Shown here: piece by piece, positions 1-64,000 of the stretch | How positions within the stretch are numbered: the first letter of the stretch is position 1 | Layout of the letters: each line of letters begins with the position of its first letter | Source: an uncultured Thermoanaerobaculia bacterium | Lineage (GTDB): Bacteria; Acidobacteriota; Thermoanaerobaculia; Thermoanaerobaculales; Sulfomarinibacteraceae | DNA length: 64,000 nucleotides | Direction of reading: 5' to 3' | Assembly: GCA_964597585.1 (NCBI GenBank) | Contig: CAZQYU010000001.1 | Span: 632-64,631, forward strand | Position numbers and translations under genes: made by a program | Notes under the pieces: generated by a model | The model's database searches: none | The model's input: the letters and a program-made list of their open reading frames with translations, nothing else | What the model was told of the DNA's origin: nothing

Positions 1-920
1 CGTTGGTAGGTCCGGATCGTGCCGTCCGGAAGGCGCAGCTCGACCCACGCGATCTCCTGGCGCCGCTCGTCCGATGCGAAATAGCGAATCCGGTTGTCCG
101 CTTCGATGTGCCACCAGTGGATCCCGCCGTGCCGGCCGGCGTCGAGGCTGCCCCCGCCGGTCTTGAGCAACATCGCGGAGTAGGACGGTGTGTTGGCCTT
201 GTCCTCGGAGAAGTGGGCGATGTTGACGAGCTTGTCGCCATGGTGCTTGGTCGGCCAGTGGCACTGCTCGCAGGTCTCGCGGGCGGGGCGCAGTGTCCGC
301 AGTGGCGTCATGATCGGCCGGTGGTAGGTGCCGAGGACGGTGTGCCAGACCTGGCGGAGACCGTCGAGCTTCGACTTCACAAACCACGAAGCGCCGGGGC
401 CGATGTGGCAGTCCACACAGGCAACCCGTGAGTGGGGCGACTCCTGGTAGGCCGTGTACTCAGGCTGCATCACGGTGTGGCAGGTCGTGCCACAAAATGA
501 CACTGTCTCCATCTCGTGGACGGCGTAGAACGAGCTCGAACCGAGGATCGTAGCATTGATCACGGTCAGCCCGATGATGATCCACATGACGCGCCGTAGG
601 GCCGGGTCGTTGAAGTCGAGCTTGGGAAAGGTCTCGATCTCCTCCGTCGTTGCACCAGAGGCGATCAGCTTGCGGCGACGTCGCCACATGCCGATCGGAA
701 TCAGCACCAAGCCGAGGACGAAGATCGCGGGCAGCACGAGATACGCGAAGATGCCGACGTAGGGGTTACGCAGTGCGCCGAAAGCCTGCATGGAGATGAA
801 CACGATCAGCATGAGCCCGGACAGCGTGGTCATCACGACCCCGGCAATGGTCAGGGCGTTGTTCGCGAAGTTGACGAGACGCGCGATTGCACCGCGCCGC
901 CAACTAAGGCTCTTCGTCAT
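1..920 (-). CDS. Membrane-anchored multihaem c-type cytochrome, NapC/NirT-like (partial; C-terminal part lies beyond the window start)
   Basis: Absent from the ORF track because no stop lies in the window. Reverse-strand translation starts at ATG 920..918, with GGAGGAGGAG about 5 nt upstream. It reads MTKSLSWRRGAIARLVNFANNALTIAGVVMTTLSGLMLIVFISM..., giving three hydrophobic helices. Haem-c motifs follow: FCGTTCH, ACVDCH and CEQCH. The frame stays open to nt 1. Confidence 0.8.
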   Translation of the reverse strand, partial: MTKSLSWRRGAIARLVNFANNALTIAGVVMTTLSGLMLIVFISMQAFGALRNPYVGIFAYLVLPAIFVLGLVLIPIGMWRRRRKLIASGATTEEIETFPKLDFNDPALRRVMWIIIGLTVINATILGSSSFYAVHEMETVSFCGTTCHTVMQPEYTAYQESPHSRVACVDCHIGPGASWFVKSKLDGLRQVWHTVLGTYHRPIMTPLRTLRPARETCEQCHWPTKHHGDKLVNIAHFSEDKANTPSYSAMLLKTGGGSLDAGRHGGIHWWHIEADNRIRYFASDERRQEIAWVELRLPDGTIRTYQ

Positions 921-962
921 CGGGTCTCCTCCTCCAGTGGACTGGCGAACAAACGGTCCAGG

Positions 963-2105
963 TCAGATCCCGTTGCGCTGGAACATGTCGCGCAGGGACA
1001 GCAGGACCTTGGCGAAGTTGCTTTCTTTCAGGAAGTCCTGGAGCTGGTCTCGAGCGATCCCGCCGTTCATCTTGTCCTCGACCTTGGAGATGATCTCGTA
1101 GAAGTCCGACAACGGCTTCAGTCCCAGCTTCGAGATGTTCTGCTCGTACCATGGGTGGACGCGGACGTGGTTCCAAATCGCCGTCGCGGGAGGGATGTCG
1201 CTCGTCCACAGTCCCTCTGCGACCGTCGTCACCTCTCGGTAGAGGGAGCGCAAGATCGCCTTGGTGTCGTTCTCCTCGAGCTGCGACTTCACAGATCGTT
1301 TGCTCTCCGGCTCGGGAGCCTCAGCCACGGCTGTCGCGGCGCGGCCACCAGGTCTGCTGGGAGCCTTCGGCGGGGCAGGGGAGGGCTTCGACGACTGGGG
1401 TACGAAGGCGGAGCGCGACGGCGGACGCGACTCCCTGCGGTCGGAAGTCTTGTTGCTCTCCGCCTCGGCCTCGGCGGCGTTCGTCTCCTCGCGGTCGCCG
1501 GCCTCGACTTCCGTCTCGGGCTCAGTCGGCTCACCGGACTCCTGCGCGGGCGACGGGCCTTGTGACACGTCGGACTGCGGAGTCGGGGCCTCGTCCCGGG
1601 CGGCTTCTTCTCTCGCCTCGTCGTTACTCGTTGCGCTCACTGCGGCCGCAGCCGCATCGTCCTGGACCTTGACCTGCTCGATGGCCTTGCGAAAGCGGCT
1701 GTGGAATGTCGTCAGGAATCCGAGCTCGGCCTCGCTGATCGGACGTGTCATCGCGAGCTTCTCGCGCATCACTTCGAGCTCGAGGAAGCGCGCATGGAGG
1801 AGCGCAGTGTTGGGGGCGAGGCGTCGAAGTGGGGGGACCAGGTCGGTGTTGTGCTCGAGGATCTCCAGGATGTCCGCAAAGCTGGCGAAGTCGATCAGCT
1901 GCTGGTATTCGCTCTCGTACCAGTCGATCGCCTTCTCCTTCTCCTTGCGCTCGATGAGACGATCCAGCACGCCCTGCGGAAGACCCGTGCGGTACCAGAG
2001 CTTGCCCTGGTTGAGCTCGAGCTCCTGACGAACCGTCGTGCGGAGGTCGTTGAGAATCTCGGTGACTACTCGGTAGGCGTCTAGGTTTTGCTGCAGCCAA
2101 TCCAT
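963..2105 (-). CDS. Hypothetical two-domain protein with a long acidic/Pro-rich disordered linker; N-terminal domain resembles a degenerate Swt1-like HEPN fold
   Basis: I take the ATG at 2105 (MDWLQQNLDAYRV...) rather than the track start at 2348, whose 81-aa extension is Arg/Ser-rich junk. GC3-rich frame. About aa 148-272 are low-complexity (E/A/P/S). The segment LELEVMREKLAMTRPISEAE sits where HEPN proteins carry RNxxAH. Confidence 0.6.
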   Translation of the reverse strand: MDWLQQNLDAYRVVTEILNDLRTTVRQELELNQGKLWYRTGLPQGVLDRLIERKEKEKAIDWYESEYQQLIDFASFADILEILEHNTDLVPPLRRLAPNTALLHARFLELEVMREKLAMTRPISEAELGFLTTFHSRFRKAIEQVKVQDDAAAAAVSATSNDEAREEAARDEAPTPQSDVSQGPSPAQESGEPTEPETEVEAGDREETNAAEAEAESNKTSDRRESRPPSRSAFVPQSSKPSPAPPKAPSRPGGRAATAVAEAPEPESKRSVKSQLEENDTKAILRSLYREVTTVAEGLWTSDIPPATAIWNHVRVHPWYEQNISKLGLKPLSDFYEIISKVEDKMNGGIARDQLQDFLKESNFAKVLLSLRDMFQRNGI

Positions 2106-2244
2106 GAACACTTCCCCTGGCTCGCGACGGCTGGATGTCGATCGGACTGCATGCCGGAACTCGAGGTTACCATGGTGGTGGAGGGAAGTGTAGCGTCGGC
2201 GCAGCGACCTGTTGGGATCGCTGCCACCCTCCACAGGAGGTGGG

Positions 2245-3288
2245 ATGGCGAGTGCCGGGCTGGATGCGACAACCGTGCTCCGTCGTGATCTTGTAGCGGA
2301 GCTTCCCTCGGGCAAGCTCGAGTGCCGCGCCTGCGCCCACCGTTGCAAGCTGGGCGAGGGTCGCCGGGGAGTCTGCCTGGTGCGGTCCCGCGAGGGCGAC
2401 TCCTTGCGAGTTCCGTGGGGCTATGTTGCCGGGCTGGCGGTCGATCCGATCGAGAAGAAGCCGTTCTTCCACGTTGTACCTGGAGGGCGGGCTCTGTCAT
2501 TCGGAATGCTCGGCTGTGATCTCCATTGCAGCTACTGCCAGAACTGGCTGACGTCGCAGAGCCTGCGCGATGAGCGGGCCGTGACCCGGGTGCACCCGGC
2601 GGACCCGAGCGAGCTCGTCGCGGCGGCGCTCGACCGCGGCTGTCGCGTGCTGGTCTCGACCTACAACGAACCGTTGATCACCGCGGAGTGGGCGGTCGAG
2701 ATCTTTCGTCATGCCCGCGCGGCCGGGCTCATCACGGGATTCGTCTCGAACGGGCACGCCACCGCGGAGGTACTGACCTACCTGCAGCCGGTGACCGACC
2801 TCTACAAGGTCGACCTGAAGAGTTTCAGGGAGAGTTCGTACAGGTCGCTGGGAGGCCGCCTCCAAGCGGTGCTCGAGTCGATCGCGGAGCTGCATCGCCT
2901 CGGCTTGTGGCTCGAGGTGGTGACATTGGTCGTCCCGGGCTTCAACGATGAGGACGAGGAGCTCGCGGACATTGCGGGGTTTCTCGCAGCGGTCTCTCCG
3001 GACATTCCGTGGCACGTGACCGCCTTCCACCCTGACTACAGGATGGCCGACCGCGACCGGACCTCTGCTGTGACTCTCGCCCGAGCTCGACGCATCGGTC
3101 ACGACAACGGGCTGCGATACGTCTACGCAGGGAACCTGCCCGGTGAGCTCCACGGAGGCGAGGACACGCACTGTCCGAGCTGCGACGCAACCCTCGTTCG
3201 GCGGCGTGGTTTCTCGGTCCTCGAGGACCGGATCGGGGGCACGGGACAGTGCCCCGAGTGTGGCACCGAGATTGCTGGACGCTGGTGA
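2245..3288 (+). CDS. amrS: AmmeMemoRadiSam-system-type radical SAM enzyme (PflA-like activase fold)
   Basis: ATG 2245 is preceded by AGGAGG (2235-2240). CDLHCSYCQNW is the CxxxCxxC radical SAM motif. An N-terminal Cys cluster is present (CRACAHRCKLGEGRRGVC). DPIEKKPFFH is a family signature. A C-terminal CxxC...CxxC zinc ribbon is present. Confidence 0.85.
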   Translation: MASAGLDATTVLRRDLVAELPSGKLECRACAHRCKLGEGRRGVCLVRSREGDSLRVPWGYVAGLAVDPIEKKPFFHVVPGGRALSFGMLGCDLHCSYCQNWLTSQSLRDERAVTRVHPADPSELVAAALDRGCRVLVSTYNEPLITAEWAVEIFRHARAAGLITGFVSNGHATAEVLTYLQPVTDLYKVDLKSFRESSYRSLGGRLQAVLESIAELHRLGLWLEVVTLVVPGFNDEDEELADIAGFLAAVSPDIPWHVTAFHPDYRMADRDRTSAVTLARARRIGHDNGLRYVYAGNLPGELHGGEDTHCPSCDATLVRRRGFSVLEDRIGGTGQCPECGTEIAGRW

Positions 3289-3731
3289 GAGAGGCCGTGG
3301 GCAGGGCCATTAGCCTGGAACAGATCGGTGAGCTGCTGCTCGGGGCACGAGCCATTGCTGTGGTCGGCTGCTCGCCCCGTCCCGAACGAGATTCGCATCG
3401 CGTTGCGGCCTACCTCAAAGGTCACGGATACCGCATCATTCCCGTCAATCCGGGTCATGATCGGCTCCTCGGTGAGCGCTGCTTTCCCTCCCTCGACTCC
3501 ATTCCGAGGGATGTGAAGATCGACATCGTCGACGTCTTCCGACGTCCGGAGTACGTCTCCGAGATCGTCGATGCTGCTCTCCTCCGGCGGCAGGTGCGGG
3601 CCCTGTGGCTGCAGCTCGGGTGCTCGAACCCCGCAGCTCAGGAGCGCGCGGCGGCGAACGGCATCATGGTCGTGGCGGAGCGCTGCATCATGGTGGACCA
3701 TGCACGACTGGTAGCAAAGCGATGGTACTGA
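3285..3731 (+). CDS. CoA-binding domain protein (YccU/YneT-like)
   Basis: IAVVGCSPRPERDSHRVAAYLKGHGYRIIPVNP is the typical CoA_binding_2 core. The GTG at 3285 overlaps the amrS stop (GTGA). The start is uncertain by about 12 nt. Confidence 0.75.
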   Translation: MREAVGRAISLEQIGELLLGARAIAVVGCSPRPERDSHRVAAYLKGHGYRIIPVNPGHDRLLGERCFPSLDSIPRDVKIDIVDVFRRPEYVSEIVDAALLRRQVRALWLQLGCSNPAAQERAAANGIMVVAERCIMVDHARLVAKRWY

Positions 3732-3784
3732 TTCCAAATGTCTTGGGACGCGTACAGATCTCAGGATGAGACATGTTCTCGAGC

Positions 3785-3813
3785 TTGCGATTTTCTTCAC
3801 ATGCGGATAGAGT
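3785..3813 (+). promoter_or_regulatory. Candidate sigma-70 promoter for the giant cytochrome gene
   Basis: TTGCGA (3785-3790), a 17-nt spacer, then TAGAGT (3808-3813). It lies in a locally AT-richer intergenic stretch. The GAGGAGG RBS and ATG 3838 follow. Confidence 0.35.
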
Positions 3814-3837
3814 TATGCATCGAGGAGGTCGGGGGGG

Positions 3838-6800
3838 ATGACTGGACGACTCACGTCTCAACTCACGGCAACCCGGCGGAGCCGGACCCGTGGGGGCCCG
3901 GTGGCGCTCGGCCTGCTGATTCTCGCGATGGCCGGGGTCGCCTTCGCCCAGGAGAATGCGGACTGTCTGACCTGTCACGACGACCCCGAGGCGACCGGGA
4001 CCAGGGTGGGCAAGGAGATCTCGACCTACGTCGACCCGGCGGCGTTTGCGCGGTCGGTCCACGGCGGCTTCGCGTGCATCGACTGCCACACCGACCTCGA
4101 TGGCGCCGAGCTTCCCCATGCCGAGGATCTTCAACCGGTGGACTGCGCCTCGTGTCACGACGACGTCGCGGCGGAGCAAGCCGAGGGTCCCCACGGCCGC
4201 TGGCCGAAGGTGCCGGGCTCCCCCTCGGCCGCGTGTGAACGCTGCCACGGTGTTCACGACGTCCTGCCACCGAAAGCGCCGGACTCGCCGGTCAACCGCG
4301 TACGAGTCGATTCTCTGTGCGGCACCTGCCACGTTCGCGAGTTGACAGCGGTCAAGACGAGCCCGCACGCTCCCGCCGCCGACGGGGCTCCGACCGCAAG
4401 TTGTGTCGACTGTCATCGTGGCCACTCCGTGACCGCACCGGCGGACCCGATCCGTCAGCTCGACACGTGCGGCCCCTGCCATGCTGAGCAGGCAAAGGGC
4501 CACAAACGCAGCCTTCACGGTCGCGCTGCGGTGAAGGGAGAACCGCTTGCGCCGAGCTGCGTGACCTGTCACGGCAACCACGCGATCCTGAGGCATACCA
4601 ACGAGAAGTCGCCGACCTACGTCACCAACATCCCACTCCTGTGCGGACGCTGCCACCGCGAGGGGACTGCGGTCACCAAGGAGTACAACATCCCACAGGA
4701 CCGCATCCTCGAGAACTTCTCGATGTCGGTCCACGGCCAGGGCCTGTACAAGATGGGCCTGACGGTCACCGCGGTCTGCACGTCGTGCCACACGTCGCAC
4801 GACATCCTCGACCACAACAACCCTGAATCCAGCATCAACCGGGCCAACGTCGCCAAGACCTGCATGAAGTGTCATGCCCGGATCGAACAGGTCCACGTGA
4901 AGGTGATCGAGGGCCGGCTGTGGGAGAAGGAGCCCCACAAGATCCCGTCCTGCGTCGAGTGCCATCAGCCGCACAAGATCCGCCGTCGGACCGTCGACAG
5001 CGTGGGGGGCGCGGCCAACCGGGACTGTATGCGTTGCCACGGCAAGCAGGACCTGACCATGGTCCGCGACGGTGAGACGATCTCTCTGTACGTCGACGCG
5101 GAGGCCTACGACCTCTCGATGCACGCCCGGGTGGCCTGCGCCCAGTGCCACAACGAGGTCACCGTCGGCCACCCGGAACGGGCCTGCATCACCATCAAAC
5201 ACAAGGTGGATTGCAGCATCTGCCACGCCGAGCAGGTGCAGGAGCAGGAGCTTTCCAAGCACGGGCGCCTCGCGGCCGAGGGCGACACGCAGGTTCCAAC
5301 CTGTCTGACATGCCACGACAAGCACGCGACCCAGAGCCACCTCCTGCCGACCGCCCCGACCTTCTCGCGCAACGTGCCGAAGCTGTGTGGACAGTGCCAC
5401 GCGGCGGGAGGCGTCGCCGCCGCGCGGATCACCGCCGACGTGCCCGACATCGTCGAGAGCTACCTCAAGTCGGCCCACGGCAAGGGTCTGATGGAGAGCG
5501 GCTTGGTCGTGTCCGCGAGCTGCATCGACTGCCACACCGCCCACAAGGCACTGCCGCCTGACGACCCCAACTCCTCGGTCAGCCGGGCCAATCTGGCCGA
5601 CACCTGCGGAGCCTGCCACAGGGGCATCGAGGAGCAGTTCAAGACCAGCATCCATTGGCCCGGGAACGTGGTCACCACGAAGAAGCTGCCGGTGTGCGAG
5701 GACTGCCATACCTCGCACTCGATTGGCCGGGTGGACACCTCGGACTTCCGCTTCGCCATGATGAACCAGTGCGGCAGGTGCCACGAGGACTATGCGAAGA
5801 CCTTCTTCGAGACTTACCACGGAAAGGTCACTCAGCTCGGCTCCCCCGGCGCCGCCAAGTGCTACGACTGCCACGGAACCCACAACATCCTGCCGGTCGA
5901 GGATCCCAACTCGACGCTGAGCCACCGCAACGTGGTCGACACCTGCGCCAAGTGCCACCCAGGCGCCCACCGGCAGTTCGCCGGCTACCTGACCCACGCC
6001 ACCCATCACGAGCCGGAGAAGTACCCCTTCCTGTTCTACTCGTTCTGGTTCATGACGCTGCTCCTGGTGGGAACGCTGACCTTCTTCCTGTTCCACACCT
6101 TCCTGTGGCTGTTCCGCCTGTGGCGGACCCGTGAGCAGTGGCGGGTCCACAAGAACGGCAAGGCGGAGCGGTACTACCTGAGGTTCACCAGCAAGCAGCG
6201 TGTGATGCACCTGGTGATGCTGCTCAGTTTCTTCACCCTCGCGCTGACCGGGATGACCCTCAAGTTCTCGTACATGCCGTGGGCGCACGGTCTGTCGAAG
6301 GTCCTCGGCGGCTTCGACACCATGGGGACCCTGCACCGGATCGGTGCGGTGACCCTGATCGCGCTCTTCCTTTTCCACATCCGCGACGTCTTCAAAGCCA
6401 AGGGGCGCTCCGGCAAGAGCTGGTTCAAGTTCATCTTCGGAACCAGCTCGCTGATGTTCAATCTCGACGACGTCAAGCAGTTCTGGAAGAGCACGAAGTG
6501 GTTCATCGGACGCGGTCCGCGTCCCGAGTACGGGCGCTTCACCTACTGGGAGAAGTTCGACTACTTTGCGGTGTTCTGGGGTGTGTTCGTGATCGGCTCG
6601 ACCGGGTTGCTGCTCTGGTTCCCGGAGTTCTTCACCCGCTTCCTACCGGGCTGGGCGATCAACGTCGCCACCATCATCCACAGCGACGAGGCGCTGCTCG
6701 CGGTCGGGTTCATCTTCACGATCCACTTCTTCAACACGCACTTCCGTCCCGACAAGTTCCCGATGGACCCGGTGATCTTCACCGGTCGCGTCTCGCTCGA

Positions 6801-6999
6801 AGAGCTCCGACACGACAAGCCCGCAGAGTACGAGGAGTTCGTCGAGCAGGCCTCCGAGGAGGAGCGGGCAAAGCGGGTCGTTGGTCCGGCTGCCCCCAAG
6901 ACCGAAAGGCTTTTCCGGATCTTCGGTTTCACGGCCCTTGGTATCGGGTTGACGCTGATCTTCCTGATCCTGTATGCGATGCTCTTTGGATACCGGTGA
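3838..6999 (+). CDS. Fusion protein: periplasmic 23-haem c-type cytochrome domain plus C-terminal FdnI/HydC/PhsC-like cytochrome b membrane domain
   Basis: Signal peptide ...LLILAMAGVAFA/QE. I counted 23 CxxCH motifs, from CLTCH at aa 43 to CAKCH at aa 703. About 6 hydrophobic helices follow, with conserved His residues (RVMHLVMLL, LHRIGAVTLIALFLFH, IIHSDEALLAVGFIFTIHFFNTH). It is a single uninterrupted 1053-aa ORF. Confidence 0.9.
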   Translation: MTGRLTSQLTATRRSRTRGGPVALGLLILAMAGVAFAQENADCLTCHDDPEATGTRVGKEISTYVDPAAFARSVHGGFACIDCHTDLDGAELPHAEDLQPVDCASCHDDVAAEQAEGPHGRWPKVPGSPSAACERCHGVHDVLPPKAPDSPVNRVRVDSLCGTCHVRELTAVKTSPHAPAADGAPTASCVDCHRGHSVTAPADPIRQLDTCGPCHAEQAKGHKRSLHGRAAVKGEPLAPSCVTCHGNHAILRHTNEKSPTYVTNIPLLCGRCHREGTAVTKEYNIPQDRILENFSMSVHGQGLYKMGLTVTAVCTSCHTSHDILDHNNPESSINRANVAKTCMKCHARIEQVHVKVIEGRLWEKEPHKIPSCVECHQPHKIRRRTVDSVGGAANRDCMRCHGKQDLTMVRDGETISLYVDAEAYDLSMHARVACAQCHNEVTVGHPERACITIKHKVDCSICHAEQVQEQELSKHGRLAAEGDTQVPTCLTCHDKHATQSHLLPTAPTFSRNVPKLCGQCHAAGGVAAARITADVPDIVESYLKSAHGKGLMESGLVVSASCIDCHTAHKALPPDDPNSSVSRANLADTCGACHRGIEEQFKTSIHWPGNVVTTKKLPVCEDCHTSHSIGRVDTSDFRFAMMNQCGRCHEDYAKTFFETYHGKVTQLGSPGAAKCYDCHGTHNILPVEDPNSTLSHRNVVDTCAKCHPGAHRQFAGYLTHATHHEPEKYPFLFYSFWFMTLLLVGTLTFFLFHTFLWLFRLWRTREQWRVHKNGKAERYYLRFTSKQRVMHLVMLLSFFTLALTGMTLKFSYMPWAHGLSKVLGGFDTMGTLHRIGAVTLIALFLFHIRDVFKAKGRSGKSWFKFIFGTSSLMFNLDDVKQFWKSTKWFIGRGPRPEYGRFTYWEKFDYFAVFWGVFVIGSTGLLLWFPEFFTRFLPGWAINVATIIHSDEALLAVGFIFTIHFFNTHFRPDKFPMDPVIFTGRVSLEELRHDKPAEYEEFVEQASEEERAKRVVGPAAPKTERLFRIFGFTALGIGLTLIFLILYAMLFGYR

Positions 7000-7028
7000 T
7001 CAGAGCACCGCAGCTCCCCGATCGCGGC

Positions 7029-7090
7029 GTGGCGGTCACGCGGCCCCGTGCCACGCGATCGCCCGACGGCCGAAGGTCGGAGAGTCGGCG
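7029..7090 (+). terminator. GC-rich imperfect hairpins downstream of the cytochrome gene (possible terminator, no U-tract)
   Basis: CGATCGCG(GC)GTGGC ... GCCACGCGATCG at 7029-7071, followed by CCGAC-N8-GTCGG at 7073-7090. Confidence 0.2.
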
Positions 7091-7192
7091 TCGCTCCGCT
7101 TAGATTGAGGATTCTCCGCGGTGGGGGTACCCTGACCGAAGCGCCCGCAGTCTCATGAGGCAATCGTTCACCGGGAGGGTTGGAAGGCGACC

Positions 7193-7852
7193 ATGACCAG
7201 GATTCTCGGTTTCTACGAGTCGACGCTGGGCAAGAAGTGGGTGATGGCCGCGACCGGCATCATCCTCTTCCTTTTCGTGGTGGTGCACATGCTCGGCAAC
7301 CTGCAGCTCTACCTCGGAGCGGAGCAGCTGAACCACTACGCCGAGCTCCTGCGCAAGAACATGGCGCTGCTGTGGACGGCGCGTTGCGTGCTGCTGTTCT
7401 GCGTCGCCGTGCACATCGTCGCGGCGGCCCAGGTGTGGCTCCGCAGCCGCGCAAGCCGACCGGTGAAGTACAGGGTCTTCCGTCCGCCTGCGGTGGACTA
7501 CGCGGCGCGGACCATGGCGTGGAGCGGACCGATCATCGCCGCGTTCGTGCTCTTCCACATCCTCGACCTGACGGTGGGTACCGTGCATCCCGGTTTCGTC
7601 CGTGGCGACGTCTACCACAACGTCGTCACGGGGTTCCAGAACCCCTGGGTGGCGGGCCTCTACATTCTCGCCAATGCGCTGCTCGCGATGCACCTCTACC
7701 ACGGCCTCTGGAGCCTCTTCCAGACCTTCGGCTGGGACCACCCGAAGCTCAACCCGTGGCGGCGTCGCGCCGCGGTCCTGTTCGCCGTGGCCATCGGGGC
7801 CGGCAACATCTCCATGCCGCTCGCCGTGCTCACCGGCGTCGTGCACCTGTGA
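7193..7852 (+). CDS. sdhC: Succinate dehydrogenase/fumarate reductase cytochrome b subunit (single b558-type anchor)
   Basis: 219 aa with five hydrophobic helices bearing His ([33 protein letters not shown]). It sits directly upstream of sdhA and sdhB. Confidence 0.85.
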
Positions 7853-7865
7853 GGAGGAACGGCCA

Positions 7866-9775
<1,910 letters not shown>

Positions 9776-9779
<4 letters not shown>

Positions 9780-10543
9780 AGCTGACGCTGCACATCTGGC
9801 GCCAGAGGGACCAAAACGACGCGGGCGGTTTCGCGACCTATCGGCTCGCCGACGTCAGCACCCACATGTCGTTCCTCGAGATGCTCGACGTCCTCAACCA
9901 GGAGCTGATCGAGAAGGGCGAGGAACCGGTCGCGTTCGAGCACGATTGCCGCGAGGGCATCTGCGGCTCGTGCGGTTTCGTCATCAACGGTCTCGCCCAC
10001 GGCGGTCAGCGCGGCAGCACGGTCTGTCAGCTGCACATGCGGCACTTCTCGGACGGTGACGAGCTGGTGCTCGAACCGTGGCGAGCCAAGGCGTTCCCGG
10101 TGCTCAAGGACCTGATCGTCGATCGTTCCGCATTCGACCGAATCATCCAGGCCGGGGGGTACGTGTCGGTTCAGACCGGTGCGCCGCCCGACGCCAACGC
10201 ACAGCCCATCGCCAAGGACACCGCCGATCTGGCCATGGACTTCGCGGAGTGCATCGGCTGCGGCGCCTGCGTGGCGTCGTGCCCGAACAGCGCGTCGATG
10301 CTGTTCGTGGGCGCCAAGATCGCGCACCTCGGGCTGCTCCCGCAGGGTCAGCCCGAGCGTGATGCGCGGGCGCGTGCGATGGTGACGGCGATGGAGGACG
10401 AGGCCTTCGGCGCCTGCTCCAACTACCGTTCCTGCGAGGCGGTCTGCCCGAAGGAGATCTCGATCTCCGCGATCGCGAGGATGAACAAAGACTTCCGGAA
10501 GGCGCAGCTTCGCCTCGCCGGCGCAAGCGGAAAGCGGAAGTAG
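9776..10543 (+). CDS. sdhB: Succinate dehydrogenase/fumarate reductase iron-sulfur subunit
   Basis: The ATG at 9776 overlaps the sdhA stop (ATGA). Cys clusters are [22 protein letters not shown] and CEAVCP. Confidence 0.95.
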
Positions 10544-10726
10544 CGAGCCCCCACTTTTCACCGGGTCGAGCTGCGAGCCTGCCGAGATGCGGCCGGCGTA
10601 GAGCCGTCGAGTGGCGAGCCGCCGAGGCGTCTGGAGACGCGCTGCAGGTGGTGGGTTGCGAGAGGGTCGGCGATCGCCGGCAGATCGGCGCTCGCAGCAG
10701 GGGACCGGTGAGATCTGCAGGCGAGA

Positions 10727-12001
10727 TCAGATCACGGTGTCGTCCGGGACGACGGCGTTCTTCGGAACCACGACGATCCCGTCGCGGATGGCCCACCCAT
10801 CGCCTTCCGCCTCGTCGAGGCCCCGCTCGTTGACGATCTTCACGCCGCGCCCGATCCGGGCGTTCTTGTCGATGATCGCGTTCACGATTTCGGTCTCTTC
10901 GCCGATACCGACCGGCGGCGCGTCGGCCGGGGCGTCAGGAACGTGGGAGTCAACTCCCATGATCAGGCAGCGATCGATTCTGCACCCGGTGGCGATGGCG
11001 CGCAGGCCGACCACGGAGTGCGTGACGACCGAGTCCTCGATCCGGGTTCCGTCCGCGAGCAGTACCCGGTCGAAGCTGCAGTGACGGAGCTCGGCGCCCG
11101 GGAGATACCGGGGCCGGGTGTAGAACGGCCATTCGTTGTCGTGGAAGGAGAATGGCGGATGGTCGGAGACGAGGTCCATGTGGGCTTCGAAGAAGGCCCG
11201 GATCGTCCCGATGTCGCGCCAGTAGCCGTTGAAGAAGTGAGTTTGCACGCGGAAGGGGCCCACCGCCGCCGGGATGATGTCGCGCCCGAAGTCGATTGCA
11301 TCGCTCGCCAGACACTCGAGCAGGACGCGCTTGCGAAACATGTAGATCCCCATCGAGCCGAGGTACGGCTCGGCGGCGCCGAGCCCTTCCCGGCGCATGA
11401 CCTCCTCGGGCAGCTCCATGCCCGTGCGTGCCTGAGGGGTGGCGGGCTTTTCGCGAAACTCGCGGATCCGGTTGTCATCATCGACGCGGACCGCGCCGAA
11501 ACCGGCGATCTCCTCCTCGGAGCACGGCATCACACCGACCGTGATGTCCGCACCGTGCTTGACGTGGTCGTCGAGCAGGGCGCGGTAGTCCATCCGGTAC
11601 ATGTGGTCGCCAGCCAGGATCAGGACGTGGTCCCCTGGTAGCTCGACGAACGAGCCGAGATTCTGTCGCACCGCGTCTGCGGTGCCCTGGAACCAGGCCT
11701 GCGCCCTCGGCGTCTGCTGGGCGGCCAGAATCTGGACGTAGCCGCGGGAGAAGGCGTCGAAACGGTAGGTGCGGCCGATATGGCGGTGGAGCGAAACCGA
11801 GTTGAACTGGGTGAGTACGTACATCCGTTCCATCGACGAGTTGATGGCGTTCGAGATCGGGATGTCGATCAGGCGGTACTTGCCCGCGATCGGTACAGCC
11901 GGCTTGGAGCGCAGGCGGGTGAGAGGCTCGAGGCGGGTTCCACGGCCGCCCCCGAGGATGAGGACGGTGACGTTGGCGGTGAGATCGTTGAGACGGGTCA
12001 T
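10727..12001 (-). CDS. glgC: Glucose-1-phosphate adenylyltransferase
   Basis: LILGGGRGTRLEPLTRLRSKPAVPIAGKYRLIDIPISNAINS is the family signature. ATG 12001 has GGAGGAGG about 10 nt upstream. Confidence 0.9.
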   Translation of the reverse strand: MTRLNDLTANVTVLILGGGRGTRLEPLTRLRSKPAVPIAGKYRLIDIPISNAINSSMERMYVLTQFNSVSLHRHIGRTYRFDAFSRGYVQILAAQQTPRAQAWFQGTADAVRQNLGSFVELPGDHVLILAGDHMYRMDYRALLDDHVKHGADITVGVMPCSEEEIAGFGAVRVDDDNRIREFREKPATPQARTGMELPEEVMRREGLGAAEPYLGSMGIYMFRKRVLLECLASDAIDFGRDIIPAAVGPFRVQTHFFNGYWRDIGTIRAFFEAHMDLVSDHPPFSFHDNEWPFYTRPRYLPGAELRHCSFDRVLLADGTRIEDSVVTHSVVGLRAIATGCRIDRCLIMGVDSHVPDAPADAPPVGIGEETEIVNAIIDKNARIGRGVKIVNERGLDEAEGDGWAIRDGIVVVPKNAVVPDDTVI

Positions 12002-12066
12002 CAGTGCGAGACCTCCTCCAATCAGTGTAGCCCGCACCTCTCACCCTCTCGCTCCTGCGGGCGAGG

Positions 12067-15000
12067 TCAATACATCCGCGAGAGGCGCAGCCCGGTTCCG
12101 GACCGCGCGGTGTGGAAGAGTGCTTGGAGGGACGAACGGTAGGGGCTCGCCGAGGATGGTTGGCCGTTGACGGTCTCGACTGTGAGCGATGACGCGGGCC
12201 GTTCAGTGCGGGCCAGCTGCACCTTGAGGAACTCCAGGTAGCGGGTGATGAACGGGTGGTCCGGTGCGACCCTGATGTCGAGGCGGCGCCCGCGACCCTC
12301 GGAGACGATGACAATTCTCGGGCCGTGGCACACGAGGTGATTGCTGGCCACCCGGCGGGGGAGGCCGTTGCCAAGGCCCTCGATGCCGAGCCCGCAGGGA
12401 GACGCGGGGTCGGCGGCGCTGAGCCACCACACCCGGTCCTCAGGCAGGCCGTCGAGCAGCGCTCGGACTGCGGCCGGGCTCGCGAACTGGAGCCCGTGGA
12501 TACCCTCGAAGAAGCGGCCCGAGACGACCTCGCCCGAGAGCTCGAGCAGGCGTAGGCTGCGGAAGAGTGTGCTCCAGGTGAAGTTCGCGGGCTCGCGGTC
12601 AAGAAGCTCCCGGAACAGGACGCCGTAACGCTCGAGCAGCAGACGGGCGCGCTCGGCGTTGTGCTGCTCGAGATCGAGGGGATCGTCGACGGGCTCGAGC
12701 GGGGCCATCCGGTACCAGGCCGCGGAGAACGGGCGGCTGGCGCGCCAGCGGTCGAGAGAGCCTCGACGAGGGCGACGAACTGCGGTGGCTTGTGGATTCC
12801 CCGCCGCTCGAAATCGAGTGGCCACGCCGCGCCGGACAGGATCGAAACCGACCGCCGAGAGCTCGCCGCGCCAGGCCCCGGCCCACAGCCGCGCGGTGAC
12901 CACCGCCGATCCGAGCCCGCTGTGGGCGACGAGCTCCTCAAGCCCGAAGCGTCCGAGCGGGTGGGGGAAGAGCGGATCCGCCTCGGTCCCGGATTCCGGC
13001 TCCAAGACGAGCTCGCGCTCACCTGCGAGGGTGAACCCGACCCTGCGCGGCCCGACGCCGAACCACTCGAGATCAGTCTCCGCGAGCAGCGTGTCGAGCC
13101 AGGACGAATGGTAGGGCGACACACGCGCCGGCAGGATCTCGGTTTCCCAGAGCTCGGCGGGAAGGCCGAGGCCGAGCAGGGGTTCCAGGGCGCCGCGGAG
13201 GTCGTCGATGCCGGCGTCGGCGACGCCGAGGTGTTGATGGCAGGCAAGGAAGAGCGGCACATTCACGGCGGGCAGCGGGGTGAGCTCGGGACGGGCGGCG
13301 GAGCGGGCGAGGCGCAGCGCGCGCTCGAGGTTCTCCCGATCCGCGACCTCGATGTCCACCGCGTCGGCGGTGAGCAGGTCGAGAACGACCTCCTCGTTCT
13401 CCGCGAGGGCTGCGAGTGCCGCCGCGAGGTGGTTCGGGTCGAGGCGCAGGGCACGGGCAACGGCGCCGACCGGACGTGGTCCGTATGCTCGCAGCCACTC
13501 GCCGAGCATGGCGGGGAGGTCCGGGCCGCGGCCATCTTCGTCACGGCGCCGGCGCGCGAACCGGGCGAGCAGGGCCGCGGCGGCGTCCGCGTGACTTTCC
13601 GAACAGGTTGGCCCGAGGCGGAGCGCGCGGAGGTCGCGGCCGAGTGCAGTGGCGACACGCGGGAGCTCGGCGATATGGACCACGCTCCACGGGCGTTCGT
13701 CCCCGGCCTCGAAGACTGTTACGACGCGGTCGGCGCAGGCGGCGATGGCGGCGTCTGCATCTGCGCCGTGGTCTCGTCGCATTGCGTCGATCAGCTCCTC
13801 CCACTCGGGGAAGGGGATCAACAGGCGCTCGCGGACCCAGTCCCCGAGATCGTCGCCGTCACGGGGCGACCAGCCGGGGGCTCTGCGCTGGAGCTTGGCC
13901 TCGAGCTTCGCCACGAGCTCGGCCGAAAGTCGCGGCCGCAATGCCGACGAGGTCGCGAGCTCGCGAACGAGGTCGCCTCGCACACCGACACGACGTGCGG
14001 AAGACGCCGCATCGTCGGCGTACATGAGCGCGTTGGTCTCCTTCCACAGCACGTTGGCGGCGAAGGGGGAGGGGGTGTCGGTCCGGACCTCGTGGACACG
14101 GGTCAAGCCGTCGCGGATCTCGTCGAGGACGCCGCGCAGTGCGGCAAGATCGAACTCGTCCTGTAGGCAGGACCGCCACGCCTCGAGTGCGAGCGGAAAG
14201 TCGCCCGACGGCGCCACGGCGTCGAGCAGCTCTTTCGCGCGCAGCCGGTGCAGCCACAGTGGCGTTCGCCGCCGAAAGCCTGCCCGTGGCAGCAGCAGGG
14301 CGGTCCCGGCGGCCTCACGGAAGCGCGCTCCGAAGAACCCGGTCCCCTCGAGCTCTCGCCGCAGCGCGTCCTCGAGGCCGGTGACGTCGACCAGGGCGAG
14401 AATGGCGTCGGGCCGATGGTCGGCGGGAAAGGTCAGCGCAATGCAGTCATCGTCGTGCACGACGTCCGGACGCGCGCCGAAGCGCTCCTGCCACCTGCCG
14501 GTGAGAACTGATGCCAACGGACGGTTGACGCGTCCGCCCCATAGGGTGTGGAGCACGACTCGGCGATGGTCGGAGCCGGCGTCCATGGCCGAGGTGTGCT
14601 CGATGACGAGCCTGTGCCGATGCGGCAGCGCGCCGGTGGCGGCACGCTGGGCGCGCAGGCTGGAGACCAACTCAGCGGCGGCCGCCGTCGACAGCGGCAG
14701 CTCGGCGGCGAGCCGGTCGGCGGCATCGGCCCCGTCGATCCACCCTTCGATGCGCTCGAGCAGCCGCCCGACCCGCTCGGAGAGGAAGAACGAGCGGTCG
14801 CGCTCGTCGGCTCGCCAGAAGGGCGCCATCGAGGCCCGGCCGCGGGCTGGGACCACGAAGACATCGTTGTGGGTGACGCGCTCGATACGCCAGCTCTGGA
14901 CGCCGAGGGTGAAGGTGTCGCCGACCGACCGCTCCCACACGAACTCCTCGTCGAGCTCGCCGAGCGGTGCTCCGGAACCCTCCAGCCGGAGCTGGAAGTA

Positions 15001-16593
15001 GCCCCGGTCAGGGATGGTGCCGCCCGACAGGTAGAGCAGGCGTTCGACGCCGGCGCGGGTGCGCACGGTGCCGTCGATCGGGTCGAGGGTGACCAGCGGA
15101 CGCAGGCTGCGCAACCGCGTCGACGCATAGCGGCCGGCGAGCATGTCGAGCACCAGGTCGAAGTGGCGCCGTGGCAGCTCGGCGTAGCCGTCCGCAGTGC
15201 GGACCGCATCGTAGAGGTCGTCGACCCGCCAGGTCGCCGCGACACACATGGCGACGATGACCTGGGCGAGGACGTCGAGGGCGCCGGCGACAGGACGCAC
15301 CGGTTCGAGCTCGCCGTCGAGCACCGCCCGTCCCAGCACGGCGGCCTGGAGCAGGTCGCGCGGGTGTGTCGGGTAGAGTCGGCCTCGGCTCACCGCCCCG
15401 ACCGCATGGCCGGCGCGACCCAGGCGCTGGACCGTCGAGGCAATCGTCGGCGGCGCCTGGACCATCGCGACCTCGTCGATCGTTCCGACGTCGATCCCGA
15501 GCTCGAGGGAGTTGGTGGCGACGATCGCCCGCAGCTCGCCATCCTTGAGGCGCTCCTCGACGACCGCCCGGACCTCGCGTGAGAGCGAACCGTGGTGGGA
15601 CCAGACCAGGGCCTCGCCGGCGTCCTCATTGAGCATCCGAGCGAGGCGCTCGACCATTCGTCGACTGTTCGCGAAGACCAGCGTCGAACGATTGCGCCGG
15701 ATCGTCGCCCGCAGCTCGGCAGCGAGAGCGACCCACGCGTCTTCGTCGCCGCCGGGGCCCACGAGCGCACCGGTGGTCCGGACCTCGAAGTCGTAGCGCT
15801 TGTCCGACGGTACCCTCACCACTCCGACCGAGCGGGGGCGGGATGGTCCGCCCTCGCCCCCTGGAGCCCGCCCCCCGACCCATGCCGCGACCCGCGCGGC
15901 GGGCTCGACCGTGGCGGAGAGGGCAAGGCGCTGGAATTCGCCGCTGATTCGCGCCAGGCGCTCGACTGCGGTCATCAGGTGCAGGCCGCGCTTGGCGCCG
16001 ACCAGGGCGTGGACCTCGTCGAGGATGACGGTGCGCACCTCGGTGAATAGGAGCCGCCAGCGGCCGGAGAGTAGCATCAGGTTGAGGCTCTCGGGGGTCG
16101 TCACGAGGATCTCCGGCGGATGGCGGAGCATCCGCCGTCGCTCCGCCTCGCTGGTGTCCCCCGATCGCACGGCCACACGGATCTCCGGCATCGGCAGCTG
16201 AGCGACGCGGCAGTGCTCGGGAAGCTCGATGAGCGGCACCAGAAGATTGCGCCTGATGTCGTTGGCCAGGGCCTTGAGCGGCGATACGTAGACGACCCGG
16301 ACGCCACCGGCGGACCAGGCGCCGGAAACGAGCCGGTCGATCGCCCACAGGAAGGCGGTCAACGTCTTCCCGCTTCCGGTCGGAGCAGTCACCAGGAGAT
16401 GCTCTCCGGCGGCGATCCGCGGCCACGCGGCAGCCTGGACAGGCGTCGGCGCGCCGAGGCGCGCAGCGAACCAGGCGAGCACCGGCGGGCTGAAGTGGGG
16501 CGGCCCACCGCCCGGCGGGACCGTGCCGGATTGGCGGCATGTACGAGAGGTCTGCGGGGGGCTCACCAGTCGGGAAGCGGCCGCTTGAGCCAA
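12067..16593 (-). CDS. lhr: Lhr-type large ATP-dependent helicase (long form, about 1500 aa)
   Basis: Walker A is VTAPTGSGKTL and the DEAD-box variant is ILDEVH. The size and long C-terminal extension are typical of Lhr. The track start is TTG 16593. An alternative GTG at 16566 overlaps the stop of the upstream gene (GTGA). Confidence 0.9.
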   Translation of the reverse strand: MAQAAASRLVSPPQTSRTCRQSGTVPPGGGPPHFSPPVLAWFAARLGAPTPVQAAAWPRIAAGEHLLVTAPTGSGKTLTAFLWAIDRLVSGAWSAGGVRVVYVSPLKALANDIRRNLLVPLIELPEHCRVAQLPMPEIRVAVRSGDTSEAERRRMLRHPPEILVTTPESLNLMLLSGRWRLLFTEVRTVILDEVHALVGAKRGLHLMTAVERLARISGEFQRLALSATVEPAARVAAWVGGRAPGGEGGPSRPRSVGVVRVPSDKRYDFEVRTTGALVGPGGDEDAWVALAAELRATIRRNRSTLVFANSRRMVERLARMLNEDAGEALVWSHHGSLSREVRAVVEERLKDGELRAIVATNSLELGIDVGTIDEVAMVQAPPTIASTVQRLGRAGHAVGAVSRGRLYPTHPRDLLQAAVLGRAVLDGELEPVRPVAGALDVLAQVIVAMCVAATWRVDDLYDAVRTADGYAELPRRHFDLVLDMLAGRYASTRLRSLRPLVTLDPIDGTVRTRAGVERLLYLSGGTIPDRGYFQLRLEGSGAPLGELDEEFVWERSVGDTFTLGVQSWRIERVTHNDVFVVPARGRASMAPFWRADERDRSFFLSERVGRLLERIEGWIDGADAADRLAAELPLSTAAAAELVSSLRAQRAATGALPHRHRLVIEHTSAMDAGSDHRRVVLHTLWGGRVNRPLASVLTGRWQERFGARPDVVHDDDCIALTFPADHRPDAILALVDVTGLEDALRRELEGTGFFGARFREAAGTALLLPRAGFRRRTPLWLHRLRAKELLDAVAPSGDFPLALEAWRSCLQDEFDLAALRGVLDEIRDGLTRVHEVRTDTPSPFAANVLWKETNALMYADDAASSARRVGVRGDLVRELATSSALRPRLSAELVAKLEAKLQRRAPGWSPRDGDDLGDWVRERLLIPFPEWEELIDAMRRDHGADADAAIAACADRVVTVFEAGDERPWSVVHIAELPRVATALGRDLRALRLGPTCSESHADAAAALLARFARRRRDEDGRGPDLPAMLGEWLRAYGPRPVGAVARALRLDPNHLAAALAALAENEEVVLDLLTADAVDIEVADRENLERALRLARSAARPELTPLPAVNVPLFLACHQHLGVADAGIDDLRGALEPLLGLGLPAELWETEILPARVSPYHSSWLDTLLAETDLEWFGVGPRRVGFTLAGERELVLEPESGTEADPLFPHPLGRFGLEELVAHSGLGSAVVTARLWAGAWRGELSAVGFDPVRRGVATRFRAAGNPQATAVRRPRRGSLDRWRASRPFSAAWYRMAPLEPVDDPLDLEQHNAERARLLLERYGVLFRELLDREPANFTWSTLFRSLRLLELSGEVVSGRFFEGIHGLQFASPAAVRALLDGLPEDRVWWLSAADPASPCGLGIEGLGNGLPRRVASNHLVCHGPRIVIVSEGRGRRLDIRVAPDHPFITRYLEFLKVQLARTERPASSLTVETVNGQPSSASPYRSSLQALFHTARSGTGLRLSRMY

Positions 16594-16979
16594 GTCCGGA
16601 CGACCGCGTCGCGCTGTCGGGCCAGCTCCTCACTCTCCGCGGGGATCTGGCGAGCTTCAGCTTCGACGCGGCGGAAACCCGCCGCGACCAGGAGAACCGC
16701 GACGGCGGGGAGAACCACGTAGATGAGGTCCTTCATGCCGAGCAAACCAGTCACGGCGCCGATCCCAAACAGGATCGGGGGCGCGGCGAGAAGAACGAGC
16801 TGGACCAGCGCCGCGCTCATCTGGCGTGCGACCACCCGCTTGTAGCGCTCGAGATCGGCGGTCGACTGCAGCCGTCCGATCGCTCGAACCGTCCGCTTCA
16901 GCTCGCGGCCGAACCACAACGAGTTCAAGATCGCGAGCGTCGGCAGGCCGACCATCACGGCGATCAGCTGTCCGCGCAT
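16563..16979 (-). CDS. Small integral membrane protein (3 predicted TM helices), function unknown
   Basis: 138 aa in a GC3-rich frame. It overlaps the upstream helicase gene by 16 nt, and its stop overlaps a candidate lhr start. Confidence 0.55.
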   Translation of the reverse strand: MRGQLIAVMVGLPTLAILNSLWFGRELKRTVRAIGRLQSTADLERYKRVVARQMSAALVQLVLLAAPPILFGIGAVTGLLGMKDLIYVVLPAVAVLLVAAGFRRVEAEARQIPAESEELARQRDAVVRTWLKRPLPDW

Positions 16980-19411
16980 GGGTCCTCCGGCGGCATCTTA
17001 CAGCCGACGTCTCGCGGCGGCGAGAAGAACGCGCGCACCGCGGCGACGGGATCGGGGTGGAGGAGGGCAGAAGGGTCGCCGTCAATCCACTCGTCGGGCA
17101 GCAGCGCGGCGTAGCGGCGGTCGAGAAACCGGCGGCAGAGCAGCACGATCGTGCCGCGATCGGTGGCCGAGCGGATGAGCCGGCCAGCGGCCTGGACCAC
17201 CCGCGTCATGCCGGGCACGAGGTAGGCGTACTCGAATCCCCTGCCGTAGTGCGCGGCGTAGTAGGCCTTGAGCATCTCCCGCTCAAGGTTGTACAGCGGT
17301 AGCCCCGGCGAGACGACCATGACCTGGGAGAGCATGTCGCCGGGGTAGTCGACACCCTCTGCGAAGATCCCACCGAGGACCGCCAGCACGAGCTGTGAGC
17401 GACCCGAGGAGAGGCGGCCGAGAAGCTCCTGCTGCTCGGCGTCGGACGCGCCTCGCTGCTGCACCAGGACTTCATGGGCCATCCCCGGCAAGCGGTCGAG
17501 GACAGTCTCCAGGAAGGCGTAGCTCGGAAACAGCACCAGTGCGTTGAGGCCCGGCTCCGCGAGCCTGGAAATCCAGCCGGCGATGGCGTCGGCGTGCTCG
17601 AGCCGTCGACGCCACGTGGTGTCGACATCATCGACGGCCAGCACGAGGCGGTTCTCGGCAGGGAACGGAGACGGCACCGCAAGCGTGTCAGTGCGGTGAT
17701 CGTCAAACCCGAGCAGATCGCGGTAGAACTCGAAGGGCTCGAGCGTCGCCGACATCGCCACGCAGCCGCCGCTCTCCTCGAGCACTGCACCGAGGAACCG
17801 AGAGGCATCGAGGCAAACGATGCGCAGGCGGACTTCTCCGACAGCCGTGCGCCCTGCGAGGTGCACGAACTCCTCGCCGCCGAGCCCGAGGACACGGTGA
17901 AAGTGGGTGAGCTGGAAGAACGCGTCGAGCACCGGATCGTCGGCGCTCCACAGCTCGTGCTCGCGCTTGTACAGGAAGTACTGCAGGATGGCTGCATCGA
18001 GCTCGATCCTGATCTCGGTGAGCTCGCGGCGGGGGAGCTCGACCGGATTCTCGGCGTCGTGGCGGTCCTCGATCGCGTCGCGGACCGTGCCCTCAACCAG
18101 CTCGGCGAGTGTCCCTATCACTGCAGCAAGGCGACGAAAGAGAGCGTTTTCCCGGCCGGCAAGGAAGCCCAGAGCGGGTTGGAGGATCGCTGATGAAAGG
18201 GAGGGGGAGTAGTACTCGCGGCTGCGCTCGACGAGATTGTGGGCCTCATCGACGATCAGGACGGCCCTCTGGAGTGCGCCGCCCCCGAGCAGGCTGGCGA
18301 GCCCGATGACCGGGTCGAAGACGTAGTTGTAGTCACAGATCACGACATCGACGTCGGGCAGCAGGTCGAGCGACACCTCGAAAGGACACACCTCATGCTG
18401 GCGTGCCGCGTCGAAGATCCGGTCCGGCTCGAAGTGGCTGCCGGAGTCGAGCAGTGTCGGCAGCAGCTGGGAGCGGATCAGCTTGACGCCGTACTCCCGC
18501 GCAAAGGGGCAGAACTCCTCGTGGCAGATCATCTCCGCATTTGCGCACATCTTGCCCTTGGCGCGGAGCTGGAGGCTCCGGAAGCCGTCCCGCTGCATCG
18601 AGCGGACGGTCTCAACCGCGAGCGTCTGTTGGAGCGTCTTGGCGGTCAGATAGAAGAGCCTGTGGCCGTCGAGCAGCGCTCGGCGCAGGGCGGCGTGCAT
18701 CACCGCCGCGGTCTTCCCGGCCCCGGTAGGTGCGGCGAGTAGAAGGTGACGCTGCTCGCCCAGCGCCGCTTCCACCGCCGCGCCCATCGGCATCTGGGCG
18801 GGCCGTGGCTCGGGGTGAGGGAAGGGCAGATCTCTGGCTTCGGCGCGGAGTCGCTCGAGGCGTTCGAGCCGCCGCTGCTCGATCGCGATGAGCCTCCGGA
18901 CCGTCTGCCCCAGCCAATCGTCGACCGAGGTACGATCCCAGACGACCTCTTCGTGTCGCTCCTCGAAGGTGACGATGTCAACCAGCACCAGCCGCGCCGA
19001 GGCAGGTACGTCGTCGCCGGAGAGCGCGGCGGCGTAGAGACTGACCTGGCGTCTGAAGCGGTCGAGACGCTCGCTGGCATAGAGGTTATGGAGATCGACG
19101 GCGAAGTGCAGGGTCTTGATCTCGTCGACTCGGACCACGTGGTCATCAAGGCGGATCACTCCGTCGGCACGCCCGACGACCGTGACGCGCCAGCCGTCCA
19201 CGACGGTCTCGAAACGCACCGGGACCTCGGCCTCGAACCCGGGCGAGACCGCGGCGAGCTCCTCCTGGACCCGCCGGTGGAGCTCTTGGCCGATCCACAG
19301 CCGTGACAGCCCGGAGCCGTTGAGCCCGATCGCGCGATTTCCGGATTCGCCCACGAGGTCGGTCACGCTGGCCGCGAAGGAGCGCGACTCGAGATCGATC
19401 AGAATCGCCAC
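16964..19411 (-). CDS. Fusion of an N-terminal RecB/Cas4-like PD-(D/E)XK nuclease domain to an XPD/DinG (Rad3-family) Fe-S helicase
   Basis: Nuclease motifs are GRADGV, VDEIKT and RRQVSLYAAAL (QxxxY). Helicase motifs are AAPTGAGKTAA, four Cys (KMCANAEMICHEEFCPF...EVCPFE), LIVDEAHNL (DEAH) and VVQAAGRLIRS. Confidence 0.85.
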   Translation of the reverse strand: MAILIDLESRSFAASVTDLVGESGNRAIGLNGSGLSRLWIGQELHRRVQEELAAVSPGFEAEVPVRFETVVDGWRVTVVGRADGVIRLDDHVVRVDEIKTLHFAVDLHNLYASERLDRFRRQVSLYAAALSGDDVPASARLVLVDIVTFEERHEEVVWDRTSVDDWLGQTVRRLIAIEQRRLERLERLRAEARDLPFPHPEPRPAQMPMGAAVEAALGEQRHLLLAAPTGAGKTAAVMHAALRRALLDGHRLFYLTAKTLQQTLAVETVRSMQRDGFRSLQLRAKGKMCANAEMICHEEFCPFAREYGVKLIRSQLLPTLLDSGSHFEPDRIFDAARQHEVCPFEVSLDLLPDVDVVICDYNYVFDPVIGLASLLGGGALQRAVLIVDEAHNLVERSREYYSPSLSSAILQPALGFLAGRENALFRRLAAVIGTLAELVEGTVRDAIEDRHDAENPVELPRRELTEIRIELDAAILQYFLYKREHELWSADDPVLDAFFQLTHFHRVLGLGGEEFVHLAGRTAVGEVRLRIVCLDASRFLGAVLEESGGCVAMSATLEPFEFYRDLLGFDDHRTDTLAVPSPFPAENRLVLAVDDVDTTWRRRLEHADAIAGWISRLAEPGLNALVLFPSYAFLETVLDRLPGMAHEVLVQQRGASDAEQQELLGRLSSGRSQLVLAVLGGIFAEGVDYPGDMLSQVMVVSPGLPLYNLEREMLKAYYAAHYGRGFEYAYLVPGMTRVVQAAGRLIRSATDRGTIVLLCRRFLDRRYAALLPDEWIDGDPSALLHPDPVAAVRAFFSPPRDVGCKMPPEDPCADS

Positions 19412-19515
19412 CGCGACATTCTAGGTTCTTTCGGCGGGACGAGCCCGTCCGGCCCGTTGGTGGATTCGCATGATGTGGCGACCTCAGTGTAACCTCTGCA
19501 AAGCGGTGTCGTAAG

Positions 19516-20616
19516 ATGCAGAGCATGAAGCGTTGGAGCGTCCTCGCGGTCTGCCTTGTCGTCGCGTTGGTTGCCTGCGCGTCCACCTCCGCCAACGGTG
19601 GGCGCGACCCGATCTACTTCGGTCGTGCATCGTGGACGGCCGCGGTCATCGAACGCGGCCTCGATCCGGCAGATGTCGTGTATCCGTTCGACATCACTCC
19701 TGACATGGAAAAGTGGGCTCGCTCCGTCACCGAGCGGGACACCGGTACGGTGAGCCGGCTCAACAAGCTTCAGGCGGCGCTTTTCGCTCCGGGCGAGTTT
19801 CCATTCAGCTACGACCAGAAGGTGACGCTTCCGGGGAAGCGGGCGTTCAAGGAGCGTCGGGGAAACTGCCTGGCCTTCACGTCCATGTTCGTCAGCCTCG
19901 CCCGCAGCATCGGCCTGCCGGGATTCCTGGTGATGGTGCAGCGTACGCCGACGGTCGAACGGGACGAGGACATCGTGGTGGTCAACCGGCACGTCGTTGC
20001 CGGCTACTCCGAGGCGAGCCGCCTCTACCTGTTCGATTTCTACGAGAGATCTGAAACCCCCTACATCCAGACGCGGGTGATCGACGACCTCGCGGCGAGC
20101 GCGCTGTTCCATACCAACTTCGGTGGCGATGCCATTCGCGAGGGCGATGTCGAGCGCGCCGAGCTCAACTTCCGCATCGCGACACAGCTCGGACCCGAGC
20201 TGGCCGCACCATGGATCGGACTCGGTGTGATCCAGTTCCGACAGGGCAGGCTCGAGAGTGCGCTCGAATCGTATCGTCACGCCCTCGAAGTCGAACCTGG
20301 AAACCCGTCCGCGCTGACCAACTTGGCGCACCTCTACCGACGCCAGGGTCTCGAGGACCAGGCCGGTGCGGCCCTACGCGCCGCCGGCGAGGGTTCCTCG
20401 AGCCCGTTCACGCTCATAGCCCTCGCCGACAGCGAAATGGCGCAGGGCGATGTGCGGCGGGCCAGGCACTACCTCCGCAAGGCACGGCACAACTACCGCG
20501 ACGAGCCTGAAGTGTGGGAAGCCATGGCGCGCCTCGAGACCGCACGCGGCGACCAGTCCGCTGCCCAGCGGTACCGCGACCGGGCGCGGGCGCTACGCGC
20601 CGACGGGGACAGCTGA
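19516..20616 (+). CDS. Lipoprotein with a transglutaminase-like cysteine-protease core and C-terminal TPR repeats
   Basis: Lipobox VVALVAC. RRGNCLAFTSMF contains the candidate catalytic Cys, followed by NRHVVAGY and a later Asp. TPR-like repeats sit in the C-terminal half. The start may instead be ATG 19525. Confidence 0.7.
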   Translation: MQSMKRWSVLAVCLVVALVACASTSANGGRDPIYFGRASWTAAVIERGLDPADVVYPFDITPDMEKWARSVTERDTGTVSRLNKLQAALFAPGEFPFSYDQKVTLPGKRAFKERRGNCLAFTSMFVSLARSIGLPGFLVMVQRTPTVERDEDIVVVNRHVVAGYSEASRLYLFDFYERSETPYIQTRVIDDLAASALFHTNFGGDAIREGDVERAELNFRIATQLGPELAAPWIGLGVIQFRQGRLESALESYRHALEVEPGNPSALTNLAHLYRRQGLEDQAGAALRAAGEGSSSPFTLIALADSEMAQGDVRRARHYLRKARHNYRDEPEVWEAMARLETARGDQSAAQRYRDRARALRADGDS

Positions 20617-20751
20617 GCGGGCCGACCCGCACTCGGGACAGGGCGCCGTGCGGAAGCTCAGGTTGTGTCGCCTGTTGTATTCTGCTCCGTCGAGTGACGG
20701 CGACCGAGAGCTGCGCGACCCGCCGCGACTCGGTTGGAGGGTGAAGGCGAG

Positions 20752-22068
20752 ATGGACGGAGCCGGGGAACTCGATCGGGAACGCCGCCAAGATCCTCGCG
20801 CGGAGTTGCACGTCGAGCTCATGTACGACTCGTTCTCCTCCTTCCTCAGTGTCGCCGCGGGCAATCTCTCCCGCGGCGGCATGTTCCTCACCGTCCCGGA
20901 TCCCGCTCCCGCCGGTACCCGGCTGTCCTTCGAGGCGCGCCTCCGTGACGGCTCGAGTCTCATTCGTGGCCAGGGCGAGGTGGTGTGGACGCGGACCGAG
21001 GTCACCGCGGGCCTGCCGACAGGCATGGCGATCCGGTTCACCCGCCTGACCGCCCAGGCGAGGGAGCTTATTGCCCGCCTGCTCGAGCAGTACCCGGACG
21101 GCAAGAGCGGGAGCGTGCGCTTGGGAGGCGTCCGGCTGGGCAAGGCGAGAGCACTCGTCGGGACCGCCCCGGCGCCGGTCGAACGGTCCCTTCCTCTGGG
21201 AGAGCCTCTCGCTCCGGAGCCGTCGCCGGCCGACAGGGATCGGCCAGACCGACCTCCGGTCCTGCCCGAGCAGGAAGGCGTGCCCCGCCGCGCCTTGAAC
21301 GAGGAGGCACAACCGACCACTCAACCCCACGAGCGCGCGCCGGAGATCCGAGTCACCGACGAGGTCGGATCGGAGTTCGATTTCACGCTGCCGCCGTGGG
21401 AGACCGAGGAGATCCCCGCCGAGCTGCGGCCGCCGAACCCTGTCCGCATGATTTTGATCGCCCTCGCGGTCCTTTGTCTCATGCTGGTCGTGATCTACCT
21501 CGGACCGCTCAACCTGATCGAGAGTGTGGGGCACATCGGCTCAGCGATCTCGCACCGCCTCATGCCGCAATCCTCGACACGTCCGACCCCTGCCACCGTG
21601 CAGCGCGCCGGTTCGGTCGAGCTCGGGCCCAACCACGATGCCGCGGCCGCTCCGAGTGCCGCGTCCGAGGACGGCGGCTCCCAGGCCGCAGACACGACTG
21701 AAAGGTCCGGGCAGACTGCTGCATCCGCATCGTTGATCGTCGACAGGGTCGCGTGGCGCCGCGACGCCGCCGGCGTGGTGGTCACGGTGGAGGCGAACCG
21801 TGACATCCCGCGAGACGCCGTCCACTACGGGTCGTTGAGTGAACCGCCACGGTACGTCGTCCGCATCATCGGCGTCACCGACTACCGCGGGAATGCGACG
21901 CTGGAGCTTCATCGCGAGGACCTGTTGCGGATCCGGATCGGCGTGCACGGGGACCATGTGCCAGCGGAGATTGACATCGTCCTCGACCTGGGCTCGAGCT
22001 TGGTCACGGTCGAGCCGCTAGGCATTCATGGGCGTCGGGTGGAGCTCGCAGTCCGGTTCGGGGGCTGA
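20752..22068 (+). CDS. PilZ domain - transmembrane helix - AMIN domain protein
   Basis: ATG 20752 follows GGAGGGTGAAGG. PilZ motifs are RQDPR (RxxxR) and NLSRGG (D/NxSxxG). TM helix is MILIALAVLCLMLVVIYLG. The C-terminus is AMIN-like (PPRYVVRIIGV...LRIRIGVH...IDIVLDL). Confidence 0.8.
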   Translation: MDGAGELDRERRQDPRAELHVELMYDSFSSFLSVAAGNLSRGGMFLTVPDPAPAGTRLSFEARLRDGSSLIRGQGEVVWTRTEVTAGLPTGMAIRFTRLTAQARELIARLLEQYPDGKSGSVRLGGVRLGKARALVGTAPAPVERSLPLGEPLAPEPSPADRDRPDRPPVLPEQEGVPRRALNEEAQPTTQPHERAPEIRVTDEVGSEFDFTLPPWETEEIPAELRPPNPVRMILIALAVLCLMLVVIYLGPLNLIESVGHIGSAISHRLMPQSSTRPTPATVQRAGSVELGPNHDAAAAPSAASEDGGSQAADTTERSGQTAASASLIVDRVAWRRDAAGVVVTVEANRDIPRDAVHYGSLSEPPRYVVRIIGVTDYRGNATLELHREDLLRIRIGVHGDHVPAEIDIVLDLGSSLVTVEPLGIHGRRVELAVRFGG

Positions 22069-22188
22069 TGAAGGAGAGCGGGACGCTCGGGTACGGTTCG
22101 CCCGAGCTGGTTCCGCGCTACCATTCGTCATCACCAGCCGGAGCTCGAACCGGTGTCAACGACGGGCTTGAGGTAGGAGGACGGTGTC

Positions 22189-22707
22189 ATGAACGCGAGG
22201 AGACTCGGAGAGATGTTGTGCGACAAGCAGCTGGTCGACGACGAGTCACTGCGGACGGCGCTCGAGGTTCAGCGCGGTACCGGAGAGCGGCTCGGCTCAA
22301 CCCTGCTTCGCCTCGGCCTCGTCGATAGCGCCTCGCTCGCCCGCATCCTGGGCGAGCAGCTGGAAGTGGAGGCGGTGGATCCCTCGTCGGAGTTTCCGGA
22401 GGCCGACGCCCTCGCGTTGATGTCCTTCACCGATGCGATGCGCCTCGGATGCCTGCCTCTGAGGGTGCGTGAGGGCGAGCTCACAATCGCCATGACGGAA
22501 CCCCACGATGAAGGCTCATGTGCTCAGATCGCAGCACTGACGGGCACTCGCGTGCATGCCGTCGTCGCGCCCCAGATGGCGCTCTTCGAGGCGCTCAAGC
22601 GAGTTTACCGCGGCGCTTCCATAGAGGACGAGAAGGTCACGAGAATCCGGCGGGTGGCTATCGGACTCCGCGCACTCGCCGATGAGCTTGAGGGCCTTCT
22701 GGGCTAG
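22189..22707 (+). CDS. Stand-alone MshEN (T2SSE_N) c-di-GMP receptor domain protein
   Basis: The RBS is GAGGTAGGAGGA. Two tandem 24-residue motifs are separated by a 5-residue spacer (RGTGE): RLGEMLCDKQLVDDESLRTALEVQ and RLGSTLLRLGLVDSASLARILGEQ. There is no ATPase domain, and the protein is only 172 aa. Confidence 0.85.
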   Translation: MNARRLGEMLCDKQLVDDESLRTALEVQRGTGERLGSTLLRLGLVDSASLARILGEQLEVEAVDPSSEFPEADALALMSFTDAMRLGCLPLRVREGELTIAMTEPHDEGSCAQIAALTGTRVHAVVAPQMALFEALKRVYRGASIEDEKVTRIRRVAIGLRALADELEGLLG

Positions 22708-22783
22708 CAGCGCGCACCGCACAGCCCGCCGATCGCCCTTGCGTCGGGTGACCGCGGCCGGGGGGCTCTGCGGTGCGCGCTGC
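22707..22783. repeat. Long inverted repeat (20-bp arms, 19/20 complementary, 37-nt spacer) between convergent genes
   Basis: GCAGCGCGCACCGCACAGCC (22707-22726) pairs with GGCTCTGCGGTGCGCGCTGC (22764-22783). It begins inside the MshEN stop codon. A second hairpin, GATCGG-N5-CCGATC, lies at 22787-22803. Confidence 0.6.
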
Positions 22784-22892
22784 CTCGATCGGCTCCGCCG
22801 ATCTTGTGGGCAGATCACCGGGTGCGGCGGAGGCGGTCAGAGCTTTGGCCGCTGCCTGAGCCGGCGTAACGCAGGTCCGGCCGGAAGCGTCC

Positions 22893-25193
22893 TCATGCGG
22901 ATGAGCCCGCGTCGAGCTGCGACGAGGGCACGGGATGGATGGGAACGACCCGGTTCCGGCCGGCGCGCTTTGCGCGCAGCAGCGCCACGTCGGCGTCAGC
23001 GATCAGCCTTCGCGTCGACTCCTTTCCGGCGTGCTGCGGGCCGATCTGGGCGAGCCCGATCGAGATCGTGACCCTGACCGGGACGTCATGCTCCACCGCG
23101 AGCTCGAGAGTTTCGACCGTGGCTCGCGCCTTTTCAGCGACCTGCACTGCCCCCGCCAGATCCGTCTCGGGAAGGACAAACAGGAACTCTTCGCCGCCGT
23201 AGCGTCCGACTGCATCGCTGGTACGGAGCCCATCCTTGAGCGCTTGGGCGACCATCTTGAGAAGGGTGTCGCCGGCGAGGTGGCCGTAGCGGTCGTTGAC
23301 CCGCTTGAACTCGTCGATGTCGGCCATGCCGACCGAGAGAGGCCGATCGTGTCGGACCGCGCGCTGGATCTCCTGCGCGAGGATGTCCTGCACGGCCTCT
23401 CTCCGCAGAAGACCGGTCAGGCGCTCATAGGTCGCGGACTCGAACAGGCGCACGTTCTCGAGCACGCTGGCTATGGTGTGCGAGAACAGTCCCAGGAGCT
23501 CGATCTCTTCTCCGACGAAGCGAGCGCCGTCGTTCTTGGGACCGAGCAGGAGGATACCGACCAGATTGTCGCCGGAGCGCAAAGCCAGCGCCCACTGTGC
23601 GTCGAACTGCTGGAGTCGCTGTGCGATGGTGGCGCTGCGACGTCCGACCGCCTGTGCGGGAATCAGTCGTCCGGTCTGCCGAAGCATCCGGACTCCCTCG
23701 TCGTCCGGACCGAGGAGCAGCGAGTGTTCGGCATTGCCGTCGAGGTCGATGGCCGTGGAGGCGAGGCTGACCAGGATTGCGGTGCGCGGGTCGGCGACCA
23801 GGAGCGACGCCGAACGGGCGTCGAAGATGTCCCGGATCTCAGCAACCAGGTGGCGCCCCATGGCCGGGAGGCTACCGAGCGCGGGCAAGGTCTCGGCGAG
23901 CTGCGTCAGTCGCTTGCGCATGGCGATCCGTTCAGGGAACACGCGAGTGTCGATCACACGCTGAACGGCACCGCGCAGCGGGGCGAACAGGAGCCCGGTG
24001 CACAGCGCAACCGCACTGATCAGCCACACGGGGAGCCTGCCTCCGACAACCACGAGCGAGACCGCATTGCCGCCGATCCAGAGCAGGCCGAGAGCGACCG
24101 CCGCCAGAGCCAAGGTCACAATGGTGTAGACCAATCCCCTGCGCACCACGATTTCGATGTCGACGAGTCGGTAACGGAAGATCGCGATGAAGACCGCGAG
24201 AGGGTAGGCGAGCAGCGCCAGCGGTTGGACCACTGTGTCGAGCACGCCCGGCAGTGGTCGCCCCAGGGCACTGGCGAAAGTCGACACAAAGGTGTAGGTG
24301 GCCCACGGCAGCACGCCAAGCAGGACCAGCAAGGCCTGGGTCCGCTCTCGGGACGTGGTGGACCGGCGCACCTGACCGAGCATGATGAGGACGACGGCGA
24401 GCGCCCAGGTCGGGAGCAGGACGACGTCCAGAGCGACGACAACCTGGTCGGTGGTCCAGACCAACGCAGGAAAGCGGAGCGCCTCCGCGACCTCGGTGAA
24501 GACGCCAAGAGCCGCAAATGAGAGCCCAGCACCATAGAACAGCCGGCGTGGCGTGGCGCGACCGATCATCCACGGCGCACGTCGGGGGATGGCGGCCGCG
24601 AGGTCGAGCTCAAGCCCCATCTGGAGCCCGCTGAGCAGGAAGAACAGGCTCGAACCAATCACTTCGGCAAGGGTGCCGTCCGAGAGCTGCGCTGGCAGGG
24701 CGAGCTCGATCGCGACCGCGGCGGAGAACCAGAACAAGAGCCGGCTGCGCAGATCGGGCGGCTGCTGCTGGAGGGCGAGCAGTCCCAGACCCAGGTAGCC
24801 GAGCGCAGCCAGTGTGTTGATGATCAGGATGGCCCACGGCACCGAGGCGCCGGGGACCGCTTCGAGGGTCAGCTCGGCGCCATCGCGGCGAATCGTCAGC
24901 CGGGCCGGTTGACCGGCCCTGAATCCGAGCGCGGCACGGTCGTAGTCAGCGTAGTCGCGGACCCGGAGACCATCGACGGCTATCAGCCGGTCGCCGGCGA
25001 GGACGCCTGCGGACGACGCACCGAGCTCGGGATTGACGCTCTCGACGAGCAGCCCTCCCTCCCGCGCGACGGAGATCGCGAACCCGAGGCGCTGCTCCGC
25101 CATGCGACCCGCATGGTGCCACTGGAACAGGCTCATGCCGGCAACGAGCACGATCAGGGCCAGGCCCGCAGAGCGTCTGATGGAGTGTGTCAC
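22893..25193 (-). CDS. Membrane diguanylate cyclase: TM - PDZ - multi-TM - GAF - GGDEF
   Basis: The active site is GGEEF in RTSDAVGRYGGEEF, which also carries an RxxD I-site 5 residues upstream. The PDZ-like segment is LLVESVNPELGASSAGVLAGDRLIAVDG. There are about 9 further hydrophobic helices. The start is uncertain (GTG 25193 or 25229). The track start at 25493 overlaps the neighbouring gene and is rejected. Confidence 0.85.
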   Translation of the reverse strand: MTHSIRRSAGLALIVLVAGMSLFQWHHAGRMAEQRLGFAISVAREGGLLVESVNPELGASSAGVLAGDRLIAVDGLRVRDYADYDRAALGFRAGQPARLTIRRDGAELTLEAVPGASVPWAILIINTLAALGYLGLGLLALQQQPPDLRSRLLFWFSAAVAIELALPAQLSDGTLAEVIGSSLFFLLSGLQMGLELDLAAAIPRRAPWMIGRATPRRLFYGAGLSFAALGVFTEVAEALRFPALVWTTDQVVVALDVVLLPTWALAVVLIMLGQVRRSTTSRERTQALLVLLGVLPWATYTFVSTFASALGRPLPGVLDTVVQPLALLAYPLAVFIAIFRYRLVDIEIVVRRGLVYTIVTLALAAVALGLLWIGGNAVSLVVVGGRLPVWLISAVALCTGLLFAPLRGAVQRVIDTRVFPERIAMRKRLTQLAETLPALGSLPAMGRHLVAEIRDIFDARSASLLVADPRTAILVSLASTAIDLDGNAEHSLLLGPDDEGVRMLRQTGRLIPAQAVGRRSATIAQRLQQFDAQWALALRSGDNLVGILLLGPKNDGARFVGEEIELLGLFSHTIASVLENVRLFESATYERLTGLLRREAVQDILAQEIQRAVRHDRPLSVGMADIDEFKRVNDRYGHLAGDTLLKMVAQALKDGLRTSDAVGRYGGEEFLFVLPETDLAGAVQVAEKARATVETLELAVEHDVPVRVTISIGLAQIGPQHAGKESTRRLIADADVALLRAKRAGRNRVVPIHPVPSSQLDAGSSA

Positions 25194-25365
25194 TTCGGTC
25201 CTGAAGGTTGCGACAACCGTTTCGAGCACTCCGATTGTCCGCCTCGAGCCGCAGTATAGCGGGGCTGTCGCTTGCGGTGGCTCTCTCCGCGTGGATGTTC
25301 GAGACAACCGTCGGCTGCTGGCAGCAGGGAGAGGGGGTTGCGAAAGAGCGCCGGGCGGGAACTGC

Positions 25366-26025
25366 TCAGCTTCGAGGCGATACTTCCGGCCACAAGGAGC
25401 GGCCATGGAGCTCGACGTCGAGGCGCTCGGTGATCTCGTCGAGCCGGGCTTTGAGGGCAGCGCGTGCGGCGGCCGGACGCTGGTCCTCCGCAACCCACAG
25501 CGGCTCGCCGAGCTCCACCACGACCCTCGAGAACGGGGGGGCGATGATCATGTGGTCCCACGAGTGCAACCGCCAAAAGGGTCGGCTCGAGAAGCTGATG
25601 GGAATGAGAGGAATCTGAAAGGAGCGAGCGAGCTCGATTGCTCCGCGCTTCGGCTGCGCGATCGGGCCGCGGGGTCCATCAACCGTGAGACCGACCAGCT
25701 GCCCACGGCCCTCCTTGAGCCAGGTGCGAATCTGCTCGTAGGCCTCCGCGCCACCTTTCCACACGGATCCCCGAGCCGGAACGAGACCGAGCCGGGTAAT
25801 CGCCCGCGCGGCGATTTCGCCGTCAGTTGAGCGTGACGACATGGTGAGAACGCCCCGGTTCGCGATCGCAAAGATTGGGCACTGCATGCGGCCATGCCAG
25901 GTCGCCAGAACGGCACGGGGGTGCAGCTCGAGACGTTCGAGGCCGCGAATCGTGGTGCGCAGGCTCCGGCGCCAGGCCACGAGCACCAGCCCAAGCGCTT
26001 CACCGGCGAGACGGACCTTCCACAT
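25366..26025 (-). CDS. Lysophospholipid acyltransferase-like protein (DUF374 family)
   Basis: The sequences LATWHGRM...SRSTDGEIAARAITRLGLVPARGS and LTVDGPRGP match my recollection of the DUF374 family. ATG 26025 is preferred. Confidence 0.7.
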   Translation of the reverse strand: MWKVRLAGEALGLVLVAWRRSLRTTIRGLERLELHPRAVLATWHGRMQCPIFAIANRGVLTMSSRSTDGEIAARAITRLGLVPARGSVWKGGAEAYEQIRTWLKEGRGQLVGLTVDGPRGPIAQPKRGAIELARSFQIPLIPISFSSRPFWRLHSWDHMIIAPPFSRVVVELGEPLWVAEDQRPAAARAALKARLDEITERLDVELHGRSLWPEVSPRS

Positions 26026-26141
26026 GGCGCGATTGTACGACGCCGCCGTATGGCCCGTTGAATCCCGGGTGACCACCTCCTGTGGTATCATTCCCGCCCG
26101 CTGGACGCCGCTCCGGCCGCGTTCGGGTCAAGAGGCCTGCC

Positions 26142-27554
26142 ATGAACGACACATCCCGCGACATGATGGACTTCGAGCACGCTCTGATGGACAACCTTGC
26201 CGAGGAGATCACGGTTGGCTCCGTGGTCGAGGGCACGATTGCCGCCATTCACGGCGATGTCGCCCTCGTGGATATAGGCGGCAAGTCCGAGGCGGTGCTC
26301 GACCGAACCGAGCTTGACGAGCTGGGGACGGGGGACCCGGTCGAGGTGGTCGTGGTCTCGGTCGAGGACGAGGTTCGCGTGTCGCGTCGGCTCGCGCTCG
26401 AGCAGCGCTCGAAGGAGAAGCTCGGCGAGGCGCTGTCCAACGAGCTCCCGGTCGAGGGCAAAGTGGTGGGTCGCCGCAAGGGCGGTTTCGATGTCACGGT
26501 GGCAGGGATGCGCGGGTTCTGCCCGGCTTCGCACATCTCCGACCTCCGTTCGGATGACCTCGACCAGCATCTGGGCAAGACCTATCGTTTCAAAATCCTC
26601 GAGTACAGCGCTGAAGACCGCAAGCTCGTGCTGTCACGCGCGGCGCTCCTCCGCGAGGAGAAGGAGCAGGCCCGGCGTGAAGCGTGGGAACGCCTCGAGG
26701 TGGGTGCAGTGGTCGATGCCAATGTCCGTTCGCTCACCGACTTCGGCGCTTTCGTCGATCTCGGTGGTGTCGACGGTCTGGTCCACGTCACCGAGATCAG
26801 CCATCGCCGAGTCGGCAACCCGCGCGACGTCCTCGAAGAAGGCCAGCCGGTTACGGTCAAGATCCTCGACATCGACCGGGAGAAGAACCGGATCTCGCTC
26901 AGTATCAAGCAGCTCGAGAAAGACCCCTGGTCCGATGTCGGCGACACGTTTTCGGTGCGCGCTCCATTCGCCGGCGTGGTGGTGCGCAAGGCTCCGTTCG
27001 GTGCCTTCGTGGAGCTCGCCGCAGGGGTTGACGGTCTTCTGCATGTCAGTCAGCTGCCTCCGGGGCTCGAGCTCGAGGACCCCACGCTCGAGGTGGGTCA
27101 GGAGATCTCCGGCTGGATCCGCGAGGTCGATCCGGAGAACCATCGTATCGGGCTCACCCTGCGTGAAGTGCCGGACCACGACCCCTGGGAGCGTGTCGAG
27201 ATGCGCTACCAGGAAGGGCAGACCGTCGAAGGCGTGGTGGAGAACGGCTCGGACTTCGGCGTCTTCGTCGAGCTCGAGCCCGGTATCAGCGCCCTGATTC
27301 CGGCCTCGGAGCTCGGTCAGGACCGAAACGTCGATCCCCGGACCGTGTACGAGCCCGGCGCGACAGTCGCCGCCAAGGTGCTTTCGGTCGATCCTGAACG
27401 TCGGCGGATCAGCCTCTCGGTGCGGGCTCAGCAGCGCGATCTGGAGCGCCAGGAGTACCTTCAGCACATGGACCGCGGCAACAATCCCAGCGGCGGCAGC
27501 GCAATGACCGGCTTCGGGGCCCAGCTCAGGGCGGCGCTGGAGAAGAAGGACTGA
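26142..27554 (+). CDS. rpsA: 30S ribosomal protein S1 (multi-S1-domain RNA-binding protein)
   Basis: S1 OB-fold modules repeat through the protein: GSVVEGTIAAIHGDVALVDIGGKSEAVL, VEGKVVGRRKGGFDVTVAGMRGFCPAS, VVDANVRSLTDFGAFVDLGGVDGLVHVTEIS, and others. ATG 26142. Confidence 0.8.
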   Translation: MNDTSRDMMDFEHALMDNLAEEITVGSVVEGTIAAIHGDVALVDIGGKSEAVLDRTELDELGTGDPVEVVVVSVEDEVRVSRRLALEQRSKEKLGEALSNELPVEGKVVGRRKGGFDVTVAGMRGFCPASHISDLRSDDLDQHLGKTYRFKILEYSAEDRKLVLSRAALLREEKEQARREAWERLEVGAVVDANVRSLTDFGAFVDLGGVDGLVHVTEISHRRVGNPRDVLEEGQPVTVKILDIDREKNRISLSIKQLEKDPWSDVGDTFSVRAPFAGVVVRKAPFGAFVELAAGVDGLLHVSQLPPGLELEDPTLEVGQEISGWIREVDPENHRIGLTLREVPDHDPWERVEMRYQEGQTVEGVVENGSDFGVFVELEPGISALIPASELGQDRNVDPRTVYEPGATVAAKVLSVDPERRRISLSVRAQQRDLERQEYLQHMDRGNNPSGGSAMTGFGAQLRAALEKKD

Positions 27555-27569
27555 ACGCGGCAGACGATT

Positions 27570-28949
27570 TCAGGACAACCGCGCGCCGATGCGGTGCGCC
27601 GCGTCGCGAGCCTGCCGGATGCAGTCGTTGACCGAGACGCCCCGGTAGGGCGAACCCGCCACCTCGAGCCCCACTTCGCGAACGGCAGTCTCCACGGAAA
27701 CGACCCGATCGAGGTGACCGAGACGGTACTGAGCGATGCCCTCCGGCCACCGAACGATCCACCGTCGATCGGGTTCCGGACGTCCGCCGAGGACACCGTC
27801 GAGCGCAACACGGACCACCTCGTCGAGCGCGGCATCGTCGAGTCTCGCCCCCTCCGGATCGCGTGCGCCACCGACCATCGTGCGCAGGAAGAGATGGCCG
27901 GGGGGTGCCTGCTCAGGGAAGATCGCGTGACAGAAGAGCGTGCCCAGTATTCCGAGGCGCTCGACACCGGGGACGAGAAAGCCGAAGCCGTCCAGAGGAT
28001 GTCCGAACGCGGCGCGGTCGGAGTACGAGCTCATGTGGACCGCGATCGGCGCCGTCGTCATTGACTCCAGCGCGGGTACCGCCGTTGGCGCATGCTCCGC
28101 CAGCAGTCGAGCCGTGGCTCGGGCCGGCAGCGAAAGCAGCACCGAGTCGGCAACCAGGTCGACGCCCTCGCCGCGGAGGTGGAACCCCTGAGCGGTGCGC
28201 TCGAGCCGCGTGACTCTGGCCTCGAGCACAAGGCGGTCCCCGAGGCGGGCGGCGAGCCGTTCGGGCAGCTGGTTCATGCCGCCCCGAAAGGTGGTCAGCG
28301 TGCCGGCCGGTCCGGAAGGCCCACCTCCGTGTCGACCCTCGCGCCGTGCGGCGGCGATGCGGGCCAGCATCGCCCGGGTCAGCGAACCGTGCTCTGCCTC
28401 CATCGCCGCCATGCGTGGAAACGTGGCGGCGAGGGAGAGGCTCCGCGAGTCACCAGCGAAGACGCCGGTCACCATCGCGTCGACGAGGACCTCCGCTGCA
28501 CGCCGCCCAATGCGGCGGCGGGCGAAGTCGAAGACCGACTCGTCACCCTCTGGCCGCCGTCGGCCGAACGGCTCCGCCAGGACACGGAGCCTGCCGCCAA
28601 GCTCGAGAATGTCCGAGGTCAGAAACGCCAGCGGTGATGTCGGGACCCGGCGCAGGCGTCCGCCACGGACGATGAAGCGGTCTGCACCGCGACTGTCCGC
28701 GGACACGATCTCGGACCGGAGGTCGAGGGCATCGACCAGCTCGAGGGTGTCCGGCGCCGAGTCGAGGAAGCCCTGCGGACCCCATTCGAGTACGTGGCCG
28801 TCCGCCGTTTCCGACCGAATCTTGCCTCCCGGTCGCGTGTCCGCGTCGAGAACCCGGACCTCGTGGATGCCGCCGTCGAGCTCGAGCCAGGCGGCCGCGG
28901 CGAGCCCGGTGATTCCAGCTCCGACGATTGCGACCCGGCACCGCGTCAC
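27570..28949 (-). CDS. hemY: Protoporphyrinogen/coproporphyrinogen III oxidase (HemY/CgoX family, FAD-dependent)
   Basis: GTG 28949 has GGAG about 9 nt upstream. The dinucleotide fold is VAIVGAGITGLAAA, and LDADTRPGGKIRS is also present. The 57-aa track extension is rejected. Confidence 0.8.
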   Translation of the reverse strand: MTRCRVAIVGAGITGLAAAAWLELDGGIHEVRVLDADTRPGGKIRSETADGHVLEWGPQGFLDSAPDTLELVDALDLRSEIVSADSRGADRFIVRGGRLRRVPTSPLAFLTSDILELGGRLRVLAEPFGRRRPEGDESVFDFARRRIGRRAAEVLVDAMVTGVFAGDSRSLSLAATFPRMAAMEAEHGSLTRAMLARIAAARREGRHGGGPSGPAGTLTTFRGGMNQLPERLAARLGDRLVLEARVTRLERTAQGFHLRGEGVDLVADSVLLSLPARATARLLAEHAPTAVPALESMTTAPIAVHMSSYSDRAAFGHPLDGFGFLVPGVERLGILGTLFCHAIFPEQAPPGHLFLRTMVGGARDPEGARLDDAALDEVVRVALDGVLGGRPEPDRRWIVRWPEGIAQYRLGHLDRVVSVETAVREVGLEVAGSPYRGVSVNDCIRQARDAAHRIGARLS

Positions 28950-29183
28950 GCCAGCTTCTCCATCATGCTCGATCGTCGAGCTCTGCGAGCGACCTTCTCG
29001 ACTACGACAGGTACAGCGGTCGGCCAGGCCGGACGGGGAAGAGATGGTCGTGACCCGGAAGCTCGCGGACGTCCTCTGCGTGAGTGGATTGAAGCCTGCA
29101 TCGATCCTCCGGAGCCTCACACCGGGCGGTGCGACGAAAGATCAGGATAGCAGAGGCGCCGAAGCCGAGCTCATTTCCCCGGG

Positions 29184-30551
<1,368 letters not shown>

Positions 30552-30609
30552 GTCGAGTATACCTGTCGTGAAGCGGACGTGACGCGGCGGAGGTGAAGAA
30601 TCTCAACGC

Positions 30610-31608
30610 TCACCGCAGGGCGGGAGCTTCGTTGACCCGTGACGGGCCTTCATGCGGGAGCGAACGGTCGAGCTCTTCCCGCAGTCCGTCCGCGATGAGT
30701 GCCAGCCCGACCACGAGGGCGACGACGGCGAGGCCGGGCAGGGTCGCCAGCCACCAGGCATCGGACAGCACTCTCTGCCCGTCCGCCACCATGGAGCCCC
30801 AGGTCGGGACCGTGGGCGGCACGCCGAGGCCGAGGAAGGACAGGGTCGCCTCCGCAACCACCAGGTCGCCCATTCGAAGCGCGGCGTCCTGACCGACAGG
30901 ACCCGCGATATTGGGGAGGTAGTGCCGCCTCCACATGCCGAACCGGCGTGTGCCTGCGAGGCGGGCGGCAAGGACGAACGGGCGTGCGCGCAGCGCCATC
31001 ACCTGACCACGGACAAGCCTGGCGAGGCCCATCCACGACGTCAGGCCGAGCATGGCGACCAGGACACCGACGCTGGGCCGCACGAGGGTCGCGGCCAGAA
31101 TCATGAGGAACAGGACCGGGAACGCGAGCAGCGCATCCACCAGCCGCATGAGCACGCCGTCCACGACCGCGCCTCCGGTCGCCGCCATGAGACCGGCCGC
31201 AACACCGACCACCAAGGTCAGGAGCAGGCTTGAAGCGACGACCGCGAGCGATACCCTCCCGCCGCGCAGCAGGGCTGTCAGTACGTCGCGCCCGAGCAGG
31301 TCGGTGCCGAGCCAGTAGCGGTGGCTGCTACGACGTTGAATGCGATCTGCGGCAATGGCGAGCGGCTCACGACCTCCGTAGAGGATCACCACGTCGTCCC
31401 GCACCTCACAGCGGCGCGCAACCAGGGTCGAGCCTTCGACGGTCTCGATCACGTTGACCCGGGTCATCGGCGGCAGCAAGGAGCCCCGTACCGGGTCCGC
31501 AGCCGGCGGAGCGGACAACAGCCAGGGACCTGCGACACAGGCCACTGCGATGGTCGTCACCACGATCAGCCCGAAGAGCACCCGGCGGTTTCGGTGCCAG
31601 GAGCTCAC
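30610..31608 (-). CDS. ABC transporter permease (peptide/nickel type, DppC/OppC-like)
   Basis: The GTG at 31608 overlaps the stop of the upstream permease gene (GTGA). It has an N-terminal anchor and an EAA-like region. The 255-aa track extension is Arg/Pro-rich junk inside the neighbouring gene. Confidence 0.85.
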   Translation of the reverse strand: MSSWHRNRRVLFGLIVVTTIAVACVAGPWLLSAPPAADPVRGSLLPPMTRVNVIETVEGSTLVARRCEVRDDVVILYGGREPLAIAADRIQRRSSHRYWLGTDLLGRDVLTALLRGGRVSLAVVASSLLLTLVVGVAAGLMAATGGAVVDGVLMRLVDALLAFPVLFLMILAATLVRPSVGVLVAMLGLTSWMGLARLVRGQVMALRARPFVLAARLAGTRRFGMWRRHYLPNIAGPVGQDAALRMGDLVVAEATLSFLGLGVPPTVPTWGSMVADGQRVLSDAWWLATLPGLAVVALVVGLALIADGLREELDRSLPHEGPSRVNEAPALR

Positions 31609-32573
31609 TCGTGATCCCTTACCCGCGGATCGACCAGCCCGTACGCGATATCGGCGAGGAGGTTCCCGAGCACGACACCGACCGCACCGAGCAGGGTGAC
31701 GGCGAGCACCACCGGCACATCGCGGGCCCAGGCCGCGGTCCACAGAACGCGACCCATGCCGGGCAACGCGAAGATCACCTCGATTACGAGGGAGCCCGAG
31801 ACCAGCATGGGCAAGGACAGGCCGACCAGCGTCACGACCGGAAGCAGGGCGGGCCGCAGCGCGTGGACGAGCGCCAGGCGTCGCTCGCCGAGACCACGCG
31901 CCCGTGCGGCGACGAGGAACGGTGCCGACCGGATCTCGAGCAGGCTCGACCGAAGGTAGCGACTGGTTGATGCCGCCCCGACAACGCCGAGACATCCCGC
32001 GGGCAGGATCAGGTGGCGGAGAAGGTCGACCAGCCGCGCGGCGGGGGCCAACACGTCGGCCCCGACATCGTGAAGGTGAGACGCCGGCAGCCAGCCGAGA
32101 TGGATGGAGAACACCAGCACGGCGACACCGGCCAGCCAGAATGTCGGCATGCCCCACACGAACAGCGAGACGCCGGAAAGGGCTCGGTCCAGAGCGCCGT
32201 GGGGACGGCGCACCGACGCCAGGGCAATCACCAGCCCCAGCAGGAGGTCGATGGCGAGCGCGGTCGTGGCGAGCAGAACGGTGGCGGGAATGGCCTCGCC
32301 GACCACTTCGGCCACTGGCCTCCGGTACAGGAAGGACACGCCGAGATCGCCCTGGACGACGGCCTTTAGCCACAAGAGATACTGATGGTCCAGCGGCTGG
32401 TCCAGCCCGAAGCGATGGCGGATGATCTCGCGAGCGGCCGGAGTGAGCCGCGGGTTGTCGAGGGTCTCGGCGAAGCTTCCCGGTATCGCGTGGACTGCCA
32501 CGAAGGTGAGGGTGACAATCAGCCAGACCAGGGGAATGAGGGCGAGGCAGCGACCGAGCACCCGCCGGGTCAT
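31605..32573 (-). CDS. ABC transporter permease (DppB/OppB-like)
   Basis: 322 aa with a typical N-terminus, MTRRVLGRCLALIPLVWLIVTLTFVAVHAIPGSFAE. Confidence 0.9.
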   Translation of the reverse strand: MTRRVLGRCLALIPLVWLIVTLTFVAVHAIPGSFAETLDNPRLTPAAREIIRHRFGLDQPLDHQYLLWLKAVVQGDLGVSFLYRRPVAEVVGEAIPATVLLATTALAIDLLLGLVIALASVRRPHGALDRALSGVSLFVWGMPTFWLAGVAVLVFSIHLGWLPASHLHDVGADVLAPAARLVDLLRHLILPAGCLGVVGAASTSRYLRSSLLEIRSAPFLVAARARGLGERRLALVHALRPALLPVVTLVGLSLPMLVSGSLVIEVIFALPGMGRVLWTAAWARDVPVVLAVTLLGAVGVVLGNLLADIAYGLVDPRVRDHE

Positions 32574-32601
32574 ACCTGGCTCGACCCCACTCCCGAGCGG
32601 C

Positions 32602-34263
32602 TCACCGGCCCGACCCGGCAGAGGGACCGACCCACCACGACTCGATGTTGAAGTAGGGCGTGGCGTCGTTGATCACGGCACCTCGGACGCGGCGGTTGAC
32701 GGCGACGAGCCGCTCGGCCTCGTAGAGGAAGGTGTAGGGCTGATCGGCCACGATGTGCTCCTGGATCTCGAACAACAGCGGCTTCTGTGTCGCGGCATCG
32801 GGCGCCTCGGCAACCGCCTCGAGTAGGCGGTCGACCTCGGGGTTTGCGTAGCGTACGTAGTTGTAGGTCTCCTCGGGATCGTCAGAGCTGTGCCAGACAT
32901 CCCACAGGTCGACCTGGGTCCCCTCGCGCCAGGTCGAGACATAAGCTGCGAAATCACCGCGTTCCTGGCGGTCGAGCAGCGTTCCCCAATCGACAAAGCG
33001 CGGCTCGACGCGTACACCGACTCGGGCGAGATCGGCCGCCACGAGGAGGCACACATCCTGGCGTTGGTCGCTCTCGTGGTTGGTCAACAGCTCGACCTCG
33101 AAGCGGGTCCCGTCGGCCCGCTCGAGGACTCCGTCTCCATTGCCGTCATGCCACCCGGCCTCGGCGAGGATTCGGCGGGCGTCGTCCGGATTGAACGGCA
33201 GTGGTTCGAGCTCGGGGTCGAACGCCCACATTTCCGAGAGCACGGGGCCGATGCTCGGGCGCCCCCAGCCCCGCAGCACCGAGTCGACGATGGCCGCCCG
33301 GTTGATCGCCATGCCGAGGGCGCGGCGAACCCGTGGCTCCGCGAGCCTCGGGTCGCGGGTATTCCAGCCGACGTAGGTGTAGCTTCGGCCCGGTAGTGCG
33401 ATGAGCTCGATCCGGGAGTCGTTCGCGAGACGTTCGGCGTCACGGGGGGGAATGCCGGACAGCATGTCGATCTCACCCGAGCGGAGCTGGGTGACGAGCC
33501 CGCTCTGACTGGGGACGATCCGAAACACGACCCGATCCAGTCGTGGCAGGCCGTCATGCCAGTACGAAGGATTGCGCTCGAGCACGATCTCCTGTTGGGG
33601 CGCATGGCGCGCGAGCCTGAAGGGCCCCGCACTCGCAGCGTGCTCTGTCCAGTCCGTTTCCGGCCATTGCTCGAAGGGGATCGCTCGCCAGAGGTGGGCG
33701 GGGACGATGGGTCCATCGTTGGCGTCCATCATCTGGTATGGGTACACCCGGGCAAACCGGAACTGGACGGTGTGCCGGTCGATCGCTTCGACCGCAGTGA
33801 TCTCGGCCTTGATGGTTGCACCCGACCAGGCGATCTCGGGAGCGGTCTGGACCTTCCACGAGAACAGCACATCCTCAGAGGTAACGGGCTCGCCATCGTC
33901 CCAGCGCGCGCGCTCGTCGAGGTGGAAGGTGAGGCTGCGGTGGTCAGCAGACCACTCCCATGACCGCGCGAGCCCCGGAGCGAAGGACGGGGGATGCTCG
34001 AGGTAGTCCACCTGCTCCACCGCGAGTGTGGGGTAGAGCAGCGACAGGATATCTTCTCCGAACGCGGTCTCGTCGAGGTAGGGGTTCCAGTTCTGGACGT
34101 CGGAAGGCACGCCCACGACGACGCTGCCACCCCGGCTGGGAGCATCCGTCCGAGCGGCCCTGGCGTCAACATCGGTTCGCCCGCCTCCGCAGGCCGCCAC
34201 GACCGAGGCGAGGATCAGGCACGAGAAGACCTTGGCTCGGATCATGCCACCCCCGATTTCCAT
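32602..34263 (-). CDS. ABC transporter substrate-binding lipoprotein (family 5, peptide/nickel)
   Basis: Lipobox LASVVAAC. The size (about 550 aa) and overall sequence fit SBP_bac_5. It is the first gene of the SBP-permease-permease set. Confidence 0.9.
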   Translation of the reverse strand: MEIGGGMIRAKVFSCLILASVVAACGGGRTDVDARAARTDAPSRGGSVVVGVPSDVQNWNPYLDETAFGEDILSLLYPTLAVEQVDYLEHPPSFAPGLARSWEWSADHRSLTFHLDERARWDDGEPVTSEDVLFSWKVQTAPEIAWSGATIKAEITAVEAIDRHTVQFRFARVYPYQMMDANDGPIVPAHLWRAIPFEQWPETDWTEHAASAGPFRLARHAPQQEIVLERNPSYWHDGLPRLDRVVFRIVPSQSGLVTQLRSGEIDMLSGIPPRDAERLANDSRIELIALPGRSYTYVGWNTRDPRLAEPRVRRALGMAINRAAIVDSVLRGWGRPSIGPVLSEMWAFDPELEPLPFNPDDARRILAEAGWHDGNGDGVLERADGTRFEVELLTNHESDQRQDVCLLVAADLARVGVRVEPRFVDWGTLLDRQERGDFAAYVSTWREGTQVDLWDVWHSSDDPEETYNYVRYANPEVDRLLEAVAEAPDAATQKPLLFEIQEHIVADQPYTFLYEAERLVAVNRRVRGAVINDATPYFNIESWWVGPSAGSGR

Positions 34264-34353
34264 CGTAGCCTGCGCGTCTCACCACGTCACGTCACGGGGG
34301 CGTTGAGATGCCTGTCAGCTCGGGCGTGGGGGAGGGGAGGCGGTCGGCGACCG

Positions 34354-34950
34354 TCACCACTCGACGGCGACAGTGCGCGGCTTGCCTCCAAAACGGGATA
34401 CCAACACGCTGCGGTTCCGCTTTCCGTGCGCGTAGAGATCCCGCGTGACGCGGACGTCGTCTCGACAGTAGTCGATGATCTTGTCGATCTCACCGAGCCG
34501 CCACCACTCGAGGGCTTGGAGACCGTCGGCGGACTTGCCCTCACCGAGAGTCGGCGCCGCGACGCTCTCGAGCTTCGGCCGGAAACCGAGCCGGCCCTCG
34601 AGGTCCAACATCAGGTCGAAGGTCGGGAGCTGCTGGAGGTCGCGGTCTGTGTAGGCGCGCAGAACCTCGTAGTCGAAGCCGCGGATGTTGTAACCGACCA
34701 CCAGGTGCGCTCGACCGAGCAGCTCGATGAGTTCGGGCATCTGGTCCTCGGTGTAGACCAGGAACTCATCATGGTCGAAGCGATAGGCGACACCAACCGA
34801 GACACCGAGACGGTGCAGCTGTGTCCGTCCACCGACATCTTCGAAGGAACGTTGGGTCTCGAGGTCGAAGACGACGACCAAGCGATCCCGGGGAACCTCG
34901 CGTTCCGGGTTGTCCTCGAAGAGGCCCATCTGGCCGTTCCAGGTCTCCAC
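34354..34950 (-). CDS. RNase H-like fold 3'-5' exonuclease domain protein
   Basis: DEDD-type motifs are VVFDLET, VGYNIRGFDYEVL and IIDYCRDDVRVT. The start is GTG 34950 or ATG 34929. Confidence 0.65.
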   Translation of the reverse strand: METWNGQMGLFEDNPEREVPRDRLVVVFDLETQRSFEDVGGRTQLHRLGVSVGVAYRFDHDEFLVYTEDQMPELIELLGRAHLVVGYNIRGFDYEVLRAYTDRDLQQLPTFDLMLDLEGRLGFRPKLESVAAPTLGEGKSADGLQALEWWRLGEIDKIIDYCRDDVRVTRDLYAHGKRNRSVLVSRFGGKPRTVAVEW

Positions 34951-35011
34951 CGCGTCGCCTCCGACCTGCGTCGATCCTGTTCGTTACGAGGCCGGAGTGT
35001 AGCATGGCGTC

Positions 35012-35680
35012 ATGGACTCGACCTGGCATCCGCCCTTTGCCATCAGCCAACCCGGCGGTGCTCCTTCGGGCTCCGCGGAGTGGGCGTACGGACACGTCCG
35101 GCTGTGGGTACGGCTGGTGATCGAACCGTGGGTCGTCGTGCGCGAGGGCCATCTCCACCTCGTACGACCCCTGGCCAGTGGCGGGTCATTCGCAGTCGTG
35201 GATCTCTCTCGCCGACCGCTGGTCGTGGTCCCTGACCGAATGGAACCCGAGGGCCTTCGGGAGCAGATCGCTGCGTCCATCGAAATGTGGCTTCGCGCCT
35301 GGCGGCCTACTTTCTGGAGGCTGCCCGAGCTCGACGTCGTGTCCGAGCTCGGGGAGAGTGAAGCCCGCTTCCGTCGCAGGGTTCAGGGCGTGCTCCAACC
35401 GGAGCTGCAGAGGCATCTGGACCACCTTCAGGCGCCGCCGCTGTCGCGCCTGCCCTCGCGGCGGCGGTCGCAGCTCGAACGGCGGCGGGTGGCTCGAGAA
35501 CAGATCGCCGGGGCGCTGAGCCGGGTGATGGGTCCTCTCGAGCCATGGACGGTCGAAGATGCCGTCAACTGCGTGCGATCCCTTGAAGCCGGTCTCCTGC
35601 TCGCGAACCAGGAACTGTTGCCATCCGATCACCCGCCATCCCCCCGGCAACCGGTGGTTCCCCGGGAAAGTAGCTCGTGA
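35012..35680 (+). CDS. Hypothetical protein
   Basis: 222-aa ORF in a GC3-rich frame, divergent from the exonuclease gene across a 61-nt gap. I recognise no motif. Confidence 0.4.
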   Translation: MDSTWHPPFAISQPGGAPSGSAEWAYGHVRLWVRLVIEPWVVVREGHLHLVRPLASGGSFAVVDLSRRPLVVVPDRMEPEGLREQIAASIEMWLRAWRPTFWRLPELDVVSELGESEARFRRRVQGVLQPELQRHLDHLQAPPLSRLPSRRRSQLERRRVAREQIAGALSRVMGPLEPWTVEDAVNCVRSLEAGLLLANQELLPSDHPPSPRQPVVPRESSS

Positions 35681-35780
35681 CGGCGCTGGCCAGGGCCCTC
35701 CTCCCGCCGAAGAGAGGGGGGTCATGACGCGGGAGAGGTCCGTAGACCACGCGACTCGGGCGCGATGAACGATCACCAAT

Positions 35781-35840
35781 CCCAAAAACTATTCATGATA
35801 TATATAGTTTATCTCATGTAGTGTGATATATCTGGTCATG
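35781..35840. promoter_or_regulatory. AT-rich island (about 30% GC) upstream of scpA containing two TGATATAT copies
   Basis: The sequence is cccaaaaactattcatgatatatatagtttatctcatgtagtgtgatatatctggtcatg. TGATATAT occurs at 35796-35803 and 35824-35831. A -10-like TATAGT lies at 35803-35808. Confidence 0.4.
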
Positions 35841-35856
35841 CCAGACGCGGTTTCCG

Positions 35857-36696
35857 GTGGGGCGACTGTCGGCTATACTCCACCGCGTCATGAGGGAAGA
35901 GTCGACACAGACGCGCGAAGGCACTGACGAGCGGCCTGTTCTGCCGGTCGATCTGCCCGCGTTCTCGGGTCCTCTCGATCTGCTCCTCCACCTGGTGCGA
36001 CGCAACAAGGTGGACATTACCGATATCCCGATCGTCGACATCTGTGACCAGTACCACGCGACGCTCCGCGCCATGGCGGAGCTCGACCTCGAGGTCGCCG
36101 GCGAGTTTCTGTGGATGGCCTCGTGGCTGCTCTATTTGAAGTCCAGAACGCTGCTCCCGACGGCGAGTGAGGAGGGCGTCGCCGATCCCCGGGCGGAGCT
36201 GGTCGAGAGACTCCTGGAGTACCGTCGAGTCAAGGAGATGGCCGCAGTCCTGTACGAGCATGATGTGGTCCGCCGCTGCCTGTGGGGACCTGTCCTGGAG
36301 CCAACGATGACCGGCCCGCGGGAGATCGAGCTCGATTGGGAGGACGTCGATCTCCGCATCCTCGCCCTGAGCTACCTTGAGGCGCTCCAGCGGTTCGCGG
36401 TCGCGAATCCGCCACCGATGCGGGTTGCGCCGCTCCGGTTCACGGTGGGGGAGAAGATGCGCGAGCTGTACCGCCGCGTGCTCGAGGAGAAGATGCTCCC
36501 GTTGCGCCGGCTTCTTCGCGGGCGCGGCGACGCGGAAGAGGTGGTCACACTGGTGGTGGCCGCCCTCGAGCTCGCACGGCTCGGAGGCATCGTCGCCGAC
36601 CAGCGGCGGGCGTTCGCCGAGATCTACCTTCGGCCGGGCGCGCGGACCCTCGACGTCGATGCCCTGCTGCAAGAGGGGATAGCCGGTGGATCATGA
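35857..36696 (+). CDS. scpA: Segregation and condensation protein A
   Basis: FSGPLDLLLHLVRRNKVDITDIPIVDICDQY and EFLWMASWLLYLKSRTLLP are kleisin ScpA signatures. The start is GTG 35857 or ATG 35890. Confidence 0.9.
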   Translation: MGRLSAILHRVMREESTQTREGTDERPVLPVDLPAFSGPLDLLLHLVRRNKVDITDIPIVDICDQYHATLRAMAELDLEVAGEFLWMASWLLYLKSRTLLPTASEEGVADPRAELVERLLEYRRVKEMAAVLYEHDVVRRCLWGPVLEPTMTGPREIELDWEDVDLRILALSYLEALQRFAVANPPPMRVAPLRFTVGEKMRELYRRVLEEKMLPLRRLLRGRGDAEEVVTLVVAALELARLGGIVADQRRAFAEIYLRPGARTLDVDALLQEGIAGGS

Positions 36697-37234
36697 CACG
36701 CTGAGCGCGGTGGTCGAAGGTGTGCTGCTCACCTCGCGCGCGCCGGTGACGGCGGCAGCTGTTGCCGAGGCAATCGCCGAGGAGAGCGTCACCGGCGAAC
36801 ATGTCGAGCATGTGCTCAGTGAGCTCAGCGAGCTGTGGTCCGGAGCGGGCCGTGGCCTCCACCTCGAGCGCGTCGCCGGAGGTTGGAGGGTGGTCACGCC
36901 GCCGCAGATCGACCCCTACCTGCAAGCTTTCCACGGCCTCAAGGCCCGCCAGCGCCTGTCGCAGGCCGCGCTGGAAACCCTGGCGATTGTCGCCCATCGC
37001 CAGCCGGTGACGCTGCCCGAGGTCAACTTCATCCGTGGCACGAACTCGGCCGCGGTGATGCGGACGCTGTTCGATCGGGGGCTGGTTCGCCTCGCCGGCC
37101 GCAAGGCCGTGGTCGGCAAGCCCTTCCTCTATCGGACCACCAAGGACTTCCTGGTCCACTTCGGCCTGGATCGGATCGAGGACCTCCCGGAACCGGAGAG
37201 CCTGGTGCAGGAGGACTCCACCCTGGCCGAATGA
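36686..37234 (+). CDS. scpB: Segregation and condensation protein B
   Basis: ScpB signatures are VEGVLLTSRAPV, LSQAALETLAIVAHRQPVTLPEVNFIRG and FLYRTTKDFLVHFGL. It overlaps scpA by 11 nt. Confidence 0.9.
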   Translation: MDHDTLSAVVEGVLLTSRAPVTAAAVAEAIAEESVTGEHVEHVLSELSELWSGAGRGLHLERVAGGWRVVTPPQIDPYLQAFHGLKARQRLSQAALETLAIVAHRQPVTLPEVNFIRGTNSAAVMRTLFDRGLVRLAGRKAVVGKPFLYRTTKDFLVHFGLDRIEDLPEPESLVQEDSTLAE

Positions 37235-37363
37235 GCGGGGCGCTCAGTGAACGCGTTGCTCCCACGGCCCCGTGAAGTCCGCCCATTCGCGGGAACCCGC
37301 CGTCCGACGGCGCGTCGAAAGGAGCGCTGCGGCGACCGTGATGCTGTGTCCGCGGGCGGCTCC

Positions 37364-37960
37364 TCACCGTCCGAGAAGCGGTGACGGACCGCGGAGCGGC
37401 GTCACCTGGCCGGGTCGGTCCGGCCACAGGGCGCGTCCGAGGTCGAAGGCGAGGCCCCTCACCTTCTGTTCGAGTCGCTGGACCTCGAGCGTGCGTGCCG
37501 CGTCGGCCCATATCCAACCGGCGAGCAGAGTTGCGGCGCCCAGCGGCAGCCCGGCAAGCCAACCCCCGGTGAGCCATACCGTGACGGCGAGCACGATCAC
37601 GCCGGCCGCCCCGGCTGCATGGGCCTCGTGGGTCTCGTGCGGTGTGCAGGTCACGGCGACCTCGCCGCCCTCCGGTGAGGTCTCGAGCGCCACCGCGGCA
37701 CTCTCGTCCACCTCTCGAGCGATGAGCCCGTAGACCCGGGTCCGTCCGGAGAGCTCAACGGCCCAACTCAGGCCGCCGCGACGCTGAGCGGCTAGGTGGG
37801 ACGCGGCAAGTGCCGTCTGGACGCGGTCCGCGGCGTCGAACGGAAGGGGAGCGTCCAGGACGACGTAACGCACCGAGAGCGCCGACGCCGGTGCCCGCCG
37901 GGCAATCTCGGGAATCCAACGCATCACTGCCAGGGTAGCGTCCACTTCTCGCCACGTCAC
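37364..37960 (-). CDS. Hypothetical membrane protein
   Basis: 198 aa in a GC3-rich frame, with two adjacent hydrophobic helices (GVIVLAVTVWLTGGWLAGLPLGAATLLAGWIW). Confidence 0.45.
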   Translation of the reverse strand: MTWREVDATLAVMRWIPEIARRAPASALSVRYVVLDAPLPFDAADRVQTALAASHLAAQRRGGLSWAVELSGRTRVYGLIAREVDESAAVALETSPEGGEVAVTCTPHETHEAHAAGAAGVIVLAVTVWLTGGWLAGLPLGAATLLAGWIWADAARTLEVQRLEQKVRGLAFDLGRALWPDRPGQVTPLRGPSPLLGR

Positions 37961-38189
37961 GTTTCGACGAGTGCGCTATGCTCGCCGCGTGAGACCAGAG
38001 GTGCACGAGCACGGCATGACGCCCACCGTTGTTCCATCTCGGGGTCAATGATGTTCCCAGGCAGCCACACCTTGCGAACGGCGCTCTTCGGCGCGGTCTC
38101 ATCGCGAGTCAGGCGAATCACCACGTCCGGACGCCCGCAGCCGCAGCGCGGCGAGCGTGCCTCGCAGCCGCTCGAGGAGGAATGACCCC

Positions 38190-39284
38190 GTGACACCGAC
38201 CGCTGCAGTGACTTCACTCCTCGGGCGCGCGACGGCTGCCGGCCTTCTCCCCGGAGCGGTCGCCAGCTGGCGAGTGGGGCGGAACGACGCCTGCGGCGCA
38301 ACCTCGGGTTGGGCACGGCTCAGACCCCACGCGGAGCCGATCCGCTCGTCCCACTGGTTCGACCTTGCCTCACTCACGAAGCCGCTGGTGACCGCGACGC
38401 TCGTTCTGATCGCACGGCGTCGCGGTCTGATCGACCTTTCGTCCCCTCTGGGCGATGTTCTTCCGGGTGCCGGCAGGATCGGGTCCGCGACAATCCTCGA
38501 GCTACTGACCCATACCTCCGGTCTTCCTGCATGGCTGCCGGTTCCGACCCTGACCCACGGTGACCCGGCGCGCGTCCTGGAACGCCTGCTGCAGGTCGAG
38601 CCCGTGACCCGCCCGGGAGCGGCGGTGGTCTACTCCTGCGTCGGCTTCCTGCTCCTCGGCGCAGCCGTCGAGCGATGCATGGGCACCGATGTGGCCAGCG
38701 CATTCCGGACCGAGATCGCGCAACCGCTGGGCCTGGCCGACGAGCTCGACTTCGGTCCCGACCCGGCGGCCCGAAGGCTCGTCGCCGGCGCCGCCGATGC
38801 GCGTTGGGAGCGGCGGCTCGCGAGGGAGTTCGGGCTCGCCGGTGACGCGATCCCGGATCCGGCGCCGGGCCTGCCCGACGACGGCAACGCGAGGTTCCTC
38901 GGCGGCACGGCTGGCAACGCCGGACTCTTCGGGACCGCTGCCGGTGTGCTCGCCCTCGCCGGTGCCTGGCTGGAGCCTGGCCGCTTGCTGGCGCGAGAGG
39001 AGATCGAGCTCGCCACCCGCAACCACACTCCGGGCCTCGAGCAGGCTCGCGGACTCGGATGGCAGCTTGCGGCGAGCCCCGGATGCTCCGCCGGTCCAGC
39101 TCTCGGCGCAACCGCCTTCGGTCACACAGGTTTCACCGGGACCTCGGTGTGGGTCGATCCGACGAAGCGGGCGATTCTGGTCCTGCTCGGCAACCGCCAC
39201 CACCCGATACCGAGGCCAGTCGATCTCCATCCCCTGCGTCGCCGGTTCCACCGCCTCGCCTGCGCAGCCTCCGGCCGTTCGTGA
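38190..39284 (+). CDS. Serine hydrolase, beta-lactamase/transpeptidase-like family
   Basis: The SxxK motif is in FDLASLTKPLV. GTG 38190 has GAGGAGGA about 9 nt upstream. HTGFTGTS lies near the C-terminus. Confidence 0.8.
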   Translation: MTPTAAVTSLLGRATAAGLLPGAVASWRVGRNDACGATSGWARLRPHAEPIRSSHWFDLASLTKPLVTATLVLIARRRGLIDLSSPLGDVLPGAGRIGSATILELLTHTSGLPAWLPVPTLTHGDPARVLERLLQVEPVTRPGAAVVYSCVGFLLLGAAVERCMGTDVASAFRTEIAQPLGLADELDFGPDPAARRLVAGAADARWERRLAREFGLAGDAIPDPAPGLPDDGNARFLGGTAGNAGLFGTAAGVLALAGAWLEPGRLLAREEIELATRNHTPGLEQARGLGWQLAASPGCSAGPALGATAFGHTGFTGTSVWVDPTKRAILVLLGNRHHPIPRPVDLHPLRRRFHRLACAASGRS

Positions 39285-39337
39285 TCGCGCCATCGCACGT
39301 CGTGAGAAGGCTGGTTGCCAAGAACGTGTCGCGCGGG

Positions 39338-41806
39338 CTAGGTGCGCAACGTGGTCATACGATTGAAGGCGAAGAGAGCGGCGAGGCCCACCGGAGCCCA
39401 GGCCCCGAGGAGGGGAGGGAGGATGTCGGCTTCGCCCATCTTTCCGAACACCGCGACGAGCAGGAAGTAGCCGATCCCGAGCGCAAGCGCCAGGGCGACT
39501 CCGTTGATGGTGGTGATCCGGCGACCGCCGCGGTTGAGTCCGAATGGGAGTGCCAGCAGCACCATCACGAATGCAGACAGCGGATAGGTGATCTTCTGAT
39601 ACCAGCGTACGATGAGCTTGACGGGACGATAGCCGGACTCGGTCAGTTCGGTGATGTAGCTCTCGAGCTCGCGGTAGCTCATCTCTCCGGGCTGGTGGTG
39701 CTCCTGCCCGAAGTAGCTCGGGGCCTCGGGAACTCCCAGCTCCATCGGCTCAGTGATGCTGTGAAAGACGTCGCTCCCGTCGGGGAGGAACTTCCGGAAC
39801 CAGCCCGAGTCGGCGATCCAGCCCCCGTGCTGATACTGCACTCGATCGGCAAAGAGCTGGAAGGTGAGGTGGAAATTCGAATCGAGCCTGAACATCGAAA
39901 AGCGCAGCATCGTCTGCGCCTGTGGGTCGAACTGCAGGAAGTTGTAGAGGGTCGAACCATCCCTCGACAGGAGCCAGAGGCGGTCGGCCCCGTACGAGCG
40001 GCTGGTCTCCCGTCCCTTGATACGGTCGAGCAGACGCTGCGCCTCGCGGTTGGCCTGCGGCACCACCGATTCCCCCAGGAACCATAGGCCGGTGGCCGCC
40101 CCCGCGGCGAGCAGAAGAACCGGCACCATGACCCGGAACAGCGAGATCCCGGCGGCCTTGAAGGCGGTCAGCTCGACCTGACGCTCCATGATCGTCAGGG
40201 CGATCAGGACCGCGATCAGAAGGCCCAGCGGCGTCACGTCGAGAAGGACCTGGGGTATGAGGTTGGCGTAGTAGGCGACCGCGACCGACGCGGAGACCGA
40301 GCTCTTCGCAAGGTCGTCGATCCGGTCCGTGAGGTCAACCACCACGTACAGCGCCGAGGCCGTCAGGAGCACCAGGAGTAGGGGAGTCAGGAGCCTCGTC
40401 GCCACGTAGCGGTCGAGCATCGCCGGGAAGCGGGTCCCGTACCGTCGCTTCTGGAGCGACGTGGGAATCGACCCCGTCAAAGGAGGCCTCAGGCCGGCCG
40501 CCTCCCGGGCGGGCCGAGGGCGGGAGGCTTCGCGATGCGCACGCCACGCTCGCGCCAAACGTGACGTGATTCTCTCGCCGCGCCGTCGTTCGCCGAGCCA
40601 GTAGCCCATGCGACGCATCATCACCAGCGCGACTCCGGCGACCAGTACGTTGGCGAGCCAGGACCCGACCCAGACCGGAACTCGACCCTCCTGTGCCAGC
40701 AGCCGGCCGTTGTTGAAGATGATGTAGTAGGCGAGGATCACGCCGATCGAGAGGATGAAGCCGCGCCCTCGCCCGCCGCCACGTGATCCGATCCCGAGGG
40801 GTAGGGCGATGAGGGCGAAGGCGACGCAGGCAACTGGAAGGGCGAGCCGGCTGTGCAGCTCCATGAGGACCTGAATCAGTGTCTCCTTGCGCCTCCGCTC
40901 ACCTTCCGAATCGGTTGTGCCGGCGGCGAGCTGATCGAGCAGCGTCACCAGCTCGCGTGTGGATCGCTCGCGCATGCCGAGGCTGACCTCGACAGTACCC
41001 CGCTCATTCGGGATCAGCTTGACGAGCTGCGTCTGGTTCACATTGCGTCGGTAGGTGGCTGGGTGGCTGGATGAGAACTGATGGGTCGTGGCGTCTTCCA
41101 GAAGGAGCCAGGGTGTGCCCTCGCCGCCCCCTTGGGGGACGCCCTCCGGGGCGTCGACGCCGTCGTTGGCGGTTGGCCGCTCTGCCACGAGCCGCCCACT
41201 GCGGGCGAGCGTCAAGAGCTCCTCATCGGGGTTGCTGCGGTCGTAGAGCAGCACATTGTGCCAGACGGAGGTCACCGGATCGACATCCTCGACGTAGAGC
41301 AGCAGGTTCGGAAAGCTCTCGTTGAACACTCTCGGCTCGACCCGCCCCAGGCTCTTGGCCGACGTGAACATCTCCACCTTCATCACCCGCAGCTCTCGGT
41401 TCGCCCGGGGCATGACGATCAAGGTCAACCAGGCATTCAGCGCACCGAACACGAGCGACAGGGCGAGTACGGGGACGAGCACACGACGCATTGAGATGCC
41501 CGCCGCCTGGAGAGCTGTGATCTCGTTGTCACCGTTCATTCGCCCGAGCGCGAGCAGGACGCCGAACAGGTAGCTCATCGGAACTGTCAGCACGACGACA
41601 TGGGGAACCGTCAGTGAGAGGAACCGGAGCGCCTGGTGGAATGGGACGCCACGGACGAAGACCTGCTCCATCAACCCGAAGATCGGCCGCATGAGGAGGA
41701 AGAAAGTGTAGGTGCCGAAACCGAGCGCCGTCGGACCCAACACCTCCCGCACCAGTGAGCGGTCGAGCACGCCGCCGACGGACAGGCTGAATCGCCGTCG
41801 CCTCAC
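39338..41806 (-). CDS. Fused LptF-LptG lipopolysaccharide export permease (two YjgP/YjgQ-family halves in one ORF)
   Basis: The N-half reads LDRSLVREVLGPTALGFGTYTFFLLM...NGDNEITALQAAGISMRRVL. The C-half reads MLDRYVATRLLTPLLLVLL...ERQVELTAFKAAGISLFRVM. An Arg-rich linker of about 70 aa joins them, with no stop codon between the halves. Confidence 0.8.
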   Translation of the reverse strand: MRRRRFSLSVGGVLDRSLVREVLGPTALGFGTYTFFLLMRPIFGLMEQVFVRGVPFHQALRFLSLTVPHVVVLTVPMSYLFGVLLALGRMNGDNEITALQAAGISMRRVLVPVLALSLVFGALNAWLTLIVMPRANRELRVMKVEMFTSAKSLGRVEPRVFNESFPNLLLYVEDVDPVTSVWHNVLLYDRSNPDEELLTLARSGRLVAERPTANDGVDAPEGVPQGGGEGTPWLLLEDATTHQFSSSHPATYRRNVNQTQLVKLIPNERGTVEVSLGMRERSTRELVTLLDQLAAGTTDSEGERRRKETLIQVLMELHSRLALPVACVAFALIALPLGIGSRGGGRGRGFILSIGVILAYYIIFNNGRLLAQEGRVPVWVGSWLANVLVAGVALVMMRRMGYWLGERRRGERITSRLARAWRAHREASRPRPAREAAGLRPPLTGSIPTSLQKRRYGTRFPAMLDRYVATRLLTPLLLVLLTASALYVVVDLTDRIDDLAKSSVSASVAVAYYANLIPQVLLDVTPLGLLIAVLIALTIMERQVELTAFKAAGISLFRVMVPVLLLAAGAATGLWFLGESVVPQANREAQRLLDRIKGRETSRSYGADRLWLLSRDGSTLYNFLQFDPQAQTMLRFSMFRLDSNFHLTFQLFADRVQYQHGGWIADSGWFRKFLPDGSDVFHSITEPMELGVPEAPSYFGQEHHQPGEMSYRELESYITELTESGYRPVKLIVRWYQKITYPLSAFVMVLLALPFGLNRGGRRITTINGVALALALGIGYFLLVAVFGKMGEADILPPLLGAWAPVGLAALFAFNRMTTLRT

Positions 41807-41977
41807 GACAGGAGCCTCTGAGCCGACATCACCGCGAAAGTCTACACGAGCGCGAATCGATCCCTATGGGGCGGACTGCGGTCTGAAGAAGGCGAGCGCC
41901 TGCCGGGAACCGAACCGTGCGTCGCACCGCCCCCCGGCCACGTCGGTATCGGGTCCCACTCGGCCATGACGTATCGG

Positions 41978-42048
41978 CGTTCCACAACGGCCAGGGGAGG
42001 GCCAGTCTCTCCACAGGTTTTCCACAGGCACACCGCACGTGCACAGGG
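41978..42048 (+). promoter_or_regulatory. Cluster of CCACA-containing direct repeats (DnaA-box-like)
   Basis: The boxes are cgTTCCACA (41978-41986), ctCTCCACA (42007-42015) and TTTTCCACA (42018-42026). The last fits TTWTNCACA. TCCACAGG is repeated at 42010 and 42021 (11-bp phasing), and CACAGG occurs again at 42043. Confidence 0.3.
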
Positions 42049-42057
42049 CAGGTCCCA

Positions 42058-42107
42058 GATTCAATGTCCGATAAGATATATTATGTAAACCTGAGGCTCA
42101 AAACGAT
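42058..42107. promoter_or_regulatory. AT-rich island (about one-third GC) downstream of parB and upstream of lptFG, containing GATATAT
   Basis: The sequence is gattcaatgtccgataagatatattatgtaaacctgaggctcaaaacgat, with GATATAT at 42075-42081. Confidence 0.35.
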
Positions 42108-42220
42108 GCATTCTGCGTCCCCAAACAGGCGTCCATCCGCCCGACCTCTCGCGCTATACCCCATGAATCTGGAAACTGGATGGATGATGGCCAGCCGTGG
42201 CGAGGGGCCCCGCGGGCCCT

Positions 42221-43114
42221 TCAGGAATCCTGAGCGCCACCCCTGTTGCTCGCGCTGCGGAGCTCCTTGAGCATCTCCTCGAGTGCGGCAATGATGTCGT
42301 CGGTTGCGGGCTCCGCCTCCGTCCGGAAGGAAAGCGACAGCGTAAACGGCCGATCGGGTCGGCTCAGCCGAACGACGAACGGCTTTCTACGCGTGGAGGA
42401 AGCCTGGGCCTCCCCTGAGTGCTCACCCACGGGCGGACCCTCCTCATTCGGGAGATCCGCATCTGCGCCCGTCAAGGCCGCCCGCAACCGACGCAGCTCA
42501 GCGCGATCCGCGCCGCCGTGCTCGATGGCGTCGAGCAGAGCGTGCATCGCGGCCTCATCTGGAGCCTTGGCAAGCTCGAGCAGCACGCCCTTTGCCAGAA
42601 TGTCGGCATGCCGACATCGATCGCGGACACTCTCGGGGAGGTCGAGGATGCGCAGAGTCTCGGTGACCGTCACCCTGGAACGTCCAACGGCGGAAGCGAT
42701 CTGCTCGTGGGTGTATCGGTACTTCTGTAGCAGCGTCTTGAAGCCCTCGGCCTCCTCGAACGGCGTCAAGTCCTTTCGCTGGAGGTTCTCGACAAGGGCG
42801 ATCTCGAGCGCCGTCTCATCGCCGACCGTCAGCTCAATACAGGGAACCTCGGCCAGCCCGGCCTGGAGGGCGGCATGGAAGCGTCGCTCACCAGAAACGA
42901 GCTCATAGGCATTGGGCCCGTCCTCCCGGCGGCGAACCAGCAGCGGTTCGAGCACGCCGTGCTTGCTGATGCTCACCACAAGGTCGGTGAGGTCACCCAG
43001 GGTGCTCCGAGGCTGGTCGTGATTGGAGGTAATGGAACCAATGGGGACCATTCGGCCCAATCCCTCCCCCATCCGCTGCGTAAGCTCGTCAACGTAGTGG
43101 CGATCGTGGCGCAT
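42221..43114 (-). CDS. parB: Chromosome partitioning protein ParB/Spo0J
   Basis: QPRSTLGDLTDLVVSISKHGVLEPLLVRR and YELVSGERRFHAA form the ParB box. The HTH is THEQIASAVGRSRVTVTETLRIL. ATG 43114 is preferred over the track start 43171, which overlaps parA. Confidence 0.9.
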   Translation of the reverse strand: MRHDRHYVDELTQRMGEGLGRMVPIGSITSNHDQPRSTLGDLTDLVVSISKHGVLEPLLVRRREDGPNAYELVSGERRFHAALQAGLAEVPCIELTVGDETALEIALVENLQRKDLTPFEEAEGFKTLLQKYRYTHEQIASAVGRSRVTVTETLRILDLPESVRDRCRHADILAKGVLLELAKAPDEAAMHALLDAIEHGGADRAELRRLRAALTGADADLPNEEGPPVGEHSGEAQASSTRRKPFVVRLSRPDRPFTLSLSFRTEAEPATDDIIAALEEMLKELRSASNRGGAQDS

Positions 43115-43139
43115 GCGTCGGCGCTCCGGGAGGCCCCGC

Positions 43140-43898
43140 TTAATTGCCGACACGTTGCAGGACCTCCTCACACAGTGCGTAGTACTCGAAAGCGCCGCTC
43201 GAGTCCGGGGCGTAGGCGAAGATGCTCTGCCGGTGGGCCGGCGATTCCTCGAGGCGCACGGATTTTGTGATCAGGGTGTCGAACACCAGCTCGTGGAAGA
43301 CCTCCACGATCTCCTCATAGACCTGGCGCGAGAGCAGGGTTCGCCTGTCGTACATCGTGACCAGCACGCCCAGGATGCGGAGCTCGGTATTGGGGCGAGC
43401 CTTGATCTTGTCGATGGTCTCGAGGAGATCGTCCGTTCCCTCCAGTGCGAAATACGAGGACTGGATGGGGATCAGGACATGGCTCGAGGCGACCATGGCG
43501 TTGAGCGTGATCAGCCCGAGTGTCGGGGGTGTGTCGATAATGACCGCCTCGTACGAGGACGCGACACCGTCGAGGCAGTCCTTCATCCGATAGGGTGCGT
43601 CGAGCTCGCCGACCAAGGAGACCTCGAGCTTGGCCATGGCGATGCGGGACGGTGCGACGTCGAGGTTGGGCGTCTGGGAAGGGCGGATGACCGAGTCCAT
43701 CGGTGCATGGCCGGTCAGGACGTCGAACATGTTTTGACCGACGTTGTCGAGATCGAGGTTCGACATCGTCGAGTTGGCCTGGGGGTCGAGGTCGACAAGA
43801 AGCGTTCGAAGGCCTTTGTGGGCAAGGCCTGCGGCGAGATTGATGGCGGTGGTGGTTTTGCCCACTCCACCCTTCTGGTTGGCAACGGCGAGGATCAT
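43140..43898 (-). CDS. parA: Chromosome partitioning ATPase ParA/Soj
   Basis: MILAVANQKGGVGKTTTAINLAA is the deviant Walker A motif. 252 aa. Confidence 0.95.
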   Translation of the reverse strand: MILAVANQKGGVGKTTTAINLAAGLAHKGLRTLLVDLDPQANSTMSNLDLDNVGQNMFDVLTGHAPMDSVIRPSQTPNLDVAPSRIAMAKLEVSLVGELDAPYRMKDCLDGVASSYEAVIIDTPPTLGLITLNAMVASSHVLIPIQSSYFALEGTDDLLETIDKIKARPNTELRILGVLVTMYDRRTLLSRQVYEEIVEVFHELVFDTLITKSVRLEESPAHRQSIFAYAPDSSGAFEYYALCEEVLQRVGN

Positions 43899-44013
43899 GG
43901 CGAGCGTCGGCCTCCGCTTCGGTGGAGGTCAAACTGTAGCGGCCACGGAGAAGGCTGTCAACGCGAAGTGCAGCCTCGACGTTACTCAGGTCACGCTGAA
44001 GGTACTGAAATGG

Positions 44014-44559
44014 CTACATTTCATACTCGCCGAGATCCTCTGGCTGGAGTCGCTCGAGGACCGCCCGAAGGACCTCCTCGGTTCGGCCATCGTCGTGATG
44101 CGCGTGCTCGAGGACCTCCTCGCAGACCAGGATGGGCGCTCCAGCGCGCAACGCAATGGCGATGGCGTCGGACGGCCGAGCATCGACGACACATCCGTGA
44201 TCGCCGTTGTGAAGGTGGATCGCGGCGAAGAACACGCCCTCTCGAAGCGTGTGGATGTGGACGTGGTCAACAGCGTGGCGGGTCGCCTCCAAGAGGGACA
44301 GAGCGAGGTCGTGCGTCATCGGCCTGGGTGTGACGACACCCTCCATCTCGAGTGCGATGGCGTTGGCCTCACAGACCCCGATCCAGATCGGGAGGTAGCG
44401 TTCGCAGCCAGGCTCTTGAAGGACGACGACCGGCATCTTGGACACGGGGTCCATCATCATCGCCTTAATTTCCATGCGAATCGACGTTGTGGCAGGAGCG
44501 GTCGGATCAGCCATACCCATAATGTGTCCGGTAGCACGATGCCTGTCAAGACGCGGCAT
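44014..44559 (-). CDS. Bifunctional nuclease family protein (DUF151/BFN domain)
   Basis: PVVVLQEPGCERYLPIWIGVCEANAIALEMEGVVTPRPMTHDL is the BFN core. The start is uncertain (ATG 44559, 44520, 44514 or 44475). Confidence 0.75.
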   Translation of the reverse strand: MPRLDRHRATGHIMGMADPTAPATTSIRMEIKAMMMDPVSKMPVVVLQEPGCERYLPIWIGVCEANAIALEMEGVVTPRPMTHDLALSLLEATRHAVDHVHIHTLREGVFFAAIHLHNGDHGCVVDARPSDAIAIALRAGAPILVCEEVLEHAHHDDGRTEEVLRAVLERLQPEDLGEYEM

Positions 44560-45913
44560 GCTCCACTCTGGAGTCTCGGGTCGGGTGGCGGGGATCTTCG
44601 GCGACGATTTCCCCGACCAGAGAGTGGGGTCCTGCGCGATCGACCCGAACCTGAACGATGTCCCCTAGCTGCTCGGCGCCGGAGCGCGGGAAGTTGATCA
44701 CCCGGTTGTCCTCTCCCCTGCCCTGCCACTGGCTTTCGCCGCGACGGCTGGTACCGTCGATGAGCACTGGGACGACCGAGCCGACCATTGCCTCGTTGAG
44801 CTCGACCGAAATCTGCTCGGTGAGGGAGAACAGACGCTGGAGCCGCTCGCTGACCACCTCGGCGGGGAGTTGCTCACCGTAGAGCGCCGCGGGTGTCCTC
44901 GGCCGCGGGGAGTAGGCAAAGGCGAACACCTGTCCGAACCGGATCTGCTCGAGGAGCTCGAGGCTGCGAGTGAAGTCGCTCTCAGTCTCGCCCGGGAAGC
45001 CCACGATGATATCGGTGGAGAGGTTGACCTCCGGCACCGATCCGCGCAGCCGCTCCACCAACGAGATGTACTCCTCGCGCGAGTACCGCCTGTGCATGCG
45101 GCGAAGAATGGCATCGGAGCCCGATTGGACCGGCAGATGGAGGTAGCGGGAGACTTTGGGATGCCGCGCCAGGACGTCGATCAGCCGATCGGAGAAGTGC
45201 CGCGGGTGGGAGGTGATGAAGCGCACGCGCTCGAGCCCGCGAACTGCAGCGACCCGATCGAGGAGCTCCGCGAAGTCCGCGTCGGTCTCGGGACAGCGGT
45301 AGGCATTGATGGTCTGCCCGAGAAGCTCGACCTCCTTGAGACCTGTGGCGACGAGATGCCGGGCTTCGGCCAGCACGCCCTCCATGGGACGACTGATTTC
45401 GCGACCCCTGGTGTACGGGACCACGCAGAACGTGCAGAACTCGTTGCAGCCCTCGACGACGGTGATCATCCCGCGCGTGGAGCTGATCCTGAAGATCTGT
45501 TCGAAGTTGTATTCCTGCCTGGCATCGAAGCCCGTGAGCACCGGCCGTCGACCTTGCTCGACCAGCCGGAGAGCCTCAGCGAGGCGCCCGTTCTGGCCAG
45601 GACCGAGAACGAAAGCCACGGCGGACGAGCGCGCGAGGAGCTTCTCCCCTTCCTGCTGGGCGACGCACCCGCATACGCCGATCATCGGTGGCTCCGGCAG
45701 CTTCTCCAACTCCCCGATCCGAGAGACGATCTTGTGGACCGGCTTCTCGCGCACCGAGCAGGTGTTCAGGAGCACCAGATCGGCGGAGGAGGCGGCCTCG
45801 GCAGGAGAGAGGCCGAGGGCACGTAGCTGACCCTCGAGGTGCTCGCTGTCATGCTGGTTCATCTGACAGCCCCAGGTCTCAATGAGAAACGTTCGCATCC
45901 GTATTCTCTCCAC
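44546..45913 (-). CDS. miaB: tRNA-2-methylthio-N6-dimethylallyladenosine synthase
   Basis: FLIETWGCQMNQHDSE. The radical SAM motif is CNEFCTFCVVP. A C-terminal TRAM region is present. Confidence 0.95.
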   Translation of the reverse strand: MERIRMRTFLIETWGCQMNQHDSEHLEGQLRALGLSPAEAASSADLVLLNTCSVREKPVHKIVSRIGELEKLPEPPMIGVCGCVAQQEGEKLLARSSAVAFVLGPGQNGRLAEALRLVEQGRRPVLTGFDARQEYNFEQIFRISSTRGMITVVEGCNEFCTFCVVPYTRGREISRPMEGVLAEARHLVATGLKEVELLGQTINAYRCPETDADFAELLDRVAAVRGLERVRFITSHPRHFSDRLIDVLARHPKVSRYLHLPVQSGSDAILRRMHRRYSREEYISLVERLRGSVPEVNLSTDIIVGFPGETESDFTRSLELLEQIRFGQVFAFAYSPRPRTPAALYGEQLPAEVVSERLQRLFSLTEQISVELNEAMVGSVVPVLIDGTSRRGESQWQGRGEDNRVINFPRSGAEQLGDIVQVRVDRAGPHSLVGEIVAEDPRHPTRDSRVEHAAS

Positions 45914-45961
45914 GCAGACAACCTCACCGCCACCAGCCGAGACTGCGGTGCCAGAGGGAGT

Positions 45962-46618
45962 TCAGGGTCTCAGATCGCGAAACCAGCCAGGCAGGGCGCC
46001 GTCTCGACGTGCGTCCTCGAGGATCTGATCGAGCTTGGCCTTCTCGCTCGGGAGCCGATCCTTGAGTTGCTGGGACTCGGCGAGCGCGCGATCGAGGTTG
46101 GGCTTGATGACTCCGTCCCGGTACGCGGGATCGTCCCAAGCATAGAACTGATTCCAGAGCTTTGGGATTTCGGAGTCGAGCTCAGCGAGCCGATTCTCGA
46201 TAATCTGTACCGACTTGAGCTGACCCGAGTAGCGGCTGCGCCAGAAGTTGCGCTTCTGCTCGTCGGTCATGGTCTCGGTCGGATCCTCCCCGGTCCCACT
46301 CTGTTCGCCCACCCGATTGATCTCCACAGACCTTCCGGAACCGGACCTGCTTCCGGTCGCAGTCGTCAGCGATCCCTTCTCGGAAATCTCTGACAGGTTC
46401 GAGTTGGAGATCACCAGCTTGCCCTCCGCATCCCGTGTCGCAGCACGCAGCTTGATGCGCTTGGCCAGGTCGGCGAGGGAGTTCGACCGGGGTGCGGGCG
46501 TCGGTGTGGCCGTTGTCCCTCTGGACTGTGCCCCAGCCTGGGCGAGCAGCGCGAGGATTGCAACCACTACGGCCGCCGCGATCGCGAGACTCTTCGCACG
46601 TGGACGGTCATGGCTCAT
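45962..46618 (-). CDS. Secreted hypothetical protein (coiled-coil-like C-terminal half)
   Basis: ATG 46618 has GGGAGG 6 nt upstream. The signal peptide is KSLAIAAAVVVAILALLAQAGAQS. Confidence 0.55.
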   Translation of the reverse strand: MSHDRPRAKSLAIAAAVVVAILALLAQAGAQSRGTTATPTPAPRSNSLADLAKRIKLRAATRDAEGKLVISNSNLSEISEKGSLTTATGSRSGSGRSVEINRVGEQSGTGEDPTETMTDEQKRNFWRSRYSGQLKSVQIIENRLAELDSEIPKLWNQFYAWDDPAYRDGVIKPNLDRALAESQQLKDRLPSEKAKLDQILEDARRDGALPGWFRDLRP

Positions 46619-46688
46619 GGCGGCCTCCCTACTGTAGCGTTCCGAACGCCGCTGCGGACGTGCGTCCGAACGGGCCACGCGCGCCGTG

Positions 46689-47060
46689 TCAAGGGGCACT
46701 GGTCCCCTCTCGTCCGTAGCGGTCATCGAGACGGACGACGTCGTCAATCTGAGGGGTCGACACCTCCAGGATCGAGCAGTCGGTGCGGGCCGTCATCCGA
46801 TGCAAGAGACCCGGAGGTACGTGGAACACCGCCCCAGGGGCAAGTACATGGCTCTCCAGCGCGTCCCGGTCGGGTCCGGCATCGAGTTCGAGCTCGCCGT
46901 CGAGCACTCGGAGAGTCTCCTCCTTGACCTGATGGTACTGGAGGCTCAAGGCTTCACCAGCCCTGACGAAGAGGATCTTCCCAACGTAGGTGTCGGTCTC
47001 CGCGAAGATCTCTTCATGCCCCCAGGGCTTTTCGACGAAACGCGCCGGCCGGTGACCCAT
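46689..47060 (-). CDS. Cupin domain protein (mannose-6-phosphate-isomerase-like small cupin)
   Basis: The core reads KPWGHEEIFAETDTYVGKILFVRAGEALSLQYHQVKEETLRVLDG...HVPPGLLHR. ATG 47060 has GGAG upstream. Confidence 0.75.
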   Translation of the reverse strand: MGHRPARFVEKPWGHEEIFAETDTYVGKILFVRAGEALSLQYHQVKEETLRVLDGELELDAGPDRDALESHVLAPGAVFHVPPGLLHRMTARTDCSILEVSTPQIDDVVRLDDRYGREGTSAP

Positions 47061-47073
47061 CACGTCACGCTCC

Positions 47074-48837
47074 CTAGACACGAATCTTGGTTTTCGCCAG
47101 GGAGATGGCAAGCTGCTCGAGCAGGAACTCCTCGACCTCTCGTGCAGTGACCATCTGTCGGGCCTGGCGGGCCATGTGGACCGTCTCGCGGTATGAGAGC
47201 TGCCGAATGAGGCTGCGAATGACCGGGACGGCGAGCGGGTTCATGCTGAAGCGGCGCAGCCCGAGCCCGACCAACACCGGAACCATGAGCGGGTCGGCTG
47301 CCATTTCGCCGCACATGGTCACGTCGACGCCCGCAGCGTCACCCGCGGCGATCACGTCAGCAATCAGACTGAGGACGGCCGGACTGGTCGGACGGTAGAG
47401 GTCCGCGACGAGATCGTTGCCGCGGTCCACGGCGAGCGTGTACTGGATCAGGTCGTTGGTTCCGATGGAGAAGAACTCGGCCTCCTTCGCAAGCTCATCG
47501 GCCATGACCGCGGCCGACGGGACCTCGACCATGGCTCCCAAGGGGGGCAAGAACGGAATGTCGATTCCTTCGCCGCGCAGCTCGTCGGCGAGCTGGTGGA
47601 CGAGCAAACGAGCGAGCCGAACCTCCTCGATACCGGAGATCAATGGGAACATCACCCGCACCGTGCCCTCCGGAAACTCGACCGCAACCCGGAGCAGCGC
47701 ACGGAGCTGCGTACAGAAGAACTCACGCTTGTGCAGGCACAGGCGGATGCCGCGGAGCCCCAGCACGGGGTTGGCCTCGACGTTGCCCATCATCTCTCGA
47801 CCGAGCTTCTTGCCGCCGAGGTCGTAGGTCCGGATGGTGACCGGGCGGCCTTCCATGCGTCGGACCAGCGAGCGGTAGTACTCGAGGTGGTCGTCCTCGG
47901 TCGGCAGCTCCGGGCTCATGCGCATGTAGAGGAACTCGGAGCGGTAGAGGCCCACGCCCGTGACATTCCAGTGGATCGCCTGCTCCACTTCGGCAGGGAG
48001 GTCAATGTTGGCGAGCAGGAACACGCGGTGGCCGTCGCGGGTCACGGTCGGAAGCGATCGGACCTGCGCGAGCAGCGCCTGCTGCTCCTGGTAGTCGCGC
48101 TGCCTGGAGGTGTACTCCGCGAGCTCGGCCGGGTTCGGGTCGATGACGACCTTGCCCTCGAACCCGTCGATTGTGACCATGCGGGAGAGGCGCGCAGCCT
48201 CGCACACACCGTGTGCACCGACGATCACCGGGATACCGAATGAGCGGGCGATGATCGTTGTGTGGGCCGTGGGTCCGCCGGTCTCCAACGCGAAACCGAG
48301 GATCTTGTCGAGGGGGAGCTGGACTGCCTGTGACGGCAGGAGGTCATCCGCGACCAGAATGACCGGGCGGTCGAGCTCCCTCAACTGATGCAGGTCGTGA
48401 CCACGCAGAGCGTGCATGATCTGGGTGGCGACGTCGATCACATCGAGGCGTCGCTCCGAGAGGTGGATGTCCTCGAGAGCCGCGAACCGAGCCACCAGGC
48501 GCTCCACGACCTGGTCGAGGGCCCACTCGGCATTCACTCTCTCCGCCTGGATGATCTCCTCTACGGGTCCGGTCAGTGACGGATCCGATGCGATCAGGCA
48601 GTGCGCCTCAAAGATCGCCGCATACTCCTCCCCCATCTGCCGGACCGCGCGCTCCTGATGGTCCCGGATCCGGGTCACCGTCTCGGTGACGGCGGTCCGA
48701 AACCGCTCGATCTCGGCCTCGACATCGGCCGAACCGATCGGGATTCGAAGCGTGGCGATGGGACGAGTCTCGTGCACGACCGGCTCGCCGATCGCGATCC
48801 CAGGGCTCACGCCCAGCCCGCGAAGGTGACTGCTCAT
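47074..48837 (-). CDS. ptsI: Phosphoenolpyruvate-protein phosphotransferase (PTS enzyme I)
   Basis: GGPTAHTTIIARSFGIPVIVG is the active-site His region. A C-terminal PEP-utilising TIM barrel is present. The ATG overlaps the ptsH stop (ATGA). Confidence 0.95.
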   Translation of the reverse strand: MSSHLRGLGVSPGIAIGEPVVHETRPIATLRIPIGSADVEAEIERFRTAVTETVTRIRDHQERAVRQMGEEYAAIFEAHCLIASDPSLTGPVEEIIQAERVNAEWALDQVVERLVARFAALEDIHLSERRLDVIDVATQIMHALRGHDLHQLRELDRPVILVADDLLPSQAVQLPLDKILGFALETGGPTAHTTIIARSFGIPVIVGAHGVCEAARLSRMVTIDGFEGKVVIDPNPAELAEYTSRQRDYQEQQALLAQVRSLPTVTRDGHRVFLLANIDLPAEVEQAIHWNVTGVGLYRSEFLYMRMSPELPTEDDHLEYYRSLVRRMEGRPVTIRTYDLGGKKLGREMMGNVEANPVLGLRGIRLCLHKREFFCTQLRALLRVAVEFPEGTVRVMFPLISGIEEVRLARLLVHQLADELRGEGIDIPFLPPLGAMVEVPSAAVMADELAKEAEFFSIGTNDLIQYTLAVDRGNDLVADLYRPTSPAVLSLIADVIAAGDAAGVDVTMCGEMAADPLMVPVLVGLGLRRFSMNPLAVPVIRSLIRQLSYRETVHMARQARQMVTAREVEEFLLEQLAISLAKTKIRV

Positions 48838-49103
48838 TCGCCCTCACCGAAGCGGTTGGCGAAGAGCTCCACGATCGCCTCAACGGCCTGCTCCTCGTCC
48901 GTTCCCTCAGCGCGGACCGCGAGCGGCGTACCCTTGGTCGCTGCCAGGGTCAGGAGACCGAGGATCGACTTGGCGTTGACTTCCTCGTCGGCCGAACCGA
49001 TGAAGATGTCGGAGGAGAACTCGTTGGCAGTGTGGACCACCTTCGCAGCGGCCCGGGCGTGCAGCCCGAGCCTGTTGGTGATCCGAACCTGCTCAACCTT
49101 CAT
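48834..49103 (-). CDS. ptsH: Phosphocarrier protein HPr
   Basis: NRLGLHARAAAK is the His-15 region and NAKSILGLLTL is the Ser-46 region. 89 aa. Confidence 0.9.
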   Translation of the reverse strand: MKVEQVRITNRLGLHARAAAKVVHTANEFSSDIFIGSADEEVNAKSILGLLTLAATKGTPLAVRAEGTDEEQAVEAIVELFANRFGEGE

Positions 49104-49205
49104 TTCCGCCCTCTCTCTTCGGAAGCGGTTCCGCCGCTCTTTCGTTCACTGGAAGGGACGACTGCCGCGCCATCTGCTTCGTCCCACGGTGGCTGCGCTC
49201 GGGCT

Positions 49206-49211
49206 ATTGTA
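49206..49211 (-). promoter_or_regulatory. Possible internal -10 element (TACAAT) upstream of ptsH
   Basis: The minus strand reads cggTACAATagcc, within the 145-nt gap between the EIIA-Man gene and ptsH. No convincing -35 element. Confidence 0.2.
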
Positions 49212-49248
49212 CCGTGAGTCTCCGACTCGTCCGGAAACCCGACTTCGT

Positions 49249-49665
49249 TCAGCCCGGCGCCGGAGTTCGAAGAAACTCGCTCGCCAGCCGGATGCTCTTC
49301 TGGCCTGCCTTGGTCACATGTTCGGCCAACTCCTTCAGCGACATGCCGCGCTGGCGCAGCGAGCCGAGTTTGACCAGCATCGGTAGGTTCACGCCCGTGA
49401 CGACCTCCACCCGATCCGGGACCAGATGAGGCAGTGCGACGTTGGTCGCGGTGCCCCCGAACATGTCGGTCAGGATCAAGACGCCTTCGCCCTGATCGAG
49501 CTCTCGGATTCTGGCCTTCAGGGTTCGTCCCGCATCGTCGGAGTCCACGTCCCATGGGAGCGGGAGTGCGCTCGAACGCTCGGCGACGTGGGGATCGATC
49601 GTCTGGGCTGCCTGGAGCAGCTCATCAGCCAAGGTGCCGTGGGTGAGCACCAGGATCGGGATCAT
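49249..49665 (-). CDS. PTS mannose/fructose-family EIIA component
   Basis: MIPILVLTHGTLADELL is the His-10 region, and ILTDMFGGTATN is also present. The ATG at 49665 follows GGAGG by 5 nt and overlaps the rapZ stop (ATGA). Confidence 0.85.
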   Translation of the reverse strand: MIPILVLTHGTLADELLQAAQTIDPHVAERSSALPLPWDVDSDDAGRTLKARIRELDQGEGVLILTDMFGGTATNVALPHLVPDRVEVVTGVNLPMLVKLGSLRQRGMSLKELAEHVTKAGQKSIRLASEFLRTPAPG

Positions 49666-50537
49666 GGGAACCTCCAACGATCCTTGTCACGATGATCAAT
49701 GACGGCTCTGTAGCCAACCTCCCGTACTGCCGCGGCGAGACGTTCGGCGACGTAGACCGAGCGGTGCCGTCCTCCGGTGCAGCCGACAGCGATCGTGACG
49801 TGCGTCTTGAGCTCCGCACCGTAGCGCGGCAGCAACCACGTCACGAGGTCACTCATCCGCACCACCGCATCTTCGACCTCGGGATGCCGTTCGAGCCAAC
49901 TCCGGACGACTGGATCGTCGCCGGCCAGCGCTCGCAACGACTCCTCAAAGTAGGGATTCGGAAGGAACCTCACGTCGAACACCAGGCTCGCGGTCGGTGG
50001 AACTCCCTGGAGGTACGAGAAGCTCTGGACCTCCACCGAGAGCAGCTCCTGTGCCGTCTCACCGATGCCACCCAGATCCAGGACGTGCCGCCGGAGATCA
50101 TGTGGTGAGAGCTGGTTGGTGTCGATGATCAGGTCGGCGAGCGTCCTCACGGGTGCCAGAGACCGGGCCTCGTCTGCGATGGCACGTTCAATGTTGCGGT
50201 CCCGGAGCGGATGCGGCCGCCGCGAAACGGAGAACCTCCGGAGCAGCACCTCGGGCGAAGCCTCGACGAAGATCAGGCTCACGGTCGGGCTGGCGGTCTT
50301 GAGCTTGCGGAAGACGGCGGGGAATGCCTCGGTAAAGCCCCTCGTCCGCACGTCCAGGACCACGACCAGCCGCACGAGATCGGCAGCAGAGCGGTCGAAC
50401 AGCGCCTGGACGAGATCGAGGGGGATGTTGTCGACGCACTGGTACCCGATATCCTCGAGGCCCCGGCTGAGCACGGTCTTGCCCGAACCGGAGAGCCCGG
50501 TGATGACGAACGGCCCCCGGAAGGAAAACTCAGCCAT
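49662..50537 (-). CDS. rapZ: RNase adapter protein RapZ (YhbJ; P-loop NTPase)
   Basis: ATG 50537 gives MAEFSFRGPFVITGLSGSGKTV, and CTGGRHRSV lies near the C-terminus. The 80-aa track extension is rejected. Confidence 0.9.
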   Translation of the reverse strand: MAEFSFRGPFVITGLSGSGKTVLSRGLEDIGYQCVDNIPLDLVQALFDRSAADLVRLVVVLDVRTRGFTEAFPAVFRKLKTASPTVSLIFVEASPEVLLRRFSVSRRPHPLRDRNIERAIADEARSLAPVRTLADLIIDTNQLSPHDLRRHVLDLGGIGETAQELLSVEVQSFSYLQGVPPTASLVFDVRFLPNPYFEESLRALAGDDPVVRSWLERHPEVEDAVVRMSDLVTWLLPRYGAELKTHVTIAVGCTGGRHRSVYVAERLAAAVREVGYRAVIDHRDKDRWRFP

Positions 50538-51534
50538 CGCCCTCGGCCGGCGGTTCGGTCTCACCCATGGCGCGGCGGTTGATCGCCTCGAGGAAGGTGC
50601 GCTCGTCCTGGATGCCGCGTTCCGCGAGCAGGCACTTGCGGACAGCGGTCTCGACCATGATCGCAACGTCACGCCCCGGCGCGACCGCCATGGTGTACTT
50701 GGGCACCTCGACACCGAGGATTGACTCGGTCGACGTCCACGCACGAGGTCTGTCGAGCAACGACTCGCGCCACGCACGTTCGCGCTCGAGAGTTTCCGGG
50801 CTCAGCTTGGTGAGCTCAATGACCAACGAGACGACGACCGTCGGCGAGGTCGCGGTCATGCCGAAGTGCTTTCGCACATCGATGATGCCGACGCCGCGCA
50901 ATTCCAGGTAGTTGTGCAGGAGCTCGTGGGCGGTGCCGAGCAGGCCCCTGTTGTGGGTCCGTCGAATCACGACGATGTCGTCGGCGACCAGCCGATGCCC
51001 CCGATACACGAGCTCCAGTGCGCACTCGCTCTTTCCGATCCCGGCGTCGCCAATGATCAGGGTACCCATCGAGAAGACGTCGACCAGCACACCGTGGCGC
51101 TGCACCCGAGGTGCGAGGGCGTCCTCCAGAAAGGCCGAGATGGACTCGATGACGTCCGAGGTCTTCGCCTCGGTGCACAGCAGTGGAACCTTTTCGCGCT
51201 CACAACAAGCGGCCACGGCGGGCCGCGGACGGTTGCCCTTGGTGGTCACGAGCGCCGGCACGTCCATCTGGACCAGCTGCGCGAGCCGGCCGTCCGCATC
51301 TTCCTCGTCGAGCGTCGCCAGGAAAGCGAACTCGGACTCGCCGAGAATCTGGAGTCGGCCAGGTTTCACGTACGGTAGGTAGCCCGCGAGAGCGAGTCCC
51401 GGCTTCTGGATGCGCGGGTTGCTGACCACCCGATCGTCGAGACCCGCCTCCCCTGCGATCACCTCGAGCCCGAGCGGTTGCAGGGTTTGCTCGTGAAGGA
51501 CGAGGCGGACCGGGAGGGGGGACGGAACGGTCAC
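50530..51534 (-). CDS. hprK: HPr kinase/phosphorylase
   Basis: GTLIIGDAGIGKSECALELVYRGHRLVADD contains the P-loop. The GTG start overlaps the ptsN stop (GTGA). Confidence 0.9.
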   Translation of the reverse strand: MTVPSPLPVRLVLHEQTLQPLGLEVIAGEAGLDDRVVSNPRIQKPGLALAGYLPYVKPGRLQILGESEFAFLATLDEEDADGRLAQLVQMDVPALVTTKGNRPRPAVAACCEREKVPLLCTEAKTSDVIESISAFLEDALAPRVQRHGVLVDVFSMGTLIIGDAGIGKSECALELVYRGHRLVADDIVVIRRTHNRGLLGTAHELLHNYLELRGVGIIDVRKHFGMTATSPTVVVSLVIELTKLSPETLERERAWRESLLDRPRAWTSTESILGVEVPKYTMAVAPGRDVAIMVETAVRKCLLAERGIQDERTFLEAINRRAMGETEPPAEGDG

Positions 51535-51995
51535 AGACCCTCGGCTTCTGCGGTCTGGCGGAGCGCAGCGAGAACGGCCTCCTCATCGGGAGCATTCAGC
51601 AGCTCCTTGCGCAGGTCGGTCCTTTTCAGAACCCGTGCGATCTGACTCAGCACCTGGAGGTGAGCCGCCGGCTGGTCCGGAGGCGAAAGAACGACGAACA
51701 GGAACTGCGACGGCCGTCCGTCAGGCGAGTTGAAGTCGACGCCAGTCTGCAGACGCGCAAGGGCAACCGCGATCTTCTTGATTCCCGGCATCTTGCAGTG
51801 TGGAATCGCGAACGAGTCGCCGACGGATGTCGATCCGAGCCGCTCCCGCTCCAGCAGCGCTGACACGATCCGCTCCGAAGCCACGCCGAGGCCGTCGGCG
51901 AGCCGATCTGCAACTGCCTGGAGTGCGCTCGGAACGTCCTCTGCCTCGAGCCCGAGGTGAATGTCGTCTGCGCCGATCAAGTCCTGGAGCTTCAC
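51531..51995 (-). CDS. ptsN: PTS EIIA-Ntr (nitrogen regulatory IIA)
   Basis: GSTSVGDSFAIPHCK is the active-site His region. 154 aa, positioned after hpf and rpoN. Confidence 0.9.
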   Translation of the reverse strand: MKLQDLIGADDIHLGLEAEDVPSALQAVADRLADGLGVASERIVSALLERERLGSTSVGDSFAIPHCKMPGIKKIAVALARLQTGVDFNSPDGRPSQFLFVVLSPPDQPAAHLQVLSQIARVLKRTDLRKELLNAPDEEAVLAALRQTAEAEGL

Positions 51996-51996
51996 G

Positions 51997-52542
51997 TCAG
52001 AACTCTGGCGTGATCAACCCGAGGTTGTTGTCGCGCCGACGGTACAGGACGTTCACCCGGTCGGAACCGGCGTTACGGAACACGATGAAATCGTTGCCCG
52101 ACCCTTGCAGTTGCATTGCCGCCTCGTCGATCGTCATCGGCTTGACCGGGATCGCCGTGCGGGTCACGATCACAGGCTCCCCGGCGGCCACCGAGTCAGG
52201 TTCGAGGACGTCCTCGCTCCAGTCCGGAGATTCCCTGATAACGTCGGCATGTCGCTTGTTGTCCTTGAGGCGGCTCTTGGCTTTGCGGGCCTGCATTTCG
52301 AGCTTGTCGATCGCCTCCTGGATGGCGGTCGTCAGGTCCTTGTTCTGGACCGTCGACCGGATGTCGAAGTCCTTTCCCTTGATGAAGATGTCAACGGCGT
52401 AAAGGTGCCTCTCCTGGCCCAGTTCGACGCGCATGTCGATGATGTCGTTGAAGTACTTCTCCACCTTCGCCAGCTTGCGCTCGGTCAGCTCTCGAACGGG
52501 ATCGGTGAGGTTCACCTTTCGCGCGACGTACTCGATCTTCAT
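51997..52542 (-). CDS. hpf: Ribosome hibernation promoting factor (long form)
   Basis: The sequence begins MKIEYVARKVNLTDPVRELTERKLAKVEKYF. 181 aa with a C-terminal dimerisation extension. Confidence 0.9.
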   Translation of the reverse strand: MKIEYVARKVNLTDPVRELTERKLAKVEKYFNDIIDMRVELGQERHLYAVDIFIKGKDFDIRSTVQNKDLTTAIQEAIDKLEMQARKAKSRLKDNKRHADVIRESPDWSEDVLEPDSVAAGEPVIVTRTAIPVKPMTIDEAAMQLQGSGNDFIVFRNAGSDRVNVLYRRRDNNLGLITPEF

Positions 52543-52567
52543 GCGTTCACTCCTCGATGGTGGTCGG

Positions 52568-54100
52568 TCAGAAAAACCTCTTGCGCTTGTCCGATGACGC
52601 GATCTGCAGCTCCTCTCTGTACTTGGCGACCGTGCGCCTGGCGAGGCGAATGCCCTCGCGCTGGAGCATTTTCATGATCTTCGAGTCGGACAATGGATGG
52701 GCCGGATCCTCGGCCTCGACGAGCTTCTTGATACGCTCTTTCACGACCAGGGAGGACACGTTGTCGCCCCGGGCGGAGTCGACCCCCGAGTGGAAGAAGA
52801 ACTTCATCGGGAACAGGCCGCGAGGTGTGTACATGTACTTGTTGCTGACCACGCGGGAGATGGTCGACTCGTGCATGCCGATGTCCTCGGCCACCTGGCG
52901 GAGCACCATCGGCTTGAGATGCTCGATGCCGTGGTCGAGGAAACCGCGCTGAAAGCCCACGATGCTCTGGGCCACCTTGTAAATCGTGCGCTGACGCTGG
53001 TCAATGCTCTTCATCAGCCAGAGTGCGTTGCGCATCTTCTCCTTGAGGTAGGAGCTGACCTGCGGGTCGAGAGCGGCCCCCTCGAGCATCCGTGCATACC
53101 TCGAGTTGATCCGCAGCCTGGGCAGCCCGTCGTCGTTGAGCGCGATCAGGTATTCGCCGTCCGTCTTGCGCACGTAGACGTCCGGCTCGATGTAGATATT
53201 GCGCTCGCTTCGGTAGATCCTGCCCGGCTTGGGCTCGAGCCGGTGGATCACCTCGAGGATCGGCCGGAGCTCCTGGGGGTCGCAGTCGAACACCCCTGCG
53301 AGCGACTCCCAGCGCTGGTGGAGGAAGGCGTCCCAGTGCTCCGCGATGACGGTACGAACTCGGTCCAGGAGAGTCGCCTCGTCTTCGTCGGAGGCCGTGG
53401 CACACAACACTGCCATCTGTGCGAGAAGGCACTCCTGGAGGGTGCGGGCCGCGATGCCTGGTGGATCGAGGGTGCGTACGACGGCGAGCGCCTGCTCGAC
53501 CTCGCTCGTGGACGCTCCGGTGGCGCGCTCGATCTCCTCGTCCGAAGCCCGCAGGTACCCACCCTCGTCGAGGTTGCCGATTACGAACTCCGCGATGTCG
53601 ACCAGATGCGGCGGGCAGCTCATCAGGTGCAGCTGCCAGACGAGATGGTCGTAGAGCCCGAGTGACGCTGAGAGCACATTCTCCAATGGCACGTTCTCGT
53701 CGTCGAGCGAACGTGCCATAGAGGGTCCTTCCACCCGACTGTCTCCGAGGTAGTCCGAGAAGAAGGCCTCGACGTCGATGTCGTCGTATGCTTCCTGGTT
53801 GCTCGGCAGAACGGGCTCGTCCTCTGCTTCCGGGGCAGGACGCTCGCCTGCGCCGTCCCAGTCCTCCGCCGCCTCCGGTCCCTCCGCGGCAGGCTCGGCG
53901 GATGCCGTTTCACTCTCCTGAGCGTTTGTCTCCTCAGCGCTCTCCTCGGCGTCGAGTACCGGGTTCTCGAGAATCTCCTGCGAGATCGCGTCTTCGAGCT
54001 CCAGCCGTGAGAGCTGCAACAGTTTGATCGCCTGCTGCAGCGACGGTGTCATGACCAGCCGCTGGGCAAGCTTGAGACGGAGCTTTTGTTCGAGCGCCAT
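52568..54100 (-). CDS. rpoN: RNA polymerase sigma-54 factor
   Basis: The N-terminus is MALEQKLRLKLAQRLVMTPSLQQAIKLLQLS. The RpoN box is ARRTVAKYRE. Confidence 0.95.
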   Translation of the reverse strand: MALEQKLRLKLAQRLVMTPSLQQAIKLLQLSRLELEDAISQEILENPVLDAEESAEETNAQESETASAEPAAEGPEAAEDWDGAGERPAPEAEDEPVLPSNQEAYDDIDVEAFFSDYLGDSRVEGPSMARSLDDENVPLENVLSASLGLYDHLVWQLHLMSCPPHLVDIAEFVIGNLDEGGYLRASDEEIERATGASTSEVEQALAVVRTLDPPGIAARTLQECLLAQMAVLCATASDEDEATLLDRVRTVIAEHWDAFLHQRWESLAGVFDCDPQELRPILEVIHRLEPKPGRIYRSERNIYIEPDVYVRKTDGEYLIALNDDGLPRLRINSRYARMLEGAALDPQVSSYLKEKMRNALWLMKSIDQRQRTIYKVAQSIVGFQRGFLDHGIEHLKPMVLRQVAEDIGMHESTISRVVSNKYMYTPRGLFPMKFFFHSGVDSARGDNVSSLVVKERIKKLVEAEDPAHPLSDSKIMKMLQREGIRLARRTVAKYREELQIASSDKRKRFF

Positions 54101-54103
54101 GAT

Positions 54104-54838
54104 CTAGAGTCGAAAATCCTCGCCGAGGTAGATCCGCCGGACGTCCGAGTTCTCGGCGAGCTCATCCGGAGGTCCGGCAGCAAAAATCCTGCCGTCCTTG
54201 ATTATATAGGCGCGGTCGGTGATCTTCAATGTCTCACGCACGTTGTGGTCGGTGATCAAAACACCTATTCCCAGTGATTTGAGATGACGGATAATGCGCT
54301 GGAGATCGAGCACCGCAATCGGGTCGATGCCCGCAAACGGCTCGTCGAGGAGGATGAACGTCGGATCGATGGCCAGAGCGCGAGCGATCTCGAGGCGACG
54401 CCGTTCCCCTCCGGAGAGCGTCTCTGCCCGCTGCTCCCTCCGTTCCCACAGTCCGAACTCCTGCAGAAGGTCGCAGATTCGCTCATGGGCCGTGACCCCG
54501 TCGACCCCCAGCGACTCGAGAACCAGCCAGATGTTGTCCTCGGCGGACAGACGTTTGAACGCGCTGGGTTCCTGCGGAAGGTAGGCAATTCCCATGCGGG
54601 CGCGACGGTACATCGGCTGGTCGGTGATGTCGCGGTCGCCGAGCAACACCTCGCCCGCCGCCGGTTCGACGAGCCCGACGAGCATGTAGAACGTCGTCGT
54701 CTTGCCGGCGCCGTTGGGGCCGAGGAGGCCCACGATCTCGCCAGGGGAGATGTTGAGCGTGACGCCATCGACAACCCACCGACCGCGATACGACTTGCGC
54801 AGACCCCTGCCAGCGAGGTCGAGAGCCTTGGGACTCAG
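54104..54838 (-). CDS. lptB: LPS export ABC transporter ATP-binding protein LptB
   Basis: Motifs are [27 protein letters not shown] and [12 protein letters not shown]. The track ORF starts inside the Walker A region. Upstream in frame there is no ATG, GTG or TTG before a TAG. The only plausible start is CTG 54838, which has GGAGGA 6 nt upstream and overlaps the upstream stop (CTGA). Confidence 0.85.
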
Positions 54839-56793
54839 GGCTTTTCCTCCGGATGGTAGATCGTCTCGGTGCCCCCGGAAACCGTGACCCTACCACTGGT
54901 CCTATCCCAGGTCAACGATGCGGCGTTGGTCACATTGCCCTTCTCGTCCGTCAGCTGAGCTGGATTGCCGGTCAGATCGATGGTCTGGGTAGACCACTGC
55001 CAGCGGGCATGATCCCCCTTCATCCGGCGACCCGACGCCGGTTCGACGATGTCGACCGCTCCGGTCGCCTCCACGACACTCACGGTGTCGTTCTCGCCGA
55101 AGAGGATGTCGACCTCGCCAGCAGTGAGCACGTACTCGCCATCCGAGTAGCGGACGTCGCCCGTGTAGATCGCGCGTCGTGCTCCTCGGTCGTAGGTCAG
55201 CATTTTTGCGACGATAAGGACCTCCCCGCCGCCTCCCGGTGCGGGTATGCCCGAGACGGCGATTGAGGGAAACGTCGTGCGCACGTGCCCAGAGGCCTCG
55301 AGCGTCTCCCGAGATCGCAGGTACTGGATCTCGTCCGCGAACAGCAGACGGTCGCCCTGCCACGCGCGTGCGTTCTCCTTCAAGTGGAGATTCTCTCCCC
55401 CTTCCTCGACCTCGAGAACCTCTGCCGCGAAGTGCAGCGGAATCTCGCCCGTGTTCGGCTGGCCGGCGAGCAGCTCCATTCTCTCAACCTGGCCCTGGAC
55501 GTTGCCGCGCGCCTCGGCGCGCTGTTCCTGCTCGAACAGGTGAACCTGATCTGCCACGATCCTCGACTGGCCGGAAACCAGCGTCGCACGGATACCGCGG
55601 GCCTGGTCTCCGTTGAGCATGGCGAGCCCGGTTGCGGCGATGAGCCGTGCGTGGTGACCGGTAGCCCGGAGGTCGTCGCTGGCGAGCACGACGTTGCCAT
55701 CGAGATCGACATCGCCAGCACCCGCCTCTCCCATCCGCAGCCGGGCGGTGACCGCAGAGCCGTTCCGCGGAGCTCCCGTCATCGGGACGTCGGTCAGGCA
55801 CACTCCGTCCTCGGCGCGCACGTTCTGCAGCCCCTGCTCCGCCATCGAAGCGCGCAGGACCCAGCATTGCAGGCGGCGTTCGAGAATCTGGTCTCCACCC
55901 TGCAGCAGAAGCTCGACCCACGGGCCGTCGGTGGTCGCCGTGATCTGCCAACGCGTCTCGCCATCTCGAACGGCCACGACCTCCCGGGCCCAGCCGCCGA
56001 GGGAGCCCTGCCCGCCTCCTGCGGATCCTGACAGCGTCACTCCGCCTGAGAACTGGAAACGCGCCGGCGGCCCCTGGACGCCCTCCAGCGAGACCGTCGC
56101 TCGTGGGGCGTCGAGCCGCGACCCGGCACGGTCGAGGCGGCACCCCTTCGGGAGCTCGACACGATGGTCGCCGCGCCAATATACGACCTCCGGCGCGCGC
56201 AGGCTCCCGCCCGCGGTGAGCCTGACGACGACATCCTCGAGCGTGAGTACGTCATCGGTGAGGTGGTAGACGGCCTTGCCTGCGCGGCCGATGGCACCTC
56301 CGCCCGAGAACACGACATCAGTCTCGGTGGAAAAGACGCGGGACGAGGCGTCGAACACACCCCGTTCCGAGGTCACGAACCCGCCGTCGGGGAACTCGAA
56401 GTGGATCGCTCCCGACAGCTTGGCGTCCCGGGTCTCCTTGTTGAAGCTGGCAGAATCGCAGGTCAGGACGGCGCCTCCGATGCCTCTGTTGTAGAACTGG
56501 AGGCGGACGCCTTCAATCTGGTGCCAGCCTGAGGCGAGTCCGAGGGTGCGCGCCGAGTTCAGCGCGAACAGGATCTTGCCCGCCACGCTCTCGGTGTACT
56601 CGAACCCCGAGTAGACGCTGACCGCCTCGCCGCCGCCCCCGGCGTCCTCGCCCGCGCTCGGAGGCGAGACGCCCCCCACCAGTCCTTTGAGCGCGCGAGC
56701 TCGGATCACCGCGAGCGCGGCGACACCTGCAATCGCCAACACCAACAGGAGTGCGGAGAACCTGCGCAGCAGGAGCTTGGCGGTTCGGCTCAC
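54835..56793 (-). CDS. N-terminally anchored periplasmic protein with repeated LptC/LptA (OstA-like) beta-jellyroll-type segments
   Basis: The TM anchor is [19 protein letters not shown]. Segments resembling LptC/LptA recur along the protein (for example [34 protein letters not shown] and [25 protein letters not shown]). It sits directly upstream of lptB. At 652 aa it compares with about 190 aa for typical LptC or LptA. Confidence 0.65.
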
Positions 56794-56868
56794 AGCCGAC
56801 TTCCACCCGCCATCCGCGGCGAGCCGGCTGCGGCGGCGGTTCGTGTGGTGGGTTGCATGCGCGGTCGG

Positions 56869-57822
56869 TCAGCGCTCGGTGAAGATGCCGAGGTCCCGGT
56901 ACTTCTTGGCCCGCCGCGCGAGCAGCACCTGAGGCTTGAGCCGGGACAGGGCTCGGAGATGCACGCGGAGGGAGCGGCCAACGCTCTCGGCCATGCCCGC
57001 AGCGTCGGTGTGCGCACCGCCCGGAGGCTCGGGGATGATCTCATCGGCAACGCCGAACTCCTTGAGATCCTGCGCGGTGAGTCGGAGTGCGCGAGCCGCA
57101 TCCTCGGCCCGGGACTGGTCCTTCCACAGGATCGCTGCGCAGCCCTCCGGAGAGATGACTGAGTATACGGCGTGCTCCAACATCAGAACGCGGTCGGTCA
57201 CACCCAGTGCGAGAGCGCCACCCGAACCGCCCTCACCAGTGACCACCCCCACGATGGGCACCGGCAGCCCTGCCATGGTGATCAGGTTTGTGGCGATCGC
57301 CTCAGCCTGACCACGCTCCTCGGCGTCGATCCCCGGATAGGCTCCAGGTGTGTCGATGAATGTCACGATCGGGCGTCCGAACCGGGCGGCTAGCTCCATG
57401 ACCCTGAGAGCCTTCCGATATCCCTCCGGACGCGGCATGCCGAAGTTCCGACGGACCTTCTCGGCGGTGTCGCGGCCCTTCTGGTGGCCCATTACCGCAA
57501 CCGGCTCGCCGTCGAGCAGCGCGAAACCGGCCACGATCGCCGGATCGTCTGCAAACCGGCGGTCGCCGTGGAGCTCTGTGAAGTCGGTGAAGATCCCGTG
57601 TATGTAGGCCAGCGTGTAGGGCCGGTCGGGATGCCGTGCGAGCTGGCACCGCTGCCACGGCGTGAGGTTGGCGAAGATCCTCCGAGTGGTTGTCGTCAAC
57701 TCGTGGCGGACCTGCTCCAGCGCCCGCGTCTTGGCGGCGGCCCCTGAGTCCGCCTCGAGGTCACGGATCCGGGCTCGGATCGCCTCGATCGGCTCCAGAA
57801 ACGGCAGCGGTGGAGTGGCCAT
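56869..57822 (-). CDS. accA: Acetyl-CoA carboxylase carboxyltransferase subunit alpha
   Basis: IVTFIDTPGAYPGIDAEERGQAEAIA is the family signature. 317 aa. Confidence 0.95.
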   Translation of the reverse strand: MATPPLPFLEPIEAIRARIRDLEADSGAAAKTRALEQVRHELTTTTRRIFANLTPWQRCQLARHPDRPYTLAYIHGIFTDFTELHGDRRFADDPAIVAGFALLDGEPVAVMGHQKGRDTAEKVRRNFGMPRPEGYRKALRVMELAARFGRPIVTFIDTPGAYPGIDAEERGQAEAIATNLITMAGLPVPIVGVVTGEGGSGGALALGVTDRVLMLEHAVYSVISPEGCAAILWKDQSRAEDAARALRLTAQDLKEFGVADEIIPEPPGGAHTDAAGMAESVGRSLRVHLRALSRLKPQVLLARRAKKYRDLGIFTER

Positions 57823-57878
57823 CTGGCGGAGAGTAACAAAGGCTCGGCGGGGGGGTCAATCGAACGAAGCTCGGGAGA

Positions 57879-58679
57879 TCAGCACGCCGCCTTCGCACAG
57901 CGCAGCAGAACCACTGTCACATTGTCGTTGCCACCCTGCCGGTTCGCTGCGACAACAAGCTGTTCACCGAGGTCCTTGAGGCTGCTGTTCGAGCGCAGGA
58001 TTCCCGCAATATCGTCGTCGGTGAGCATCGAGTTGAGACCGTCCGAACAGAGCAGGTAGAGGTCGCCGTCCTCCATCTCGGTCTCGAGGATGTCGACCCG
58101 AGGCTCAGTGGATCCCCCGAGCGCTTGCGTCACGACGTTCTTCAACGGGTGCGACCGGGCTGCCTCCTCGGACAGGAAACCCGCCTGCACCTGCTCGTGC
58201 ACCCACGAGTGGTCCTCGGTGAGCAGCTCGAGCTTCGCACCTCGCAGGCGGTAGGCACGACTGTCTCCGACATGGCAGATCGTCAACGTACGACTGCCCG
58301 TCGTGTGGGCGGCCACCACGACGGTCGTGCCCATTCCCTTCAGATTGGTATCCCTCGTGACGGCACCGGTGACCCTCTGGTGCCCCGCCAATACGGCATC
58401 GACCACCAGATTCGCGGTGCGACTTCGCTCTGGAGCCCAATGGTCGGGCCAAGTCTCCTGGTTCGAACCCGCTGCCCGTACGGACAGGGTGTGCAGGATC
58501 TCTTCCGCCGCGAGCTCCGAGGCGACCTCTCCCGCCGCATGCCCGCCCATGCCGTCGGCGACGAGAAAGACGCCATGCTCGGGATCGGTCACGAAGGTGT
58601 CCTCGTTGACACGACGCTTCATGCCGACGTCAGTGGTGCCCCAGGCTTCTACAGCCAAGCTCGACACGGACGCTTCCAC
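57879..58679 (-). CDS. PP2C-family Ser/Thr protein phosphatase
   Basis: Motifs are TDVGMKRRVNEDTF, LVADGMGGHAAGEVAS and GGNDNVTVVLL. GTG 58679 lies after the upstream stop, preceded by AAGGGGGA. Confidence 0.85.
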   Translation of the reverse strand: MEASVSSLAVEAWGTTDVGMKRRVNEDTFVTDPEHGVFLVADGMGGHAAGEVASELAAEEILHTLSVRAAGSNQETWPDHWAPERSRTANLVVDAVLAGHQRVTGAVTRDTNLKGMGTTVVVAAHTTGSRTLTICHVGDSRAYRLRGAKLELLTEDHSWVHEQVQAGFLSEEAARSHPLKNVVTQALGGSTEPRVDILETEMEDGDLYLLCSDGLNSMLTDDDIAGILRSNSSLKDLGEQLVVAANRQGGNDNVTVVLLRCAKAAC

Positions 58680-58689
58680 CTGTCCCCCT

Positions 58690-59352
58690 TCACCCCTTGC
58701 GTCGGAAGCGATCAAGCAACCCTCCGCCGGACTGGGCCTTCTCGTCAGTGTCGAGCTGCACCAGGACCTCGAGTGCCTTGCTGTTGGTCGGATCCAAACT
58801 CAGTGCCTCCTCGGCGAGGCGTCGCGCCCGATTGCTCATCTTCGCGGCCGCGGCCAGTGACGCGGCCTCGGCGATAATGGTCGGGTTGTTCGGCTCGAGC
58901 TGGGCGGAGCGCTCCAGGTGTCGAAGCGCCTCTCGCTCGTGTCCCTTTGCCTTGGACATGACTCCACCCAGGAAGTAGTGCGCACGGGCGTTGGAGTCGT
59001 CGTGATCCACCGCGGACTCGAGCAGCTCGAGGGCCTCGTGCAGGTTGCCGTCGCGGATCGCCTGGGCGCCTTTGCCGGTCAGCCGGCGTGAGATCTCACG
59101 AGGGTCCATCGCCTTCGACTTCGAACCGACGTAGATCTCGCGGTCGTATCGATCCCGTGCCTCGGGTCGGCTGAGGACGTTGAAAGCCTCGGTGATGGAC
59201 TGGAAGCGCTCCTCGGCCTGCTGGCGCTCGGCGCCCAAGAACCGGTCCGGATGATGCTCCAGAGCGAGCCGCCGAAAGGCGACTCGGATCTCCTGCTCGC
59301 TGGCGTCAGAACCGACGCCGAGGACGTCGTAGTAGGTTGGACGGTAGCTCAT
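58690..59352 (-). CDS. J-domain protein with C-terminal TPR repeats
   Basis: YYDVLGVGSDASEQEIRVAFRRLALEHHPDR is a J-domain with the HPD motif. TPR-like repeats follow. Confidence 0.85.
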   Translation of the reverse strand: MSYRPTYYDVLGVGSDASEQEIRVAFRRLALEHHPDRFLGAERQQAEERFQSITEAFNVLSRPEARDRYDREIYVGSKSKAMDPREISRRLTGKGAQAIRDGNLHEALELLESAVDHDDSNARAHYFLGGVMSKAKGHEREALRHLERSAQLEPNNPTIIAEAASLAAAAKMSNRARRLAEEALSLDPTNSKALEVLVQLDTDEKAQSGGGLLDRFRRKG

Positions 59353-59451
59353 CTTCTGCTCGGGCGGATATTGCGCCGAACCCTCATGCTTCTACGAACA
59401 TGTGTACCACAGCTGTCGCCGGCGCGCAACGCGGCCGGCGGCCTGTCGTGC

Positions 59452-60357
59452 CTACTCCGTCTCATCGTCGTTCCCCTGCCGAGTCTCTGTCAGCTCGATT
59501 CGAAGACGGTGCCGAAGACGCACCACCTCGAGACCCGGAAGCCTACGCTCCTCTACTCGCAGTCCCCGCAACGACCACTTGCGCAGGGCCAGCCGCGTGA
59601 GCTGCCGCGCCAGCACCGCACGTTCGTCGCCGTCGTGCCGCCAGCCTCCCCGGACCCGAGCCGGAAACGCTGGGATCGCCGTCGCCACCCAACCGGGAAG
59701 CGTTCCGAGGCGCACCTCGTCGGCGAGCTCCGCCGCAAGGATGTGGCGCTCCGCGAGCATCACGGTGACAAGCGTCGCGGCGACGATCGCCGCAGTCAAG
59801 CCAGCGGCGACCGCGATGCGCGGGCCGTCGCCGCTCGCGGTCGTAAGGCCCGCACGGACAGTCACCGAGGCCGCGAGCCATCCGGCCAAAGCCATACTCC
59901 CCCACAACCACCGTTGCGGGAAACTCCGATCGATCACCGCCGTCGCGATGGCCGCGCCAGCCGGCACCCCACCAGCAATCGGTACAACTGCCATGGTCAG
60001 ACCGCCGCCGGTCGCCGCCGCCAGCGCTGCCCACCCGAAGCCGGTTGCCAGGCCAACAATGATGCCGTCGGCTGGAGCATCGAGCTCGGGTACAGTGAGC
60101 GCCGCCGCCAGCACGACGGCAATGCCAACCAGGCCCTCGATCGCGATCCCGATCTCGCCCGAGGCGGGCAGCCTTCCCTGGGCCGTGGCCAGATTGAAGA
60201 CGAGTGCGCCCATTCCGCCCCACGCAAAGGCCACGACCACCCGGAGCAGGGGTTGTTCCACCCGGCGGTCGACCCACCACAACAGGCCGGCCAGCGGCCC
60301 TGTCACCAAGACCGCAACGACCGTCACGATCGCGAGGTCGAGGAAGTTCACGACCAC
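59452..60357 (-). CDS. Polytopic membrane protein, possibly a degenerate PrsW-like protease fold
   Basis: About 7 hydrophobic helices and a basic C-terminal tail. The N-terminal LLWWVDRRVEQPLLRVVVAFAWGG loosely resembles the PrsW N-terminus. The start is GTG 60357 or 60351. Confidence 0.45.
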   Translation of the reverse strand: MVVNFLDLAIVTVVAVLVTGPLAGLLWWVDRRVEQPLLRVVVAFAWGGMGALVFNLATAQGRLPASGEIGIAIEGLVGIAVVLAAALTVPELDAPADGIIVGLATGFGWAALAAATGGGLTMAVVPIAGGVPAGAAIATAVIDRSFPQRWLWGSMALAGWLAASVTVRAGLTTASGDGPRIAVAAGLTAAIVAATLVTVMLAERHILAAELADEVRLGTLPGWVATAIPAFPARVRGGWRHDGDERAVLARQLTRLALRKWSLRGLRVEERRLPGLEVVRLRHRLRIELTETRQGNDDETE

Positions 60358-61319
60358 GGCGTGGGCAGCTCCGACAGGTCCACCGTCGCAGCCTCGTACC
60401 AGCGCCGGGTTGCTTTGACATCTCTCTGGATCTGGTCCATCAGGTCGGCCGACGTCGGAAACGCACGCTCGGCACGGACCCTGAGGAAGAAGTAGAGCCG
60501 TACACGCTCTCCGTAGACGTTCGCTTCGAAGTCGAGAACGTGGCTTTCAATCGTCACCATGTGCTGCGACGAGACCGTCGGTCGGGTCCCGATATTGGTG
60601 ACCGACGGCAGCATGCGTCGCTGCGACGGAATCCACACCGCGGTGACGTACACCCCCCGTCCCGGAAACAGCTCGTTCTCGGTCGCGAGGTTGAGGGTCG
60701 GGAAGCCGAAGCTGCGCCCCAACCGCCGGCCTTCGACCACAACGCCATCGATGAAGACCGGCCGCCCGAGCAGGGTGTGCGCCTCGTCAACGGCTCCGTG
60801 CTCGACCGCAGCGCGAACCCGGGTCGATGACACGACGCCGCCCGCAGCGTGGACCACCGGCGCGCCAGCAGCGACGAAACCGAGCCGCCGCCCCTCGCTG
60901 ATGAGAAGCTCCACATCACCCTTGCGGTCGGCGCCGAAGCGAAAGTTGGCGCCGATGTAGACCTCCCGGACAGCGAGCCGATGTACCAGAACCTCCGCCA
61001 CGAAAGCCTCCGCCTCCATCCGTGCCAGCTCCCGCGTGAATGGAACAACGAGCGCCACATCGACCCCCTCCCGCTCGACCAGCTCGAGGCGCTGTTCGAG
61101 GGTAGTCAGAAGGGGCGGGGCGACATCGGGGCGAAGCACTCTGACGGGGTGGGGATCGAAGGTCATCACGGCGGCGACGGTGTCCAGGCTGCGGGCGCGC
61201 TCGACGAGATGCCGGAGCACCGCGCGGTGGCCGAGATGGACGCCGTCGAAATTGCCGACGCTGAGCACACTTCCTCGGGGGGGATGATCGGCGCCCAGCG
61301 GATCGTACAGAATCTGCAA
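60348..61319 (-). CDS. ribF: Bifunctional riboflavin kinase / FMN adenylyltransferase
   Basis: SVGNFDGVHLGHRAVL is the family signature, and the C-terminal riboflavin kinase region contains GFPTLNL. TTG 61319 has GAGGGA 7 nt upstream, just after the rimO stop. Confidence 0.9.
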   Translation of the reverse strand: MQILYDPLGADHPPRGSVLSVGNFDGVHLGHRAVLRHLVERARSLDTVAAVMTFDPHPVRVLRPDVAPPLLTTLEQRLELVEREGVDVALVVPFTRELARMEAEAFVAEVLVHRLAVREVYIGANFRFGADRKGDVELLISEGRRLGFVAAGAPVVHAAGGVVSSTRVRAAVEHGAVDEAHTLLGRPVFIDGVVVEGRRLGRSFGFPTLNLATENELFPGRGVYVTAVWIPSQRRMLPSVTNIGTRPTVSSQHMVTIESHVLDFEANVYGERVRLYFFLRVRAERAFPTSADLMDQIQRDVKATRRWYEAATVDLSELPTPWS

Positions 61320-61329
61320 GCCCGATCCC

Positions 61330-62745
61330 TCAGGCGAGCACAGGGAGGTGCGTCCGCGCACGGAGACGGGAGGGACTCACCTCTCGGACAACGCGGCCGA
61401 CGAGGTCGTAGGGATGGGCTTGGGTCACCTCGACCTCAACCATCGCTCCCGCCTTCGCGGTTCCGTCGTTGATCAGGAGCCGACCGTCGATCTGCGGCGC
61501 GTGACGCGCCAGCCTGGCCGCAGTGAGCAGCTCCATCTCCTCCAGCACACCCTCCACCAGGGCCGGAAGACGCCGGCCGACGAGTGCCTGATTCCGGCGC
61601 TGGGAGATCAACTGTTGGGCCTCCATCAGCCTTGTCCTGCGCTCCTCCTTGACCGTCGCGGGAATCGGGTCTCCCAGGGCGGCGCCAGGATTCTCCTCCT
61701 GCCAGGAGTAGGTGAACACGCCGACGTGATCGAGCTCTGTGGCCATGACGAAGTCGAGCAAGTCGTCGAACTCGCGCTCCCCTTCTCCAGGGAAGCCGAC
61801 GATGAAGGTCGAGCGTACCGCCAGGTCGGGCACAATCTCACGCGCACGCTCGATCATGGCTCGATAGGTGCGAGCATCGCCGCCCCGGTGCATCGCCTTG
61901 AGCACCGACCGGCTGGCGTGCTGTAGCGGGATGTCGAGGTACGGCACGATCCGAGGTTGTGCCGCCATGAGCTCGAACAGACCCTGGTCCAGAGTCGCCG
62001 GATAGGCGTAGAGAAAACGGATCCAGGGAGCGTCGGTCTCTGCGACCAGAGCCTCCAAGAGGACACGGAGCCCGTGCTCGAAACCGAGGTCCTCGCCGTA
62101 GCGGGTGGTGTCCTGCGCGATGAGCACCAGCTCCTGCACTCCTTGCCCGACCAGAGCACGGCCCTCGCTCACCAGGTCGGCAACCCGGCGTGAGCGAAAG
62201 CGACCGCGCATGCGAGGGATGTGGCAGAAGGTGCAAGGGTTGTTGCAGCCCTCCGCGACTTTGAGGAAAGCGTAGCCGTGGGTCGAGACCAGCCGCGGGC
62301 TGGAGTGATCGTAAATGCGCAAGGCCCCACGTTGGTCAGGGAGGTGTCGGTCGAGCTCGCCGCGAACCGCATCGACCACCTTCTCGAGCTCGTCGAGACC
62401 GACAAAGGCATCGATCTCCGGGACCTCGCGCTGCAGCTCCTCGGCGTAGGCCTGGGCCATGCATCCCGAGACCACGAGGCGGCGTACGCGGCCCGCCCGT
62501 TTGGCTTCTGCAACCTCGAGAATCGCCTCGATCGACTCCCGCTTGGCGTCGACGATGAAACCGCAGGTGTTGACCACGACCACATCAGCCGCTGTCGGGT
62601 CCGCGGTCACGGTCGCCCCGGCGGCCACGAGGTGGCCGAGCATCACCTCGCCGTCGACCAGGTTCTTGGCACAGCCGAGACCGATCATCCCCACCCGTGG
62701 ACCGTCCACTGACCGGTCGTTTTTCTGCAACAGATTCTCAGTCAT
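61330..62745 (-). CDS. rimO: Ribosomal protein S12 methylthiotransferase
   Basis: ATG 62745 has GGAG upstream. GLGCAKNLVDGEVMLG is the family signature. The radical SAM motif is CNNPCTFCHIP. A C-terminal TRAM region is present. The 74-aa track extension is rejected. Confidence 0.9.
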   Translation of the reverse strand: MTENLLQKNDRSVDGPRVGMIGLGCAKNLVDGEVMLGHLVAAGATVTADPTAADVVVVNTCGFIVDAKRESIEAILEVAEAKRAGRVRRLVVSGCMAQAYAEELQREVPEIDAFVGLDELEKVVDAVRGELDRHLPDQRGALRIYDHSSPRLVSTHGYAFLKVAEGCNNPCTFCHIPRMRGRFRSRRVADLVSEGRALVGQGVQELVLIAQDTTRYGEDLGFEHGLRVLLEALVAETDAPWIRFLYAYPATLDQGLFELMAAQPRIVPYLDIPLQHASRSVLKAMHRGGDARTYRAMIERAREIVPDLAVRSTFIVGFPGEGEREFDDLLDFVMATELDHVGVFTYSWQEENPGAALGDPIPATVKEERRTRLMEAQQLISQRRNQALVGRRLPALVEGVLEEMELLTAARLARHAPQIDGRLLINDGTAKAGAMVEVEVTQAHPYDLVGRVVREVSPSRLRARTHLPVLA

Positions 62746-62854
62746 CCCCGCTCCAGGCTGCGGATTGTACCACCGGGGCAACCTCGGCCGGCTCCATCGA
62801 TCCGCAATGTCACCCACGATGCAGCCGTATTCGTTCCTTACAGGGAGCCGCAGG

Positions 62855-63988
62855 TCAGGGACCGGTGGACAGATGTTCAAGCACGGCTTCGGCTGCTCGC
62901 CGCGATGCGCCGGGCTCGCCGAGACGTCGACGCACCTCGACCAGCGCGGCCCGCTGGTGCCCGCCATCCGAACCGGTCAGCTCGGTGAGAGAGCCTGCGA
63001 GGGAGCTCGCGTTCCAGCTCCCCTGGAGCAGCTCCGGTGCCAGTCGCCGCCCGGCGATGAGGTTCACCAACCCCACGTGGGGAACTCGGACAAGAGCCCG
63101 CGCCAGGAGGTAGGACAGCGGCTGAAGCCGGTAGCCCACCACCATCGGGATGCCGAGAAGTGCGCACTCGAGGGTCGCGGTTCCGGACGCCGTCCAGGCC
63201 GCACGACATCTCGAAAGCTCGGCGCGGCGACCCGTGCCGGACACACGAACCAGCCTGGGATCAATCGGAGCCCGGGCCTGAATCCGGTCGATCTCGGGAC
63301 CGACGCCCGGAGCCTCCACGAGGACAGCCCGATGAACGATCGACCCTGGCAGCACGGCGAGCGCCTCGAGCATGGCGGGCAAAAGCTGTCGGACCTCCAT
63401 CCGTCGCGACCCGGGGAGCAGAGCGAGCCGACCCTCCTCACCCTCATCGTGATGGGGATACAGGCCTTCGCGTGCGAGGTCGTCGACGAGCGGGTGGCCG
63501 ACGTAGCGGGAAGGGACGCCGGCGGCGCCGTAGAACTCGACCTCGAACGGGAGCACGCAGAGGACCTCCCGAGCGACACGGCGCACCACGCGGACTCGGC
63601 CCTTCCGCCATGCCCAGAGCTGAGGCGAGACGTACAGCACGACCGGAATCCCGAGGCTGCGCAGCTTCTCGGCGAGCCGGAGATTGAAGTCGGGCGAGTC
63701 GACAAGCACCGCCAGGGACGGCCGGCGCCGAGTCGTCTCCTCGACTAGGCGACGCATCACTCCCCGAATCCGTGGTAGCTCGCGCAGGACCTCGAGCAAT
63801 CCCATGTGCGCCAGCTCGTCGGTGTGGGCGATTGGATCGAGCCCTGCTGCGAGCAGCCTTTCGCCACCGACGCCGAAGGCGGTCAGTCCAGGGCGAAGAG
63901 CAACGAGCTCGCGGAGGAGATTGCCGGCGTGGATATCGCCGGACACCTCGCCGGCAACGATCAGGAGGCGATCAACGATGGGGATCAC
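62855..63988 (-). CDS. lpxB: Lipid-A-disaccharide synthase
   Basis: LLIVAGEVSGDIHAGNLLREL and VLVDSPDFNLRLAEKLR are typical LpxB segments. 377 aa. Confidence 0.9.
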   Translation of the reverse strand: MIPIVDRLLIVAGEVSGDIHAGNLLRELVALRPGLTAFGVGGERLLAAGLDPIAHTDELAHMGLLEVLRELPRIRGVMRRLVEETTRRRPSLAVLVDSPDFNLRLAEKLRSLGIPVVLYVSPQLWAWRKGRVRVVRRVAREVLCVLPFEVEFYGAAGVPSRYVGHPLVDDLAREGLYPHHDEGEEGRLALLPGSRRMEVRQLLPAMLEALAVLPGSIVHRAVLVEAPGVGPEIDRIQARAPIDPRLVRVSGTGRRAELSRCRAAWTASGTATLECALLGIPMVVGYRLQPLSYLLARALVRVPHVGLVNLIAGRRLAPELLQGSWNASSLAGSLTELTGSDGGHQRAALVEVRRRLGEPGASRRAAEAVLEHLSTGP

Positions 63989-64000
63989 GGAACCGGGTAC

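Follow-up and report, generated by a model that had tools for sequence, protein, structure and literature searches.

The window analysed here, a stretch of 64,000 nucleotides, very probably carries at its first positions part of a gene for a multihaem c-type cytochrome of the inner membrane that belongs to the ImcH family. The fragment covers the N-terminal 63% of the protein, the genome is Acidobacteriota-like, and this is the best explanation of the sequence that we can offer. The 5' part of this imcH-family gene (306 of about 488 codons) occupies positions 1-920 of the minus strand and encodes three transmembrane (TM) helices and haem sites 1-3 of six. An earlier note on this DNA, based on the letters and their translations, had suggested that the protein may be ImcH-like, and that assignment is borne out by alignment to a Geobacter orthologue, by the published definition of the family (PMC4251993, PMC6295460) and by the architecture of a neighbouring gene.

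Direct translation of the minus strand gives a frame that runs from the ATG at 920-918 to nucleotide 1 over 306 codons with zero stops; because nucleotide 1 is reached without a stop, the gene continues past the window edge. A Shine-Dalgarno-like sequence, GGAGGAGGAG (926-935, minus strand), was read directly from the DNA and lies 5 nt from the ATG at 920, which agrees with the open frame and strong ribosome-binding site reported in the earlier note. A scan for promoters and terminators in nucleotides 1-4000 returned none above shuffled expectation. The GC content is 66%, and a chance open frame in such DNA was considered. The Pfam family PF03264 (NapC/NirT, N-terminal region) scores 45.8 bits over residues 113-200, where the cut-off is 24.1, and homologues in a protein search number more than 7,500, with a best E-value of 8e-192; judged from this score and these homologues, the frame is a genuine gene and no chance product of high GC. 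The best relative, P0001, is 90% identical across all 306 residues of the fragment.

The three TM helices followed by FCGTTCH, CVDCH and CEQCH, as originally described, are confirmed by translation and hydropathy. A Kyte-Doolittle scan of the fragment places hydrophobic helices at about residues 21-51, 52-80 and 108-129, and the AlphaFold2 model of P0001 has helices at 22-46, 53-87 and 106-137 with pLDDT of 75-94. From both sources we assign TM helix 1 to about residues 22-46 (783-857, minus strand) and TM helix 2 to about residues 53-80 (681-764, minus strand), the latter being followed by a cytoplasmic WRRRRK loop. [quoted passage not shown] The positive residues are found in the arginine-rich N-terminus and in the WRRRRK loop after TM helix 2, and the haem domain should therefore be periplasmic. 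The AlphaFold2 model, built from a 40-sequence alignment, has a mean pLDDT of 68 and a pTM of 0.48; confidence is confined to the TM helices and parts of the C-terminal region, and the haem core (residues 132-227) falls below pLDDT 50. The best Foldseek match of the P0001 model in the PDB reached only E = 0.78, and what the model contributes is confirmation of the three TM helices.

All six cysteines of the fragment belong to its haem motifs: CGTTCH (residues 143-148, nt 477-494), about 12 residues past TM helix 3 and directly preceded by F142; CVDCH (residues 168-172; 405-419, minus strand); and CEQCH (residues 217-221; 258-272, minus strand). The positions of the latter two follow from the translation, the relatives and the BLASTP alignment. 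It had been noticed earlier that the first motif has three residues between its cysteines, which is correct, and this CX3CH was then taken as odd. It is a documented signature of ImcH. Levar et al. 2014 give CXXXCH as the first haem motif of Geobacter sulfurreducens ImcH (GSU3259; PMC4251993, Fig. 1 legend). Zhong and Shi 2018 surveyed 71 ImcH homologues, 19 of them from Acidobacteria, and found the atypical CX3CH beside the TM domain in all, together with three TM motifs in all but two and 5-9 CX2CH motifs (PMC6295460).

The extra residue, whose conservation among homologues the earlier note had left to be checked, is indeed conserved. CX3CH is the first motif in 120/120 of the best database relatives (consensus CG[ET]TCH), in 78/78 relatives from metagenomic contigs, with identities as low as 41%, and in the orthologue from Geobacter. 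The extended signature FCGxxCHxxMxPE is present in 194/195 sequences, Geobacter included; in the window it reads FCGTTCHTVMQPE (residues 142-154; 459-497, minus strand) and combines CX3CH with Met151, Pro153 and Glu154, which are near-invariant among the relatives. By these comparisons CX3CH is a published hallmark of the ImcH family, not an anomaly, and it favours the ImcH assignment. That CGTTCH is a normal CXXCH motif altered by an indel in sequencing or assembly, or that the frame is a pseudogene fragment, has next to no probability: the sole point for it is that the motif is unusual among NapC/NirT proteins, whereas CX3CH is carried by 198 of 198 independent relatives and by Geobacter, insertion of one codon keeps the frame, and identity to P0001 holds over the whole fragment. 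The indel was ruled out on the evidence of these relatives.

For comparison with ImcH itself we used L005, an orthologue from a Geobacter sp. metagenome-assembled genome, in place of GSU3259; it was found by scanning a genome collection with a DNA pattern derived from MTLRKT and the haem-1 histidine at residue 137. L005 is 504 aa long, starts with MTLRKT and carries its first haem motif, CGELCH, at 132-137, followed by others at 157, 206, 312, 429, 449 and 487, and its N-terminus and motif positions agree with the published layout of GSU3259 and G. pickeringii ImcH (Table S3, PMC6295460). BLASTP aligns the window fragment to L005 with 39% identity over 285 aa (E = 1e-82) and P0001 with 37% over 460 aa (E = 2e-122), the latter collinearly and with haems 1-6 aligned. 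Identities of 37-39% fall within the range of 31.5-49% published for Geobacter versus non-Geobacter ImcH homologues. The correspondence extends to single residues. H137 and Q179 of ImcH are the predicted ligands of haem 1, and E127, K173 and Y188 are conserved pocket residues (bioRxiv 10.1101/2023.05.03.539133); E127, K173, Q179 and Y188 correspond to E138, K184, Q190 and Y199 of the window protein at identical offsets from the haem-1 histidine. The positions of K184 and Q190 are conserved in 120/120 of the best database relatives and in 77/78 of the metagenomic ones. The region of K184, Q190 and Y199 (324-371, minus strand) is accordingly a predicted quinol site and distal side of haem 1. The window protein thus resembles ImcH (GSU3259) in its three N-terminal TM helices, in CX3CH right after the third of them, in a NapC/NirT/NrfH-like core and in the spacing of the E/K/Q/Y pocket.

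The complete protein can be judged from relatives that are 86-90% identical, and on their evidence it is about 488 aa long with six haem motifs. P0001 has 488 aa and haem motifs at 143, 168, 217, 327, 444 and 465. The metagenomic contig L001 is syntenic with the window and encodes a 487-aa protein 86% identical to the window protein; the gene order is Sdh_cyt, a 1029-aa multihaem/b-type fusion, a CoA-binding protein, a radical-SAM protein, an unknown 382-aa protein, the 487-aa cytochrome and a convergent SLT-domain gene. Among the best 120 of more than 7,500 homologues almost all are 486-490 aa long, and 115/120 have the pattern of CX3CH plus five CXXCH; all 12 cysteines of the full-length relatives inspected lie within haem motifs. 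The fragment itself holds two CXXCH motifs (CVDCH and CEQCH) and the genes of P0001 and L001 hold five each, the published ImcH range being 5-9. The synteny with L001 and the lengths of the relatives place haems 4-6, about 182 C-terminal residues and the stop codon outside the window. The cytochrome gene probably ends a unit of two genes.

This layout is nearly equal to that of three 489-aa proteins listed as "Acidobacteria bacterium RIFCSPHIGHO2 ... 67", with motifs at 144, 168, 217, 327, 444 and 465 and TM segments at 27-46, 61-83 and 113-135 (PMC6295460, Table S3), so the six-haem acidobacterial subtype was already catalogued as ImcH in 2018. Geobacter ImcH has in addition a C-terminal haem (CSDCH-487) and a tail, both absent from the window family, which has six motifs as opposed to seven. 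The earlier note, which cited about 7 haems for Geobacter ImcH, is therefore borne out in the family, but the count differs here: the full-length relatives have six motifs and no seventh C-terminal haem.

The similarity to NapC/NirT proteins that had been read from the sequence is also real, as seen from the PF03264 match and from NrfH (2j7a_C; HMMER E = 1.7e-5, residues 114-224); no other solved structure gave a meaningful match. TM helix 3 and haems 1-3 are homologous to those of NrfH from Desulfovibrio vulgaris (2j7a/2vr0) and of NapC/NirT/CymA/TorC, and by this alignment TM helix 3 is the counterpart of the single TM helix of NrfH. M151 aligns with Met49 of NrfH, Q190 with Asp89 and S183/K184 with Lys82; in NrfH, Met49 is the proximal ligand of haem 1, Asp89 lies at the distal position and Lys82 is the lysine of the quinol site (bioRxiv 10.1101/2023.05.03.539133). 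The window protein is thus predicted to have the same quinol site as NrfH, at the periplasmic membrane surface. NrfH itself has one TM helix, four haems, about 160 aa and CXXCHXM as its first motif, whereas the window family adds two TM helices, an extra C-terminal part of about 270 aa with haems 4-6 and two single-residue insertions (CX3CH and CH-xx-M), and it has no dedicated reductase partner gene. The insertions appear in the HMMER alignment as single-residue gaps of NrfH in the Cys-Cys loop and in the His-Met stretch (fcgttchtvm versus fc-tsch-im).

Could the gene instead encode a conventional NapC/NirT/NrfH-type anchor for a periplasmic reductase of nitrite, nitrate or TMAO/DMSO, and not a general quinol oxidase of the ImcH type? 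Its Pfam family, its best NCBIfam matches (NrfH and TorC) and the JGI label of its relatives, "nitrate/TMAO reductase-like tetraheme cytochrome c subunit", point that way. However, the NCBIfam scores are far under the equivalog cut-offs (47.9 against 134.2 bits for NrfH, TIGR03153; 21.6 against 310.6 for NapC/NirT, TIGR02161; 28.1 against 478.2 for TorC), and the Geobacter orthologue L005 scores likewise low on the NrfH model (52.6 bits). Canonical proteins have a single TM helix, 4-5 haems (tetra- or pentahaem), CXXCH at haem 1 and about 150-390 aa, whereas the edge protein and its relatives have three TM helices, CX3CH and, at full length, six haems and 488 aa. Neither the window nor the loci L001-L003 have a NrfA-, NapA- or TorA-type gene next to the cytochrome gene, and similarity to Geobacter ImcH is far stronger than that to NrfH (E = 1e-82 versus 1.7e-5). 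With scores below the cut-offs and no reductase gene nearby, we rejected a dedicated NrfH/NapC/TorC anchor, which we regard as highly improbable.

Assignment to ImcH bears on annotation. NCBIfam contains no ImcH model, and members of the family score about 50 bits on the NrfH model, which is why they carry generic labels; public entries read "NapC/NirT family cytochrome c", "nitrate/TMAO reductase-like tetraheme subunit" or "hypothetical", where ImcH-type would be the correct annotation. The ImcH-like family is large (more than 7,500 matches) and stems mostly from Acidobacteriota of soil and sediment, and experimental study has so far concerned Geobacter.

Two neighbouring genes are relevant to the imcH-like gene. 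Upstream and in the same orientation, 42 nt from its start, lies a gene for a 380-aa protein (963-2105, minus strand) with no Pfam, NCBIfam or meaningful PDB match; the two are probably co-transcribed. Homologues of the 380-aa gene flank imcH solely within the closest clade. The other neighbour is divergent (3838-6999, plus strand) and encodes a 1053-aa protein with 23 CXXCH motifs, matched by several Pfam multihaem domains, and a C-terminal FdnI/HydC-like dihaem b membrane domain. This domain scores 26.8 bits on PF01292, just under the cut-off of 30.1, matches the formate dehydrogenase gamma model TIGR01583 with E = 5.7e-9, and has FdnI (1kqf_C, E = 1e-4) as the only PDB match of the protein. 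At the four positions that we take to be the haem-ligand histidines of FdnI, the aligned residues of the neighbour are histidines as well. The earlier note had placed a CbcL-like fusion 2.9 kb from the cytochrome gene, and the distance to the start at 3838 is indeed 2,918 nt. On its domain architecture the neighbour is of the CbcL type: it shares with CbcL (GSU0274), MtrH and MtoC an N-terminal periplasmic multihaem c part and a C-terminal HydC/FdnI-like dihaem b domain, and differs from CbcL in having 23 CXXCH motifs versus 9, 23 being the top of the published range of 3-23.

Linkage of imcH to a CbcL-type gene and to the 380-aa gene distinguishes the window from Geobacter, whose imcH is monocistronic and unlinked; in the Geobacter locus that we inspected no b-type partner is present within 8 kb of imcH, which fits the published monocistronic gene. 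In other relatives such linkage is common. Of the 83 related loci searched, 43 carry a homologue of the FdnI-like b domain no more than 4 kb from their imcH-like gene. Where flanks of at least 4 kb were available on both sides (26 loci), 15 have the homologue, 10 of these on the same strand. In many loci the arrangement is clearly that of an operon: a nine-haem and b fusion at 8252-9958 is followed by imcH from 9968 (L091), imcH ending at 8745 is followed by its partner from 8766 (L068), and a third locus has a gap from 5283 to 5320 (L087). Stop and start codons even overlap in L064 and L108, the order in L064 being c (5084-6388), b (6381-7235) and imcH (from 7232). The pairing is seen at identities between 41% and 86%, in fused as well as split form. 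It is not universal, as two loci (L047 and L048) have no partner despite 10 kb on each side.

The 2018 survey reported that imcH is often associated with c-type cytochrome genes, and the genomes bearing the 489-aa ImcH homologues are absent from its CbcL table (PMC6295460). No earlier report of imcH-cbcL adjacency was found in the literature, of which our search covered a part. The recurrent operonic pairing of imcH with CbcL-type genes is thus one mildly new observation, and it suggests co-function. By analogy with Geobacter, it is plausible that the two proteins of the window would provide two alternative exits for electrons; frequent operonic coupling fits co-function at least as well, and the linkage is compatible with either two co-expressed parallel routes or a single functional pair.

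In the strongest form of co-function, the ImcH-like and CbcL-type proteins would make up one co-expressed unit of the inner membrane, as a physical complex or as a pair in obligate electron transfer, and not alternative exits. The frequency of the pairing, with the b domain near about half of the imcH-like genes, its small gaps and overlaps, and its persistence across the identity range in fused and split forms all speak for this. The loci without a partner speak against it, as do the Geobacter genes, which are unlinked, genetically separable and active at different potentials (PMC4251993; PMC6295460). In the window itself the two genes diverge, and the 2.9 kb that separates them holds two unrelated genes; co-transcription would fit two parallel constitutive routes equally well. 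We regard a single unit as possible, if on the unlikely side. A wider version, which we put forward with still more reserve and consider doubtful, is that in Acidobacteriota and neighbouring phyla the ImcH- and CbcL-type proteins form an ancestrally coupled, co-transcribed inner-membrane module, the independent exits of Geobacter being derived. Such a module could be a complex in which the quinol site of ImcH, on the P side, is connected with the transmembrane dihaem b and the long multihaem wire of the CbcL-type partner. If this were true, the two quinol oxidases would be functionally tied in most lineages, which would refine the Geobacter model of separate high- and low-potential exits.

The ImcH assignment, for its part, leads to a proposed direction of electron flow. 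Geobacter genetics identified ImcH as a menaquinol oxidase required to reduce high-potential extracellular acceptors (PMC4251993), and biochemical work on the Geobacter protein showed its reaction with menadiol to be electroneutral, with PpcA as partner (bioRxiv 10.1101/2023.05.03.539133). If the protein works as its homologues Geobacter ImcH and NrfH do, menaquinol would bind next to haem 1, at the periplasmic face of the membrane. Its protons would go to the periplasm in an electroneutral step that nevertheless recycles the quinone pool, and the chain of six haems would hand the electrons on to a multihaem acceptor, either periplasmic or anchored in the membrane. The adjacent CbcL-type protein, with its 23 haem motifs and dihaem b domain, may serve as a second quinol:cytochrome oxidoreductase or as a working partner.

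The same protein might also work mainly in reverse, as a quinone reductase passing outside electrons, from Fe(II) or an electrode, to the menaquinone pool. CymA and the CbcL/MtoC relatives occur in reducers and oxidisers alike, and a multihaem chain can in principle run either way (PMC6295460). Yet the 2018 survey found ImcH homologues only in Fe(III)-reducing organisms (PMC6295460), and quinol oxidation is the direction indicated by the measured menadiol oxidation and by haem potentials of -150 to -358 mV in Geobacter ImcH (bioRxiv 10.1101/2023.05.03.539133); a mainly reverse role is improbable. With a putative ImcH-type menaquinol oxidase beside a CbcL-type one, the organism is a candidate for extracellular or periplasmic respiration based on multihaem cytochromes. 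The 64-kb window contains no outer-membrane conduit and no cytochromes beyond the edge gene and its CbcL-type neighbour.

The Ccm system of E. coli tolerates CX3CH and CX4CH. The earlier note had raised the idea that CX3CH may need, or indicate, relaxed haem-lyase specificity, for which we find no support: Geobacter ImcH made in Shewanella oneidensis contains 6.6 Fe per protein with seven sites (bioRxiv 10.1101/2023.05.03.539133), so a general maturation system loads CX3CH. A relaxed haem lyase is thus unnecessary, though not disproved. No WWD-type haem-handling motif occurs in any open reading frame of the window, in which only two cytochrome c genes are present, and nothing usable was found in the literature on CXXXCH maturation by Ccm.

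One further feature concerns the ligands of haem 1. The ImcH model, with its His/Gln pair, leaves the conserved methionine beside this haem unaddressed. Located three residues past the haem-1 histidine (FCGxxCHxxM) and near-invariant, it could be the true proximal ligand, comparable to Met49 of NrfH, in place of the modelled pair.

Genes of CbcL type, which encode a multihaem c domain and an FdnI-like dihaem b membrane domain, often adjoin imcH-like genes, in many cases as parts of an operon. Of the 26 loci whose sequence extends 4 kb or more to either side of the imcH-like gene, 15 have a CbcL-type partner no more than 4 kb away. Examples of adjacent pairs occupy positions 1-6999 of the window and, in loci carrying imcH-like relatives, L064 5084-8578, L066 4199-7464, L068 7339-10484, L087 1933-6762 and L091 8252-11440; in some pairs, stop and start codons overlap. 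The c and b parts are fused or split, depending on locus, and fused partners of the related loci have 568-1116 aa and 9-19 haems. No CbcL-type partner of imcH was found within the 8-kb locus of a Geobacter sp. MAG (L005), and no prior description of this adjacency in the literature searched.

The partner present in the window (3838-6999, plus strand) is an inner-membrane fusion of 1053 aa with orthologues of 1027-1050 aa in L001, L003, L040 and L051. Its 23 CXXCH motifs place it at the upper end of the published range for CbcL/MtrH/MtoC homologues (3-23), and a haem chain of this length could in principle span the periplasm alone. It is directly followed by a succinate dehydrogenase/fumarate reductase-like gene set (7193-10543, plus strand), composed of an Sdh_cyt b subunit gene (7193-7852) and flavoprotein-like and Fe-S-like ORFs, ending at 9779 and 10543, respectively. 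The DNA separating the CbcL-type gene from the imcH unit holds a radical-SAM enzyme gene (PF04055; 2212-3288, plus strand), whose product bears Cys-rich zinc-ribbon-like motifs at its C-terminal end. L001 retains both the Sdh_cyt and the radical-SAM gene at the same positions, the latter with a small CoA_binding_2 gene.

Another neighbour, confined to the closest clade but there always beside the imcH-like gene, encodes a protein of about 380 aa without TM helices. It is located upstream of imcH in the window (963-2105, minus strand) and L001 (6301-7449), and downstream in L002 (9765-10916), L003 (9596-10756), L039 (approximately 2006-3154) and L040 (approximately 6928-8058). An acidic linker of low complexity, rich in Pro and Ala, connects two conserved domains, one N-terminal (~160 aa) and one C-terminal (~110 aa); no relatives were found in Pfam, NCBIfam or PDB.

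In the ImcH-like protein itself, the methionine three residues past the haem-1 histidine (M151, window 468-470, inside 459-497), part of the motif FCGxxCHxxMxPE, is shared by 194 of the 195 members of the family. In the HMMER alignment it is matched with Met49 of NrfH, the proximal ligand of haem 1 in that protein. The preprint modelling His/Gln ligation for ImcH haem 1 (bioRxiv 10.1101/2023.05.03.539133) leaves this conserved residue unmentioned, so the methionine may instead be a ligand of this haem.

A seventh CXXCH, as in Geobacter, occurs in 6 of 78 metagenomic relatives (survey of L039-L118). Database relatives P0132 and P0135, from the cluster of P0011, have 548 aa versus the usual ~489. 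Both features represent minor architectural variants of the family.

Follow-up and report, generated by a model that had tools for sequence, protein, structure and literature searches.

The genes for a nuclease-helicase of the EndoDinG type, a small three-TM protein and the helicase Lhr follow each other in this order on the minus strand, and the order is inherited within one clade of acidobacteria. We consider it probable that the locus is a chromosomal, lineage-restricted operon of housekeeping repair genes in a Thermoanaerobaculales-type acidobacterium. The window, i.e., the whole stretch of DNA analysed, comprises 64,000 nucleotides from an uncultured Thermoanaerobaculia bacterium and contains the following features:

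16964..19411, minus strand: EndoDinG, 815 aa, GTG start; PD-(D/E)XK nuclease plus XPD/DinG SF2 helicase with a 4Fe-4S domain
18827..19411, minus strand: nuclease domain of EndoDinG, about residues 1-195
18386..18547, minus strand: predicted Fe-S cluster region of EndoDinG (C289, C296, C301, C342)
16563..16979, minus strand: small membrane protein, 138 aa, ATG start; three predicted TM segments, uncharacterised family
12067..16566, minus strand: lhr, full-length Lhr, 1499 aa from the GTG at 16566; Lhr-Core plus C-terminal winged-helix domain
16964..16979, minus strand: 16-nt overlap of the helicase 3' end with the small-gene 5' end
16563..16566, minus strand: GTGA junction, shared by the GTG start of lhr and the TGA stop of the small gene
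16984..16988, minus strand: GGAGG of Shine-Dalgarno type, separated by 4 nt from the small-gene ATG, read from the sequence
19418..19423, minus strand: -10-like TAGAAT, separated by 6 nt from the GTG start of the helicase; candidate promoter

Gene junctions and candidate control signals

The three overlapping minus-strand genes described in the sequence-only reading, with both the 16-nt overlap and the GTGA, were recovered at the same positions, and its suggestion of an overlapping, probably coupled operon appears reasonable for this genome. Same-strand overlaps of stop and start, by which a translationally coupled operon is recognised, occur at both junctions (16 nt and 4 nt). At the second junction the small-gene TGA occupies 16565-16563 and the in-frame lhr GTG 16566-16564. 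The GACTGGTGA junction is identical in L001 and L089, and gene callers run independently on contigs identical or related to this one (L005, L001) arrive at the same 4-nt overlap; they did not pick the TTG at 16593, which is a possible alternative start of lhr. Translation of the small gene would start from its own GGAGG, and the arrangement GGAGG-N4-ATG is likewise found in L001 and L089. Because the lhr GTG start has no upstream Shine-Dalgarno sequence, coupling of lhr translation to small-gene termination via the GTGA is likely, and lhr would then be translated by reinitiation at this site.

The 16-nt overlap is created by the C-terminal tail of the helicase, which is not conserved. Helicase matches to distant homologs stop at residue ~796-800, and the tblastn match ends of helicase and small gene lie 30-900 nt apart in these homologs. 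The overlapping junctions are confined to the closest relatives, in which the spacers have collapsed to overlaps.

In the window genome the three genes would be co-transcribed. The TAGAAT before the helicase could give a near-leaderless transcript; we infer it only as a candidate promoter because the consensus scan gave no full sigma-70 site, and this simple scan returned neither a promoter nor a terminator in 10400-19800. Before the helicase, CCTAGAATG is conserved in L001 and L011. A -10-like TAGAAT also precedes the small gene in L001 and L089, at the place where the window has TAAGAT, and these hexamers could form an internal promoter. LexA/SOS boxes of the Acidobacterium and alphaproteobacterial type have the consensus GTTCN7GTTC. 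Such a box was rejected for the operon, as this consensus has no match in the promoter region 19412-19515 (its count across the window is near chance).

The three proteins

Judged from its sequence, the window helicase is a member of the EndoDinG subgroup in which all nuclease residues and the four Fe-S cysteines are kept. This subgroup of bacterial DinG-like (XPD-family) helicases was named in Cheng 2025 (PMC11981726), and the structure (PDB 9KQH) and biochemistry of FmaDinG from Finegoldia magna, a Mn2+-preferring ssDNA endonuclease with ATP-dependent 5'-3' unwinding, were reported by Li et al. 2026 (PMC13650095). The window protein resembles FmaDinG in its layout, with an N-terminal PD-(D/E)XK nuclease, MD1 with Fe-S and Arch inserts, and then MD2. 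It matches 9KQH over residues 36-775 (phmmer E=1.4e-85) and archaeal XPD structures at about 1e-41; Pfam recognises the helicase core (DEAD_2 5.5e-13, HBB 9e-10, Helicase_C_2 1.3e-32), and 1446 homologs were found at E<=1e-10, many of them ~800 aa long. The isolated nuclease domain has no Pfam match, while PF12705 is precomputed for some homologs, and the domain is therefore assigned by alignment to 9KQH and by invariant motifs. The catalytic residues H45, E62, D83, E97 and K99 and the substrate-binding R81 align with H40, E54, D75, E88, K90 and R73 of FmaDinG, whose roles are known by mutagenesis (PMC13650095). R10 is a further substrate-binding residue, the domain also has a Q122-x3-Y126 motif, and the nuclease residues are invariant in an alignment of 14 homologs. 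C289, C296, C301 and C342, the canonical set of four cysteines and the predicted Fe-S cluster site, are likewise invariant in 14 homologs; the first three align with FmaDinG cysteines, and a CCCC motif has been described for EndoDinG (PMC11981726). The earlier description of a nuclease-XPD/DinG helicase with an Fe-S cluster agrees with the Pfam domains, the 9KQH match and the conserved cysteines. By analogy with FmaDinG, the window protein would be a Mn2+-preferring ssDNA endonuclease and 5'-3' helicase.

The identification of the third gene product as an SF2 Lhr holds equally, as the full Lhr domain set is present, with an Lhr-Core (Pfam DEAD 6.7e-31, Helicase_C 8.9e-18, WH_Lhr 2.6e-39, DEAD_assoc 7.3e-48) and an Lhr-CTD (WH3_Lhr 4e-09, WH4_Lhr 1.7e-21). 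The protein matches M. smegmatis Lhr 7LHL (phmmer E=3.6e-201, best-scoring stretch residues 319-1396 of 1499) and 5V9X (E=1.9e-177), and scores 746 bits against NCBIfam PRK09751, whose equivalog cut-off of 1496 bits it does not reach. Lhr is a 3'-5' translocase/helicase, and mycobacterial Lhr is a tetramer that contributes to crosslink resistance.

The small protein has three hydrophobic segments in its hydropathy profile, centred near residues 13, 67 and 92, as expected for the three TM segments proposed earlier. Its AF2 model (pLDDT 91.8) suggests three TM helices plus a small cytoplasmic domain formed by loop 1 and the C-terminal helix. The cytoplasmic face of loop 1 and C-terminus is conserved, with the pattern RQRDA..TW.K.PLPDW; the protein ends in KRPLPDW, and the C-terminal W-x5-P-x-W is invariant within the clade. 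No Pfam, NCBIfam, PADLOC or PHROG family was matched. A holin or phage origin was rejected (Pfam holin E=0.76, non-significant; nothing meaningful in PHROG).

Chance ORFs are common at high GC, and 14 kb of this DNA hold 109 ORFs of at least 50 aa, so that the small ORF might be taken for a false gene call, an open frame that GC-rich DNA offers by chance between the two helicase genes. The probability of this is negligible, and the conservation data refute it. A profile search yielded 491 cluster representatives at E<=1e-3, nearly all of 130-145 aa and with conserved topology and C-terminus; all close homologs (15/15) have 138 aa, and homologs of about this length reach down to 24% identity. 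The gene has a dN/dS of 0.29 against L001 and 0.24 against L089, its codon-position GC (0.74/0.47/0.82) is typical for genes of the window, it has its own GGAGG, and genes for this protein stand in widely differing genomic contexts. Lack of conservation of the small ORF, which the sequence-only reading had named as grounds for abandoning its proposal, is thus not what is observed. The 491 representatives define a small membrane-protein family for which Pfam and NCBIfam hold no model.

Distribution of the gene order and its genomic setting

Synteny was surveyed in 80 loci with EndoDinG relatives from species-representative genomes, with flanks of up to 10 kb on each side. The small gene lies nearby in only seven, which are all the loci with an EndoDinG at least 60% identical. 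Five of these carry the full triplet (L008, L011, L012, L015, L022), L009 has EndoDinG and the small gene only, and L010 is a truncated locus. Neither Lhr nor the small gene was found within flanks of up to 10 kb in any of the 73 loci at <=52% identity. The triplet is limited to Thermoanaerobaculales-type Acidobacteriota with a helicase at least 60% identical, and is not retained across all lineages that carry the component families (absent from 73/80). The conservation that the earlier reading had proposed to check consequently holds for synteny within one Acidobacteriota clade, and fails for the other EndoDinG lineages sampled.

Metagenome contigs, scanned with an alignment of 12 small-protein sequences as query, extend this picture. 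Where the small protein is at least 49% identical, EndoDinG lies upstream and Lhr downstream as far as the flanks allow, with one exception. Lhr is missing downstream of EndoDinG and the small gene in the genome of L009 and on contigs L114 and L117. The small gene is convergent to EndoDinG in L106, L107, L109 and L120. In L112, L113, L118, L121, L122 and others the 10 kb on each side of it contain neither helicase, and it adjoins a flavodoxin-like reductase and a peptidase. These classes of context track the small-protein tree. The small membrane protein is best explained as a neighbour specific to this clade and not as an obligate subunit.

No universal partner gene of EndoDinG emerged across the 80 loci. 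Recurrent neighbours are lineage-specific and include LysR-like and ABC-F-like genes (read from the sequences), purL-like genes and an exonuclease. In particular, in five Bdellovibrionota loci EndoDinG directly follows a TIGR04122 ligase-associated damage-response exonuclease; neither a ligase nor an Lhr-core was found beside this pair.

Since the EndoDinG-Lhr adjacency is absent from all other sampled EndoDinG lineages, it could reflect synteny by descent without a functional link, i.e., an accident of gene order in which three genes with unrelated jobs are neighbours by descent in one clade and overlap through genome compaction. We regard this as rather unlikely, though it has substance: the association is limited to a single clade, where it follows the phylogeny, and the overlaps occur only in the nearest relatives. 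Moreover, glgC, which has no repair function, closely follows lhr on the same strand in both the window and L001, so that tight spacing is here no sign of shared function. However, within the clade the order outlasts changes in the flanking genes and persists down to ~45-50% small-protein and ~50% Lhr identity, and the products of the two large genes are DNA helicases from repair families. Lhr is also repeatedly placed beside ssDNA nucleases elsewhere: PMC9841417, PMC11323726 and PMC7826289 describe it as operonic with Nei2 in mycobacteria and, as Lhr-Core, with MPE, a Mn-dependent ssDNA endonuclease, in Pseudomonas. The ligase-associated exonuclease adjoining EndoDinG in Bdellovibrionota likewise speaks against mere accident.

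The genomic setting of the triplet is that of a core genome. For more than 20 kb the locus and its relative L001 share a collinear series of housekeeping genes, which runs from rpsA to a multihaem cytochrome, and Pfam identifies cytochrome, sdh, glgC, TPR, PilZ, GGDEF and rpsA genes in the flanks (window positions 963-2420, 3811-12037 and 19516-27554). Domains of cas, dpd or brx type, and likewise those of ligase, Nei and MPE, are absent from the same scanned flanks, and none of these neighbours was recognised as a defence gene; no tRNA or Rfam element was detected in the whole window. Instead of the variable or defence-island surroundings that the sequence-only reading had wanted checked, we find a collinear core-genome neighbourhood.

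It is highly improbable that the genes form a dedicated three-component, membrane-associated module for DNA processing or anti-phage defence, in which the three-TM protein anchors or regulates both helicases. In favour of it, all three genes overlap in the window, the cytoplasmic face of the small protein is conserved and its C-terminal motif invariant within the clade, and defence-library profiles of PADLOC match the two helicases (typeIV_DinG 6.8e-106, DpdJ 1.2e-161, BrxHI 2.4e-81). These matches, however, are family-level similarity only, to CasDinG of type IV-A CRISPR, DpdJ of Dpd and BrxHI of BREX. CasDinG has a degenerate pseudo-FeS module, whereas the window EndoDinG keeps its four cysteines and sits among housekeeping genes, unlike a type IV-A CasDinG, whose neighbours are csf/cas genes and a CRISPR array; companion genes of Dpd (dpdA-K) or BREX (brxA/B/C/pglX/Z) have no counterpart among the domains of the scanned flanks, and the match of the window Lhr, in distinction to defence helicases, runs into the housekeeping-type C-terminal domain of 7LHL. 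The small protein, for its part, has no PADLOC or PHROG match, some loci of its family lack both helicases within 10 kb, and its gene is convergent to EndoDinG in others. A defence island was accordingly rejected on the missing partner genes, the core-genome context, the window without tRNA and the family-level PADLOC similarity. Of the two alternatives offered by the sequence-only reading, the lineage-specific arrangement of housekeeping repair genes is favoured, and the undescribed membrane-associated defence or processing module finds no positive support.

Possible function and comparison with known systems

In the favoured reading of a housekeeping repair operon, EndoDinG (5'-3') and Lhr (3'-5') would act with opposite polarity in the same DNA-damage processing pathway, with EndoDinG as the ssDNA nuclease in the place that Nei2 or MPE holds beside Lhr in other bacteria. 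By this analogy, EndoDinG may cooperate with Lhr. The exonuclease-EndoDinG pairing of Bdellovibrionota is a second, independent hint at cooperation of EndoDinG with Lhr- or ligase-associated repair. That EndoDinG belongs to an Lhr/ligase-associated damage-response pathway is a tentative possibility, which this separate pairing makes likelier than the assembly of EndoDinG and Lhr into one bipolar helicase-nuclease machine for repair or DNA degradation, tethered to the membrane or gated by the three-TM protein and expressed from one coupled message; the latter we consider very unlikely.

EndoDinG biochemistry dates only from 2026, and its authors left the in vivo role open (PMC13650095). The clade-wide operonic link to Lhr provides a testable hypothesis, namely that EndoDinG takes part in Lhr-type repair of crosslinks or ssDNA damage. 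Apart from this link and the small-protein family, the locus is an ordinary arrangement of housekeeping genes. Thermoanaerobaculales-type Acidobacteriota are missing from the orders given for EndoDinG, of which Acanthopleuribacterales is the nearest, and both papers are silent on Lhr or membrane proteins as neighbours (PMC11981726, PMC13650095).

The likeness of the pair to AddAB/RecBCD, a 5'-3' motor and a 3'-5' motor with a PD-(D/E)XK nuclease, is conceptual only; EndoDinG and Lhr come from different helicase superfamily branches and have no homology to AddB or RecC. Closer parallels are the mycobacterial lhr-nei2 operon and the Pseudomonas operon of Lhr-Core, MPE, ligase and exonuclease. 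In contrast to these, the place of Nei2 or MPE is taken in the window by a fusion of helicase and nuclease with opposite polarity, the gene of a membrane protein separates the two partners, and the arrangement is limited to one clade. Those operons likewise combine an Lhr-family 3'-5' helicase with an ssDNA-cutting enzyme, and likewise lie on the chromosome in housekeeping surroundings with a link to the damage response.

The three genes and their junctions

The window has a G+C content of about 66%, and codon-position G+C is gene-like in all three minus-strand ORFs of the triplet.

Genes of the triplet
16964..19411, minus strand: gene 1, EndoDinG, 815 aa, GTG start
16563..16979, minus strand: gene 2, small three-TM protein, 138 aa, ATG start
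12067..16593, minus strand: ORF of gene 3, lhr; 1499 aa when read from the GTG at 16566

The sequence-only reading of gene 1 as a nuclease-XPD helicase with an Fe-S cluster was correct, because the nuclease residues of the Finegoldia magna member FmaDinG are conserved. Its nuclease activity needs H40, E54, R73, D75, E88 and K90, as established by mutagenesis (PMC13650095); the equivalents in gene 1 (H45, E62, R81, D83, E97, K99) are invariant in 14 homologs, as are four cysteines. The Pfam domains DEAD_2, HBB and Helicase_C_2 agree with this, and so does the top match among solved structures, FmaDinG itself (PDB 9KQH, E=1.4e-85, residues 36-775). FmaDinG was the first protein of the EndoDinG subgroup to be characterised; the subgroup owes its name to a 2025 review (PMC11981726). 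FmaDinG combines a Mn2+-preferred ssDNA endonuclease with a Mg2+-dependent 5'-3' helicase (PMC13650095).

Gene 3 carries the Pfam set DEAD, Helicase_C, WH_Lhr, DEAD_assoc, WH3_Lhr and WH4_Lhr, and the best-scoring stretch of its match to Mycobacterium smegmatis Lhr (7LHL, E=3.6e-201) reaches residue 1396. Its score of 746 bits against the NCBIfam Lhr model PRK09751 lies below the equivalog cut-off of 1496 bits. By these sequence features gene 3 is a full-length Lhr, and both helicases belong to described families, with every membership feature that sequence can reveal present.

Gene 2 matches no family in Pfam, NCBIfam, PADLOC or PHROG. It is clearly a real gene by comparative analysis, since its 15 close homologs are all 138 aa long, 491 of the 1.84 billion cluster representatives searched by profile match at E<=1e-3 (nearly all of 130-145 aa), the three-TM layout is kept with an almost invariant C-terminal W-x5-P-x-W, and dN/dS is 0.24-0.29 against the two nearest orthologs. 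The concern that the small ORF might be spurious is thereby removed. An AlphaFold2 model (pLDDT 91.8) consists of three long helices plus a C-terminal helix packed on loop 1; the positive-inside rule would place this helix and the loop on the cytoplasmic side. Foldseek found no match of this model in the PDB below E=1. The small protein is a member of an undescribed family.

Both overlapping junctions that had been proposed are present in the sequence. The 3' end of gene 1 shares 16 nt with the start of gene 2, and the TGA of gene 2 overlaps an in-frame GTG of lhr as GTGA; independent gene calls on the identical metagenome contig L005 and the relative L001 chose the same 4-nt overlap. The conserved junction features are this GTGA and a GGAGG, which lies 4 nt 5' of the small-gene ATG, and inspection revealed nothing Shine-Dalgarno-like upstream of the lhr GTG. 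One transcript would span all three genes, with the small gene initiating on its own and lhr translated by reinitiation. Transcription would possibly start at a conserved -10-like TAGAAT 6 nt upstream of the EndoDinG GTG; CCTAGAATG is conserved just before this GTG (window 19418-19423, minus strand; L001 about 7555; L011 about 9990), and together with the candidate TAGAAT this suggests a near-leaderless EndoDinG mRNA. An internal promoter ahead of the small gene is also possible, because the small gene follows a TAGAAT in L001 and L089; the window has TAAGAT there (16995-17000). A simple consensus scan of the region detected neither promoters nor terminators.

Conservation and history of the arrangement

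Conservation of the triplet holds within a clade and ends outside it in the loci scanned. A scan for EndoDinG in one genome per GTDB species gave 80 loci, which were then searched by tblastn and with a profile of the small protein. Seven encode an EndoDinG of 60% identity or more; the labels of their MAGs are Thermoanaerobaculales, Thermoanaerobaculia, Holophagae, Acidobacteriota or simply "bacterium". Of the seven, five have the full triplet (L008, L011, L012, L015, L022). The Thermoanaerobaculia MAG locus L009 has EndoDinG and the small gene but lacks Lhr, and a peptidase-like ORF in convergent orientation comes next; the sequence of L010 ends before the Lhr position could be judged. The remaining 73 loci, with EndoDinG at most 52% identical, belong to other Acidobacteriota, Bdellovibrionota, Desulfuromonadales/Geobacteraceae and many Firmicutes, and have neither Lhr nor the small gene in flanks of up to 10 kb on each side.

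Several further features of these loci were observed. In L009 (6430-6861 and 6900-7200) the small gene is followed by about 300 nt of non-coding appearance in which short words recur (FEIRNSKFE-like when translated), and the convergent ORF beyond them resembles by eye an Xaa-Pro aminopeptidase. In most triplet-clade relatives an extra same-strand gene abuts the EndoDinG start (L002 6651-7484, L004 986-1819, L010 2475-3275; also L008, L009, L012, L015, L022); it is not found in the window, L001 or L011. It is called as 277 aa in L002 and L004 (median stop-to-stop ORF 248 aa) and has hydrophobic segments at both ends; no Pfam family is precomputed for the L002 and L004 copies, and that of L010 matches neither Pfam nor NCBIfam. 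The long-read-derived contigs L001, L012 and L022 have helicase and/or Lhr frames broken into several. The breaks are more suggestive of assembly indel errors than of pseudogenes, and in L001 they split the EndoDinG gene call.

A metagenome scan for the small gene added 49 loci. As far as their flanks reach, loci with a small protein of 49% identity or more have a same-strand EndoDinG upstream and Lhr downstream, except L103, which has no EndoDinG in the 10 kb upstream. At 36-46% identity three situations occur. EndoDinG lies upstream without Lhr in L114 (none in 10 kb downstream) and L117 (none in about 1.2 kb), and it is convergent on the other strand in L106, L107, L109 and L120. No helicase occurs within 10 kb on either side in L112, L113, L118, L121 and L122, nor in the somewhat shorter flanks of L115 and L116. 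All of these helicase-free loci apart from L118 have a common, conserved neighbourhood quite unlike that of the triplet (small gene at about 10001-10414 or an equivalent position), in which the gene directly upstream reads by eye as a flavodoxin-like FMN reductase and other neighbours as a DmpA-like peptidase and a sensor kinase of 1450 aa.

These context classes correspond to clades in a neighbour-joining tree of the small proteins. In the simplest account, the small gene would have become a neighbour of EndoDinG in one ancestor, Lhr would then have come to lie downstream in a sub-clade, and the spacers would have collapsed to overlaps only in the tip containing the window. The 16-nt overlap is limited to the window, L001, L088 and L089, and is due to a non-conserved helicase C-terminal tail; distant homologs stop at residue 796-800 or so. 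The GTGA junction is limited to the window, L001 and L089 (the sequence of L088 ends before it), and L011 has a small/lhr overlap of its own.

Genomic context

A defence-island setting, the other context considered for the triplet, was not found among the flanking genes scanned. The surrounding genes encode, by Pfam, a multihaem cytochrome, succinate dehydrogenase/fumarate reductase and GlgC, besides a TPR/transglutaminase protein, a PilZ protein, a GGDEF protein and ribosomal protein S1. L001 is collinear with the window across the whole stretch, and the PilZ gene upstream of EndoDinG is kept even in distant clade members. The window contains no tRNA and no Rfam match. PADLOC profiles of the defence helicases CasDinG (type IV-A CRISPR), DpdJ (Dpd) and BrxHI (BREX) match the two helicases, and none of the other genes of these systems is among the flanking genes scanned. 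CasDinG has lost its Fe-S cysteines, whereas those of the window EndoDinG are intact. We interpret the matches as family resemblance only and reject membership in these systems.

Two neighbours deserve mention. The glgC gene (10727-12037, minus strand) begins about 30-65 nt after lhr on the same strand in the window and L001, and may be transcribed together with it, although its function is unrelated. A multihaem cytochrome c of 1062 aa (3811-6999, plus strand), with c7/c3-type and MtrC-like domains fused to a cytochrome b561-like membrane domain, adjoins the sdh/frd genes, and both L001 and L005 conserve it.

EndoDinG and Lhr as possible partners

The sequence-only reading had left two options, an undescribed membrane-associated module or a lineage-specific arrangement of housekeeping repair genes. 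Clade-restricted synteny and the collinear context favour the latter and not the former, and it is very improbable that the membrane protein is a functional subunit.

True functional cooperation of EndoDinG and Lhr is a tentative proposal that we consider rather unlikely to hold, yet it has three supports: the gene order persists while flanking genes change, Lhr-family helicases recurrently pair with ssDNA-cutting enzymes, and EndoDinG directly follows a TIGR04122 exonuclease in Bdellovibrionota. This enzyme, the "ligase-associated DNA damage response exonuclease", is part of the Lhr-Core/MPE/ligase cluster. Five Bdellovibrionota genomes have EndoDinG immediately downstream of it (L030, L031, L034, L037, L039), with a TIGR04122 match of 378 bits against a cut-off of 325.

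Exonuclease-EndoDinG pair in L039
8784-9920: TIGR04122 exonuclease
9920-12340: EndoDinG

Neither a ligase nor an Lhr-core gene occurs within 10 kb in these genomes. The pair hints at a second, independent genomic link of EndoDinG to an Lhr-type repair neighbourhood.

The adjacency of EndoDinG and Lhr is not mentioned in PMC13650095 or PMC11981726, nor was it found among the noisy results of a search of the literature on Lhr and its neighbours. The triplet is chiefly valuable as a clue to what EndoDinG does in vivo, and because it defines an unannotated family of small membrane proteins. As described in PMC9841417, PMC11323726 and PMC7826289, the partner of Lhr is Nei2 in mycobacteria, and that of Lhr-Core in Pseudomonas is the Mn-dependent endonuclease MPE. 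We regard the triplet as a new variant of this "Lhr plus nuclease" operon theme, confined to one clade, and not as a new kind of system.

Follow-up and report, generated by a model that had tools for sequence, protein, structure and literature searches.

A 172-residue protein encoded at 22189..22707 on the + strand of the window (the whole 64-kb stretch of DNA that was analysed, which comes from an uncultured acidobacterium) is a complete MshEN domain, comprising MshEN_N and MshEN_C, followed by a short helical tail and with no ATPase. Overall, the best explanation is that this protein is a functional free-standing c-di-GMP receptor acting as a c-di-GMP-gated adaptor, to which we assign a probability of roughly 0.6. 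The protein possesses no enzymatic or DNA-binding module and, because there is no output domain, its signal would be relayed through protein–protein contacts, hence the proposed adaptor role. The gene is intact, conserved and functional, and is not a truncation.

Domain architecture and fold

The gene was delimited from the list of open reading frames together with Pfam and NCBIfam matches; it starts with ATG, and its end coordinate includes the stop codon. Two family models divide most of the protein between them, with NCBIfam NF053729 ('c-di-GMP_motif') matching residues 5–57 at 54.9 bits (cut-off 38) and Pfam MshEN (PF05157) matching residues 59–143 at 55.9 bits (cut-off 23.1), while the NCBIfam NfrB model aligns to residues 4–151. 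In a phmmer search against the PDB, the N-domain of Vibrio cholerae MshE (VcMshEN, 5htl) aligned without gaps over residues 4–106 (E = 2.6e-15), and the GSPII domains of PilF matched as well; the best-scoring sequence relative was Thermus thermophilus PilF (6f8l), with E = 6.6e-31 summed over its repeats. The AlphaFold2 (AF2) model of the protein (pLDDT 88) places helices at residues 6–12, 18–31, 35–41 and 47–58, which correspond to the four-helix bundle of MshEN_N, followed by a strand-and-helix subdomain. When this model was submitted to Foldseek, MshE with bound c-di-GMP (5htl) ranked first (E = 2.6e-10, probability 1.00) and c-di-GMP-bound PilF GSPII-B came next. The T2SSE_N1-like alpha/beta subdomain MshEN_C (residues 59–143; 22363..22617, + strand), delimited from PF05157, AF2 and Foldseek, is modeled as three strands plus helices with pLDDT above 90, and its Foldseek matches include 5HTL, PilF GSPII and the N-domain of Xanthomonas citri PilB.

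The remainder of the protein is a family-specific amphipathic helix at residues 146–171 (22624..22701, + strand), defined from the AF2 model and column-by-column conservation. It is predicted with moderate confidence (pLDDT 73–81) and preceded by a low-confidence linker at residues 144–146. A heptad-like hydrophobic stripe (I153, V156, L160, L163, L167 and L170) runs along the helix, R154, R161 and E168 are conserved, and position 166 is mostly Glu; none of the MshEN matches in the PDB extends past about residue 147. A prior description of the protein, made from the letters alone (hereafter the sequence-only reading), had given it as 172 residues with an MshEN fold, then a short helical tail, and no ATPase, and Pfam, NCBIfam, PDB and AF2 evidence all agree with that account.

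Motifs and the predicted ligand site

The published MshEN consensus is RLGxx(L/V/I)(L/V/I)xxG(L/V/I)(L/V/I)xxxxLxxxLxxQ, in two 24-residue copies joined by 5 residues. The first copy, RLGEMLCDKQLVDDESLRTALEVQ (residues 5–28; 22201..22272, + strand), was located by a gap-free alignment to VcMshE residues 9–32, and the second, RLGSTLLRLGLVDSASLARILGEQ (residues 34–57; 22288..22359, + strand), matches the full consensus as a strict regular expression. Between them the spacer RGTGE (residues 29–33; 22273..22287, + strand), read from the sequence, preserves the spacing of VcMshE. Thus the two 24-residue motifs and their 5-residue separation stand as first described, whereas their assignment to the first 53 residues does not, since the unit spans residues 5–57. 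The further claims that motif 2 agrees at every specified position and that motif 1 deviates at two are both correct: motif 1 agrees at 10 of 12 specified positions, the exceptions being C11 (motif position 7) and Q14 (motif position 10). Neither residue is at a ligand-contact position, and both columns are variable across the 34 family members; Gly at motif position 10, for example, occurs in 6/34 members for motif 1 and 11/34 for motif 2. These motif matches do not arise by chance, with the strict motif found once in the six-frame translation of the window against none in 100 shuffles, and the two-motif pattern of ligand contacts likewise occurring once in the window and never in shuffles.

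All twelve equivalents of the VcMshE ligand-contact residues (R9, L10, G11, L25, L29, Q32, R38, L39, G40, L54, L58 and Q61) were found. Motif 1 keeps every contact residue (R5, L6, G7, L21, L25 and Q28), and those of motif 2 (R34, L35, G36, L50, L54 and Q57) are 88–100% conserved among the 34 family members. Across the same members, mean conservation is 0.91 at the 12 contact positions versus 0.57 in the rest of the protein, and substitutions at motif position 1 are mainly Arg to Lys, a change permitted by the extended consensus (R/K/L)LG (PMC5013675; PMC11731258). Binding of c-di-GMP by the 172-residue protein is strongly predicted because all 12 contact-residue equivalents are kept, and on this sequence evidence we consider it very probable. 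By homology to VcMshE and T. thermophilus PilF GSPII-B, a single monomeric c-di-GMP would sit between the motifs, its affinity falling in the nanomolar to low-micromolar range, and binding would shift the N and C subdomains relative to each other.

There are, however, well-documented MshEN folds that do not bind the ligand, and the protein could be a degenerate MshEN that has lost c-di-GMP binding, like XpsE, X. citri PilB and PilF GSPII-A, and that serves as a protein-interaction module only. Motif 1 does fail even the relaxed pattern of Wang et al. at two positions. Nevertheless, both deviations occur at helix-bundle or turn positions where family members differ freely, the intact contact positions are its most conserved columns, and XpsE, unlike the protein described here, lost G11, L29, R38, G40, L54, L58 and Q61. 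We therefore regard loss of binding as very improbable.

Integrity of the gene

The short length of the protein is the single observation in favor of the gene being what truncation has left of a full-length MshE/PilB/GspE ATPase gene, whether as a pseudogene or through an assembly artefact, and we give this explanation almost no credence. Just 185 bp (22708–22892) separate the stop codon from that of the convergent GGDEF gene, into which the sequence leads directly; the earlier statement that this interval holds no ATPase remnants is accordingly upheld. Searching the window by tblastn with ten MshEN plus T2SSE-ATPase queries matched the MshEN part only (22189–22630) and recovered no ATPase similarity anywhere else. 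Because it ends at residue 172 and has no Pfam match to T2SSE (PF00437), the protein does not belong to the MshE/PilB/GspE ATPase family.

The short architecture is also maintained in relatives. Family members are 163–234 residues long (n = 34), relatives of equal length share 40–78% identity with the window protein, and the Met-started architecture of 170–187 residues recurs in 34 sequences and, when clustered at 50% identity, in at least 14 clusters. A separate, independent metagenome contig (L008) carries an identical sequence. The dN/dS of the gene is 0.14–0.17 against three relatives and 0.31 against L004. Taken together, the downstream sequence, tblastn, length conservation and dN/dS rule out a pseudogene or truncation.

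A Shine–Dalgarno sequence, AGGAGG (22175..22180, + strand), was read from the sequence 8 nt before the ATG; its GGAGG is kept in the four close relatives aligned, and the more distant L004 carries a related purine-rich GGGGG. Alignment of the PilZ–MshEN spacer from the window, L001, L007, L019 and L004 revealed a block, TTCCGCGCTACCATTCG (22111..22127, + strand), which is nearly identical in the three closer relatives though not in L004. This block is possibly a promoter or regulatory site belonging to the MshEN gene itself, and no Rfam match or sigma-70 consensus was found within it. A simple consensus scan, which may not suit Acidobacteriota, found neither a sigma-70 promoter nor an intrinsic terminator in the PilZ–MshEN intergenic region. 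A c-di-GMP riboswitch or other RNA element upstream was also considered and rejected, as Rfam gave no match at gathering thresholds in the window and only a single chance-level snoRNA match around the MshEN gene.

Neighboring genes

The neighborhood consists of genes for a TPR lipoprotein, a PilZ protein, a GGDEF protein, a DUF374 protein and rpsA. Immediately upstream, a 444-residue protein (20734..22068, + strand) combines a PilZ domain, a low-complexity linker, one transmembrane (TM) helix and an AMIN-like beta domain; the PilZ domain is predicted to be cytoplasmic and the AMIN-like domain periplasmic. The PilZ assignment derives from Pfam (44 bits) and a TIGR02266 match, and both canonical motifs are present, RxxxR as RQDPR and NxSxxG as NLSRGG. 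The Pfam AMIN model does not match this protein even at E up to 10. When an AF2 model of its C-terminal 124 residues (pLDDT 78) was compared with PDB folds, the three leading matches were the AMIN-domain protein AmiC (4bin, TM 0.64), the PilQ B2 domain (4aqz) and Myxococcus xanthus PilQ (3jc8); their E-values, between 1.5e-3 and 7e-2, are marginal. The second gene upstream of MshEN, co-directional with it (19516..20616, + strand), encodes a lipoprotein that combines TPR repeats with a transglutaminase-like core, identified by Pfam and by the lipobox LVAC read from the sequence.

Downstream, the convergent gene (22893..25493, − strand) encodes PDZ, a multi-pass membrane region, GAF and a GGDEF diguanylate cyclase domain, as judged from Pfam, NCBIfam and tblastn. 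Pfam scores GGDEF at 144 bits and also detects PDZ and GAF, with NCBIfam matches in addition. The N-terminal limit of the cyclase is uncertain, with homology to relatives starting near residue 72–78 and the relatives' called genes encoding 759–762 residues. Its translation contains GGEEF and an RxxD I-site (RTSD) and no EAL domain, and the cyclase appears to be catalytically active. Adjoining it is a DUF374 gene (25366..26091, − strand; Pfam DUF374); in L004, DUF374 and the cyclase are called as one 981-residue product carrying DUF374, PDZ and GGDEF.

The MshEN gene is flanked by those for a PilZ receptor and a cyclase that appears active; this position, and the lack of an output domain, would also suit a pure c-di-GMP sink or buffer that has no partner, sequesters the product of the adjacent cyclase and sets the threshold for lower-affinity receptors such as the neighboring PilZ protein. 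Reported MshEN KD values, from 0.5 µM down to 6–14 nM, are tighter than those of most PilZ domains (PMC5013675; PMC11731258). However, the 53-residue MshEN_N would suffice for such a task, because in isolation it binds at least as well, and yet the family has kept both MshEN_C and a tail helix whose charged residues are conserved. Furthermore, in L019 the gene is under purifying selection and the cyclase is gone, although that divergence is very recent. Buffering alone is consequently improbable in our estimation, and we favor an adaptor in which the signal would be relayed via contacts of MshEN_C and/or the tail helix.

Family distribution and conserved context

The family is small and was encountered in metagenomes and MAGs only, with all named records from Acidobacteriota; a search for related loci yielded one in genomes and six in metagenomes. 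An HtrA-linked subgroup, represented in L020 and L023, hints that genomes may carry a further member of the family. L001, L007 and L004 (51% identity) have in common the order PilZ–TM–AMIN-like gene, MshEN gene and convergent GGDEF gene, and the order of the lipoprotein gene is conserved in these three as well as in L018 and L019. The suggestion that homologues might always lie beside the PilZ–AMIN gene did not survive this comparison: the adjacency is restricted to the window's own narrow clade and is absent from the contexts of nine other family members, whose neighbors are unrelated to those in the window. Even a close relative, L018, has the PilZ–AMIN and cyclase genes and no MshEN gene, and L019 keeps MshEN with a cyclase reduced to fragments; the trio is therefore not obligatory. 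In addition, the conserved order lies within a longer syntenic block that includes helicases, rpsA, an amino oxidase and a sigma-54 regulator, such that adjacency alone is weak evidence of coupling. In this clade the neighboring PilZ–TM–AMIN-like protein and cyclase are still the likeliest partners of the MshEN protein, but this assignment is tentative and less probable than not. If they are its partners, the MshEN protein, the PilZ–TM–AMIN-like protein and the PDZ–GAF–GGDEF cyclase would constitute a local c-di-GMP module.

Occurrence in many unrelated gene contexts is what would be expected of a factor acting at a distance, and the protein might instead serve a type IV pilus or type II secretion machine whose genes lie elsewhere in the genome, acting in trans and independently of its present neighbors, as a c-di-GMP-dependent cofactor or as a decoy competing with the N-domain of PilB/GspE for PilM/GspL-type platform proteins. 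MshEN_C (N1) is the GspL-binding part of GspE, and there are weak Foldseek matches to 2bh1 and 4pht; in the PDB, all of the nearest relatives by sequence are N-domains of pilus or secretion ATPases; and in L023 the family member adjoins a pilin/pseudopilin-like gene with N_methyl and T2SSG. Still, no pil, msh or gsp pilus or secretion gene is present among the scanned genes of the 64-kb window, and a pilin-like neighbor is found in just one of about ten contexts. We regard action in trans as unlikely, albeit less so than buffering.

Comparison with known systems

The N-domain of V. cholerae MshE (5HTL; Wang et al. 2016, PMC5013675) is the best structural match, with the same two-subdomain fold and the same pair of 24-residue motifs around a 5-residue spacer, and with 31–32% identity over 138 columns. 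In MshE this domain forms the N-terminal part of a T2SSE ATPase encoded in an msh pilus operon, whereas in the window the MshEN domain and a 26-residue helix make up the whole protein. PilF GSPII-B (PDB 8PDK) demonstrates that an isolated MshEN-type domain can bind c-di-GMP autonomously, with a KD of 6 nM and reorientation of its subdomains (PMC11731258); it differs in belonging to a tandem array of three copies joined to an ATPase and in carrying Lys or Leu, not Arg, at motif position 1. MshEN-type receptors that lack a secretion ATPase, as listed by Wang et al. 2016, include Pseudomonas aeruginosa PA3740 (MshEN-xT2SSE_N1), Cyanothece cce_1044 ((MshEN_N)2) and Bdellovibrio Bd2402; PA3740 has been tied to swarming, and a c-di-GMP-binding LxxxLxxQ motif has been identified in it. 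As described, these architectures are set apart by an additional N1 domain that has diverged, by duplication of MshEN_N in the absence of MshEN_C, or by fusion to REC, and they do not have the C-terminal helix of the window family.

Two further systems bear on how such a receptor might signal. Escherichia coli NfrB (GT2-MshEN) is a non-ATPase MshEN receptor that is physically associated with a dedicated, specific cyclase, DgcJ, for local signaling (PMC8669469). There, MshEN and the glycosyltransferase that is its output form a single fusion protein, whereas the window protein has no attached output and its association with a cyclase is hypothetical. In the X. citri PilB–PilZ–FimX complex (7LKM/7LKO; PMC8389850), the MshEN-fold N-domain of PilB contacts a PilZ-fold protein directly, and the latter binds a protein that contains GGDEF; the first of these contacts serves as a structural precedent for a MshEN–PilZ contact. 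At the window locus, genes for these three folds lie next to one another, and our model matches 7lkm with TM 0.6–0.68. [quoted passage not shown] A more speculative arrangement, which we consider distinctly unlikely, is that MshEN, the PilZ–TM–AMIN-like protein and the cyclase form a peptidoglycan-anchored local signaling complex, with a MshEN–PilZ contact as in PilB–PilZ–FimX detached from the pilus motor. If true, the 'PilB N-domain/PilZ' pair would have been reused as a free-standing two-receptor switch, with the conserved helix at the C-terminus of the MshEN protein serving as the output arm.

Discussion

[quoted passage not shown] Stand-alone PilZ adaptors such as MapZ are small c-di-GMP receptors without an output domain that bind partners in a ligand-dependent manner; they may offer a functional analogy for the proposed adaptor, although their fold and binding mode are unrelated to those of MshEN. 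The absence of an ATPase is not in itself unusual. The sequence-only reading had taken MshEN domains to be normally the N-termini of secretion ATPases, which overstates the case insofar as T2SSE is absent from 112 of the 150 best-scoring representatives in a library of 1.84 billion proteins, with phmmer and the T2SSE domain detecting it in the other 38. An ATPase count by Walker-A regular expression (25/164) was discarded as too strict, having missed the T2SSE-bearing P0059. Many non-ATPase and ATPase-less MshEN architectures had already been listed by Wang et al. 2016 (PMC5013675). Because MshEN proteins without an ATPase are common, the find is modest; its novelty is low and its value incremental, and it introduces no new principle.

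In the literature searched, we found no experimentally characterized protein of one MshEN domain alone; mechanistic work there deals with MshEN copies whose output, an ATPase or a glycosyltransferase, is part of the same protein, and does not address how MshEN without an attached output relays its signal. The family described here, with one MshEN domain and one helix, is a minimal case in which to study that relay, and natural variants that lack the receptor gene or the neighboring cyclase exist for comparison. The protein is thus a candidate for biochemical follow-up, and would give Acidobacteriota a named c-di-GMP receptor.

Domain structure and ligand site

The MshEN gene (22189-22707, + strand) opens with an ATG, with AGGAGG 8 nt upstream, and encodes a protein of 172 aa in which motif 1 (residues 5-28, RLGEMLCDKQLVDDESLRTALEVQ) and motif 2 (residues 34-57, RLGSTLLRLGLVDSASLARILGEQ) are separated by the spacer RGTGE (residues 29-33). 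The sequence-only reading had described this two-motif, 53-residue unit but placed it at residues 1-53; the unit stands, at residues 5-57. As that reading also stated, and as can be read in the sequence, motif 2 agrees with the published MshEN pattern at all specified positions while motif 1 deviates at exactly two. These are position 7 (C11) and position 10 (Q14). Across all six reading frames of the window the strict motif has a single match, versus 0 in 100 shuffles. Two profile models scored well over their curated cut-offs: NF053729, the dedicated NCBIfam model ('cyclic di-GMP-binding domain-containing protein, MshE-related'), on residues 5-57 (54.9 bits), and Pfam MshEN on residues 59-143 (55.9 bits).

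Among PDB sequences, phmmer aligned V. cholerae MshEN (5htl) with residues 4-140 (E 2.6e-15), gap-free across the motif region, and further matched the three T. thermophilus PilF GSPII domains and the Myxococcus and Geobacter PilB N-domains. In the 5htl alignment, equivalents of all 12 ligand contacts of V. cholerae MshE (VcMshE) are present: R9, L10, G11, L25, L29 and Q32 correspond to R5, L6, G7, L21, L25 and Q28, and R38, L39, G40, L54, L58 and Q61 to R34, L35, G36, L50, L54 and Q57. Mutation of those 12 residues in VcMshE reduces or abolishes binding (PMC5013675). The guanine-touching Asp of MshEN_C (D108) is replaced by Glu104, and is Asp in 30 of 34 relatives.

The AlphaFold2 model, built from an alignment of 19 relatives (pLDDT 88), runs from four helices through a strand-and-helix subdomain to residue 141, and then via a low-confidence linker to a long helix (146-171). 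Foldseek ranked 5htl, MshE with c-di-GMP, first among PDB structures, followed by PilF GSPII domains (c-di-GMP-bound GSPII-B, and GSPII-A), the X. citri PilB(N)-PilZ complex and XpsE. The tail helix bears a hydrophobic stripe with 3-4-3-4 spacing (I153, V156, L160, L163, L167, L170), conserved R154, R161 and E168, and mostly E at position 166, which suggests that it packs, helix to helix, against a partner or a second MshEN copy.

An intact gene under selection

The possibility that the gene is a truncated ATPase remnant is ruled out by the downstream stop, tblastn, relatives of the same architecture and dN/dS. The sequence-only reading saw no ATPase remnant downstream, where 185 bp separate the MshEN stop from that of the convergent gene, and tblastn of the window agrees: ten ATPase-bearing MshEN queries matched only 22189-22630 with their MshEN part, and their ATPase parts matched only unrelated P-loops elsewhere in the window. 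Database searches yielded 34 relatives of the same architecture, tail included (163-234 aa, 40-78% identity), which make up at least 14 clusters at 50% identity; dN/dS against three relatives was 0.14-0.17 (Nei-Gojobori). In the family alignment, mean conservation is 0.91 for the 12 ligand-contact columns and 0.57 for the remainder, while variability is among the highest at the two positions where motif 1 deviates (position 7, mostly Arg; position 10, Gly in only 6/34). Given that the contact columns are conserved while these two positions vary, selection acts on the predicted c-di-GMP site of the family.

Genomic neighbourhood

The window is core chromosome (parAB, rpoN, lptFG, ptsI, hprK, scpAB, rpsA), and no pilus or secretion genes were found in its 64 kb. 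Elsewhere it encodes a 1053-aa multihaem cytochrome (3838-6999, +; cytochrome c7/c3, paired CXXCH, MtrC/MtrF domain II/IV), which seems to be joined to a membrane domain resembling cytochrome b561 and is followed by a 725-aa fumarate-reductase/succinate-dehydrogenase-type flavoprotein (7602-9779), and one 822-aa ORF in which LptF_LptG matches twice (39338-41806, -), apparently a fused LptF-LptG permease. Among GTDB contigs (one genome per species), the sole match was an uncultured Acidobacteriota MAG (76% identity); other named family members derive from 'Acidobacteria bacterium' and 'Thermoanaerobaculia bacterium' MAGs.

Upstream of the MshEN gene lie genes for a lipoprotein with a transglutaminase core and TPR repeats (19516-20616, +) and for a 444-aa PilZ-AMIN-like protein (20734-22068, +), in which a long, low-complexity linker and a single TM helix connect PilZ to a C-terminal beta domain. 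The PilZ domain is canonical (RQDPR and NLSRGG); the closest structures to the beta-domain model are the AMIN-containing AmiC and PilQ, and the Pfam AMIN model gave no match to the protein. The convergent cyclase gene (22893-25493, -) encodes PDZ, membrane, GAF and GGDEF regions, with GGEEF and an RxxD I-site; its membrane and GAF part has weak similarity to the PEP-CTERM histidine kinase PrsK (TIGR02916, E 1e-7). Since this ORF and a DUF374 gene (25366-26091, -) share 128 nt, and relatives align only from residue ~72-78 onwards, translation probably starts further downstream. In the related locus L004, DUF374 and PDZ-GGDEF are called as a single 981-aa fused product (8551-11496). No terminator-like sites were found in the 117 and 120 bp gaps of the locus. 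A 17-nt intergenic block (TTCCGCGCTACCATTCG, 22111-22127), ~62 nt before the MshEN ATG, is near-identical in the window and in L001, L007 and L019, in contrast to the diverging spacer on either side of it; L004 does not conserve it. The block has no Rfam or sigma-70 match, and may be a promoter or operator.

The gene order of the window recurs in L001, L007 and L019 (MshEN identity 76-78%) and in L004 (51%), with synteny extending far past the c-di-GMP genes, so that adjacency alone proves little. The c-di-GMP trio (PilZ-AMIN-like, MshEN and cyclase genes) varies naturally in its content. Retained in L018 are the TPR gene (79% identity), the PilZ-AMIN-like gene (54%) and the cyclase gene (76%), with 64 bp between the latter two (8297-8360) and no MshEN gene; L019 (variant stretch 8937-9557) retains PilZ and MshEN (78%), its cyclase persisting only in pieces that cover residues 224-297 and 808-863. 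Since even the more distant L004 carries the complete trio, this set is probably ancestral, with parts lost independently. The L010 cyclase likewise shows internal deletions.

Homologues are not always beside a PilZ-AMIN gene, a point the sequence-only reading had raised: in nine others of the family (40-54% identity) the neighbours are unrelated, namely sucCD and M16 peptidases, BrkB, a sulfatase, HtrA and FHA, an acyltransferase and FHA, aroDE, a Ser/Thr kinase, HtrA and a pilin-like gene, and a DUF4832 protein. In L020 and L023 the family member is closely preceded by a gene for an HtrA-type Trypsin-PDZ protease, and FHA/Yop-YscD_cpl proteins are encoded nearby in L020 and L021 (HtrA, FHA and pilin-like neighbours: L020 4728-6564 and 9484-10683; L021 3245-5016; L023 1283-3694). 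The divergent neighbour in L023, which shares its source metagenome with the MshEN-lacking L018, is pilin/pseudopilin-like (N_methyl, T2SSG).

Relation to other MshEN proteins and proposed role

MshEN proteins number >10,000 (Wang et al. 2016, PMC5013675), with architectures that include fusions to GT2 (NfrB), REC, HD-GYP and kinase domains, and with ATPase-less examples in PA3740 (MshEN-xT2SSE_N1) and cce_1044 ((MshEN_N)2) (PMC5013675). Our profile search of 1.84 billion representatives matched 30,940 proteins at E up to 1e-3; among the 150 best, T2SSE occurs in only 38 (an approximate count, some proteins possibly being contig-truncated fragments), and the rest are MshEN-only (one to several copies), MshEN-GT2 or MshEN-REC. 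Given these published architectures and this count, an MshEN protein without an ATPase is ordinary: the protein does stand alone, as first read, but is not unusual in doing so. Many close relatives of 290-370 aa are two MshEN domains only, several show weak Pfam DUF4388 matches overlapping MshEN_N, and P0022, P0024, P0025 and similar library proteins (~1,320 aa) carry a GT2 glycosyltransferase joined to five to six MshEN domains in tandem. The distinguishing feature here is the combination of one MshEN domain with a conserved helix, in a small family whose named members all belong to Acidobacteriota. Annotation calls its proteins hypothetical or, incorrectly, MshE/PilB, and the searchable literature yielded no experimental study of a single-MshEN-domain protein.

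Having no output domain, the MshEN protein can act only through binding. When c-di-GMP binds PilF GSPII-B, a helical turn unwinds and the two subdomains change orientation (PMC11731258); by analogy, such reorientation could plausibly switch partner binding via MshEN_C or the tail. Known partners of the fold are a PilZ-fold protein, in X. citri PilB(N)-PilZ (PMC8389850), and GspL-type platform proteins (2bh1 and 4pht, Foldseek matches). The protein might instead be a pure c-di-GMP buffer; this is less likely, in that the isolated 62-residue MshEN_N already binds no less well, and MshEN_C and the tail have nevertheless been maintained. The lack of an output domain, the GSPII-B switch and the known partners of the fold lead us to favour, by analogy, a c-di-GMP-gated adaptor. 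Its partner might be a pilus or secretion machine encoded elsewhere, which we consider improbable; tentatively, the partners may be local, in the form of the neighbouring PilZ-TM-AMIN-like protein and the cyclase.
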